Positions 1-64,000 of a stretch of DNA of 64,000 nucleotides are shown in pieces. The position numbers were made by a program, and so were the translations under genes. Source of the stretch: Octopus sinensis. Its lineage: Eukaryota. Under the pieces are notes generated by a model. That model was not told the origin of the DNA. It did no database searches and saw only the letters and a program-made list of their open reading frames with translations. The first letter of the stretch is position 1. Each line of letters begins with the position of its first letter. The stretch is from contig NC_042998.1 of the NCBI RefSeq assembly GCF_006345805.1, positions 195,300,001 through 195,364,000 on the forward strand. The letters run 5' to 3'.

Positions 1-263
1 AACCACATGAAATGAAAAGCCTTGCTCAAGGACACAATGGACTGCCTGGTCTAGCAATCTAATATACAATCTTATGATCCAACACCGTAGCCATTGGAAT
101 ATGTGCATTCACAGACACACACTCACTTAAAAGGCATGGTTTGTTATTGCCATTCTGCTGAGACATCACCACTTTTACCAAAAACACACTTCCTAATAAG
201 CCTGTATATAAGTCTTTCTATTAGAGTTATTTTCCTTAGTTGAAATCCAAATCAAAAACTTAC

Positions 264-393
264 CTGGATACATCTTGCCAATTTCATCAATGAAATTTTT
301 GTCAAAGCCAGCAATGATTGAACCTCCAACAGGGACCATGAAGTTTTTATCAGTGCTCTGGACAAAGGCATCAATTCTGCCAACACGTGCAGC
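264..393 (-). CDS. SEPSECS: SEPSECS coding exon 7 (130 nt; includes the PLP-lysine QSTDKN motif)
   Basis: CCAG acceptor, GTAAGT donor; encodes [31 protein letters not shown]...KMYPG. Exons 1-7 sum to 934 nt with a continuous frame. Confidence 0.96.
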
Positions 394-597
394 CTGGCAT
401 GCAACAGAAACGACAGTTGTTACTATGGATGAAAATATGCAACAAGCAAAATGCATTTGGTCAGTAAACTTACCACTAAACATGTGAAACAAAGAGCGTG
501 TATGTATTTGGATAAACCTTCTCAGCATAGGGACTAAATATCCTTGGGAAGGACTACTTTGACCAACATAGGAATGTTGGTCATATGATTTATTCAA

Positions 598-1135
598 TCA
601 TCGTCATCATCATCATCGTTTAACGTCCGTTTTTCCATGCTAGCATGGGTTGGACGATTTGACTGAGGCCTGGCGAACCAGATGGCTGCACCAGGCTCCA
701 ATCTTGATCTGGCAGAGTTTCTACAGCTGGATGCCCTTACTAATACCAACCACTCCGAGAGTGTAGTGGGTGTTTTTACATGCCACCAGCACGGGGGCCA
801 GTCAGGCGGTACTGGCAATGACCTTGCTCGAATCGTTTTACATATGCCACCGGCACAGGTGCCAGTAAGTCAATGCTGGTAACGATCACGCTCGAATAGT
901 GCCTTTTACGTGCCACCGGCACGGCGGCCGGTTAGCCGCTCTGGCAACGATCACGCTTGGATGGTGTTGTTAGCACCCAACTAGCACAAGGCTCAAGTGC
1001 CAGTAAGGCGATTCTGGTAACCATCATACTCGAATGGTGCCCTTTATGTGCCACTGGCACGGAAGCCAGTTAGCCGCTCTGTCAACGATCACACTCGTAT
1101 GGTGCTCTTTGTACCCCGCTAGCACGGATGCCAAT
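598..1135 (-). mobile_element. RTE-type 3' UTR/tail repeat; other copies ~3300-3585(+), 4130-4490(-), 4720-5140(+), 7440-7760(-), 11500-11835(+), 12660-13015(+), 14720-15050(+), 15075-15450(-), 16905-16975(+), 19255-19530(+), 29830-30150(+), 42530-42835(+), 54570-54875(+)
   Basis: Shared GGCGTTAGGAAGGGCATCCAGCTGTAG...CCATGCTAGCATGG...GGACGTTAAACGATGATGAT end, preceded by ~60-bp GTGCC-ACC-GGCAC modules. Confidence 0.8.
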
Positions 1136-1459
1136 AGTAGCCAAATCATTCTCAACAAGCATTCTGGATTCTTTAAAGTGAAAACCACAAGTTTTCAATT
1201 TGGAATTCTGAACATCATCCACTACAATAATGAATAGTTGGTCAGAAATAATGAGTGAATGGTTTGTTAATCCCTGACTCTGTACTATAAGTCTACCTGA
1301 TGAAACCTTCAGTCTTAAACTTAAAATTACATCTCACACAATAAAGATAGAGTAACTTCAGTTAGCATAGTGATGGGATGAATCCTATTGCAGTTCTGTT
1401 AATGACATCCTTTGATTACTTTTAGTCATCTAGTGTCCACTTAAAAGCAATCAAAGAGA

Positions 1460-1657
1460 TACTCTCTTTACTCTTTTACTTGTTTCAGTCATTTGACTGC
1501 GGCCATGCTGGAGCACCGCCTTTAGTCGAGCAAATCGACCCCGGGACTTATTCTTTGTAAGCCTAGTACTTATTCTATCGGTCTCTTTTGCCGAACCACT
1601 AAGTGACAGGGACGTAAACACACCAGCATTGGTTGTCAAGCAATGCTAAGGGGACAA

Positions 1658-1692
<35 letters not shown>

Positions 1693-1855
1693 CATATATA
1701 CGACAGGCTTCTTTCAGTTTCCGTCTACCAAATCCACTCACAAGGCATTGGTCGGCCCGGGGCTATAGCAGAGGACACTTGCCCAAGATGCCACGCAGTA
1801 GGACTGAACCCGGAACCATGTGGTTGGTTAGCAAGCTACTTACCACACAGCCACT
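1460..1855 (-). mobile_element. tRNA-derived SINE
   Basis: Head with A-box-like TGGCTGTGTGG and B-box-like GGTTCAGTCC, internal (TA)/(CA) run, tail GAAACAAGTAAAAGAGT. Confidence 0.85.
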
Positions 1856-2160
1856 TCAAAGGCAGGGAAATAACAACTACAACAACCACAATTGTCATCA
1901 TGGTAAGATGAGAACAACTGTAGCAATTATAGTAGTACACTCTACCGTCTTCTATTACACAAAACATCTGACTCATCATGAACTTCTGATTCCTCACCAA
2001 ACCTAATGAAAATACAAAGTAATTTTACATTCCTAAAATACAAAAAATAGTTACCCCTTTCCTCCAATTTAATTCACCATTAATTAAAGAAGAGTGTGAT
2101 TGTTTCATGGAACTTACCACAGCATTAACTATCATCCATCATTATATTAGATGAATATAA

Positions 2161-2546
2161 GGCGTAGGAGTGGCTGTGTGGTAAGTAGCTTGCTTACGAA
2201 CCACATGGTTCCGGGTTCAGTCCCACTGGGTGGCACCTTGGGTAAGTGTCTTCTACTATAGCCTCGGGCCGACCAAAGCCTTGTGAGTGGATTTGGTAGA
2301 TGGAAACTGAAAGAAGCCCGTCGTATATATGTATGTGCGTGTTTGTGTGTCTATATTTGTCCTCCCAACATCGCTTGACAACCGATGCTGGTGTGTTTAC
2401 CTCCCCGTAACTTAGCGGTTCGGCAAAAAAGAGACCGATAAAATAAGTACTAGGCTTACAAAGAATATGTCCTGGGGTCGATTTGATCGGCTAAAGGCGG
2501 TGCTCCAGCATGGCCACAGTCACATGACTGAAACAAGTAAAAGAGT
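2161..2546 (+). mobile_element. tRNA-derived SINE (same family)
   Basis: GGCGTAGGAGTGGCTGTGTGGTAAG...GAAACAAGTAAAAGAGT. Confidence 0.85.
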
Positions 2547-2935
2547 ATAAGGGGATATAATAGACTGCTGAGCACACATAAAAGATTATCTATTCGTGAG
2601 ACTTGAGGTTCCATAAGGCCATCACTAAATAACTCTAAATAAAGGAGCTTTAATAGATGTAAAGCAAATACTTCCCTGGAATAGGAAACTAATCTATTGC
2701 TTAGAACTTTCTCAAAAAGTTCTAGTCTTATAGCCAACAATTAGATGGACTAAGGAATGTAAAATTTAGTATCTGCTTCCACATCTTTGAAACAGAACAA
2801 AATACTGACAGTGGATTTGTAATCACCCCATTGTTATTGTTTAATCCTAGGTTAATCTTTTCAGGCAGAATTACAAACAGACTCATTCCAACAGTGGCCA
2901 TTCCATCTATTTTAGTATATCAAAAATTATATCAG

Positions 2936-3170
2936 AATAATAATAATAATGAAATTATTGTATACAGTGCTCAGGTGCACCACAACTTGTCAAAAGTGCG
3001 TATAAAGTATATGCAGTAATGTACAAATGTCTGGGAAGTGAACAGTGTATGAGTCAGATACACGCTTGCGTGTGTATGTAGGGGAGGAAATCAGGTGTAG
3101 TGTTGGCGAATCTCAGGAAGCATGGAAGTTTTGAAGGATGCAGTGCTCTGACAACTAACAACTGATGTGT
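2936..3170 (-). mobile_element. 3' end of the same CR1-type LINE
   Basis: AATAATGAAATTATTGTATACAGTGCTCAGGTGCACCACAACTTGTC matches 34430 onward. Confidence 0.75.
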
Positions 3171-5329
3171 TATGGTACTCTACTATTCTATAATTATTCA
3201 ATATCATTTCAAGAAGTAGTTCTGTTCATTCCAGTACATACACTGAATACCATCACATGATCAACTCCCAAAAGGTTACTACATGTTCAGAAATGATTGT
3301 GTTAATGCCTTACTGGCATATGTGCCGGTGGCATGTGTAAAACGATTCGAGCAAGGCCATTGCCAGTACTGCTTGATTGGCCCTCGTGCCGGTGGCATGT
3401 AAAAGCACCCACTACACTCTCGGAGTGGTTGGCGTTAGGAAGGGCATCCAGCAGTAGAAACACTGCCATATCAAGATTGGAGCCTGGTTCAACCATCTGG
3501 TTCGCCAGCCCTCAGTCAAAATCGTCCAACCCATGCTAGCATGGAAAGCGGACGTTAAACGATGATGATGATGATGATGATGATATTGTTTTAAACAACT
3601 TGGTTAAATATTTTAGTACAATTCTTGTGAAGTTTAACTTCTACCTCCATCATTTCTGGGGTCAAGAAATGGAGAGACAGGTTTTGTTTAAACCAACTAT
3701 AGCTCCACCCACCAACACACACACACTATTTGTGGAGTAACACCAAAGTTAGAAATCAGCATTTTACAATACCCTCATATGTTTACACATTTGGTACAAT
3801 AAGCCAACTACAGTCACAGATTTTAAGCCATGTTCAAGAAGTTATCAAACTGAAAAGCCCACAAAGCCTCTTTGACTTTATTATTTGTACAATGGTCTTA
3901 TTTCTTCAACCTTCTATGATCTTATTACTGTTATTCACCAAATGTACCTTGGACTCTGTACAAAAACACTAATCTTTCTTCCTCACAGCTGTCATTCTCT
4001 GGTGTTCTTCCAAAACATTTATCTAGAACAGTTTAAATTCAACATAAAATAACAATAAAGCCAGTACTGACTTAATGTAACAAGCTAAGAACTTATTAAT
4101 TAAAATTACATCTCTAAGGGAAGAGACAAATCATCATCGTTTAACGTCCGTTTTCCATGCTAGCATGGGTTGGATGGTTCGACCAAGGTCTGGGAAGCAA
4201 GGTGGCTGCACCAGGCTCTAGTCTGATCTGGCAGTGTTTCTACAGCTGGATGCCCTTCCTAATGCCAACCACTCTGTGAGTGTAGTGGGTGCTTTTTACG
4301 TGCCACCGGTACAGGTGCCAGGGGAGGCTGGCAATGGTCACGATCGGTTGGTGCTTTTTACGTGCCACCGGCACAGAAGCCAGTCAAGGCGGCGCTGGCA
4401 TCGGCCATGTATGGATGGTGCTTTTTTTTTAGGTGCCAGGGTAGGCTGGCAACGGCCACGATTGGTTGGTGCTTTTTACATGCCACAAATATTTTCTAAT
4501 AATGAATTAGCAACAAAGAACGAGGGAGACAACTCAGAAATAAAATCAGAAAATTCAGTGTGGAGTAAGTCTGATTTTTGGTCAGTATAGTGACAACTCC
4601 AGGTATGCCTTGGTAATATTAAACTTCATCAGCAAAGCATAGCCTAACCCAATTTGCTAGAAATAAGGTTAGTGAAAGAATACAGAAAACTTTAGTGAAT
4701 AAAAACCGAGCATTGGTCGGGAAGGAAATATCTTGGGACACTTGAGGAGACCTATTGAGTCAAGTACATCAACATCAAAATAAAAATTCAAATGGAAATT
4801 GTAGTTAAGACACACGTGCCGGTGACACATATAAAAGCACCGCCTGAACGTAGCACATGCCAGTGCCGCCTGACTGGCGTCCGTTTCGGTGGCACGTAAA
4901 AGCACCAACCAATCGTGGCCATTTGCCAGCTTCCTCTGGCCCCTGTGCTGGTGGCACGTAAAAAACACCTACTACACTCACGGAGTAGTTGGCGTTAGGA
5001 AGGGCATCCAGCTGTAGAAACACTGCCAGATCAGACTGGAGCCTGGTGCAGCCTCCATGGCTTCCAGACCCCGGTCGAACCGTCCAACCCATGCTAGCAT
5101 GGAAAATGGACGTTAAATGATGATGGTGATGATGATGATTTGCTGTGTGAAAAACTAGTAGCAAAGTAAATTACTGTTATTTCTTGGCTCACTACAACTT
5201 GGGCCACTTCACTATTTTTCATGCAGCAGGTGCCTCTAGGTATTTCTTTTCCACTCATTATTCAGTTTTTATTCATCAAAACACACACACACTTATAAAT
5301 AAATACATGTCACTATGAAAAGTTACTAA

Positions 5330-6105
5330 ATGTGGAAAATGAATGGGAGAAGGAGAGTCTACCAAATATCGAACCAATTGAGGAACCAGCCATCAGAGTT
5401 GACAGCAGCATAATAGATAAGACAATTAAGGACGTGAAGATAGGGAAAGCTCCTGGGCAATCAAGTATCACTGCCGAGAGGATTAAAACATCCAGCAGTG
5501 TGGGATACAGCCTAGTCACTAGTTAATCAGGTTATTCAGGAAGACACCATCCCCAATGACTGGTGTAGTTGTATTATAGTTAGCTGCTACAAGGGTAAAA
5601 GTGATGCCTTAGATAGAAACAACTGCAAAGGTTTCAAACTGTTGGACCAGGTCATGAAAGTTACTGAGAGGGTTATAGCTCAATTGATTAGGAATAAACT
5701 AGATGAGATACAGTTTGGTTTTGTACCTGGGAAGAGTGCCACAGATGCCATCTTCCTAGTGAGACAGCTGCAGGAAAAGTACTTGGCCAAAAGTAAGCCA
5801 TTGTACTTAGCCTTCATCAACTTGGAAAAAGCTTTCAACAGAGTTCCCTGCTCTATTATATGGTGGTCTGAACACTGTAAAGTGATTGGTGTTTTGAAGG
5901 GCATCCAACTGTAAAAGCCTTGTCAAAACTGACCTTGCCAGAGCTTGTGCCATGTAAAAAGCACTGAGTCCATTCCGCTGAGGAAGGGCATACAGCTGTA
6001 AAAAATCCTGCCAAAACAGTTACAGCAGTCTGGTGCAGGCTTCCATCAAACTGTTCCACCCATGCCAGCATGAAAGACGGATGTTAAATGATGATAATGA
6101 TGATG
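5330..6105 (+). mobile_element. Decayed RTE-clade LINE fragment (RT N-part joined to 3' tail)
   Basis: GKAPG, QFGFVPGKSATDAIFLVRQLQEKY and FINLEKAFNRVP motifs with frameshifts; followed by GAAGGGCAT...GTTAAATGATGAT tail. Confidence 0.8.
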
Positions 6106-6147
6106 GTATGAACAAGACAAAAAGGAAATCTGTGAATATATACTAAC

Positions 6148-6250
6148 CTGTTCCAGTAAATGAGTACATTTAGAAGCTTGGATTCCATATGCATTGTTTA
6201 CCAAATGTGGAATGTTGTTTTCTTTGCACAGTTTAGCAATCTCTTCTAGT
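6148..6250 (-). CDS. SEPSECS: SEPSECS coding exon 6 (103 nt; not in the ORF track)
   Basis: Manual reverse-complement translation gives [34 protein letters not shown]; CTGTAG acceptor, GTTAGT donor; phases match exons 5 and 7. Confidence 0.95.
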
Positions 6251-7991
6251 CTACAGATGGACAGGATGATAGAGAGGGAGACAGATATATTGAGAGAGTG
6301 AGTGAGTGAGTATGAGAAAGAGGGAGAGAGAGAGAAATGCAGATTAGAATGGACAAATTTTACTCAAGCAATGTCTCTTTTAGAAAGTTAGTTACTTCTT
6401 TTTAAGTATTAAATACACAGTATGAGGGGAAGCAGAAAAGGTCCTGACTTTGGGTAAAAGAAAATACAGGATCAGTTAATTATGATTTTATTTCATATAT
6501 TCCCCTCTCAGATTCACACACTTATTGCAATGGTCCTTCAGTTTTTCAAAGCCCTGTAAAAGAACTCAGAAGGTTGGGCCTCCAACCAGGCCTTTTGTAA
6601 TACCCTTACAGCCAGGAACTTTTAGCACCTGCCCCTGTATTTATACTGGTGTATGCTCTCAAATACACATGTATGATAGCTTTCCATCTTCCATATTCCA
6701 TTCCACTGACAAGATATTGGTCAAGCATCAGCTATCATGAACCTGGAGCCACTTGATTCCAAAGTAAATTTCTTCACTACACAACCATGTCATTGAGTTG
6801 AATTTTCAAAAAATGTATTTTTTACAAACAGAGAAGAAAGTATACAACATGTTTTTCTTTCAGACATACCTGTATTTTAATTACAGGTTGGTCACTATAC
6901 TAATGACATACTTGTGAGGTATGAATGCTCTATGACAACATACAGTACTCTTGTTGCATTCTAGTGTGAAGTAATACTACCTCTCATGCAGACCAAATAG
7001 AAACAAGAATAACAGTAGCAACATCAATAACTCTTTTAGCTTCAAACTAGCATTATGACCTGGCAATGCCGGGTCATAGTGCTAGTGCATGCATATACAG
7101 CTGTGTGTGTGCGCACATACACGTGAGTACTGTCCAAATCTCTGACCAATCACATACAGCTAGCTGGCATTCAATTGGCATATCAAGTTTCGGGCATTTT
7201 GATTGGGTTTTGGATAGAAAATTTACAAAAAAGTCACTTCTATTGATTTCTTAATGGCTTTGCGGGGTGACTGGGGAAATGTAAAGATGTGCACAACCAC
7301 CCTTTGATGGTTTTGAATGACCATAGAAAGTGCAAGCCCTCTAACTGAAAAATTATAGATATGTATAAAGGACACGCACACAGACATTTTGCCGTTTATA
7401 TATATAGAGATACTGTGTTGCAATGGATAGATCAGAGATCATCATCATCATCGTTTAACGTCCGTTTTAATTATTTTCTGAGATTTTACAAAAACAACAA
7501 AAATATTTTTTAATTTTCTTTAGCATGGGTTGGACAGTTCGACCAGGGTCTGGGAAGCCAGGAGGCTGCACCAGGCTCCAGTCTGATCTGACAGTGTTTC
7601 TACAGCTGGATGCCCTTCCTAATGCCAACCACTCCATGAGTGTAGTGGATGTTTTTTACGTGCCACCGGCACAGGAGCCAGGGGAGGCTGGCAGCGGCCA
7701 CGATCGGTTGGTGCTTTTTACGTGCCACCAGCATGGAAGCCAGTCAAGGCGGTGCTGGCATCAAATGCAGAAAAACAGCAACTGTTATATCATTACTATC
7801 TCCTCTGTGACTGTTGTCAGAATGAATATGACATAAAGGGACAGGGTAGTCTATAGACGGAAAAGCATATAGACACCACTGTACTGAGTCAGAGTGGTTA
7901 TCTGAGCATCATAGGTTTGTCCAAATAGGGCTAACTCAAATAACTGGCTATGTGTTTACTTGAATGGGACTGACCATGTGCCAAGCAACAA

Positions 7992-8770
7992 TACCTATTT
8001 CTTTACTACCCAGAGAGGACAAACAAGGACAGACAAATCGATTAAGTCGATAATATCAACCCCCAGTGTGTAACTGGTACTTAATTTATCGACCCCGAAA
8101 GGATGAAAGGCAAAGTCGACCTCGGCGGAATTTGAACCCAGAACGTAACGGCAGACGAAATACCTATTTCTTTACTACCCACAAGGGGCTAAATACAGAG
8201 GGGACAAACAAGGACAGACAAATCGATTAAGTCGATAATATCAACCCCCAGTGTGTAACTGGTACTTAATTTATCGACCCCGAAAGGATGAAAGGCAAAG
8301 TCGACCTCGGCGGAATTTGAACCCAGAACGTAACGGCAGACGAAATACCTATTTCTTTACTACCCACAAGGGGCTAAATACAGAGGGGACGAACAAGGAC
8401 AGACAAATGGATTAAGTCGATTATATCAACCCCCAGTGTGTAACTGGTACTTAATTTATCGACCCCGAAAGGATGAAAGGCAAAGTCGACCTCGGCGGAA
8501 TTTGAACCCAGAACGTAACGGCAGACGAAATACCTATTTCTTTACTACCCACAAGGGGCTAAATACAGAGGGGACGAACAAGGACAGACAAATGGATTAA
8601 GTCGATTATATCAACCCCCAGTGTGTAACTGGTACTTATTTAATCGACCCCGAAAGGATGAAAGGCAAAGTTGATCTCGGCGGAATTTGAACTCAGAACG
8701 TAACGGCAGACGAAATACAGCTACGCATTTCGCCCGGCATGCTAACGTTTCTGCCAGCTTGCCGCCTTTA
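7992..8770 (-). repeat. Second SINE family: one head followed by four tandem 185-bp bodies (a headless copy at ~23470-23665)
   Basis: TACCTATTT anchor at 7992, 8161, 8346 and 8531; the minus strand reads GAGTTCAAATTCCGCCGAGGTCGACTTTGCCTTTCATCCTTTCGGGGTCGAT (B-box plus V-domain-like core). Confidence 0.8.
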
Positions 8771-8887
8771 AACAACAATACCATTACCACCAGCAACAAC
8801 AACAACATCACCACTAATAGCAATAACATCATCATTAACAATAAAATAATAGATTAATAAAGCTTATCTAATAAAAGTGATGTATAC

Positions 8888-9041
8888 TTATCTGGTGCCC
8901 GGGGAGCAAAACAGCTGGTTGTGGACATGACACAGGCAATGTTCTCCCTGCCCAGCACATCAATCTGTTCACTTAATTTAGGGACATCAGTTCGTAGTTC
9001 ATCTCCTTCCAGTACATTCTCTATGATTACAGGCTGGAAAC
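8888..9041 (-). CDS. SEPSECS: SEPSECS coding exon 5 (154 nt)
   Basis: CTCAG acceptor, GTATAC donor; encodes [19 protein letters not shown]...[12 protein letters not shown](K). Confidence 0.96.
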
Positions 9042-9188
9042 CTGAGCACAGATTGAAACATCTTACATCCAACACTGGTCAGTCACACATGGCAGACAGG
9101 CAGAAGGACAATGGTGTTGATAAGAATGATGGTGGTGGTGGTAGTGAGGTGTAATGAAAGTGGTGGTGGTGGGGATGATGATAAGGAA

Positions 9189-9585
9189 TACTCTCTTTTA
9201 CTCTTTTACTTGTTTCAGTCATTTGACTGCGGCCATGCTGGAGCACGGCATTTAATTGAGCAACTTGACCCCGGGACTTATTCTTTTGTAAGCCTTAGTA
9301 CTTATTCTATCGGTGTCTTTTGCCGAACCGCTAAGTAACGGGGACATAAACACACCAGCATCGGTTGTCAAGCAATGCTAGGGGGACAAACACAGACACG
9401 CATACATATATATATATACATATATACGACGGGCTTCTTTCAGTTTCCGTCTACCAAATCCACTCACAAGGCTTTGGTCGGCCCAAGGCTATAGTAGAAG
9501 ACACTTGCCCAAGGTGCCACGCAGTGGGATTGAACCCGGAACCATGTGGCTGGTAAACAAGCTACTTACCACACAGCCACTCCTG
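9189..9585 (-). mobile_element. tRNA-derived SINE (same family)
   Basis: Full-length match to 1460-1855. Confidence 0.85.
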
Positions 9586-9639
9586 TGGTGGTGATGATAA
9601 TAGTAATGGTCATGAATATGGTAATAATGTTGGTAATGA

Positions 9640-11265
9640 TGATGATGATGGTGATGAAAATAGTGATGATGATCATACTGGATAATTTTTCACTGACACT
9701 GAAATTGAAGACAGCTGTGTAAAGAAGTGCCGATCTCTAACTGTAGTGAGAACCTGTGATAGAGGTAAACTCAGGTACACACGGGACATGGTAGTGAAGC
9801 ATGATCTTTGAACTTTGAGTCTCACCAGAAGCAATGACTAGTGACCAAGACCTTTGGTGATGTGCTGTGCTTAAGACCCGTCAAGCCAAGTGAAATCATA
9901 GTCATGGTAACTGGCACCTGTGCTGGTGGCACCTTTCGAGCATTGGGCCTCACGGAGGCAATGACTGAGACCTTTGGCATTATGTTGTGCTTGAGAAGAA
10001 GACCCATCAAGTCAAGCAAATTCGCAGCCATGGCAGATACTGGTGTCACACAAATGGCATGTAAAAGCACCCATTACACTCTTTTTTTTGTTGTTGTTGT
10101 TAAGCAACAAGACGGGTAAGGGTGATTAGGTGATGGTATAGGGCTTAGGGGCGGGAGACCCCAGACCTTAAAAAAAAAAAAAAACTTTGGTCGTCTTGTT
10201 GTAGTCGAGGGCTCTTCGTTGACACCCAACACCACTGGGAGGTGGCACTCGAAGTCACTGGAAATGGAGATCTCCAGGTCCAAATTCTTGAATGGCTCCA
10301 TTACACTCTTGGAGAGGTTGGTGTTAGGAAGGGCATCCAGCTGTAGAAAACCATGCCAAATCATACTGGAGTCTAATGCAGCCTTCCAGCGTGCCAGCCT
10401 GGTCAAACTGTCCAACCCATGCTGGCATGGACAACGGACGTTCAATGATGATGATGGTGATGAAAATAGTGATGATGATCATACTGGATAATTTTTCACT
10501 GACACTGAAATTGAAGACAGCTGTGTAAAGAAGTGCCGATCTCTAACTGTAGTGAGAACCTGTGATAGAGGTAAACTCAGGTACACACGGGACATGGTAG
10601 TGAAGCATGATCTTTGAACTTTGAGTCTCACCAGAAGCAATGACTAGTGACCAAGACCTTTGGTGATGTGCTGTGCTTAAGACCCGTCAAGCCAAGTGAA
10701 ATCATAGTCATGGTAACTGGCACCTGTGCTGGTGGCACCTTTCGAGCATTGGGCCTCACGGAGGCAATGACTGAGACCTTTGGCATTATGTTGTGCTTGA
10801 GAAGAAGACCCATCAAGTCAAGCAAATTCGCAGCCATGGCAGATACTGGTGTCACACAAATGGCATGTAAAAGCACCCATTACACTCTCTTTTTGTTGTT
10901 GTTGTTAAGCAACAAGACGGGTAAGGGTGATTAGGTGATGGTATAGGGCTTAGGGGCGGGAGACCCCAGACCTTAAAAAAAAAAAAAACTTTGGTCGTCT
11001 TGTTGTAGTCGAGGGCTCTTCGTTGACACCCAACACCACTGGGAGGTGGCACTCGAAGTCACTGGAAATGGAGATCTCCAGGTCCAAATTCTTGAATGGC
11101 TCCATTACACTCTTGGAGAGGTTGGTGTTAGGAAGGGCATCCAGCTGTAGAAAACCATGCCAAATCATACTGGAGTCTAATGCAGCCTTCCAGCGTGCCA
11201 GCCTGGTCAAACTGTCCAACCCATGCTGGCATGGACAACGGACGTTCAATGATGATGATGGTGAT
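9640..11265. repeat. Direct tandem duplication, period 804-806 bp
   Basis: GTGATGA anchor at 9651, 10457 and 11261; identical ORFs 9822-10070 and 10628-10876. Confidence 0.95.
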
Positions 11266-12174
11266 GATGACATACTAGAGCAATAATTAATTAACGATAA
11301 TAATGGAAATAAATGTGATATAATGATAACTTTGGAGGAAAGCTGGGCAGTGGTAGGTTGGCAAGATATGACATGTATTAAACACGATACAATGGATATA
11401 GTTGATTGATGCGGTGAATTTCTAGCAGATATTGTGAAGTAACCATATCAAAACATACTGCTAGCAGTAATAGTTACTTGCATTCACCAGTCATGTTCGC
11501 CTCCACTCCTGGAGGCAAACAATGCCAGTGCTGCCTAACTGGCACCCCGTGCCAGTGGCACATAAAAGGCACCATCTGAACATGGTCGATGCCAGCCCCC
11601 ACCACCCCAACTGGCTCCTGTGCTGATGGCACGTAAAAGGAGCCACCCGAACATGGACAGTGCCAGTGCCGCATGACTGGCTTCTGTGCTGGTGGCATGT
11701 AAAAAGCACCCACTACACTCTGGGAATGCATGGTATTAGGAAGGGAAGATAGAGGTTGTCAAAAGAACATGTGGAAACAAATAAGTACAACCCATGCTAG
11801 CATGGAAAACGGACGTTAAACGATGATGATGATGAAATGGTGAGGTTAGATTAAGCAATGCAGATATGGTAGAGTGAAACATATGTAGTACTATAGTGAG
11901 TTAATTGAAATTAATCTATCTGTATGTTTGAAATAAAAAAAAAAAATGCGAAACAAACAAGGGAGATAACTCCAACAAGATCATTCAATTGAAATTTTAA
12001 TATAGAAAATGTGATATGAGAGTGGATCTGGTCTTTAAAGTTGAATGGTGAAAGCAACTGAGAACCATAAGCATCATTCTGTAATATGCAAGCAAAGCCA
12101 CTTCCCTGGAATGGATATATGTAATTAGAATAAACAGTATATATTGTGTGAATGGTTGAGAAATGAGAACAGAC

Positions 12175-12333
12175 CTGCAGTAACAATGGACTTGAAACAA
12201 GATTTCTGATCAATACGGGGCCACAGGACATATTTTGCTTGAGGACGATGTTGTTTAATGGTCAGCATACACAAAACTAGGGCCATACCTGTGGCTACAG
12301 GAACGACAAAACAATTCTTCACAGAATGCACAC
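12175..12333 (-). CDS. SEPSECS: SEPSECS coding exon 4 (159 nt)
   Basis: Poly-T+CAG acceptor, GTCTGT donor; encodes [18 protein letters not shown]...[12 protein letters not shown]. Confidence 0.96.
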
Positions 12334-14563
12334 CTGAAAAAAAAAATTCAGCTTGCTAAACTACACAGCATTTTGTAAGAGAAGGGAGAACATGGTTGTT
12401 GTAATAGGCCAAGATGACCATATTAAATTCATTTGTTCATTTTACTTCCGTTTTTCCATGCTATCATGGGTTGGAGAGGTATTTGAGACAGGATTTTATG
12501 GCAGGATGTTCTTCCTGTCACCAACTCTCACCTAAGCAAATTCTTATTATACAGATCTTCAAAAGTGCAAAGCGACCAATCATAATGTCAACATATCACT
12601 GCCTTGCTCAGGCAAGTTTCCATCTTCTAAATTCACTTACAAGGCATTGGTTAGCCTTGGGCTATATTAGAAAACAATTGCCATGATTGTGCTGATTTCC
12701 CGCGTCGCCTTACTAGCACTTGTGCTGGTGGCACAGGAAACATTCGAGCGAAGACGTCGCCACCTGGCTCCTGCGCAGGTGGCACGTAAAAAGCACCATT
12801 TGGATGTGGCCATTGCCAGTACCACCAAACTGGCCCTCATGCCGGTGGCAAGTAAAAGCACCCACTACACTCTCGGAGTGGTTGGCGTTAGGAAGGGCAT
12901 CCAGCTGTAGAAACTCTGCCAGACCAGATTGGAGTCTGGTTTGCCAGACCTCAGTCAAATCGTCCAACCCATGCTAGCGTGGAAAGTGGACGTTAAATGA
13001 TGATGATGATGATTATCCAGAATTACAAAACAGGTCATATAGTTCACATCAATCAAAAGTAATCATTTGTTTTATGAAGTTCACAAGACTTTTAACTGAC
13101 TGGAATGAAACATGGAGGTAAATAAAAAGGAGTAACAGCAATCACTTGGTAGATATTACTCAGTTTTTCTGCAGACATCAATCTACAGGTGTTTAAAATA
13201 AACATCATTTGCATCAGTCTCACCAATTTCATTAATACCTTTTATCTCTTCCTTTTTTAAGTCATTTGACTGCGGCCATGCTGGGGTACCACCTTGAAAG
13301 GTTTTAGTGGAACAAATCGACCTCCAATGGTTCTCTTTTGCTAAACTGCTAAGTTATGGGGACATAAACACACCAACACTGGTTGCCAAGCAGTGATGGG
13401 GGACAAACACAAATGCACACACATACAGATCCTACATAGTATATTATATATTTAACTAGAATGATAAGATCTAACTAGCTATGATTATAAGTTCTCTCTC
13501 TGATGGTACTATTTAATACTTATTGATTTAAATTATTTGATTTATTTCTATTGGACCATATTATTAATAAATTAAATTTTGCTCTATTTTTATCTCCATT
13601 TCTTAGTCTATTTTTTAACCCATATATAAATATTAGTTAGTTAAATCTCTTAATTCTTTTACACTAAAAATTAATTCTGCTAATCCCAGACCTATCGTAG
13701 TGTATTGTGATGTGATATAATATAATATAAAATAATATGATAAAATATAGTGTAGTGTATTATAGTATAGAATAATAATATATTGTTTGATTTCATTTAA
13801 AAACAACCCCATTTTTCTTTCCTTTCTAATGACCTCTCTTTGTAACCTGACAATCTATTAATAGTAACATTTATAAATAAAGAAATAAATTGTTGACCTC
13901 AGTTCGAATTTTGCACTAAACAAGCTTAGATTTTCTGTTAGTATCAACTTGTGCCCATCCCCTTAGCTTCCCCTTTCCTTTCTCTTTGATAGCTTAAATA
14001 GCAGTAACTGATTAAATTTCTACTTCCTTCCTCCTCTTTCTGTGATTCTTGTAAAATTCATTAACAACCTGAACCGCTACAATATAAGACTGTCATTTTG
14101 CTTCTCATTCGGATTCCCTGATATTTTTCGCATGATTGTACCCTAAATCTCTTCACAAAACTGGATTATGAACTATAAGACATGCACATATTCTGTAAGT
14201 TCAAGACTTTTCATCGGATCTCCAAGAATTGAACTTATCTGCGATTCTTGTAAATTTCAATAACAATCTGTTCCTCTACACGATATGACAGTCACTTTGC
14301 TTTTACTCAGACTTTCCTCTACATGATATGGCAGTCACTTTGCCTCTTACTCGGATTTTCAGAAATTTTGCATGACTGTATCCGAAAATTTCTTCACACA
14401 ACTTGATTAAAAATTCAATATGAGCTATATGTAGACATGCACAAATTCTGTAAGTTTAAAACCTTTCATCGGATCTCCATGAATCGAACTTTCTTCAATG
14501 CAGTTAATCTTACAACCTCTTTTGTATCTACCCCTTTTGATGTTTGGGAATTCTCTGATGTTT

Positions 14564-14651
14564 TTTCGGCTGACGAGTACGAGCCATCTGTATTCACTGT
14601 ATTTTTTGTAGCTTATTAAAGATGTCCTCGTACGAAACGATCGTACCGAGA
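14564..14651 (+). ncRNA. Type I hammerhead ribozyme motif (Penelope-like, palindromic stem III)
   Basis: Stem I TTTCGG/CCGAGA; core CTGACGA 14570-14576; stem II GTACGAG/CTCGTAC; GAAA 14634-14637; C-GATC-G; GTA cleavage triplet, cut predicted after 14645. Confidence 0.85.
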
Positions 14652-14678
14652 TTTTAATCCATTCTTGTTGCTTTTTTC

Positions 14679-14719
<41 letters not shown>

Positions 14720-15842
14720 CTAGTGGGGGCGCTAAGAGCACCATTCGAGCATGATCATTGTCAGAGCAGCTAGCTGGCTGCTGTGCCAGTAGCATGTAAA
14801 AGGAACCATTCAAGCGTGATCATTACCAGTGTTGCCTTACTGGTACTTGTGCCTGTGGCATGTGAAAAGACATTCGAGTGAGGTCGTTGCCAGTACCATC
14901 TGACTGGCTCCCATGTCAGTGGCATGTAAAAGCACCCACTACACTCTCGAGTGGTTGGCGTTAGGAAGGGCATCCATCTGGTTTGCCAGTCCTCAGTCAA
15001 ATCGTCCAACCCATGCTAGAATAGAAAGTGGACGTTAAACGATGATGATGATATATATATATATTATATATATATCATCATCATCATCATTTAACGTCCA
15101 TTTTCCATGCTAGCATGAGTTGGACGGTTCGATTGGGGTGTGGGAAGCCAGGAGGCTGCACCAGGCTCCAGTCTGATCTGGCTGTGTTTCTACAGCTGGA
15201 TGCCCTTCCTAACGCCAACCACTCCAAGAGTGTAGTGAGTGCTTTTTACGTGCCAGGCCAGGCTGGCAACAGCCACGATTGGTTGGTTCTTTTTACGTGC
15301 CACCAGCATGGAGGCCAGTCGAGGCAGCGCTGGCAACGGCCACGTTCGGATACCGGCACTGGTATCACAACTACAATTTCCATTGATTTTTGATTGATTT
15401 CGATTGCCTCAACAGGTCTCTGCAAGCAGAGTTTTGTGTCCCAAGGAGGAAAGGTATGCATAAGTGGACTGGATACACACACACATACACACAACAGGTG
15501 TCTTTCAGCTTGTTTACTGAATCCAATCACAAGGTTTTGCTTGTCCTGGGCCTATAGTAGAAGACACTTGCCCAAGGTGCCACATGGTGGGACTGAACCT
15601 GGAACCACGTGGTTGGAAGCAAGCTTCTTATCTCACAGCCACACCTAAATTTCATCAGTCTAGAAGGCTTTGGAAATATCACAGGTACTATACATTTTTC
15701 TGTGACCAACATAAAAAAAGAATCTTCCCTTGTTGTCAGGACAGTAGGACCAAATGCAGTACTTTATCAACAAATTATTTTTGACAGAATGATGAATATC
15801 TAGATAAAAGGTGGAGAGGAGTCTCCATGAACAAACATTTAC

Positions 15843-15961
15843 CACTTAGTTTGATAACATCACGGGCCAAACAGTTTGTTATTTTCATTAGAACACTGGA
15901 ACCTGCTGCCTTTGGCTGGATTGCAGTGATATCTCCTGATCGACCAATTCCATGACCCAAT
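15843..15961 (-). CDS. SEPSECS: SEPSECS coding exon 3 (119 nt)
   Basis: TTTTTAAG acceptor, GTAAAT donor; encodes [22 protein letters not shown]. Confidence 0.96.
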
Positions 15962-16972
15962 CTTAAAAAGAAGACAGAAAAATTTTAAACTGTAAAACAT
16001 GAAATAATAAAATACATAAATATCCTAAAGACTTTCAAATTTTTGCAAAGTAAATATGAAGAATGGAATAATGGTGAGTTTCAATGCTGTGTTGGACTCA
16101 GCACCGTCAACTTCAGTATTAGGTTGGTACTTTATTTTACCAACCCCAGGAGACTGGAAACTGACCTTGGAAAGAATTGAACTCAAGATGTAAAGAAGAG
16201 GAACAAATATCACTAAATATCTAAAACTTATTTAAAACATCATTGTATTGTTGTTTAATTCCAAGTCAGACCTGACTGAGTATAACTGCAATAAAGCTAT
16301 CATCATTTCTGTGTTATTTTCAGGTGTAATGTATCTAGGAATGTCATCCAACACCTTAGTCATTGTGCTGTGAGTGAAAAGAGACAAATATCTTTATTTA
16401 ACTCAGTTTACTTGACTGACAAATAACTTCTACAAATGAGTTGTTAGTAAAAGATAGTTCAATAATATATGCATATAATTGCTCTGGCAATGTGCAAGTA
16501 AATGTTTGACCCTACAATCATCTTCACTTATGTTATTTAGGCAAAAATTAGTATATACTTCATACAGAATGCTAGTAATGTGGTTAAGAAGTTAGCCATG
16601 TGATATACATAATTCCAAGTAGAGCAATATTTATGAGTAGAGCAGTGAAAAAGAGGTTTTAGATGTGTGCTAGGTTGGAAAACAAGGCTGCTTATCTGAA
16701 CATCTGGTTTCTACTCTGTGTGGCGAGGTATTAAAATATGACGTAGGGGATCTGAATGAGTGAGTTTATATAGGGTGGGGTGGGTGTTGGGAGAAGCAAG
16801 TGGTTAATGAAGCTAAGAGAGAGGAAGAGAAAGAGACCAAACGATGATGATGATGATGAAACTGAGTAGAAGCCCATGTGCATGGGTGTGCATATATATA
16901 TTGGTTCACCAGCCCTCAGTCAAAATCGTCCAACCCATGCTAGCATGGAAAGCGGACGTTAAACGATGATGA

Positions 16973-17014
<42 letters not shown>

Positions 17015-17029
17015 TTATATTTATATATA

Positions 17030-17072
<43 letters not shown>

Positions 17073-17074
<2 letters not shown>

Positions 17075-17482
17075 CGCAGGAGTGGCTGTGTGGTAAGTAG
17101 CTTGCTAAACAACCACATGGTTCCGGGTTCAGTCCCACTGCGTGGCATCTTGGGCAAGTGTCTTCTGATATAGCCCCGGGCCGACCAATGCCTTGTGAGT
17201 GGATTTGGTAGACGGAAACTGAAAAGAAGCCCGTCGTATATATGTATATATATATATATATGTATGTGTGTGTTTGTGTGTCTGTGTTTGTCCCCCTAGC
17301 ATTGCTTGACAACCGATGCTGGTGTGTTTACATCCCCGTCACTTAGCGGTTCGGCAAAAGAGACCGATAGAATAAGTACTGGGCTTACAAAGAATAAGTC
17401 CCGGGGTCGATTTGCTCGACTAAAAGGTGGTGCTCCAGCATGGCCGCAGTCAAATGACTGAAACAAGTAAAAGAGTAAGAGT
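17073..17482 (+). mobile_element. tRNA-derived SINE (same family), following (TA)n
   Basis: GGCGCAGGAGTGGCTGTGTGG head, conserved tail. Confidence 0.85.
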
Positions 17483-17499
17483 ATATATATATATATATA

Positions 17500-19020
17500 T
17501 ACACAATACACACTGGTATTGGCCACAACTACAATTTCCATTTTGATTTCCATTTGATTGAGATTGTGATTTTGATTTTACTTGACTCAATAGGTCTCCT
17601 CAAGCATGGCAAGTCGCCCAATGATTCAAAGGTACTTTTTAAATGGGCTGGTTATGTGCCACTTGTATAGGCTATGGCTGTGACAGCGTATCTCCAGAGG
17701 ACTCAGTCTCTTGTCATTGCCTCTGTGAGGCCCAATGTTCGAAGGTTGTGCTTCACCACCTCATCCCATGTCTTCCTGGGTCCCCCTCTTTCACAGGTTC
17801 CTTCCACTGTTTCGAAGTAACACTTCTTCACATAGCTCTCCTCATCCATACACAGCACATGACCATACCATTGCAGTCATCTCTCTTGCACACCTCATCT
17901 GATACTTTTATGTCCAACATTTCTCTCAGGGTGCTTACACTCTGTCACGCGTGCACACTGACATTACACATACTGCAGATCATACTAGCTTCATTTCTTT
18001 CAAGCCTATGTATGTCCTTAATAATCATAGCCCATGTTTCACTGCTGTGAAGCATGGCAGTTAACATACTTGCATCAGACAGTCTACCTTTCACTCTGAG
18101 TGAGGCTTTTTGTCACCAGCAGAGGTAGGAGCTTTCTGAACTTTGCCCAGGCTATTCTTATTCTAGTGGAAATGCTTTCAGGGCATCCACCCCCACTACA
18201 GACTTGGTCACCGAAGTAGTGGAAGCTATCAACTACTTCTAGCTTCTTCCCCTGGCATGTGATGGAATCTGTTGTTTGAACATCTTCGGTGTCTATTTCT
18301 CCTGTGCATCTGTTGTACAAAAAACTATCATCCGGGTTAACCCTCCTTTGATGTTGCTGCACCACTTATGCATCCATAGCTTACACTGGGTACATGTTAT
18401 GGAGTTTCTACTTACACCTTTTCTACAGATTGAGCAGGGCCATCTACCTGAAGGGGTGTGTGATATGTTCGCCTTCCTACTTACTAGGACTTTGGCAACA
18501 TTGACTCTAAGGCTCTTTGATTCTAAACCTTGCTTCCACACCTGAAATTTCTTCTCTAGTTCTGGTAATCATTCAGTTATGAGATCAAGGTCATCAGCAT
18601 AGAGGAGCTCCCAGGGGTAGCTTGTCTTGAATTCCTCTGTTATTGCTTGGAGGACTATGATGAGTAAGAGGGGGCTGAGGATTGGTGAACCCCCACTTCT
18701 ACCAGGAATTCTTCAGAATACTCATTGCCAACCCTTTCCTTACTGACAGCATCCCTGTACAGCTCTTACTAAACACTTGTCTAGCCCTAGTTTCCACATC
18801 GCCCACCAAAGAAGGGACCGGGGGACGCTGTCAAAGGCTTTCTCCAAGTCAACAAAAACCAAGTATAGGGGTTTATCTTTGGCTAGGTATTTCTCCTGCA
18901 GTTGCCTTACCAGAAATATAACATCAGTGGAGCTTCTACCTGGCACAAAACCGAACTGCATCTAGGCTGACTCTCTCCCTAATTAGTTGGGCTATGACCC
19001 TCTCCATGACTTTCATCTCT
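17500..19020 (-). mobile_element. Decayed RTE-clade LINE fragment (RT to start of 3' UTR)
   Basis: QFGFVPGRSSTDVIF, VDLEKAFDSVPR, GSVLSPLL, LLYADDL, a Cys/His cluster and RIRIAWAKF motifs in broken frames. Confidence 0.85.
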
Positions 19021-19603
19021 CTCTATATATATATTTCTACACAAACATAGGCTTCTACAAAGTATGTTAGCTACATGATGTGGCCCAGCTGGAATTATAT
19101 GGGCAGTTGGTAAACCCAGTAGGCCTACAAAGTCTATTGGGCTAAACATCTAAAAGGATGTTTAACATTAAAGAGGTGTTAAAGTCACTGCACTAACCTC
19201 ACTAGTAAGGGTCAAGGGTACACTATAGACAACAATAAGGGACAAAGCTGTATTTAACACCAGTGCCGCCTTGACTGGCTTCTGTTCCGGTGGCACATAA
19301 AATGCACCAATCCGATCGTGGCCATTGCCAGCCTCGCCTGGCACCTGTACAGGTGGCACGTAAAAAGCACCCACTACACTCACGGAGTGGTTGGCGTTAG
19401 GAAGGGCATCCAGTTGTAGAAACACTGCCAGATCAGACTGGAACCTGGTGCAGCTGGCTTCCCAGACCCCGGTCGAACCGTCCAACCCATGCTAGCATGG
19501 AAAACGGACGTTAAACGATGATGATGATGAAAAGTCATAGGTACAACATACATAACAAGAATAATAAAAAAATCCCCTGAAATAAAAAAAAAATATGTAT
19601 TAC

Positions 19604-19758
19604 CTATAGTGTCGCTTAGCAACCAGTTGTGATGCTAACCTGGCTTCACGCTCTCCAACACCACAGTTGCCCAAGAAGTTGTTGCTGTCCATCACAGCCA
19701 GTTCATGTAACACAAGTTCTATGGTGAGATCATCCCAGCCTTCTTGGGGAAGTTTCCG
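19604..19758 (-). CDS. SEPSECS: SEPSECS coding exon 2 (155 nt)
   Basis: TTTCAG acceptor, GTAATA donor; encodes [51 protein letters not shown](R), a hallmark SepSecS motif. Confidence 0.96.
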
Positions 19759-20606
19759 CTGAAAGCATAGATTGATAGAGATAATGTGTATCAAGTGACT
19801 ATCAATATATATTGTTGGTTCTTGGGTATCTTTAGCAAGATTCATTCTATTGCAAGATTTTGTTTGTTCCTTCTCGAGCCATGCCTGGCCCATAAGGGCC
19901 GGTTTCCCGGTTTCTTTGGCGTATAAGTTCTCCACCTGGACGGGACGCCGGTCCATCACAGGTGAGCTGCAAGATGCTGGAGGAAAGAGTGAGAGAAAGT
20001 TGTGGCAAAAGAGTCAGCAGAAGTTTCGCCATTACCTTCTGCCGGAGCCGTGTGGAGCTTAGGTGTTTTGCTCATAAACACACACATCGCCTGGTCTGAG
20101 ATTTGAACATGCGATCCCTTGACCGCTACTGTAACCACTAGGCCATGTGCCTCCACACATTGTATTGCAAGCATTTAAATCATATACAGCTCCCCTATCG
20201 CAGTCCTTTCTCACTCACAATTAACCTGCAGAAGATTAATCATGAAATGAATTAATCTTATCAGTCATGGTAGATAGTGATTTGTTTTCTATAGTAACAA
20301 GTCGTGTTCAGAAAAACGGTGATTTAAGGAGTGTTTAACCATAACAACAGTTATGTCCCTTAGATCTTTTTTTCCGTCACCACATCAACTTTGCCGACGA
20401 TGAAATTCTTTTTTAAAATGATTTAAAGGTTAACTGGAACTTTCTTTATCATACCAGGACATAGTAATATAAATTTCGGATACATACTACTTTTCACACC
20501 CTGTTCAAATGATGCTAAAATAATCACGGTCTGTAACAAAGGCCTACAACTTCTTGTGGTTTTTAGACGAAAGTAAAACAAGAGTCACAACAGGAATATC
20601 AATAAA

Positions 20607-20999
20607 TCTCTCTCTCTATAAAGCTGAAGTTGTCTGTGTATGGCAGGTTTGGTAGCCTTCAACTAACTTTATCTCCTCCGAGACCCTGCGGCACAAGTTG
20701 ACCAAAGTTGAGAGTATGATAGAAGAAGGCTTGCTCTTCCTTCCATAGAAGATAAAATTCAAATCGGACCATGTTAACACCAAAAATTATTTACATCAAA
20801 AAGGTGCTTTTTTTCTAAAGAAATCCCTATTTTTCACGATTATTTGACTGCTGTGCAGCCATTTTTCGGTGTATTTGAACCAGAAAAATGTTCACTTAAA
20901 GAGAATAACAAGCTACAAAATGCAAAACTTTTACTTTTCAAAAATTCCAATTCTAAAGGGTTGAAACAAATCCGAGCAACACCGGGTGATACTGCTTGT
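20607..20999 (+). mobile_element. Possible non-autonomous Helitron/Helentron-associated (HINE-like) element
   Basis: Starts TCTCTATAAAGCTGAAGTTGTCTGTG and ends CCGAGCAACACCGGGTGATACTGCTTGT, resembling the hairpin plus CTAGT-type 3' end; recognised by pattern only. Confidence 0.5.
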
Positions 21000-21171
21000 A
21001 TATAATAAATTTAAAATCAGTTCAGGAAAACGGTGATCTACAAATACAGTATAACTGATCAACGAGTGGAGAGATAAGAGGCATTATGCTATTTAATGGA
21101 CAAAGAAGACAGTTTCTGTTTTGAAGTGAAATGCTGTGACTAAAAAAGCAGATAGTAATTATAACACTTAC

Positions 21172-21285
21172 ATGCTGCAAGAGTTCCTTCAGTTTTGCTT
21201 CATGACCCTGCCGAGCCTGGTTCCCTTGCTGGATGTAGCCCACAGATACAAGCTGCTCACACAGAGCCGACACACTGGAATTCAT
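21172..21285 (-). CDS. SEPSECS: O-phosphoseryl-tRNA(Sec) selenium transferase, coding exon 1 (114 nt, MNSSVSALCEQ...KELLQH)
   Basis: ATG at 21285; GTAAGT donor right after 21172; peptide resembles the SepSecS N-terminus (Y..QG..AR..HE); in frame with the next exon. Confidence 0.9.
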
Positions 21286-21544
21286 TTCTGCTCACAACTA
21301 AAAACAAGTAATTAAAAAGCAATGAAAGCCAAGACTAGAGTGGTGAAGTAAAACAAATCTTAAAATATTCATTTAACACGAGAAAGAGGAAAATTTAACC
21401 TATTTCCTGTGACAAAGTATACTGCTCAAAATGTCAGAATTTACCTCTTCCACACAATAAACCAATACGTTCTACATTTGAACTATTTGTGTTCACTAAC
21501 AGCTGAGATAGAACATTACTAGTTTCCAATGATCTCATTAAAAA

Positions 21545-21915
21545 AATAAAATAATAATGAAATTGTTGTATACAGTGCTCAGGTGCACCACAACTTGTCA
21601 AAAGTGCATATAAAGCATAGGCAGTAATGTACAAATGTCTGGAAAGTGAACAGTGTATGAGTCAGATACATGCTTGCGTGTGTACGGAGGGGAGAAAATC
21701 AGGTGTAGTGTTGGCGAATCTCAGGAAGCATGGAAGTTTTGAAGGATGCAGTGCTCTGACAACTATCAACTGATGTCGGCAGTTTGTTCCATGCTTCAGC
21801 AACTCTTAGCGTGAAAAAATGTTTCCAAAAGTTATGGGAGCTGTGCTGTTTTCTGACTTTGTAAACATGTCCCTGGGTGTTACACAGGTGGAGTTTGAAA
21901 AGGTGCTCAGAGTTA
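21545..21915 (-). mobile_element. 3' end of the same CR1-type LINE
   Basis: Matches 34430-34790. Confidence 0.75.
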
Positions 21916-22216
21916 TTGTTTAAATGCTTTCCTCAATTAATAATAATGATTTCTAACATAGGCACACAACTACACATTTTTGAGTAGGGAAAATAATCTT
22001 ATATTCATCCAAGTACATAACTGGTACTTTTTAATTCCTAAGATGATAAAAGGGAGGCTGATCCTGGCAGGATTTAAACAAAGAAAACAGAATGGGAAAA
22101 TATACAAGGCTTTTCATTTGGTAATCAACCAATTGCCAACTGTGGGTACAAAACCACCTATTTTAGAGAAGGAGTAAAGTTGATCCAGTAACTCCTAGTA
22201 TATTACTGGTACTTAA

Positions 22217-22435
22217 CCCTTTCGTTACTGTATTTATTTTGAGATGCTCTGTGTTTCTTTCAATTACTTTAAATCTAACAAAGAATTTAGTAAAATAACT
22301 TAGTTAGCATTCAGCTAGTATTAGGGACATAAATTGTGACTAAGGTTTCGTGGAAGATTCTAATTCAAAACTTATGAAAACAAGACATTTGTACTCAGAG
22401 CCAGAGGCTATTTCAGCCAGGTTGGTAAAAAAGGG
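22217..22435. mobile_element. piggyBac-type MITE (219 bp)
   Basis: TTAA|CCCTTT...AAAGGG|TTAA: TTAA duplication at 22213-22216 and 22436-22439, with short imperfect TIRs. Confidence 0.7.
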
Positions 22436-24016
22436 TTAAGGTTGTGGAATGACAAAGTTTTGATGTTTGTTCTGGGTTTTCATGCTTTGAGTTCAAATCC
22501 TGCTGATGTCAACTTTACCTTTCATCTTTTTCCAGAGTCGATAAAATAAAGTTGAGATGTCAGAAGTGAGTAAGTAGGCCAGGTGTTAAGTGAGGTCAGA
22601 GAAGTTGCTTTCTTGGTGGATGGACATGTTGTAGCATGTTTCTAAACACCAGAATAGCTAACTGCAGAGAGAGAGAATGATTAGAAAGATTGGTGAACAT
22701 AGGAGCTATCTCTGGAGAACACTGTTTAAAAAGTAATTGAAGGGAACAATGCCAGGGCCATCAACCTTATCCTGACATAGTCATGATGACTAGCAGAGTC
22801 AGTCTTTGACCCTCCTCCTAATCAAAATAAAAGCACCAGTTATTTACTTATACTCACAAATCCTTGAGCACACTCAATAGATTAAATCTATTCTATTACA
22901 TTTTATAGACAAAAGGAAAAAAGGTAGTAAACATCAGAGTACAGTCAAGGTTAGTTAGGAGTGATAAGACAAAACAAAACAAATTCAATGTGGCAGGAGT
23001 GGAGGCGAACATGACTGGTGAATGCGAGTAACTATTACTGCTAGCAATATGTTTTGATAGGGTTACTTCACGATAAGCGCATCTTGTAAATTTATACTTT
23101 TTTAATAATGAAACCGTTTAGATTTTTAAATAGTGATTATGTATGCACACGTTTGGACTGAGGTCAAATTTGCGCTTGTGGTATCTGAGGACAACTTTAC
23201 GTCTGCGCTATCTGAGGTCAACTTTGCCTTTGTAGTATAAGTTCAAATCTGAATATGGCCAAATTGGGTGTAAACTTAACCAAATTTCCTGGTTTAAAAA
23301 TCACCACCTCGCCCACTGGGCATCTTTGACGGAGTCCATTCTGTGCAAGCATGCAGACCAAGTTTCTGGTTTAAGGATACTTTTCTCTCTGCGTACCTTG
23401 GAGGCTATGTACGGGCCATGGGAACTGCCCTTTTTTACCTGAGTGCATAAAGTAACGAGATTCTTTTAGACAACCTATTTATCTGTTTCTTTATTATCCA
23501 CAAGGGGCTAAACACAGAGGGGACAAACAAGGACAGACAAACGGATCAAGTCGATTACATCGACCCCAGTGCGTAACTGGTACTTAATTTATCGACCCCG
23601 AAAGGATAAAAGGCAAAGTCAACCTCGGCGGAATTTGAACTCAGAACGTAGCGACGGGCAAAAATACCCATACAGGATAGTTGCACCTCATAGCAGTAGT
23701 TATTGTTGTTTATTCGCATGTTGTTAACTGCTATTAACCTGATGTATGATCAAAGTTATGTTAGCCATCACCGTTCTGTGTGTGTCGGAATACTTTAGCC
23801 AATGCCTCTTTTCCTTTCTCGGATAGTGGATCTGAGGGAGAACTGGAAGTTATTTCTAGCATGACAAGCGACCACACCTAAGCCCCATCGTTGAATGACA
23901 ACCTAAGGTGTATATAGTTATTGAGATACCTGGCGCTGTTAATCCTCTGACGTTTTCTGAAGACTTTTTTTCTATTAGAAATGAGAAGGCAAGAATTTAG
24001 TAAAATATAGCAGACA

Positions 24017-24019
<3 letters not shown>

Positions 24020-24057
<38 letters not shown>

Positions 24058-24105
24058 CAGAGAGAGAGAGAAAGAGAGAGAGAGAGTCAGAGAGAGAGAG
24101 ACAGA
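24020..24105. repeat. (GA)n microsatellite
   Basis: Direct reading. Confidence 0.95.
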
Positions 24106-24627
24106 GTAGATGTTAAAGCACCAACGGAAAGCTATTGTAACACTAATTTATCATGCTACATACCGGTAAATGCTCATCAATACACTGCACAGTTAGTATA
24201 ATATGAAGAGTGGCAAAAATATTAAATAACCTTTAAAAAAAAGTCGCACAGCAGCAAGCAATTATCAAAATAACAATTACGCCGGTTAATTGATAAAAAC
24301 GGTGTTAGACGAAGAAAGTTCCCGGTGCTAATTTAGAATATAAATTTTGATATAACACCGGTAAAATTTATATTTTGAAACATCGTACTTTTGTGAAACA
24401 TATGTGTTGATGTGTGTCACAAATATTGAACGAAAAAATTAAATTTTATATTAGCAAATTTCCACGTGAAGTATTCTGTACCGTTTATTCCTTTCTGTAG
24501 AGCAAAAATCGGCAAACTTTTTGTGAGGTGGGCCGTATTGAAAATGATTTTATTTCTTGTAGGCTTCTCAAACTGGCCTTCAAACTGAAAAGATCCAAAA
24601 TTACTTCTACAATTTATGAAAACTTTT

Positions 24628-24966
24628 GAAAATATATATATATAATCTATATATATATATATCTATATATATATGTATATATATATATATCTATATATCT
24701 ATATATATCTATATTATATATCTATATATATCTATATCTATATATATCTATATCTATATCTATATATATCTATATCTATATCTATATATATATCTATATA
24801 TATATATCTATATATATATATATCTATATATATATATATCTATCTATCTATATATATATATATAATCTATATATATATATCTATATATATATCTATATAT
24901 CTATATATATATATTATATATATATATATATCTATATTATATATATATATATCTATATATATATAA

Positions 24967-25014
<48 letters not shown>

Positions 25015-25126
25015 CTATATATATATACATATCTATATATATTCTATATATATATATATCTATATATATATATATATATCTATATATATATCTATATATA
25101 TATATATCTATATATATATCTATATA
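24628..25126. repeat. (TA)n/(TATATC)n microsatellite
   Basis: Direct reading. Confidence 0.95.
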
Positions 25127-25496
25127 GGTTATAAAATGAGATAGGGGTTGAAAATTCAAGCCACCATGGGATAATATATATCCAATATACTGCTAGATAG
25201 GTACCCAACAAAATTAATACATAGATGTTAAAAATTGTCAAACAATCAGTTCATCTATTGCATTATATGGGTAAAGGTAATAATATTACCGTAAATTAAT
25301 ACTACAAAATTAGAGAATGGAGAAATATACTTAAATCAGTAAAACATCAACTATCCGATGAAACTCAATCCATACTTTAATACACCATTACATATTAGTA
25401 AAGGCAATACATAAAATGAAATGAGATATACAGTAATAGTAAAAAGATAAAGAGATATAAGTAAAAAATTTTCAAATATGATATGCAAATAGATCA

Positions 25497-25609
25497 AAAC
25501 TGACAGCTGTTTCGGCAGTGAGGACAGTCATACCTCATTTAACCTATAAGCCATAAAGGCAGGTATAAATGAGGCATTAACAAGGATGCCCCACGGCCTC
25601 TTCAGAGAA
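25497..25609 (-). ncRNA. Mirror copy of the hammerhead-like motif in the left palindrome arm
   Basis: Reverse complement of 26900-27012; core spans 25502-25605. Confidence 0.6.
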
Positions 25610-25954
25610 TTAAATTAATTTGTTATAATAGTGAAAAATATTATACAATCATATACATATAAATATAAAAATATAAAAATGTAAAATATAAAAACTTATA
25701 CATCATAATGCTACACTTATATAATATAATACACATTTGTACAAAAAAGGAAGGTAAACAGAACAAAATAAAACAAAATATATAATAGTGTATATATTAA
25801 TATCAATAAGTACCGATATTATACATATTTGGCTAATAGTTTTTTTTAAAATATATATAAAAAAGAGCTAACATATATGGAGATGAAAAACAATAATTAA
25901 ATCCGTGGTACAGTTCATAAGATTCTAAAGTTATAAAAGTTAATAAAAATTACT

Positions 25955-25998
<44 letters not shown>

Positions 25999-26506
25999 TA
26001 ATAAAAAAATATAAAAATATAATAAAAAAATAGATACAGTTAAGTTAGCACCAAGTCCATCCTTACAAGATCGAAATAACTATGAGTTAAGAAATGCTGA
26101 CCACTAGGTAAAGAAAATATAGATTAATTCGATTGGCTATTGGTTTGAAATTTAAATCACAAAAGAAAATTATACGGTTGGTTAGTCAAGGAACGCCAAT
26201 ATTCACACACGCATCTACAGATCAATCGCACATACACCCATAGTTATATGTATATGTATACACTTATACACATACATAATTACAAGCAACAACTAGCACA
26301 TAGATAAACAAAAAGGGAAGTAACCAACCGTATAATTTTCTTTTGTGATTTAAATTTCAAACCAATAGCCAATCGAATTAATCTATATTTTCTTTACCTA
26401 GTGGTCAGCATTTCTTAACTCATAGTTATTTCGATCTTGTAAGGATGGACTTGGTGCTAACTTAACTGTATCTATTTTTTTATTATATTTTTATATTTTT
26501 TTATTA

Positions 26507-26553
<47 letters not shown>

Positions 26554-26899
26554 AGTAATTTTTATTAACTTTTATAACTTTAGAATCTTATGAACTGTAC
26601 CACGGATTTAATTATTGTTTTTCATCTCCATATATGTTAGCTCTTTTTTATATATATTTAAAAAAAAACTATTAGCCAAATATGTATAATATCGGTACTT
26701 ATTGATATTAATATATACACTATTATATATTTTGTTTTATTTTGTTCTGTTTACCTTCCTTTTTTGTACAAATGTGTATTATATTATATAAGTGTAGCAT
26801 TATGATGTATAAGTTTTTATATTTTACATTTTTATATTTTTATATTTATATGTATATGATTGTATAATATTTTTCACTATTATAACAAATTTAATTTAA

Positions 26900-27012
26900 T
26901 TCTCTGAAGAGGCCGTGGGGCATCCTTGTTAATGCCTCATTTATACCTGCCTTTATGGCTTATAGGTTAAATGAGGTATGACTGTCCTCACTGCCGAAAC
27001 AGCTGTCAGTTT
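26900..27012 (+). ncRNA. Type I hammerhead-like motif in the right palindrome arm
   Basis: CTGAAGA 26904-26910; stem II GGCCGTGGGG/CCTCACTGCC with a long hairpin insert; GAAAC-AGCT-GTC, cut predicted after 27007; stem I weak (2 Watson-Crick pairs, then U-U). Confidence 0.6.
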
Positions 27013-27208
27013 TGATCTATTTGCATATCATATTTGAAAATTTTTTACTTATATCTCTTTATCTTTTTACTATTACTGTATATCTCATTTCATTTTATGT
27101 ATTGCCTTTACTAATATGTAATGGTGTATTAAAGTATGGATTGAGTTTCATCGGATAGTTGATGTTTTACTGATTTAAGTATATTTCTCCATTCTCTAAT
27201 TTTGTAGT

Positions 27209-27490
27209 ATATATCTATATATATATCTATATATATATATATATAATATATCTATATATATATATCTATATATATATCTATATATATATATCTATATATA
27301 TATATATCTATATATATATATATCTATATATATATATATATATCTATATATATATATATCTATATATATATATATATATCTATATATATATATATATATA
27401 TATCTATATATATATATATATATATCTATATATATATATATATCTATATATATATATATATATCTATATATATATATATATATATATATA

Positions 27491-27525
<35 letters not shown>

Positions 27526-27615
27526 ATATCTATATATATATATCTATATCTATATATATATCTATATATATATCTATATATATATATATATATATCTATA
27601 TATATATAATATATA

Positions 27616-27656
<41 letters not shown>

Positions 27657-27844
27657 ATATATATATATCTATATATATATCTATATATATATATATATAT
27701 ATCTATATATATCTATATATCTATATATATATATATCTATATATCTATATATATATATCTATATAATATATATATATATCTATATATATATATATCTATA
27801 TATCTATAATATATATATATATATAATATATATATATATATATC

Positions 27845-27897
<53 letters not shown>
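27209..27897. repeat. (TA)n/(TATATC)n microsatellite
   Basis: Direct reading. Confidence 0.95.
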
Positions 27898-27899
<2 letters not shown>

Positions 27900-28249
27900 A
27901 GTGGCTGTGTGGTAAGTAGCTTGCTAACCAACCACATGGTTCCGGGTTCAGTCGGCAAGTGTCTTCTGCTATAGCCCTGCACCGACCGATGCATTGTGAG
28001 TGGATTTTGTAGGCGGAAACTGAAGGAAGCCTGTCGTATATATGTATGTGTGTTTGTCCCCTTAGCATTGCTTGACAACCGATGCTGGTGTGTTTACGTC
28101 CCCGTCACTTAGCGGTTCGGCAAAATAGACCGATAGAATAAGTACTGGCCTTACAAGGAATAAGTCCCGGGGTCGATTTGATCGACTAAAGGCGGTGCTC
28201 CAGCATGGCCGCAGTCAAATGACTGAAACAAGTAAAAGAATAAAAGAGA
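27897..28249 (+). mobile_element. tRNA-derived SINE (same family), following (TA)n
   Basis: Same head and tail, small internal deletion. Confidence 0.85.
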
Positions 28250-28275
28250 ATATATATATATATATATATGTATAC

Positions 28276-28339
<64 letters not shown>

Positions 28340-28599
28340 AATTATTAAAAATTTCCATGTGTGCAACCAAACAGAAAAAAATTCGGCAGGATTGGTAATA
28401 ATGACGATAATAATAATTTATGAGACAGAATTATCAAAGAAATCTCTTTCACAAAATCCCAAATCTATTAAAGTAGAGCCGCAATTCTTTAAAGACCGGA
28501 GTTAGTTCCCGTTGTTCTTCCTCATTAAGAGTATTTCTTGTTCTTGTTTCCCACGCACCTTGATTGCTTGATCAGTTCCACTTGACAACTGACATTTAA

Positions 28600-28811
28600 G
28601 AGAAAATCCAATCAAATATATACAAGTGATTGGTAAGTAACTGTCTAAAGAAACAGATACCCCATTTACGATTATGTGGACCTGAAAAATATTAATTAAC
28701 GTTTGTTGTAGAAATCTAGAAATTCTCTTGAAGCTGTCGTTGTCCACTCAGACTCCAGTTCTCACGTCTTCCTCCTTCACTCTTTCTCTCCATATCTATT
28801 ACTATGTAAGT
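28600..28811 (+). promoter_or_regulatory. Putative promoter and non-coding first exon of ZNF copy A
   Basis: CCAAT (28608-28612) and inverted ATTGG (28629-28633), a pyrimidine-rich stretch, then a CTAT|GTAAGT donor at 28806; acceptor just before ATG 30912. No transcript evidence. Confidence 0.5.
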
Positions 28812-29444
28812 ATTTATTTAAACATTTCTATTATATATGTGTCGTATTATGTACATTTATTTGTTTCGATGTGTTGAGAAAGTAAAAGGAAAAAAAAAAA
28901 ATCTCACTAAGACGAAATTATACGAAAGGCTGTAATTTTAATACTTTTATTGTGTTGTCGTTTTCTTTTAGACATTTCATTGCACTTTTGGTTATTTTCT
29001 AAATTATTTGTAAAAACGTCGGATCAATCCCTTGTTTAGATAACATTTATCTTTCTTTCTAACGTGTAAATTCGACAATTTCGTTAAATGCGGGAAAATT
29101 ACGATGTAATTTGTTAGAAATGGGGAATGTATAAAAATACGAGTGTGCACTTGAAATACTGAAACGAAAAGCAAATATCGCATCGAGAGGAAATGGAAAA
29201 GCTTTTATTTGAAACATAGGAAGTCTTTATTTCTGGTGGTTCTTCTGCATCATTAAAAGTTAGAATTAATGTGGTTTTCTAATTAATTTAATTTTTGTGT
29301 GTGTGTAGTGCTGCTTTAAGCACCTAATATAATCCCTCGTCACATATTTTTATTTGCGGGAATTTTCAGAAATTTCTGCGTACGAGAATTCGTTCGGTCA
29401 GGCAACCAAAAAAAGAAAACAATGAACTGTGATTTATGAGCTAT

Positions 29445-29700
29445 TTAGCTGTTATTTTTCGCACATCTCACGACCAGTATGGTAATAATTCTCTGCTTAA
29501 GTTCCTCTGGGCTTGCAGGAAGAGGGGAGACATAGACTAGGCCCTCTCTGAGAAAGAAATGGCAAGGTGTCCGCTCAGGTGAACGTGGCAGCCATTTCAA
29601 CAGCACATTGCCTTCTTCAGGACGCGCCAAACTCTTTGGAGGAATCTGGCTTTCATTCTCCACATCAACCAATAATTTTTCCTACATTAAAATTTCCCCA
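29445..29700 (-). mobile_element. Tc1/mariner-superfamily transposase C-terminal relic in the ZNF intron (copies at ~42150-42400 and ~54190-54440)
   Basis: WLPRSPERTPCHFFL...VY..P.S.EELKQRI resembles the WPPRSPDLTPCDFFLWG...LEELKQRI motif. Confidence 0.7.
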
Positions 29701-29794
29701 CTAAGGATTTTGATGCTGTTAGTGAGACATCAATATTATTTACTGACATTTATTCATCTTTTATGCTCAGCAAAATATTAACGTTGAGCTAACC

Positions 29795-29829
<35 letters not shown>

Positions 29830-30911
29830 CATGTATTTGTATATATGGCTCCCATGCAGGTAGCATGTAAAAAGTACCATTTGAACATGATTGATGCTAG
29901 TGCTGCCTGACTTGCACCCGTGCCGGTGGCACGTTAAAAGGCACCATTCAAGCATAGTCGATACCAATGCTACCTGACTGGCTCCGTGGCACATATAAAA
30001 GGCAACCGCTACACACTCAAACAGCATCCAGCTGTAGAAATCTTGCCTGATAAGATTGAAACCTTGTTCAACCTCATGGCTTGCCAGTCCTTAGTCAAAC
30101 CTCACAACCCATGCCAGCGTGGAAAGCAGATGTTAAACGATGATGATGAAGGTAGGGAAAGAGCGATATCTATTTTAGCAAACAAAGATACAAGACTGCA
30201 ATGAAAACATCAGAAATCTAGTGTCATTTATATGTATATTGGTGTGTGTGTATGTGGAAGTGTGTCTATGACAGACTTTATATTCCAGGAGTTGGTATTA
30301 TAATAGATGTGTCTCCGCTATGATATAAACATTTTGCTAATGCAGAAATTGGATGAATTTAATAGTTCAGATAAAGAATTACATCTAGAATTTTTGAAAC
30401 AAGAAATGTCGTAAATTTGCACTTTTGAATATCTGCCTTTTAAACATACTTCATATCTTATATTATTTTCCTATTCTTTCAGAAAATCACATGAAATTGG
30501 CTAAAAAGTAATTTTTACTTTTAAAGAATCATCAATGTGTTTCATGTTTAAACGACTCTGCAAAGATATTCGATAAACGTATAATCCTGCTTCTATAAAA
30601 CGTTGCTGAGTTACAGTAAAATATTTCCTCTGAGAGAGAAAGCATTTCTTTACTTCTGTGTCTGAAATGTGGAAGAGATAATTTTCTCTTTTAAATATAC
30701 TTTGATAGATTTCCAAAGAATATTTGCGGCATTTTTAAATATTGGCATTGATCACATTTAGAAGAAATATAAGAGAAGTGATATTTGTTTGGAATAAGCT
30801 ATAAAAGCAAAAAGAAGAAAAATATCCATATATTTTGGTGAGAGAAGAAATATTTTTGAAAAGTTGTTGATCTGTACAACTAAAAGGTTCAGTTTTATTT
30901 TTCTTGAAGAG

Positions 30912-32702
30912 ATGTCGGAAGAATTAGGAAAATCATCATATGACTGTGACATCTGCAAAGAGTCATTCTTAGAAGAAAGTAAACTCAATCAACACAAACA
31001 AATTCATGCAGGGGAAGCACCATATCACTGTGATATCTGTGGTAAATCATTGTCTCACAGGAATAGCTTAACTCAACACAAACGTATTCATACAGGAGAG
31101 AAACCATATCACTGTGATATCTGTGGTAAATCATTCTCTAATGGCAGTCACTTAACTCGACACAAACGGGTTCATACAGGAGAGAAACCTTATCATTGTG
31201 ATATCTGTGGTAAATCTATCTCTAATAGCAGTCACTTAACTCGACACGAACGGGTTTATACAGGAGAGAAACCTTATCATTGTGATATCTGTGGTAAATC
31301 ATTCTCTAATAGCAGTCACTTAACTCGACACAAACGGGTTTATACAGGAGAGAAACCTTATCATTGTGATATCTGTGGTAAATCATTCTCTAATAGCAGT
31401 CACTTAACTCGACACAAACGGGTTTATACAGGAGAGAAACCTTATCATTGTGATATCTGTGGTAAATCCTTCAATTTAGGGAGTAACTTGACATCTCACA
31501 AACACATTCATACAGGGGAAGCACCAAATCAAAGTGATATCTGTGGTAAATCATTCTCTAATGGCAGTCACTTAACTCGACACAAACGGGTTCATACAGG
31601 AGAGAAACCTTATCATTGTGATATCTGTGGTAAATCCTTCACTTCAGGAAGTAACTTGACATCTCACAAACACATTCATACAAGGAAGAAACCATATCAC
31701 TGTGATATTTGTGGTAAATCATTGTGTCACAGGAATAGCTTAACTCAACACAAACGTATTCATACAGGAGAGAAACCATATCACTGTGATATCTGTGGTA
31801 AATCATTCTCTATTGGCAGTCACTTAACTCAACACAAACGGGTTCATACAGGAGAGAAACCTTATCATTGTGATATCTGTGGCAGATCCTTCACTTCAGG
31901 AAGTAACTTGACAACTCACAAACACATTCATACAGGGAAGAAACCATATCACTGTGATATCTGTGGTAAATCATTCTATCGAGAAGGTAACTTAAGTAGT
32001 CACAGACGGGTTCACGGTGGGGACAAACCGTATCATTGTGATATCTGTGGTAAATCCTTCACTTCAGGAAGTAGCTTGGCATCTCACAAATGTATTCATA
32101 CAGGGGGGAAACCATATCACTGTGATATCTGTGGTAAATCTTTCTCTGATGGAAGTAGCGTAACTACGCACAAACGTACTCATACAGGGGAGAAACCATA
32201 TTCCTGTGAAATCTGTGGTAAATCTTTCTCTCAAAGCAGCAGCTTAACTAAGCACAATCGTATTCATACAGGCGAGAAACCATATCACTGTGATATCTGT
32301 GGTATATCATTCTCTCACAACACTACCCTAACTACGCACAAACATATTCATACGGGGGAGAAACCATATCACTGTGATATCTGTGGTATATCATTCTCTC
32401 AAAACACTACCCTCACAACGCACAAACGTATTCATACAGGAGAGAAGCCATATTCCTGCGATAGCTGTGGTAAATCATTCTCTCAGAACAGTGTCTTAAC
32501 TAAACACAAGCGTATTCATACAGGGGAGAAACCATATCACTGTGATATCTGTGGTAAATCATTCTCTAATGGCAGTCACTTAACTCGACACAAACGGGTT
32601 CATACTGGAGAGAAACGTTATCATTGTGATATGTGTGGAAGATCGTTCTCCGAAAGCAGCAGCTTAACTAAACACAAGTGTATTCATACAGGGGCGGAAT
32701 GA
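30912..32702 (+). CDS. Polydactyl C2H2 zinc-finger protein, copy A (596 aa, 21 finger repeats, 4 degenerate)
   Basis: True ATG at 30912 after a polypyrimidine/AG acceptor; 28-aa CxxC-x12-HxxxH repeats with TGEKP linkers; no KRAB/BTB/SCAN/ZAD domain seen. Confidence 0.9.
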
Positions 32703-33654
32703 TAACCTTGTAATATCTGTGGTAAATCTTTCTCTGAGAACAGTGGCTTAACTCAACACAAACATATTCATACAGGGTAGAAACCATATACCTGTGATAT
32801 CTATTGTAAGATGTTCTCTGGAAACAGTCACTTTACTATACTCAAATGCATTCACATTCAAGAGAAATCAATTCACAGTGATATCTGTGGCAAATCATTT
32901 ACACAAAATCATTTCTGATTTAAACAAGTCTTTCCTTCTGAAGTGGGTCCCTAACACAGTGATATTTGTTGTATAACATTTCCTCAGAAGGACAAAGGAC
33001 GTATCTCATAAAGACATCCACAGAATATAGAAACTATATGAATGTGACATCTATGGTAAATCTTTGACATGAATTCATCCATTATTGAATCAAAAGAGCA
33101 TTGACTGAGGAACGAAAACATATCACTGTGATGTTAACCCTGAATCATTCTTTCAAATTGGTGAATTGTTTGTACACAGTCCTATTAATATGAAAGATAT
33201 AACTGTAGCCTAAGCTTTTTCTGATAACTCAATCTATGAAAATGATCAATTATTGAAATGTAAATGCATTCATACAGAAGACGAATCCCGATGATGATGA
33301 TCCTCATCATTTAACATTCTCCTATTCATGCTTCTGTGGATCAGATGGAATTCATTGATGGAGATTTTCTACATCTGGGTACCTTTCTTGTGACCAATGC
33401 TCACCTGTTTCCAAGCAAGGAAATATTTTCCCTGGTGAGACATATTTCACGCGAAGGACTGGAAATGAACAACTGCACAAGACGGTCATGATGGCCCTTT
33501 CCGAACATCACATAATATCTGGACAAGGATACACACACACACACACACACACATATGTATCTCTGAAGAATTTCTTATAGGAAATATCTTTCATGTTTTC
33601 TACACATCTAAAAGCTTTTGATTCCTATTAGGAAATGAAACACATGTAATGCTG

Positions 33655-33660
33655 AATAAA
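33655..33660 (+). terminator. Candidate AATAAA poly(A) signal of ZNF copy A (equivalents at 46417 and 59537)
   Basis: AATAAA ~950 nt after the stop, kept in all three units, followed by T/GT-rich sequence. Confidence 0.35.
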
Positions 33661-34405
33661 TAATATCAAACTTTTCTCCGGTCTCCTTATGTGATTTGTA
33701 ATTACCTTGCAAAAAATATTATCCAAACCACCCACAAAAATATTGTAGGTGTATATATGTAATCAGAAGCTTGTTTGTTCAACTGGTGTATTTATGTTAG
33801 TTGAGTAGTGGGGTGAGAGGGTGGGAAAAGTAAAGGAAGGTGGTCTTATAATAATTCTGCTTGTCATTACGATACTTAGGTCGACAGTAACACTTTCATG
33901 TGATTGGAGAGAAAGGATAAGGCCATGAGTGAGACGGGAAGAGTGAGAAGTGTGTATGACGTGATAGGGGGACATATTTAGTTAAGGTTGTGATATAGAG
34001 GAGAGTAAGGAATATAATTTTAGAAGGTGGGTAATGTCCTGATGGAGAGGTTAAAGAAAGGTAGAGAGAGACAGATGATGGTGGTTGTTGTGATGGTGAA
34101 TACAAAGTGAAAAGTAATGTTTTTTTTTTTTACTTGAACTAAGTTTTTTTTACAAATCTTAAAAATTGACATGTGTATTGACTCTCTGACCCATCACCTT
34201 GGCTTACAAGTTACCACTGATGTGGTTTTCAGAGTAAGCCATGTTACATTAAATTCTGACCTCTATATTTTACATATAAGGTAATTTTTTTAGTATACAC
34301 TTCTCGTGTTTCAGATAAGAAATTGTGCCCATGTAAATTTTAAAATGTAATTTTTTTCTGTTTATGAGAAAACTGGAAAAATATGAGCAAATATTTATTT
34401 TATAA

Positions 34406-35526
34406 TAATATAATAATAATAATATAATAATAATGAAATTATTGTATACAGTGCTCAGGTGCACCACAACTTGTCAAAAGTGCATATAAAGTACATGCAG
34501 TAATATAGAAATGTCTGGAAAGCGAACAATGTATGTGTCAGATACATGCTTGTGTGTGTATGGAGGGGAGAAAATCAAGTGTAGCGTTGGCGGATCTCAG
34601 GAAGCATGGAAGTTTTGAAGGATGCAGTGCTCCGACAACTAACAACTGATGCCGGCAGTTTGTTCCATGCTTCAGCAACTCTCAGCATGAAAAAATGTTT
34701 CCTGAAGTCATGGGAACTGCTGTTTTCTTACTTTGTAAATATGTCCACGGGTGTTAGATGGGTGGAGTTTGAAAAGGTGCTCAGAGTTATTGTTTGTACG
34801 ATGGTTGATAATTTTATGGGTGTCTGCCACTTCAACTGCCAGACGTCGGAGTTTCAATGTGTCCATGCCCAGGGAAGTAAGGCGTTCAGGATATGGCAAA
34901 TGCCTGATGGAGGGTATTCTTTTGGTTGCACGTCGCTGAACAGCTTCCAGACGATTGATATCCTGGGCAAGATAGGGGTTGCAGACCGGTGATGCAAATT
35001 CCAGGTGAGGTCTTACCATAGCTATATAAAGCCGCAGATGTATAGCCGGAGTGCGGCTCACAAAGGATTTGGTGAGTGATGCCAAGACACCCTCAGCCTT
35101 CTTGACAATTTTAGCGATGTGTTTTGTCCAACGCAAATCACTGTCGACAATAACACCCAGGTCACGTTCACATGAAGACTTTTTGAGACTAGTGTTGTGG
35201 AGGGAGTAGGTGGACGCTGGGTTTCTCCCAAAAGGCATGGTGGTACATTTGTCCTCAGCCAGCTTGAGTTGCCAGTCCATGATCCACTGCTGCATTGTGT
35301 CCAGGTCTGCTTGCAAAAGAGATCTATAGTGTACAGGATTTGACCTCTTTATTTCGAGGTACAGCTTGATGTCATCTGCATATTTCAGCACTGTGGCATT
35401 CTTTAAGTTGGCATCTATGTCATTAACATATGCAACAAATAAAAGGGGGCCAAGAACAGATCCCTGTGGTACACCAGATGTCATCTCATAGGGCGAAGAG
35501 TACTGTCCTAGAACTGTGACAACCTC
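34406..35526 (-). mobile_element. 5'-truncated CR1/L2-type LINE (RT C-half plus (ATT)n tail)
   Basis: ORF 34708-35484: GVPQGSVLGPLLF, YADD, ERDLGV, VRPHLEFAS, LEAVQRRATK; simple-repeat tail at 34406-34435. Confidence 0.9.
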
Positions 35527-35941
35527 ATAAAATTGTGCATAAAGTGTATTAAGTAATTACCGTATTCCAATTTCCTTCAGTTTTCAGTGAGTAGCAGATG
35601 AGCGACTATCTTTTGATGCAGACACAATACAGGCTCCACTTTAGAGTGTTTTGGTTTCAGGAATAACCCAATCCATTGCCTCACTGGACACCGAGGCCAT
35701 GACTAGTGACCGGGACCTTTTGTTTTTGGATAATGGATAAACAGCTAAAAGATTATATAAATATATATTTATAAAATTAAAGACTTAAATCTGTACAAGA
35801 TCCAAAGCAAAAAGAGAAGAATTCAATTAAGAATGCATCGGGTGAAAGAATATTGGTTTAAAAAACATAGACATAAAAATGATAACAATGAAGACTATAA
35901 GGAATATGAGGGAGTTAGGGTGAATCCTTTCTATTTGACAA

Positions 35942-36335
35942 TGATCGGGCATTGTCTTGTTGGAAGACTAATGCTTTTCTGTTGGTAATCTCCAGCCGCA
36001 GTTCTTTGATATATTTTGGTTCAAATTAGCCAGTTAACGACAGAACACAACAGAATGAATGGTCTGGTTTCATGGGAGAAGGTCATATTAATGCCTTTAT
36101 GATTCCACCAAACACAAAGGACGGGTTTGTTGCCATGGATATTCATCTTTGGCTGCTTGGGGGATATTTCTGCGAACTCCAGGATCAGTTTTGCACATTA
36201 AGCATGCAATCCATTTTTCGTCTCCAGTCAGAAGTCGTTCCAAAAAAGGGCATGCTTTCTTTCCTTTTCAAAAGCATGTCCCAAACGGAATACTGGTCCC
36301 AGCAATTCTTATCTAAGAGTTTCAAGCAACCATAT
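35942..36335 (-). mobile_element. Mariner transposase relic (copies at ~47985-48380 and ~61842-62235)
   Basis: Minus-strand frames give PFLERLLTGDEKW (36211-36228), VLCVWWNHKGI and VFQQDNAR, i.e. motifs around the first two catalytic Asp residues. Confidence 0.75.
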
Positions 36336-37593
36336 ATTAAAGCAAAGAGTAAGATAGAAAGAGGAACAGAGAGAAGTGTACATGATATGTGATAGAGGGG
36401 AGCATAATATTTCTTACATCGTTAAAAAAGTTAGTTGAAGTTGATGATATAGAGAAGTTAGCAATATAATTTTAGCAGAGTGGTGATGTTCTGATGGTGA
36501 GATTTGAGGCACAAAGAGAGAGAGAGAGATGATGGTTGTGGTGGAGGAAATGGTGATGGACAGTGCATAGTTAAAAGTAATTTGTTTTTATTGAACAAAG
36601 TTTTTTTTATATTACGTATTTGCAGAATCGTATGAATTAACCTGTAAAAAGTCCAAAATCACAATAATTTGACATTTCACACCCCTTCTTTACATGAACA
36701 AAATGACAGCTTCCAAATATTGTTTTCTTAATGGGTAAGAATGATCAAACTTTAAACCACAGTGTGACACATTCATATCTGTGTGAATACGCAGGTATAC
36801 GTAAGTAGAATACATCCCCACTTTTGGCACTATTTTGTTAGTGACAGTATAAAGTTTATATGTATCACTACGCTGAATGTAGTCCAGTTCGTGTAACATG
36901 AAAAGGTAATTAAACACGTAAAAGAATAACAATGGCTTCGTATTGAGTTGTTTATCCCATTAGAACGAAATAAAACATAACATGGTGGCAGCGGTGGGAT
37001 AATTAATCGGAAAATGTTTTTTAGGCAATTAAACCAATGGTATATTTTGATTTTAAAAAACGTAAATATTTTCTCTTTTTATTCATGATAAAGTTTTTTC
37101 CAAATAAATGAAAAGACAAGTAACTAATTCTGCTCGATTACAAAGCAGAGGCAGAATAATCTCACGGTTTCTGCTGCAGGATTTCCACCTCGCGCTGACA
37201 ATCCATTAGAGTAAGGGAGACTGCTATATTTGTCTTCACTGCCAAAAGACCCCTTTTTTTTTTCAAAAAAAAAGGGATGTTACACGTTCATATATATGCG
37301 TGGGCGTGTGTGTGCGGAATACGTCCCCGCTTTTGGCACTATTTTATAAGTATTACTACGCTGTGTCTAAAGTTATACCGGTGTCGCTGCGCGGAATGTA
37401 GTCCAGTTCGCGTAACATGAAAAAGTAATTAAACACGTAAAAGAATAACTATGCTTCGTATTGAGTTGTTTATCCCATTAGAAGAAAACAACACATAACA
37501 GTGATGAAGCCGAATATTGAAGAAATCTCTTTCACAAAATCCCAAATCTATTAAAGTAGAGCCGCAATTCTTTAAAGACTGGAGTTAGTTCCC

Positions 37594-40500
37594 TTGAACT
37601 TTCATCTGCGTTTTGAGAAGTTTGCTGCCTTTTGTTGAGAGAGTTAGATTTTTTGCTCATCGTTGTTTGTGTTTGTTGTTGATTGAACGGTGCCCGTTGT
37701 GTAACGGTGGTTTTCGCCCTGCGGGGCGGAGAATTCTGTGTTTGAAATTGTTGTTGCCTTCGAGGTGGTTTTTGAAACATTTTTGAGAAATGGATTTCGA
37801 CTTGGCGTCGAGGAATGATTTTCCCGCGATGGTGAATTGGGGGACACTGAAGTGGCAAAACGGTCTTTTTCGGCCGCGGTGGGCGGAACCATGATGGACG
37901 TTGAATCCAGGATCGAACAGCTGTTCGAATTTGGGAACTTTGTAAAGGTGGAGGGAGGCGAAATCGAGCTTGTGCCGCCGCAGGCGAAGGTGCAAGAGGC
38001 AGAGGAAGGAACAGTTGTATACAAGGTGTATAGCTGCAAGGAGGGGAAAATTATGGACGTTAGAAGCGAGATGGTCGAGGAGTGCTTGTCCCCGGTGTGG
38101 GACGGGATTCGCCGTGTCGTTCGAGGTGCTCGCAGTGCTGCTGTTGAATCACATTTTGACTCGGCTGAGGTGGCAGGAGAGGTGTCATCTGTGACCCTGA
38201 AAAATGATGATATCATGTTGCTGCCCTCGTGTATGGGGGTGGGGAGCGGCTGAGCTGCTGGTGGAGGACGTACCGAGAGGGTGTGATATAGTGTGTGGGT
38301 GGCAGCGGCGGTCCTGCGCAATGTTGAGCGGGAGGTTTCGATTCTGCGGATGAGAGGGAGGGAGGAGGTGCGCTGGAGGGGACGGACGCTGGAGCTCCTC
38401 GTTCAGGCGGAGAACAAGATGTTGGAGAGCCTGCCCGATGGGATGTTTGATGAGGATGGAGCGTCCATGGGAGTGTCAGTGGAGGGGCGCAGACCTAGGT
38501 GTTTTGAGTGTGGCGAGAGGGGTCACGTCCGCTCGAGCTGCTTAAAGGAGAGGAAAGACAACGAGGCCCCTCCTCAAGGTGCTTCAAGCACTGAAGGGGA
38601 GTGGGCGGAGGGGGAGAGCAGGACGACGACGGGCAGGGAAGCAGAGGCGGATGGATTGCACACGGGTGACACACAGAGGAAAGAAGGATAACACCCTGGA
38701 CTCCCCTCCCCAAACAAGGAAAAAATCAGCAAGCACCGCAGACATACACACAAAGCAAATTCCCCAGCCCTACCCCCACGGCACTGTATTCATTGGAAAA
38801 TAGTTCGCCAAGCCCCTCCCCATAAAACAAGATGTGAAAAAGTCTTTAAAAAAAAATGATAATATCATTGCATTTGATGAAAAAAACGAGAGGGTATATA
38901 AATACTTTAAATTTTCCAAATTTAAACTATTTAGCAAGGCTACAGACATAAAAGCAACCACTCGCTTCGCAAAAATAAAGGAAGACGAGTGGAAGGAGGA
39001 AATACTACAAGAACATCTAAAGAATAGACTGATAAGAGACGTAACAAAGGAAGTACTGGAGGGTAAACTTGTTATAACCCCGGCAACCACACCTACCCAG
39101 AGCCCGGTGGCAACGCCGGTTAAGAGCCCTGCAGCTACGACCACAAGGGAGGAAGAAGGGGAAGCGGGCAGATTTAAACTGTCATGCTCCCTTTCTCAAC
39201 CGTAAGTTCATTTATTTTTTCTCTCACCGACAATGGCTAAGCTGGGTTGTGTGAATGTACGTGGAATGGGGACGAAATGGAAACAAATTTGTTTCCTGAA
39301 CGACCTCACGACACATGGAGTGGACATAGCTATTGCAACCGAGTCCAAGATGAACGAGGCCCAAGCGTTCTCGCCTCTTCTAAATGGGTTCGAGAAATTT
39401 ATTTCTCCTAGCCGAGGAAGAGGCAGAGGCATGGCAGTCCTTATCAGGAAGAGCTTGGACTTGCAGGTAAGTACTGTCTTTCTGGACCCAGAAGGCAGGC
39501 TGGTTGTTCTGGATGTGACCCACGTAAGTAAACAGTCCTTCAGGTTGGTAGCTGGGAAGTAACTCGGATGAGATCGGAGGTGGGAGGACGGTTACTGCTT
39601 ATGCGGATGACGTCACCCTCATCGTGTCCAATGAGGCCCAGCTACCTTGTGTGGAAGAGGCTATCAGAGGATACGAGGCGGTGGCAGGAGCAAAGGTTAA
39701 CAAGGACAAGTCGGTTGGCTTGCGCCTCGGCACCTGGAGGAGCAAGTCGATATCGTCCAGTGTCGTGGGACACTGGACGGATGGCCCTGTTAAGTTGCTA
39801 GGAGTTTGGTTTGGACCAGACTCCCAAACGGAGAGGAACTGGAGTGAGGTGACGAGCAAGGTGGAGGCCATAGTACGGACCTGGTCCGGAAGGTTTCTGT
39901 CCTTGAAAGGAAGGGTGGAGGTGGTACAGATGTTCATTGCATCTGTAATCACTTACCGCCTGACCGTTGTCCCTTGCCCCGATTTATGGCTTAGCAAGTT
40001 GGAGCGAATCCTTTTCCGCTTTTTGTGGAAGGGAGGAAAGCCACTTGTGAGGCGCTCCGTTTGCTGCCAGGAACCGTTAAAGGGTGGGTTAGGAATGCCT
40101 TGGTTGATGATGCGCAGACATGCGTTGAGGCTGAAGCATCTCTGGCACCACCTGGAGGGTGATAAGGTGTGGAGTCCGCTGGCAGGGGAATTTTTCCCGA
40201 GACCGGCCTCCTTAGAGAATTTTAAACCCGGTCGCATCAAAAGATGGAAACTGACTTTATGGCAAAAGGAGTGCCGACACGCACTCACGCTGATCCACAA
40301 GGCGGGCAAGGCCGGCTGCGGAAATACCACCTCGGTATTTTATAGAAGGCTGGTAGAGGCAAAGAACGACGACGTCCTAGGAGGGGCTCTGGGGTTTGAC
40401 GAAGACCAGCTTACCAACCTGTTTAAAAAGACTTTCAGGACGGGGTATTTGGATAATTTCCAAAGATCCCTGGCCTGGCAGTGCTATAGGAATGCTTTAC

Positions 40501-41206
40501 CTGTTCGCGAGAAGTTATCGCGGCACGGAATTTCAGTGCCACCGACGTGTCCAAGGTGCGAGTTGGACGATGAAACCGTCCAGCACGCTTTTGTACACTG
40601 TCGGAAGTTGTCCGACTTGATAAGTTACGCAGAACACGTGTTATCGCATCTGGGACGAGTACAGCTGTCGGCTGAGTCTATGATTAAGAGGATACCGCCA
40701 ACTGGACTCTCGAAGGAAGGTGAGGCATGTTTTCACTGCACGGTTGCAGTAGTAAAAGAATGCATGTGGCGTACAAGAATGGAAGGAGTCGCGATAGGAT
40801 CCTTTGTCTCGGGCCCCGGCTTGCTCACTTACTTCAGATATCATCTGAAGAGCAAAATGGGGCTGGAAAAGAGGATCTTACCACGGGGTGTGTATGAGAA
40901 AAGATGGAAGGAAGTGGGTTAAAAGGTGGGTGTCAGAAACCCAGCTTAACTATGGAGGGAGGAGATGAAAAAAAAGCTGCGGGGCCTTATAAATTGCCGG
41001 GGTTTAAAACTTCGGTAAGATCGAAAGTTTATGTAATGTTATAATATTCTATTGGTCATGTAAAGGACAATTTACAGACGAATTTTTATAATGAATAATC
41101 CAAATGTTATGGAAAATTTTTAATCGAACCTCTTAACTGTTTTTTGCATGTATGTCCTGTATTTGTCCTTCTATGTAACGATTGTATAATCATAATAAAG
41201 AAATAC
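37594..41206 (+). mobile_element. Tx1/L1-clade non-LTR retrotransposon, internally deleted, copy 1
   Basis: TSD GGAGTTAGTTCCC at 37581-37593 and 41207-41219; ORF1 with CCHC knuckle CFECGERGHVRSSC; ORF2 with APE N-terminus (NVRG, DIAIATE), AYADD at 39597-39611 and C-terminal CPRC...H...C; AATAAA at 41194. Confidence 0.9.
39233..40922 (+). pseudogene. Tx1-like ORF2 remnant: APE N-half joined out of frame to RT from YADD onward
   Basis: 39233-39562 is the endonuclease N-terminus ending RLVAGK*; another frame opens at 39552 and reads GSNSDEIGGGRTVTAYADDVT through to the zinc-binding C-terminus. Confidence 0.85.
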
Positions 41207-41309
41207 GGAGTTAGTTCCCGTTGTTCTTCCTCATTAAGAGTATTTCTTGTTCTTGTTTCCCACGCACCTTGATTGCTTGATCAGTTCCACTTGACAACTG
41301 ATATTTAAG

Positions 41310-41520
41310 AGAAAATCCAATCAAATATATACAAGTGATTGGTAATTAACTGTCTAAAGAAACAGATACCCCATTTACGATTATGTGGACCTGAAAAATA
41401 TTAATTAACGTTTGTTGTAGAAATCTAGAAATTCTCTTGAAGCTGTCGTTGTCCACTCAGACTCCAGTTCTCACGTCTTCCTCCTTCACTCTTTCTCTCC
41501 ATATCTATTACTATGTAAGT
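41310..41520 (+). promoter_or_regulatory. Putative promoter and non-coding first exon of ZNF copy B
   Basis: Near-identical to 28600-28811; donor GT at 41515. Confidence 0.5.
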
Positions 41521-43595
41521 ATTTATTTAAACATTTCTATTATATATGTGTCGTATTATGTACATTTATTTGTTTCGATGTGTTGAGAAAGTTAAAAGGA
41601 AAAAAAAAAAATCTCACTAAGACGAAATTATACGAAAGGCTGTAATTTTAATACTTTTATTGTGTTGTCGTTTTCTTTTAGACATTTCATTGCACTTTTG
41701 GTTATTTTCTAAATTATTTGTAAAAACTTCGGATCAATCCCTTGTTTAGATAACATTTATCTTTCTTTCTAACGTGTAAATTCGACAATTTCGTTAAATG
41801 CGGGAAAATTACGATGTAATTTGTTAGAAATGGGGAATGTATAAAAATACGAGTGTGCACTTGAAATACTGAAACGAAAAGCAAATATCGCATCGAGAGG
41901 AAATGGAAAAGCTTTTATTTGAAACATAGGAAGTCTTTATTTCTGGTGGTTCTTCTGCATCATTAAAAGTTAGAATTAATATGGTTTTCTAATTTATTTA
42001 ATTTTTGTGTGTGTGTAGTGCTGCTTTAAGCACCTAATATAATCCCTCGTCACATATTTTTATTTGCGGGAATTTTCAGAAATTTCTGCGTACGAGAATT
42101 CGTTTGGTCAGGCAACCAAAAAAGAAAAAAATGAAGTGTGATTTATGAGCTATTTAGCTGTTATTTTTCGCACATCTCACGACCAGTATGGTAATAATTC
42201 TCTGCTTAAGTTCCTCTGGGCTTGCAGGAAGAGGGGAGACATAGACTAGGCCCTCCCTGAGAAAGAAATGGCAAGGTGTCAGCTCAGTGAACGTGGCGGT
42301 CATTTCAACAGCACATTGCCTTCTTCAGGACGCGCCAAACTCTTTGGAGGAATCTGGCTTTCATTCTCCACATCAACCAATAATTTTTCCTACATTAAAA
42401 TTTCCCACAAAGATTTTGATGCTGTTAGTGAGACATCAATATTATTTACTGACATTTATTCATCTTTTATGCTCAGCAAAATATTAACGTTGAGCTAACC
42501 TTATATATATATATATGTATTTGTATATATGGCTCCCATGCAGGTAGCATGTAAAAAGTACCATTTGAGCATGATTGATGCTAGTGCCGCCTGACTTGCA
42601 CCCGTGCCGGTGGCACGTTAAAAGGCACCATTCAAGCATAGTCGATACCAATGCTACCTGACTGGCTCCGTGGCACATATAAAAGGCAACCGCTACACAC
42701 TCAAACAGCATCCAGCTGTAGAAATCCTGCCTGATAAGATTGAAACCTTGTTCAACCTCATGGCTTGCCAGTCCTCAGTCAAACCTCACAACCCATGCCA
42801 GCGTGGAAAGCAGATGTTAAACGATGATGATGAAGGTAGGGAAAGAGCAATATCTATTTTAGCAAACAAAGATACAAGACTGCAATGAAAACATCAGAAA
42901 TCTAGTGTCATTTATATGTATATTGGTGTGTGTGTATGTGGAAGTGTGTCTATGACAGACTTTATATTCCAGGAGTTTGGTATTATAATAGATGTGTCTC
43001 CTCTATGATATAAACATTTTGGTAATGCAGAAATTGGATAAATTTAATAGTACAGATAAAGAATTACATCTAAAATTTTTGGAACAAGAAATGTCGTAAA
43101 TTTGCACTTTTGAATATCTGCCTTTTAAACATACTTGATATCTTATATTACCTTCGTATTCTTTCAGAAAATCACATGAAATTGGCTAAAAAGTAATTTT
43201 TACTTTTAAAGAATCATCATTGTGTTTCATGTTTAAAAGACACTGCAAAGATATTCGACAAACGTATAATCCTGCTTCTATAAAACGTTGCTGAGTTACA
43301 GTAAAATATTTCCTCTGAGAGAGAAAGCATTTCTTTACTTCTGTGTCTGAAATGTGGAAGAGATAATTTTCTCTTTTAAATATACTTTGATAGATTTCCA
43401 AAGAGTATTTGCGGCATTTTTAAATATTGGCATTGATCACATTTAGAAGAAATATAAGAGAAGTGATATTTGTTTGGAATAAACTATAAAAACAAAAAGA
43501 AGAAAAATATCCATATATTTTGGTGAGAGAAGAAATATTTTTGAAAAGTTGTTGATCTGTACAACTTAAAGGTTCAGTTTTATTTTAGTGAAGAG

Positions 43596-45548
43596 ATGTC
43601 GGAAGAATTAGGAAAATCATCATATGACTGTGACATCTGCAAAGAGTCATTCTTAGAAGAAAGTAAACTCAATCAACACAAACAAATTCATGCAGGGGAA
43701 GCACCATATCACTGTGATATCAGTGGTAAATCATTGTCTCACAGGAATAGCTTAACTCAACACAAACGTATTCATACAGGAGAGAAACCATATCACTGTG
43801 ATATCTGTGGTAAATCATTCTCTAATGGCAGTCACTTAACTCGACACAAACGGGTTCATACAGGAGAGAAACCTTATCATTGTGATATCTGTGGTAAATC
43901 TTTCTCTGATGCAGGTAGCGTAACTAAGCACAAACGTATTCATACAGGGGAGAAACCATATCACTGTGATATCTGTGGTAAATCATTCTCTGATAGCAGT
44001 CACTTAACTCCACACAAACGGGTTCATACAGGAGAGAAACCTTATCATTGTGATATCTGTGGTAAATCCTTCACTTTAGGAAGTAACTTGACAATTCACA
44101 AACACATTCATACAGGGGAGAAACGATATCACTGTGATATCTGTGGTAAATCCTTCACTTCAGGAAGTAACTTGACATCTCACAAACACATTCATACAAG
44201 GAAGAAACCATATCACTGTGATATCAGTGGTAAATTATTGTCTCACAGGAATAGCTTAACTCAACACAAACGTATTCATACAGGAGAGAAACCATATCAC
44301 TGTGATATCAGTGGTAAATCATTGTCTCACAGGAATAGCTTAACTCAACACAAACGTATTCATACAGGAGAGAAACCATATCACTGTGATATCTGTGGTA
44401 AATCATTCTCTAATGGCAGTCACTTAACTCGACACAAACGGGTTCATACAGGAGAGAAACCTTATCATTGTGATATCTGTGGTAAATCTTTCTCTGATGC
44501 AGGTAGCGTAACTAAGCACAAACGTATTCATACAGGGGAGAAACCATATCACTGTGATATCTGTGGTAAATCATTCTCTCAAAGCGGCAGCTTAACTAAG
44601 CACAATCGTATTCATACAGGCGAGAAACCATATCACTGTGATATCTGTGGTATATCATTCTCTGGAAACACTAACCTAACTATGCACAGACGTATTCATA
44701 CTGGGGAGAAACCATATCACTGTGATATCTGTGGTAAATCATTCACTGCTTGCAGTCACTTAAGTAAACACACACGTATCCATACAGGAGAGAAACCATA
44801 TACCTGTGATATCTGTGGAAAATCATTCTCTGATCACAGTCATTTAACTCGACACAAACGTATTCATACAGGTGAGAAACCATATTCCTGTGATATCTGT
44901 GGTAAATCATTCTCTCATAGCGGTCGCTTAACTACTCACAAATGGGTTCATACAGAGGAGAAACCATATACCTGTGATATCTGTGGAAAATCATTCTCTG
45001 ATCACAGTCATTTAACTCAACACAAAAATATTCATACAGGGGAGAAACCATATCACTGTGATATCTGTGGTAAATCTTTCTCTCGTAGCGGTGGCTTAAC
45101 TGAACACACACGTATCCATACAGGAGAGAAACCATATTCCTGTGATATCTGTGGTAAATCATTCTCTCATAGCGGTGGCTTAACTCAACACACACGTATC
45201 CATACAGGAGAGAAACCATATACCTGTGATATCTGTGGTAAATCATTCTCTCAGAACAGTGTCTTAAATAAACACAAACGTATTCATACAGGGGAGAAAC
45301 CATATACCTGTGATATCTGTGGAACATCATTCTCTCGAAGCAGTAGCTTAACTAAACACAAGCGTGTTCATACAGGGGAGAAACCATATACCTGTGATAT
45401 CTGTGGAAGATCATTCTCTCAGAACAGTGTCTTAAATAAACACAAACGTATTCATACAGGGGAGAAACCATATACCTGTGATATCTGTGGAACATCATTC
45501 TCTCGAAGCAGTAGCTTAACTAAACACAAGCGTGTTCATACAGGGTAG
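43596..45548 (+). CDS. Polydactyl C2H2 zinc-finger protein, copy B (650 aa, 23 finger repeats, 3 with CxxS)
   Basis: Open ORF of tandem TGEKP-linked fingers; same N-terminus as copy A. Confidence 0.9.
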
Positions 45549-47374
45549 AAACCATACCCCTGTGATAGCTGTGGTAAGACATTCTCTGGAAAAAGTCACT
45601 TTACTATCCACAAATGCATTCACACTCAAGAAAAATCAATTCACAGTGATATCTGTGGCAAATCAGTTACACAAAATCATTTGTGATTTAAACAAGTCTT
45701 TCCTTGTGAAGTGCATCCCTAACACAGTGATATTTGTTGTATAACATTTCCTCAGAAGGACAAAGGACGTATCTCATAAAGACATCCACAGAATATAGGA
45801 ACTATATGAATGTGACATCTATGGTAAATCTTTGACATGAAATCATCCATTTTTGAATCAAAAGAGCATTGACAGAGGACGGAAAACACATCACTGTGAT
45901 GTTAACCCTGAATCATTCTTCCAAAATGGTGAATTGTTTGTACACAGTCCTATCAATATGAAAGATATAACTGTAACCTAAGCTATTTCTGATAACTCAA
46001 TCTATGAAAATGATCAATTATTGAAATGTAAATGCATTCATACAGAAGACGAACCCCGATGATGATGATCCTCATCATTTAACATTCTCCTGTTCATGCT
46101 TCTGTGGATCAGATGGAATTCATTGATGGAGATTTTCTACATCTGGGTACCTTTCTTGTGACCAATCCTCACCTGTTTCCAAGCAAGGAAATATTTTCCC
46201 TGGTGAGACATATTTTACGCAAAGGACTGGAAATGAACAACTGCACAAGTATGACGGTCATGATGGCCCTTTACGAACATCACATAATATCTGGACAAGG
46301 GAACACACACACACACACACATATGTCTGAAGAATTTCTTATAGGAAATATCTTACATGTTTTCCCTACGTAAAAGTTTATAATTCCTATTAGGAAATGA
46401 AACACATGTAATGCTGAATAAATAATATCAAACTTTTCTCCGGTCTCCTTATGTGATTTGTAATTACCTTGCAAAAAATATTATCCAAACCTCCCACAAA
46501 AATAATGTACGTGTATATATGTAATCACAAGCTTGTTTGTTCAACTGGTGTATTTATGTAAGTTAGAGTAGTGGGGTGAGAGAGAGGGAAAAGTAAAGGA
46601 AGGTGGTCTTATAAGAATTCTACTTGTCATTACGTTACTTAGGTCGTCAGTAACACTTTCATGTGATTGGAGAGAAAGGATAAGGCCATGAGTGAGACGG
46701 GAAGAGTGAGAAGTGTGTATGACGTGAGGGGGACATATTTAGTTAAGGTTGTGATATAGAGGAGAGTAAGGAATATAATTTTAGAAGGTGGGTAATGTCC
46801 TGATGGAGAGGTTAAAGAAAGGTAGAGAGAGACAGATGATGGTGAATACAAAGTGAAAAGTAATGTTTTTTTTTTTATTTGAACTAAGTTTTTTTACAAA
46901 TCCTACAAATTGAAATGTGTATTGACTCTCTGACCTATCACCTTGGCTTACAAGTTACCACTGATGTGGTTTTCAGAGTAAGCCATGTTACATTAAATTC
47001 TGACCCCATTATTTTACATATAAGGTAATTTTTTTCAGTATACACTTCTCGTGTTTTAGATAAGAAATTGTGCCTATGTAAATTTTAAAATGTAATTTTT
47101 TTCTGTTTATGAGAAAACTGGAAAAATATGAGCGAATATTTATTTTATAAGTGCTGTGTCTATAAAATTGTGCATAAAGGGTATTAAGTAATTACCGTAT
47201 TCCAATTACCTTCGGTTTTCAGTGAATAGCAGATGAGCGACTATCTTTTGATGCAGACACAATACAGGCTCCACTTTAGAGTGTTTTGGTTCCAGGAATA
47301 ACCCAATCCATTGCCTCACTAGACACCGAGGCCATGACTAGTGACCGGGACCTTTTGTTTTTGGATAATGGATA

Positions 47375-47778
47375 ACTCTTTTACTTGTTTCAGTCAGTTG
47401 ACTGCGGCCATGCTGGAGCACCACCTTTAGTCGAAAAAATCGACCCCGGGACTTATTCTTTGTAAGCCTAGTACTTATTCTATCAGTCTATTTTGCCGAA
47501 CCGCTAAGTGACGGGGACGTAAACACACCAGCATCGGTTGTCAAGCAATGCTAGGGGGACAAACACAAACACACAAACATATACACACACACATACATAT
47601 ATATATACGTATATACGACAGGCTTCTTTCAGTTTCCGTCTACCATATCCACTCACAAGGCATTGGTCGGCCCGAGGCTATAGCAGAAGACACTTGCCCA
47701 AGATGCCATGCAGTGGGACTGAACTCGGAACCATGTGGTTCGTAAGCAAGCTACTTACCACACAGCCACTCCTGCGCC
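47375..47778 (-). mobile_element. tRNA-derived SINE inserted only in the copy B 3' flank
   Basis: Empty site GGATAAACAGC in the A (~35735) and C (~61645) flanks; ATA(A) duplicated around the insertion. Confidence 0.85.
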
Positions 47779-49646
47779 TATAAACAGCTAAAAGATTATA
47801 TAAATATATATTTATAAAATTAAAGACTTAAATCTGTAAGAGATGCAAAGCAAAAAGAAAAGAATTCAATTAAGGATGCATCTGATGAAAGAATATTGGA
47901 TTCAAAAACATACGACATGAAAATGATAACAATGAAGACTATAAGGAATATGAGGGAGTTAGGGTGAATCCTTTCTATTAGACAATGGCCGGGCATTGTC
48001 TTGTTGGAAGACTAATGCTTTTCTGTTGGTAATCTCCAGCCGCAGTTCTTTGATATATTTTGGTTCGAATTAGCCAGTTGATGACAGAACACATCAGAAT
48101 GAATGGTCTGGTTTTACGGGAGAAGGTCATATTAATGCCTTTATGATTCCACCAAACACAAAGGACGGGTTTGTTGCCATGGATATTCATCTTTGGTTGC
48201 TTGGGGGATATTTCTGCAAACTCCAGGATCAGTTTTGCACAACATTAAGCATGCAATCCATTTTTCGTCTCCAGTCAGAAGTCGTTCCAAAAAAGGGCAT
48301 GCTTTCTTTCCATTTCAAAAGCATGTCCCAAATGGAATACTGGTCCCAGCAATTCTTATCTGAGAGTTTCAAGCACCCATATATTAAAGCAAAGAGTAAG
48401 ATAGAAAGAGGAACAGAGAGAAGCGTACATGATATGTGATAGAGGGGAATATAATATTTATTGCATCGTTAAAAAAGTTAGTTGAAGTTGATGATATAGA
48501 GAAGTTAGCAATATAATTTTAGCAGAGTGGTGATGTTCTGATGGTGAGATTTGAGGCACAAAGAGAGAGAGAGAGATGATGGTTGTGGTGGAGGAAATGG
48601 TGATGGACAGTGCATAGTTAAAAGTAATTTGTTTTTAATTGAACAAAGTTTTTTTTATATTACGTATTTGCAGAATCGTATGAAGTAACCTGTAAAAAGT
48701 CCAAAATCTCAATAATTTGACATTTCACACCCCTTTTTTACATGAACAAAATGACAGCTTCCAAATATTGTTTTCTTAATGGGTAAGAATGATCAAACTT
48801 TAAACCACAGTGTGACACATTCATATCTGTGTGAATACGCAGGTATACGTAAGTAGAATACATCCCCACTTTTGGCACTATTTTGTTAGTGACAGTATGA
48901 ACTGTGTCTAAAGTTTATATGTATCACTACGCTGAATGTAGTCCAGTTCGTGTAACATGAAAAGGTAATTAAACACGTAAAAGAATAACTATGCTTCGTA
49001 TTGAGTTGTTTATCCCATTAGAACGAAATAAAACATAACATGGTGGCAGCGGTGGGATAATTAATCGGAAAATGTTTTTTAGGCAATTAAAACCAATGGT
49101 ATATTTTGATTTTAAAAAACGTAAATATTTTCTCTTTTTATTCATGATAAAGTTTTTTCAAAATAAATGAAAAGACAAGTAACTAATTCTGCTCGATTAC
49201 AAAGCAGAGGCAGAATAATCTCACGGTTTCTGCTGCAGGATTGCCACCTCGCGCTGACAATCCATTAGAGTAAGGGAGACTGCTATATTTGTCTTCACTG
49301 CCAAAAGACCCTTTTTTTTTTTTCAAAAAAAAGGGATGTTACACGTTCATATATATGCGTGGGTGTGTGGAATACGTCCCTTCTTTTGGCACTATTTTAT
49401 AAGTATTACTACGTTGTGTCTAAAGTTATACCGGTGTCGCTGCGCGGAATGTAGTCCAGTTCGTGTAACATGAAAAAGTAATTAAACACGTAAAAGAATA
49501 ACTATGCTTCGTATTGAGTTGTTTATCCCATTAGAAGAAAACAACACATAACAGTGATGAAGCCGAATATTGAAGAAATCTCTTTCACAAAATCCCAAAT
49601 CTATTAAAGTAGAGCCGCAATTCTTTAAAGACTGGAGTTAGTTCCC

Positions 49647-52600
49647 TTGAACTTTCATCTGCGTTTTGAGAAGTTTGCTGCCTTTTGTTGAGAGAGTTAG
49701 ATTTTTTGCTCATCGTTGTTTGTGTTGGTTGTTGATTGAACGGTGCCCGTTGTGTAACGGTGGTTTTCGCCCTGCGGGGCGGAGAATTCTGTGTTTGAAA
49801 TTGTTGTTGCCTTCGAGGTGGTTTTTGAAACATTTTTGAGAAATGGATTTCGACTTGGCGTCGAGGAATGATTTTCCCGCGATGGTGAATTGGGGGACAC
49901 TGAAGTGGCAAAACGGTCTTTTTCGGCCGCGGTGGGCGGAACCATGATGGACGTTGAATCCAGGATCGAACAGCTGTTCGAATTTGGGAACTTTGTAAAG
50001 GTGGAGGGAGGCGAAATCGAGCTTGTGCCGCCGCAGGCGAAGGTGCAAGAGGCAGAGGAGGAACAGTTGTATACAAGGTGTATAGCTGCAAGGAGGGGAA
50101 AATTATGGACGTTAGAAGCGAGATGGTCGAGGAGTGCTTGTCCCCGGTGTGGGACGGGATTCGCCGTGTCGTTCGAGGTGCTCGCAGTGCTGCTGTTGAA
50201 TCACATTTTGACTCGGCTGAGGTGGCAGGAGAGGTGTCATCTGTGACCCTGAAAAATGATGATATCATGTTGCTGCCCTCGTGTATGGGGGTGGGGAGCG
50301 GCTGAGCTGCTGGTGGAGGACGTACCGAGAGGGTGTGATATAGTGTGGGTGGCAGCGGCGGTCCTGCGCAATGTTGAGCGGGAGGTTTCGATTCTGCGGA
50401 TGAGAGGGAGGGAGGAGGTGCGCTGGAGGGGACGGACGCTGGAGCTCCTCGTTCAGGCGGAGAACAAGATGTTGGAGAGCCTGCCCGATGGGATGTTTGA
50501 TGAGGATGGAGCGTCCATGGGAGTGTCAGTGGAGGGGCGCAGACCTAGGTGTTTTGAGTGGCGAGAGGGGTCACGTCCGCTCGAGCTGCTTAAAGGAGAG
50601 GAAAGACAACGAGGCCCCTCCTCAAGGTGCTTCAAGCACTGAAGGGGAGAGGGCGGAGGGGGAGAGCAGGACGACGACGGGCAGGGAAGCAGAGGCGGAT
50701 GGATTGCACACGGGTGACACAGAGGAAAGAAGGATAACACCCTGGACTCCCCTCCCCAAACAAGGAAAAAATCAGCAAGCACCGCAGACATACACACAAA
50801 GCAAATTCCCCAGCCCTACCCCCACGGCACTGTATTCATTGGAAAATAGTTCGCCAAGCCCCTCCCCATAAAACAAGATGTGAAAAAGTCTTTAAAAAAA
50901 AATGATAATATCATTGCATTTGATGAAAAAAACGAGAGGGTATATAAATACTTTAAATTTTCCAAATTTAAACTATTTAGCAAGGCTACAGACATAAAAG
51001 CAACCACTCGCTTCGCAAAAATAAAGGAAGACGAGTGGAAGGAGGAAATACTACAAGAACATCTAAAGAATAGACTGATAAGAGACGTAACAAAGGAAGT
51101 ACTGGAGGGTAAACTTGTTATAACCCCGGCAACCACACCTACCCAGAGCCCGGTGGCAACGCCGGTTAAGAGCCCTGCAGCTACGACCACAAGGGAGGAA
51201 GAAGGGGAAGCGGGCAGATTTAAACTGTCATGCTCCCTTTCTCAACCGTAAGTTCATTTATTTTTTCTCTCACCGACAATGGCTAAGCTGGGTTGTGTGA
51301 ATGTACGTGGAATGGGGACGAAATGGAAACAAATTTGTTTCCTGAACGACCTCACGACACATGGAGTGGACATAGCTATTGCAACCGAGTCCAAGATGAA
51401 CGAGGCCCAAGCGTTCTCGCCTCTTCTAAATGGGTTCGAGAAATTTATTTCTCCTAGCCGAGGAAGAGGCAGGCATGGCAGTCCTTATCAGGAAGAGCTT
51501 GGACTTGCAGGTAAGTACTGTCTTTCTGGACCCAGAAGGCAGGCTGGTTGTTCTGGATGTGACCCACGTAAGTAAACAGTCCTTCAGGTTGGTAGCTGGG
51601 AAGTAACTCGGATGAGATCGGAGGTGGGAGGACGGTTACTGTTATGCGGATGACGTCACCCTCATCGTGTCCAATGAGGCCCAGCTACCTTGTGTGGAAG
51701 AGGCTATCAGAGGATACGAGGCGGTGGCAGGAGCAAAGGTTAACAAGGACAAGTCGGTTGGCTTGCGCCTCGGCACCTGGAGGAGCAAGTCGATATCGTC
51801 CAGTGTCGTGGGACACTGGACGGATGGCCCTGTTAAGTTGCTAGGAGTTTGGTTTGGACCAGACTCCCAAACGGAGAGGAACTGGAGTGAGGTGACGAGC
51901 AAGGTGGAGGCCATAGTACGGACCTGGTCCGGAAGGTTTCTGTCCTTGAAAGGAAGGGTGGAGGTGGTACAGATGTTCATTGCATCTGTAATCACTTACC
52001 GCCTGACCGTTGTCCCTTGCCCCGATTTATGGCTTAGCAAGTTGGAGCGAATCCTTTTCCGCTTTTTGTGGAAGGGAGGAAAGCCACTTGTGAGGCGCTC
52101 CGTTTGCTGCCAGGAACCGTTAAAGGGTGGGTTAGGAATGCCTGGTTGATGATGCGCAGACATGCGTTGAGGCTGAAGCATCTCTGGCACCACCTGGAGG
52201 GTGATAAGGTGTGGAGTCCGCTGGCAGGGGAATTTTTCCCGAGACCGGCCTCCTTAGAGAATTTTAAACCCGGTCGCATCAAAAGATGGAAACTGACTTT
52301 ATGGCAAAAGGAGTGCCGACACGCACTCACGCTGATCCACAAGGCGGGCAAGGCCGGCTGCGGAAATACCACCTCGGTATTTTATAGAAGGCTGGTAGAG
52401 GCAAAGAACGACGACGTCCTAGGAGGGGCTCTGGGGTTTGACGAAGACCAGCTTACCAACCTGTTTAAAAAGACTTTCAGGACGGGGTATTTGGATAATT
52501 TCCAAAGATCCCTGGCCTGGCAGTGCTATAGGAATGCTTTACCTGTTCGCGAGAAGTTATCGCGGCACGGAATTTCAGTGCCACCGACGTGTCCAAGGTG

Positions 52601-53248
52601 CGAGTTGGACGATGAAACCGTCCAGCACGCTTTTGTACACTGTCGGAAGTTGTCCGACTTGATAAGTTACGCAGAACACGTGTTATCGCATCTGGGACGA
52701 GTACAGCTGTCGGCTGAGTCTATGATTAAGATGATACCGCCAACTGGACTCTCGAAGGAAGGTGAGGCATGTTTTCACTGCACGGTTGCAGTAGTAAAAG
52801 AATGCATGTGGCGTACAAGAATGGAAGGAGTCGCGATAGGATCCTTTGTCTCGGGCCCCGGCTTGCTCACTTACTTCAGATATCATCTGAAGAGCAAAAT
52901 GGGGCTGGAAAAGAGGATCTTACCACGGGGTGTGTATGAGAAAAGATGGAAGGAAGTGGGTTAAAAGGTGGGTGTCAGAAACCCAGCTTAACTATGGAGG
53001 GAGGAGATGAAAAAAAAGCTGCGGGGCCTTATAAATTGCCGGGGTTTAAAACTTCGGTAAGATCGAAAGTTTATGTAATGTTATAATATTCTATTGGTCA
53101 TGTAAAGGACAATTTACAGACGAATTTTTATAATGAATAATCCAAATGTTATGGAAAATTTTTAATCGAACCTCTTAACTGTTTTTTGCATGTATGTCCT
53201 GTATTTGTCCTTCTATGTAACGATTGTATAATCATAATAAAGAAATAC
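49647..53248 (+). mobile_element. Tx1/L1-clade element, copy 2
   Basis: TSDs at 49634-49646 and 53249-53261; same internal deletion as copy 1 plus several 1-2 nt indels. Confidence 0.9.
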
Positions 53249-53349
53249 GGAGTTAGTTCCCGTTGTTCTTCCTCATTAAGAGTATTTCTTGTTCTTGTTT
53301 CCCACGCACCTTGATTGCTTGATCAGTTCCACTTGACAACTGATATTTA

Positions 53350-53561
53350 AGAGAAAATCCAATCAAATATATACAAGTGATTGGTAATTAACTGTCTAAA
53401 GAAACAGATACCCCATTTACGATTATGTGGACCTGAAAAATATAATTAACGTTTGTTGTAGAAATCTAGAAATTCTCTTGAAGCTGTCGTTGTCCACTCA
53501 GACTCCAGTTCTCACGTCTTCCTCCTTCACTCTTTCTCTCCATATCTATTACTATGTAAGT
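53350..53561 (+). promoter_or_regulatory. Putative promoter and non-coding first exon of ZNF copy C
   Basis: Near-identical to 28600-28811; donor GT at 53556. Confidence 0.5.
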
Positions 53562-55638
53562 ATTTATTTAAACATTTCTATTATATATGTGTCGTATTAT
53601 GTACATTTATTTGTTTCGATGTGTTGAGAAAGTTAAAAGGAAAAAAAAAAAAATCTCACTAAGACGAAATTATACGAAAGGCTGTAATTTTAATACTTTT
53701 ATTGTGTTGTCGTTTTCTTTTAGACATTTCATTGCACTTTTGGTTATTTTCTAAATTATTTGTAAAAACGTCGGATCAATCCCTTGTTTAGATAACATTT
53801 ATCTTTCTTTCTAACGTGTAAATTCGACAATTTCGTTAAATGCGGTAAAATTACGATGTAATTTGTTAGAAATGGGGAATGTATAAAAATACGAGTGTGC
53901 ACTTGAAATACTGAAACGAAAAGCAAATATCGCATCGAGAGGAAATGGAAAAGCTTTTATTTGAAACATAGGAAGTCTTTATTTCTGGTGGTTCTTCTGC
54001 ATCATTAAAAGTTAGAATTAATATGGTTTTCTAATTTATTTAATTTTTGTGTGTGTGTAGTGCTGCTTTAAGCACCTAATATAATCCCTCGTCACATATT
54101 TTTATTTGCGGGAATTTTCAGAAATTTCTGCGTACGAGAATTCGTTTGGTCAGGCAACCAAAAAAGAAAAAAATGAAGTGTGATTTATGAGCTATTTAGC
54201 TGTTATTTTTCGCACATCTCACGACCAGTATGGTAATAATTCTCTGCTTAAGTTCCTCTGGGCTTGCAGGAAGAGGGGAGACATAGACTAGGCCCTCCCT
54301 GAGAAAGAAATGGCAAGGTGTCAGCTCAGTGAACGTGGCGGTCATTTCAACAGCACATTGCCTTCTTCAGGACGCGCCAAACTCTTTGGAGGAATCTGGC
54401 TTTCATTCTCCACATCAACCAATAATTTTTCCTACATTAAAATTTCCCACAAAGATTTTGATGCTGTTAGTGAGACATCAATATTATTTACTGACATTTA
54501 TTCATCTTTTATGCTCAGCAAAATATTAACGTTGAGCTAACCTTATATATATATATATGTATTTGTATATATGGCTCCCATGCAGGTAGCATGTAAAAAG
54601 TACCATTTGAGCATGATTGATGCTAGTGCCGCCTGACTTGCACCCGTGCCGGTGGCACGTTAAAAGGCACCATTCAAGCATAGTCGATACCAATGCTACC
54701 TGACTGGCTCCGTGGCACATATAAAAGGCAACCGCTACACACTCAAACAGCATCCAGCTGTAGAAATCTTGCCTGATAAGATTGAAACCTTGTTCAACCT
54801 CATGGCTTGCCAGTCCTCAGTCAAACCTCACAACCCATGCCAGCGTGGAAAGCAGATGTTAAACGATGATGATGAAGGTAGGGAAAGAGCAATATCTATT
54901 TTAGCAAACAAAGATACAAGACTGCAATGAAAACATCAGAAATCTAGTGTCATTTATATGTATATTGGTGTGTGTGTATGTGGAAGTGTGTCTATGACAG
55001 ACTTTATATTCCAGGAGTTTGGTATTATAATAGATGTGTCTCCTCTATGATATAAACATTTTGGTAATGCAGAAATTGGATAAATTTAATAGTACAGATA
55101 AAGAATTACATCTAAAATTTTTGGAACAAGAAATGTCGTAAATTTGCACTTTTGAATATCTGCCTTTTAAACATACTTGATATCTTATATTACCTTCGTA
55201 TTCTTTCAGAAAATCACATGAAATTGGCTAAAAAGTAATTTTTACTTTTAAAGAATCATCAATGTGTTTCATGTTTAAACGACTCTGCAAAGATATTCGA
55301 CAAACGTATAATCCTGCTTCTATAAAACGTTGCTGAGTTACAGTAAAATATTTCCTCTGAGAGAGAAAGCATTTCTTTACTTCTGTGTCTGAAATGTGGA
55401 AGAGATAATTTTCTCTTTTAAATATACTTTGATAGATTTCCAAAGAGTATTTGCGGCATTTTTAAATATTGGCATTGATCACATTTAGAAGAAATATAAG
55501 AGAAGTGATATTTGTTTGGAATAAACTATAAAAACAAAAAGAAGAAAAATATCCATATATTTTGGTGAGAGAAGAAATATTTTTGAAAAGTTGTTGATCT
55601 GTACAACTTAAAGGTTCAGTTTTATTTTTCTTGAAGAG

Positions 55639-58672
<3,034 letters not shown>

Positions 58673-60284
58673 AAACCATATACCTGTGATAGCTGTGGTA
58701 AGACATTCTCTGGAAAAAGTCACTTTCCTATACACAAATGCATTCACATTCAAGAAAAATCAATTCACAGTGATATCTGTGGCAAATCATTTACACAAAA
58801 TCATTTCTGATTTAAACAAGTCTTTCCTTCTGAAGTGGGTCCCTAACACAGTGATATTTGTTGTATAACATTTCCTCAGAAGGACAAAGGACGTATCTCA
58901 TAAAGACATCCACAGAATATAGAAACTATATGAATGTGACATCTATGGTAAATCTTTGACATGAAATCATCCATTATTGAATCAAAAGAGCATTGACTGA
59001 GGAACGAAAACATATCACTGTGATGTTAACCCTGAATCATTCTTTCAAATTGGTGAATTGTTTGTACACAGTCCTATTAATATGAAAGATATAACTGTAG
59101 CCTAAGCTTTTTCTGATAACTCAATCTATGAAAATGATCAATTATTGAAATGTAAATGCATTCATACAGAAGACGAACCCCGATGATGATGATCCTCATC
59201 ATTTAACATTCTCCTATTCATGCTTCTGTGGATCAGATGGAATTCATTGATGGAGATTTTCTACATCTGGGTACCTTTCTTGTGACCAATGCTCACCTGT
59301 TTCCAAGCAAGGAAATATTTTCCCTGGTGAGACATATTTCACGCGAAGGACTGGAAATGAACAACTGCACAAGACGGTCATGATGGCCCTTTCCGAACAT
59401 CACATAATATCTGGACAAGGATACACACACACACATATGTATCTCTGAAGAATTTCTTATAGGAAATATCTTTCATGTTTTCTACACATCTAAAAGCTTT
59501 TGATTCCTATTAGGAAATGAAACACATGTAATGCTGAATAAATAATATCAAACTTTTCTCCGGTCTCCTTATGTGATTTGTAATTACCTTGCAAAAAATA
59601 TTATCCAAACCACCCACAAAAATATTGTAGGTGTATATATGTAATCAGAAGCTTGTTTGTTCAACTGGTGTATTTATGTTAGTTTGAGTAGTGGGGTGAG
59701 AGGGTGGGAAAAGTAAAGGAAGGTGGTCTTATAATAATTCTGCTTGTCATTACGATACTTAGGTCGACAGTAACACTTTCATGTGATTGGAGAGAAAGGA
59801 TAAGGCCATGAGTGAGACGGGAAGAGTGAGAAGTGTGTATGACGTGATAGGGGGACATATTTAGTTAAGGTTGTGATATAGAGGAGAGTAAGGAATATAA
59901 TTTTAGAAGGTGGGTAATGTCCTGATGGAGAGGTTAAAGAATGGTAGAGAGAGACAGATGATGGTGGTGGTTGTGGTGGTGAATACAAAGTGAAAAGTAA
60001 TTTTTTTTTTATTTGAACTAAGTTTTTTTTACAAATCTTACAAATTGAAATGTGTATTGACTCTCTGACCCATCACCTTGGCTTACAAGTTTCCACTGAT
60101 GTGGTTTTCAGAGTAAGCCATGTTACATTAAATTCTGACCCCTATATTTTACATATAAGGTAATTTTTTTAGTATACACTTCTCGTGTTTCAGATAAGAA
60201 ATTGTGCCCATGTAAATTTTAAAATGTAATTTTTTTCTGTTTATGAGAAAACTGGAAAAATATGAGCAAATATTTATTTTATAA

Positions 60285-60295
60285 TAATATAATAA

Positions 60296-60338
<43 letters not shown>

Positions 60339-61433
60339 AATGAAATTATTGTATACAGTGTTCAGGTGCACCACAACTTGTCAAAAGTGCATATAAAGCA
60401 TATGCAGTGATGTACAAATGTCTGGGAAGCGAACAGTGTATGTGTCAGATACATGCTTGTGTGTGTATGGAGGGGAGAAAATCAAGTGTAGCGTTGGCGG
60501 ATCTCAGGAAGCATGGAAGTTTTGAAGGATGCAGTGCTCCGACAACTAACAACTGATGCCGGCAGTTTGTTCCATGCTTCAGCAACTCTCAGCATGAAAA
60601 AATGTTTCCTGAAGTCATGGGAACTGCTGTTTTCTTACTTTGTAAATATGTCCACGGGTGTTAGATGGGTGGAGTTTGAAAAGGTGCTCAGAGTTATTGT
60701 TTGTACGATGGTTGATAATTTTATGGGTGTCTGCCACTTCAACTGCCAGACGTCGGAGTTTCAATGTGTCCATGCCCAGGGAAGTAAGGCGTTCAGGATA
60801 TGGCAAATGCCTGATGGAGGGTATTCTTTTGGTTGCACGTCGCTGAACAGCTTCCAGACGATTGATATCCTGGGCAAGATAAGGGTTCCAGACCAGTGAT
60901 GCAAATTCCAGGTGAGGTCTTACCATAGCTATATAAAGCCGCAGATGTATAGCCGGAGTGCGGCTCACAAAGGATTTGGTGAGTGATGCCAAGACACCCT
61001 CAGCCTTCTTGACAATTTTAGCGATGTGTTTTGTCCAACGCAAATCACTGTCGACAATAACACCCAGGTCACGTTCACATGAAGACTTTTTGAGACTAGC
61101 GTTGTGGAGGGAGTAGGTGGACGCTGGGTTTCTCCCAAAAGGCATGGTGGTACATTTGTCCTCAGCCAGCTTGAGTTGCCAGTCCATGATCCACTGCTGC
61201 ATTGTGTCCAGGTCTGCTTGCAATAGAGATCTATAGTGTACAGGATTTGACCTCTTTATTTTGAGGTACAGCTTGATGTCATCTGCATATTTCAGCACTG
61301 TGGCATTCTTTAAGTTGGCATCTATATCATTAACATATGCAACAAATAAAAGGGGGCCAAGAACAGATCCCTGTGGTACACCAGATGTCATCTCATAGGG
61401 CGAAGAGTGCTGTCCTAGAACTGTGACAACCTC
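60285..61433 (-). mobile_element. Duplicate of the CR1/L2-type fragment in the copy C flank
   Basis: ORF 60615-61391 near-identical to 34708-35484; same truncation point. Confidence 0.9.
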
Positions 61434-63493
61434 ATAAAATTGTGCATAAAGTGTATTAAGTAATTACCGTATTCCAATTTCCTTCAGTTTTCAGTGAGTA
61501 GCAGATGAGCGACTATCTTTTGATGCAGACACAATACAGGCTCCACTTTAGAGTGTTTTGGTTTCAGGAATAACCCAATCCATTGCCTCACTGGACACCG
61601 AGGCCATGACTAGTGACCGGGAGCTTTTGTTTTTGGATAATGGATAAACAGCTAAAAGATTATATAAATATATATTTATAAAATTAAAGACTTAAATCTG
61701 TAAGAGATGCAAAGCAAAAAGAGAAGAATTCAATTAAGAATGCATCGGGTGAAAGAATATTGGTTTAAAAAACATACGACATAAAAATGAAGACTATAAG
61801 GAATATGAGGGAGATAGGGTGAATCCTTTCTATTTGACAATGATCGGGCATTGTCTTGTTGGAAGACTAATGCTTTTCTGTTGGTAATCTCCAGCCGCAG
61901 TTCTTTGATATATTTTGGTTCAAATTAGCCAGTTGACGACAGAACACAACAGAATGAATGGTCTGGTTTCATGGGAGAAGGTCATATTAATGCCTTTATG
62001 TTTCCACCAAACACAAAGGACGGGTTTGTTGCCATGGATATTCATCTTTGGCTGCTTGGGGGATATTTCTGCAAACTCCAGGATCAGTTTTGCACATTAA
62101 GCATGCAATCCATTTTTCGTCTCCAGTCAGAAGTCGTTCCAAAAAAGGGCATGCTTTCTTTCCTTTTCAAAAGCATGTCCCAAACGGAATACTGGTCCCA
62201 GCAATTCTTATCTAAGAGTTTCAAGCACCCATATATTAAAGCAAAGAGTAAGATAGAAAGAGGAACAGAGAGAAGTGTACATGATATGTGATAGAGGGGA
62301 ACATAATATTTCTTACATCGTTAAAAAAGTCAGTTGAAGTTGATGATATAGAGAAGTTAGCAATATAATTTTAGCAGAGTGGTGATGTTCTGATGGTGAG
62401 ATTTGAGGCACAAAGAGAGAGAGAGAGATGATGGTTGTGGTGGAGGAAATGGTGATGGACAGTGCATAGTTAAAAGTAATTTGTTTTTAATTGAACAAAG
62501 TTTTTTTTATATTACGTATTTGCAGAATCGTATGAATTAACCTGTAAAAAGTCCAAAATCACAATAATTTGACATTTCACACCCCTTTTTTACATGAACA
62601 AAATGACAGCTTCCAAATATTGTTTTCTTAATGGGTAAGAATGATCAAACTTTAAACCACAGTGTGACACATTCATATCTGTGTGAATACGCAGGTATAC
62701 GTAAGTAGAATACATCCCCACTTTTGGCACTATTTTGTTAGTGACAGTATAAAGTTTATATGTATCACTACGCTGAATGTAGTCCAGTTCGTGTAACATG
62801 AAAAGGTAATTAAACACGTAAAAGAATAACAATGGCTTCGTATTGAGTTGTTTATCCCATTAGAACGAAATAAAACATAACATGGTGGCAGCGGTGGGAT
62901 AATTAATCGGAAAATGTTTTTTAGGCAATTAAACCAATGGTATATTTTGATTTTAAAAAACGTAAATATTTTCTCTTTTTATTCATGATAAAGTTTTTTC
63001 CAAATAAATGAAAAGACAAGTAACTAATTCTGCTCGATTACAAAGCAGAGGCAGAATAATCTCACGGTTTCTGCTGCAGGATTTCCACCTCGCGCTGACA
63101 ATCCATTAGAGTAAGGGAGACTGCTATATTTGTCTTCACTGCCAAAAGACCCCTTTTTTTTTTCAAAAAAAAAGGGATGTTACACGTTCATATATATGCG
63201 TGGGCGTGTGTGTGCGGAATACGTCCCCGCTTTTGGCACTATTTTATAAGTATTACTACGCTGTGTCTAAAGTTATACCGGTGTCGCTGCGCGGAATGTA
63301 GTCCAGTTCGCGTAACATGAAAAAGTAATTAAACACGTAAAAGAATAACTATGCTTCGTATTGAGTTGTTTATCCCATTAGAAGAAAACAACACATAACA
63401 GTGATGAAGCCGAATATTGAAGAAATCTCTTTCACAAAATCCCAAATCTATTAAAGTAGAGCCGCAATTCTTTAAAGACTGGAGTTAGTTCCC

Positions 63494-64000
63494 TTGAACT
63501 TTCATCTGCGTTTTGAGAAGTTTGCTGCCTTTTGTTGAGAGAGTTAGATTTTTTGCTCATCGTTGTTTGTGTTGGTTGTTGATTGAACGGTGCCCGTTGT
63601 GTAACGGTGGTTTTCGCCCTGCGGGGCGGAGAATTCTGTGTTTGAAATTGTTGTTGCCTTCGAGGTGGTTTTTGAAACATTTTTGAGAAATGGATTTCGA
63701 CTTGGCGTCGAGGAATGATTTTCCCGCGATGGTGAATTGGGGGACACTGAAGTGGCAAAACGGTCTTTTTCGGCCGCGGTGGGCGGAACCATGATGGACG
63801 TTGAATCCAGGATCGAACAGCTGTTCGAATTTGGGAACTTTGTAAAGGTGGAGGGAGGCGAAATCGAGTTTGTGCCGCCGCAGGCGAAGGTGCAAGAGGC
63901 AGAGGAAGGAACAGTTGTATACAAGGTGTATAGCTGCAAGGAGGGGAAAATTATGGACGTTAGAAGCGAGATGGTCGAGGAGTGCTTGTCCCCGGTGTGG
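63494..64000 (+). mobile_element. Tx1/L1-clade element, copy 3 (5' part; runs off the window)
   Basis: TSD at 63481-63493, then near-identical to 37594 onward. Confidence 0.9.

What the first reader, a model, noticed from the sequence alone, without database searches (positions are those of the whole stretch)
14564..14651. Fully paired hammerhead ribozyme hidden in SEPSECS intron 3, antisense to the gene
All type I core elements are present: stem I UUUCGG/CCGAGA, CUGACGA, a perfect 7-bp stem II extended by CAUCU/AGAUG, GAAA, and GUA. Stem III is a single C-G pair around GAUC inside the 8-nt palindrome ACGAUCGU. Minimal hammerheads with palindromic stem III are an established hallmark of Penelope-like elements and non-LTR retrozymes, and can work as dimers. 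The motif lies ~35 nt before a (TA)n run at the end of an AT-rich ~1.2-kb block with no ORF, so it may mark an unannotated non-autonomous ribozyme-bearing family (inference). It cannot cut SEPSECS pre-mRNA because it is on the opposite strand.
Basis: partly seen in the sequence, partly recalled or inferred. Interest (0 to 1): 0.85.

Follow-up and report, generated by a model that had tools for sequence, protein, structure and literature searches.

The report
Lone hammerhead ribozyme relic in intron
A complete type I hammerhead ribozyme motif sits on the strand opposite SEPSECS in intron 3, and it is most likely an ordinary leftover of a Penelope-like or retrozyme-type mobile element, not something the host gene uses.

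Summary

The motif is not chance. A metazoan/PLE-style descriptor finds only this site on either strand and expects 0.0033 hits per random window.

Rfam support is weak. Hammerhead_1 matches end to end only in a 106-nt scan, at 21.4 bits against a gathering score of 34. A 47-nt insertion in loop II costs the score.

The monomer's best fold is inactive, about 5-6 kcal/mol better than the HHR fold. The predicted best dimer is the classical double hammerhead.

The HHR ends a 1,222-bp AT-rich non-coding block. That block sits in the internal microsatellite of an older SINE and abuts (TA)n. The window holds no second HHR, no copy of the block and no RT/GIY-YIG ORF.

I read it as a solitary, probably inert terminal fragment or non-autonomous derivative of a Penelope-like element (PLE). 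Such intronic single copies are common in animals that carry PLEs. Genomic copy number, stem covariation and cleavage could not be tested. It is a new member of a known kind, of low interest.

The parts
14564..14569 (+). Helix I, 5' strand (UUUCGG)
   Evidence: Pairs with 14646-14651 over 6 bp, one of them G-U.
14570..14576 (+). Catalytic core box C3-A9 (CUGACGA, N7 = C)
   Evidence: Read directly. Aligned to the core of Rfam RF00163.
14577..14633 (+). Helix II: GUACGAG 14577-14583 pairs with CUCGUAC 14627-14633 (7 bp, G10.1-C11.1). Extended by CAUCU 14585-14589 pairing with AGAUG 14620-14624 around a 30-nt loop (14590-14619).
   Evidence: Rfam treats 47 nt here as an insertion where the model has 4.
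14634..14637 (+). Core box G12 A13 A14 plus A15.1 (GAAA)
14637..14644 (+). Helix III and loop 3: A15.1-U16.1 and C15.2-G16.2 around GAUC. This is the 8-nt palindrome ACGAUCGU, which can form an 8-bp helix III between two molecules.
   Evidence: Only occurrence in the window. The predicted best dimer structure uses it as the helix III of a double hammerhead.
14645..14646 (+). Predicted cleavage site: after A17 (14645), before C1.1 (14646)
   Evidence: Follows from standard HHR numbering applied to the sequence. Cleavage was not tested.
14646..14651 (+). Helix I, 3' strand (CCGAGA)
13455..14676 (+). HHR-bearing block: 1,222 bp, AT-rich (GC 0.307), non-coding. The HHR ends 25 nt before its 3' end. 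It is single-copy in the window.
   Evidence: No other copy by BLAST. No stop-free segment longer than 85 aa and no credible Pfam hit. GC.
14036..14491 (+). Internal two-copy tandem repeat (U1 14036-14237, U2 14238-14491, about 75-81% identical), just upstream of the HHR segment
   Evidence: Not significantly similar to the HHR segment.
14677..14719 (.). (TA)n(TG)n microsatellite abutting the 3' end of the block
13239..13454 (.). Left half of an older ~390-bp SINE copy, broken at its internal microsatellite
   Evidence: Alignment with four full-length copies from the window and BLAST.
15456..15650 (.). Right half of the same SINE copy. About 2 kb of later insertions lie between the two halves.
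14716..15426 (.). Two inverted copies of a second short repeat (14716-15052 and 15074-15426), tail to tail at an (AT)n. They are further insertions into the same microsatellite.
15841..15963 (-). SEPSECS exon 3
   Evidence: tblastn, 73% identity over 41 aa, E 5e-13.
12170..12340 (-). SEPSECS exon 4
   Evidence: tblastn, 68% identity over 57 aa, E 6e-24. PF05889 is recorded on homologues of exon 7.

Best explanation
The motif is a genuine hammerhead ribozyme sequence by descent. It is of the metazoan type I, dimer-dependent kind: a 1-bp helix III capped by a palindromic tetraloop.

It lies about 25 nt from the 3' end of a 1.2-kb non-coding retroelement fragment. That fragment is most likely the terminal (pLTR/3') part of a 5'-truncated Penelope-like element, or a PLE-derived non-autonomous element (a retrozyme-type single copy). 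It inserted into the (CA)n(TA)n microsatellite inside an older SINE in SEPSECS intron 3, in the orientation opposite to the gene.

In the parent element, two such HHRs in a tandem or multimeric transcript would pair through their palindromes into a double hammerhead. They would cut after GUA and so trim the element's RNA to unit length.

At this locus there is only one copy. Its own best fold sequesters the core, because ACGA of CUGACGA pairs with UCGU of the palindrome. It is therefore expected to be essentially inactive alone and to have no role in SEPSECS expression.

Shown: the motif, its non-random nature, the strand, the intron, the nested-insertion anatomy, the absence of coding remnants, and the fold predictions. 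Inferred: PLE ancestry, dimer-dependent cleavage, and lack of host function.
For: Motif and significance:
- Every core position and the G10.1-C11.1 pair are present.
- This is the only hit of two descriptors in 128 kb of sequence. Random expectation is 0.0033 per window for the metazoan/PLE-type descriptor and about 2.6e-4 for the observed stem lengths.
- Rfam Hammerhead_1 aligns end to end (model positions 1-45 of 45) at exactly 14564-14651 on the + strand.

Fold predictions:
- The helix III architecture matches published metazoan type I HHRs that cleave poorly alone and well as dimers (PMC4209133, PMC7229834).
- The predicted best dimer (-49.0 kcal/mol) is the double hammerhead, against -43.0 for two separate monomers. 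The monomer HHR fold scores -15.8 against -21.5 for its best fold. In a 151-nt context the figures are -22.7 against -27.8.

Context:
- The HHR lies near the 3' end of an insertion that abuts (TA)n. Canonical PLEs carry HHRs in pLTRs near their 3' ends and show an insertion bias for microsatellites (PMC8557442; PMC11167929).
- The two SINE halves flanking the insert define a nested insertion.
- PLEs and Hammerhead_1 hits are documented in cephalopod genomes.
- Intronic single copies are common.
Against: - No RT or GIY-YIG remnant lies in the block or anywhere in the window.
- There is no second pLTR or HHR and no other copy of the block, so the PLE link rests on architecture and position only.
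- The Rfam score is below gathering (21.4 against 34). Scaled from the 106-nt scan to the whole window, the E-value is about 1.6 (my estimate).
- The motif lacks the bulged nucleotide between A9 and 10.1 that is typical of PLE min-HHRs.
- It has an unusual 42-nt helix II extension.
- Other repeats also landed in the same microsatellite, so the target site is not specific to PLEs.
- The organism (a cephalopod, probably an octopod) is inferred from my memory of the SINE and from the ZNF arrays. It was not tested.
Confidence: 0.7

Rival explanations
1. It is a single copy of a non-LTR retrozyme or an HHR-bearing SINE-like or satellite element (as with newt satellite 2, Schistosoma Sm-alpha or mussel retrozymes). 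It would have been copied from a circular or multimeric RNA, and would not be a piece of an autonomous PLE.
For: The block is non-coding with GC 0.31, inside the published '<45%' range for retrozymes. It carries a canonical-type helix III, not the helix-III-less PLE min-HHR. Single copies of retrozyme families are frequent and often intronic. The HHR is intact and not split at the cut site, which is what copying from an uncleaved or circular template would give (inference).
Against: The defining tandem array with one HHR per unit is absent. The neighbouring 2-copy repeat has no significant similarity to the HHR segment (p about 0.1-0.9). The 2026 preprint argues that retrozymes are themselves pLTR derivatives of PLEs, so this reading largely merges with the best explanation.
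Confidence: 0.2
2. It is a chance assembly of hammerhead-like boxes and complementary runs in AT-rich repeat-derived DNA, with no ribozyme ancestry.
For: The Rfam score is below the gathering threshold and the hit appears only in a very narrow scan. No second copy was found. Extrapolating my 2.6e-4 per window to a genome of a few Gb predicts a handful of chance motifs with stems this long when the palindrome is ignored (my estimate).
Against: Expectation per window is 0.0033 for the PLE-type descriptor and 2 in 7,644 for the observed stems. Several hallmarks were not required by the first descriptor yet are present: G10.1-C11.1, the perfect 8-nt palindrome, the extra 5-bp helix II extension, and the position at the 3' end of an insertion next to (TA)n. 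Real type I HHRs number in the hundreds in a cephalopod genome, far above the chance expectation.
Confidence: 0.06
3. It is a host-retained (exapted) ribozyme that processes an antisense or independent plus-strand transcript in the SEPSECS locus. The amniote intronic hammerheads HH9 and HH10 would be the precedent.
For: The core is perfectly intact and 18 stem pairs are unbroken, in an intron otherwise made of decayed repeats. The two internal tandem units next to it are only 75-81% identical.
Against: I could obtain no conservation data. The only related locus I retrieved, from a distant species, shares only the exon. The monomer is predicted to misfold and has no partner copy. Nothing indicates plus-strand transcription. 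The exapted amniote examples lie in the sense strand of their introns (my recollection, not checked in the library), and Rfam gave no HH9 or HH10 hit. Intactness is equally explained by a young insertion.
Confidence: 0.04

Closest known systems
Metazoan type I hammerheads with a 1-bp helix III and palindromic tetraloop (newt/axolotl satellite-2 HHR_Amex1 type; Rfam RF00163 Hammerhead_1)
   Same: Same topology (open helix I). Same core, including CUGAcGA and GAAAC. 6-bp helix I. Helix III is a single pair plus A15.1-U16.1 around a self-complementary tetraloop. A double-hammerhead dimer is predicted. The Rfam consensus aligns end to end.
   Different: Helix II is 7 bp plus a 5-bp extension and a 30-nt loop, where the canonical form has 4 bp and a short loop that contacts loop 1. 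I could not identify the loop 1/loop 2 tertiary-contact nucleotides. It is a single copy, not part of a ~330-bp tandem array. The score is below Rfam gathering.
Hammerheads in the pLTRs of Penelope-like elements (Cervera & de la Pena 2014; PAc Poseidon of Anolis, Mob DNA 2024)
   Same: Long helix II (7-8 bp in PLE min-HHRs). Palindromic positions around helix III. Position close to the 3' end of the inserted unit. The insertion abuts a microsatellite. Most genomic copies are solitary and are attributed to truncated PLEs.
   Different: No RT/GIY-YIG ORF and no second pLTR here. The motif lacks the bulged nucleotide between A9 and 10.1, and it has a real, if minimal, helix III/loop 3, which most PLE min-HHRs lack.
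Animal non-LTR retrozymes (Cervera & de la Pena 2020; Li, Clavereau & Pollet preprint 2026)
   Same: Non-coding, low-GC carrier of a type I HHR. Single-copy derivatives are common and about 43% of them lie in introns in Xenopus. Proposed descent from PLE pLTRs.
   Different: No tandem repetition of the HHR unit. At 1.2 kb the carrier is longer than the reported consensus range (51-972 bp). CircRNA expression is unknown.
Amniote intronic hammerheads (Rfam HH9 and HH10)
   Same: An HHR located inside an intron of a protein-coding gene.
   Different: Those lie in the sense strand, are ultraconserved and fold as monomers (my recollection, not checked in the library). This one is antisense, of unknown conservation and predicted to be dimer-dependent. 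No Rfam hit to those families.

Membership tests
Hammerhead ribozyme, type I (Rfam RF00163) | Conserved core: C3 U4 G5 A6 N7 G8 A9, G12 A13 A14, the A15.1-U16.1 pair, and H17 not G | tested here: met
   CUGACGA 14570-14576, GAAA 14634-14637, U 14644, A17 14645.
Hammerhead ribozyme, type I (Rfam RF00163) | Three helices around the core with helix I open-ended (type I), and G10.1-C11.1 closing helix II | tested here: met
   Helix I is 6 bp, helix II is 7 bp starting G-C, helix III is a hairpin.
Hammerhead ribozyme, type I (Rfam RF00163) | Covariance-model score at or above the curated gathering threshold (34 bits) | tested here: not met
   21.4 bits, E 0.0027, in a 106-nt scan only. No hit in the whole-window gathering scan or in the 601-nt E<=10 scan. 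The loss is due to the 47-nt loop II insertion.
Hammerhead ribozyme, type I (Rfam RF00163) | Loop 1/loop 2 tertiary contacts that give fast cleavage at physiological Mg2+ | tested here: inconclusive
   Helix II is capped by a 42-nt extended hairpin. No closed loop 1 or extended helix I appears in the 151-nt context fold. The contact nucleotides cannot be assigned from one sequence.
Hammerhead ribozyme, type I (Rfam RF00163) | Site-specific Mg2+-dependent self-cleavage after H17 | not testable with these tools
   Needs in vitro transcription of monomer and dimer constructs.
Dimer-dependent metazoan HHR (double hammerhead) | Helix III of 1-2 bp capped by a 2-4-nt palindromic loop, so that two copies form one extended helix III | tested here: met
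   ACGAUCGU 14637-14644 is a perfect 8-nt palindrome. The predicted best dimer structure (-49.0 kcal/mol) is the double hammerhead. Criterion taken from PMC4209133.
Dimer-dependent metazoan HHR (double hammerhead) | A second HHR copy nearby (tandem repeat) to supply the partner | tested here: not met
   No second HHR on either strand of the 64-kb window. The palindrome is unique in the window.
Penelope-like element (PLE) | A single ORF encoding a telomerase-like RT plus a GIY-YIG endonuclease | tested here: not met
   No coding remnant in 13440-14700. The RT fragments elsewhere in the window are LINE-type (RVT_1, zf-RVT), and none of the four ORFs scanned gave a GIY-YIG hit.
Penelope-like element (PLE) | Two direct pLTRs, each carrying an HHR | tested here: not met
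   One HHR only and no direct repeat of the block. This is compatible with a 5'-truncated copy but does not show one.
Penelope-like element (PLE) | HHR near the 3' end of the inserted unit, and insertion bias for microsatellites such as (TA)n | tested here: met
   The HHR ends 25 nt before the end of the block, which abuts (TA)n(TG)n inside a SINE microsatellite. Criterion from PMC8557442 and PMC11167929. Not specific: other repeats inserted at the same place.
Penelope-like element (PLE) | Min-HHR signature: an extra nucleotide between A9 and 10.1, helix II of 7-8 bp, helix I of 4-5 bp, and helix III absent or minimal | tested here: inconclusive
   Helix II of 7 bp fits. There is no bulged nucleotide, helix I is 6 bp, and a tetraloop helix III is present, as in the 'canonical-like' PLE variants of flies, rotifers and shrimps.
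Animal non-LTR retrozyme | Short tandem repeats (about 170-400 bp) each containing a type I HHR | tested here: not met
   Single HHR. The adjacent two-unit tandem 14036-14491 is not significantly similar to the HHR segment.
Animal non-LTR retrozyme | Non-coding, with GC below 45% | tested here: met
   GC 0.307 over 1,222 bp, with no ORF or Pfam hit. Criterion from PMC7229834.
Animal non-LTR retrozyme | Expressed as small circular RNAs | not testable with these tools
Any HHR-bearing repeat family | Multiple homologous genomic copies with compensatory changes in helices I and II | not testable with these tools
   The source genome is not in the searchable collections. The metagenome scan gave 2 chance matches and the viral scan gave 0. 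The closest SepSecS-bearing contig is a distant species with no intron similarity. Two window ORFs are not on record.

The most novel reading that the evidence does not exclude
The 1.2-kb AT-rich block is one copy of a multi-copy, so far unannotated non-autonomous element of cephalopods. It would be mobilised by PLE machinery, and its hammerhead would carry a conserved ~42-nt helix II extension and cleave only in trans or as a dimer. That would be a distinct HHR subtype and carrier architecture: longer than known retrozyme units and not tandem.
Probability: 0.15. Interest if true: 0.4.

Novelty: new member of a known kind. Interest (0 to 1): 0.2.

Why it matters
It matters little for the host. 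The motif is on the wrong strand to touch SEPSECS pre-mRNA, and it is predicted to be inactive alone.

Its value is as annotation. It marks a PLE or retrozyme-lineage insertion that standard Rfam scanning at gathering threshold misses, because of a long helix II insertion. HHR counts in cephalopod genomes made with Rfam cut-offs (for example 235 in the giant squid) may therefore be underestimates.

If the same block proves to be a multi-copy family with a conserved extended helix II, it would add a variant to the catalogue of animal ribozyme-bearing retroelements.

Tried and rejected
1. **Tandem units as decayed HHRs.** By eye, U1 and U2 (14036-14491) looked like decayed HHR units. Local alignment against dinucleotide shuffles showed no significant similarity, with 59/500 and 187/500 shuffles scoring as well. 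The head of the third segment did no better. Rejected.

2. **Rfam at normal settings.** There was no hit in the whole window at gathering, and none in 601 nt at E<=10. Only the 106-nt scan recovered Hammerhead_1.

3. **Orthologous intron.**
   - A protein search with SEPSECS exon 7 returned only short exon-sized ORFs, at best 89% identical.
   - The best contig, L001, shares only the exon at 82% nucleotide identity and has no HHR. No comparative data were possible.
   - Two window ORFs are not on record in the assembly index.

4. **Family-specific DNA pattern** (CTGANGAGTACG N{25,55} CGTACGAAAC). The metagenome scan gave 2 hits. Neither is a hammerhead at the matched site (read by eye). The viral scan gave 0 hits.

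5. **Coding remnants of a PLE in the block.** The ten longest stop-free segments gave nothing credible in Pfam.

6. **PLE ORFs elsewhere in the window.** I found only LINE-type RT fragments.

7. **Protein search with frames overlapping the HHR.** I considered translating these to fish for TE copies among spurious ORF calls. I did not run it, because the SEPSECS result showed no close relative of this genome in that database, so the expected yield did not justify the cost.

Full report
**1. Is it there?**

Yes. Reading 14400-14800 and extracting 14564-14651 gives:

UUUCGG-CUGACGA-GUACGAG-C-CAUCU-[30 nt]-AGAUG-UC-CUCGUAC-GAAA-C-GAUC-G-U-A-CCGAGA

- Helix I is 6 bp with one G-U.
- Helix II is 7 Watson-Crick pairs, starts with the usual G10.1-C11.1, and is extended by CAUCU/AGAUG.
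- Helix III is A15.1-U16.1 plus C15.2-G16.2 around GAUC. This makes the perfect palindrome ACGAUCGU (14637-14644), which occurs only once in the window.
- H17 is A14645, so the predicted cut lies between 14645 and 14646.

**2. Is it more than chance?**

I wrote a type I descriptor: CUGANGA, helix II, GAAA, helix III, UH, helix I.

- It finds this site and nothing else on either strand.
- Across 7,644 random windows with the same dinucleotide transitions, the lenient descriptor gives 0.072 hits per window. Hits with stems as long as observed (helix I >=6, helix II >=7) occurred twice, about 2.6e-4 per window.
- A metazoan/PLE-style descriptor (palindromic helix III of 0-6 nt, optional bulge, C3-G8 or U3-A8) again finds only this site and expects 0.0033 per window.

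At window scale the motif is not chance. Over a genome of a few gigabases a few chance motifs with such stems would be expected. The palindrome, the G10.1-C11.1 pair and the genomic position are additional hallmarks that the first descriptor did not require.

**3. Covariance models**

- Rfam at gathering threshold finds nothing in the window.
- An E<=10 scan of 601 nt also misses it.
- A 106-nt scan returns RF00163 Hammerhead_1 at exactly 14564-14651 on the + strand, model positions 1-45 of 45, at 21.4 bits (gathering 34) and E 0.0027.

The printed alignment shows near-identity to the family consensus (CUGAcGAG...GAAACG..CGU), with the score lost to a 47-nt insertion where the model has a 4-nt loop II. 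Scaled to the whole window, I estimate the E-value at about 1.6.

**4. Gene context**

tblastn with a human SEPSECS sequence recalled from memory gives seven collinear minus-strand exon hits. E-values run from 6e-24 to 6e-11 for six of them, with a weaker first exon at 1e-3.

- Exon 3 is 15963-15841 and exon 4 is 12340-12170.
- Homologues of the exon 7 ORF carry PF05889 SepSecS.

The motif is therefore in intron 3 and antisense to the gene. The pre-mRNA contains only its reverse complement, which is not a hammerhead: there are no minus-strand hits.

**5. Anatomy of the surroundings**

Intron 3 is a mosaic of repeats. A ~390-bp SINE is present in at least six copies in the window. Its copy here is split at its internal (CA)n(TA)n microsatellite into 13239-13454 and 15456-15650. 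Between the halves, in order, lie:

- a 1,222-bp block (13455-14676; GC 0.307) that is unique in the window;
- (TA)n(TG)n at 14677-14719;
- two inverted copies of a second short repeat, meeting at an (AT)n.

The hammerhead ends 25 nt before the 3' end of the unique block. The block has no stop-free frame longer than 85 aa and no credible Pfam hit. It contains a two-unit tandem repeat (14036-14491, 75-81% identity).

By eye, those units seemed to contain decayed hammerhead halves. Alignment scores are no better than shuffles, so I reject that idea. There is no tandem array of ribozyme units.

No PLE ORF exists in the window. The RT fragments are LINE-type, with RVT_1 and zf-RVT domains.

**6. 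Folding**

- For the 88-nt motif, the best monomer fold (-21.5 kcal/mol) keeps helices I and II but pairs ACGA of the core with UCGU of the palindrome. The hammerhead fold scores -15.8.
- In a 151-nt context, the best fold (-27.8) loses helix I, and the constrained hammerhead fold scores -22.7.
- For two copies, the predicted best dimer structure (-49.0, against -43.0 for two separate monomers) is the classical double hammerhead. It has an 8-bp intermolecular helix III and swapped helix I strands.

This matches published behaviour. Metazoan type I HHRs with a single-pair helix III and a palindromic tetraloop cleave poorly alone and well as dimers. A single axolotl motif cleaved 6% in one hour (PMC7229834; PMC4209133).

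**7. What it most likely is**

Canonical PLEs carry hammerheads in their pLTRs near the 3' end of the unit. They are usually 5'-truncated and show an insertion bias for microsatellites (PMC8557442).

[quoted passage not shown] Reverse transcription, and hence the 3' end of genomic copies, starts 111-118 bp into the ORF, roughly 85-90 bp downstream of the cut (PMC11167929).

Most genomic PLE-type HHRs are solitary and are attributed to truncated PLEs. A 2026 preprint argues that animal retrozymes are pLTR derivatives and finds about 43% of Xenopus copies in introns.

PLEs are well represented in Octopus vulgaris, with 31 recently active families (PMC13282606). The giant squid genome has 235 Hammerhead_1 hits (PMC6962438).

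I think the source organism is a cephalopod, probably an octopod. This rests on my recollection of the SINE and on the C2H2 zinc-finger arrays, and I did not test it.

My best explanation, at about 0.7 confidence, is a solitary terminal fragment or non-autonomous derivative of a PLE-lineage element. It is inserted antisense in SEPSECS intron 3, and its ribozyme is a relic with no host role.

**8. Rivals**

| Rival | Confidence |
|---|---|
| Retrozyme or SINE-like single copy with no autonomous PLE origin (largely overlaps the best explanation) | about 0.2 |
| Chance motif | about 0.06 |
| Exapted host ribozyme acting on a plus-strand transcript | about 0.04 |

**9. What could not be done**

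I could not obtain homologous copies.

- The metagenome pattern scan gave two chance matches, and the viral scan gave none.
- The closest SepSecS-bearing contig is from a distant species with no intron similarity.
- Two window ORFs are not in the assembly index.

Copy number, stem covariation, transcription and cleavage therefore remain open. These are the decisive tests.

**10. Verdict**

This is a new member of a known kind and of low interest. The one practical point is that the long helix II insertion hides such motifs from Rfam scans at gathering threshold.

Noticed in passing
window 30982-64000: Segmental tandem duplication of about 12 kb carrying long C2H2 zinc-finger ORFs (30864-32702, 43596-45548, 55639-58672) and LINE fragments. 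35737-45665 matches 47780-57701 at 96.2% over about 10 kb, and 30982-38100 matches 56887-64000 at 93.4%.
   Followed up: partly
window 13239-13454 and 15456-15650; full copies at 1460-1860, 9190-9590, 47370-47780, 17070-17480 (rc): A ~390-bp SINE with an internal (CA)n(TA)n microsatellite occurs in at least six copies. In intron 3 its microsatellite has taken about 2 kb of nested insertions, so it acts as an insertion hotspot.
   Followed up: yes
window 14716-15052 and 15074-15426: Two copies of a second abundant short repeat with a (GAT)n tail sit in inverted orientation, tail to tail around an (AT)n. They form an 83-nt inverted repeat (81% complementary) plus shorter perfect arms.
   Followed up: partly
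window 34708-35484 (-), 39624-40922 (+), and duplicates at 60615-61391 and 51667-52964: LINE-type reverse-transcriptase fragments (Pfam RVT_1 E 4e-15; zf-RVT E 1e-10), plus a weak, below-cutoff zinc-knuckle hit (zf-CCHC, E 0.0065) in the ORF at 38293-38691. No GIY-YIG hit in the four ORFs scanned.
   Followed up: partly
window 14573-14576 versus 14641-14644: Because N7 is C, the core tetranucleotide ACGA repeats the first half of the helix III palindrome. It can therefore pair with UCGU, a built-in competitor fold that would keep a lone copy inactive. I do not know whether this is a family feature or a coincidence.
   Followed up: partly
window 24001-28000: Very AT-rich stretch (GC 0.145-0.25) full of (TA)n-type microsatellites, located upstream of SEPSECS exon 1 (21285-21175).
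   Followed up: no
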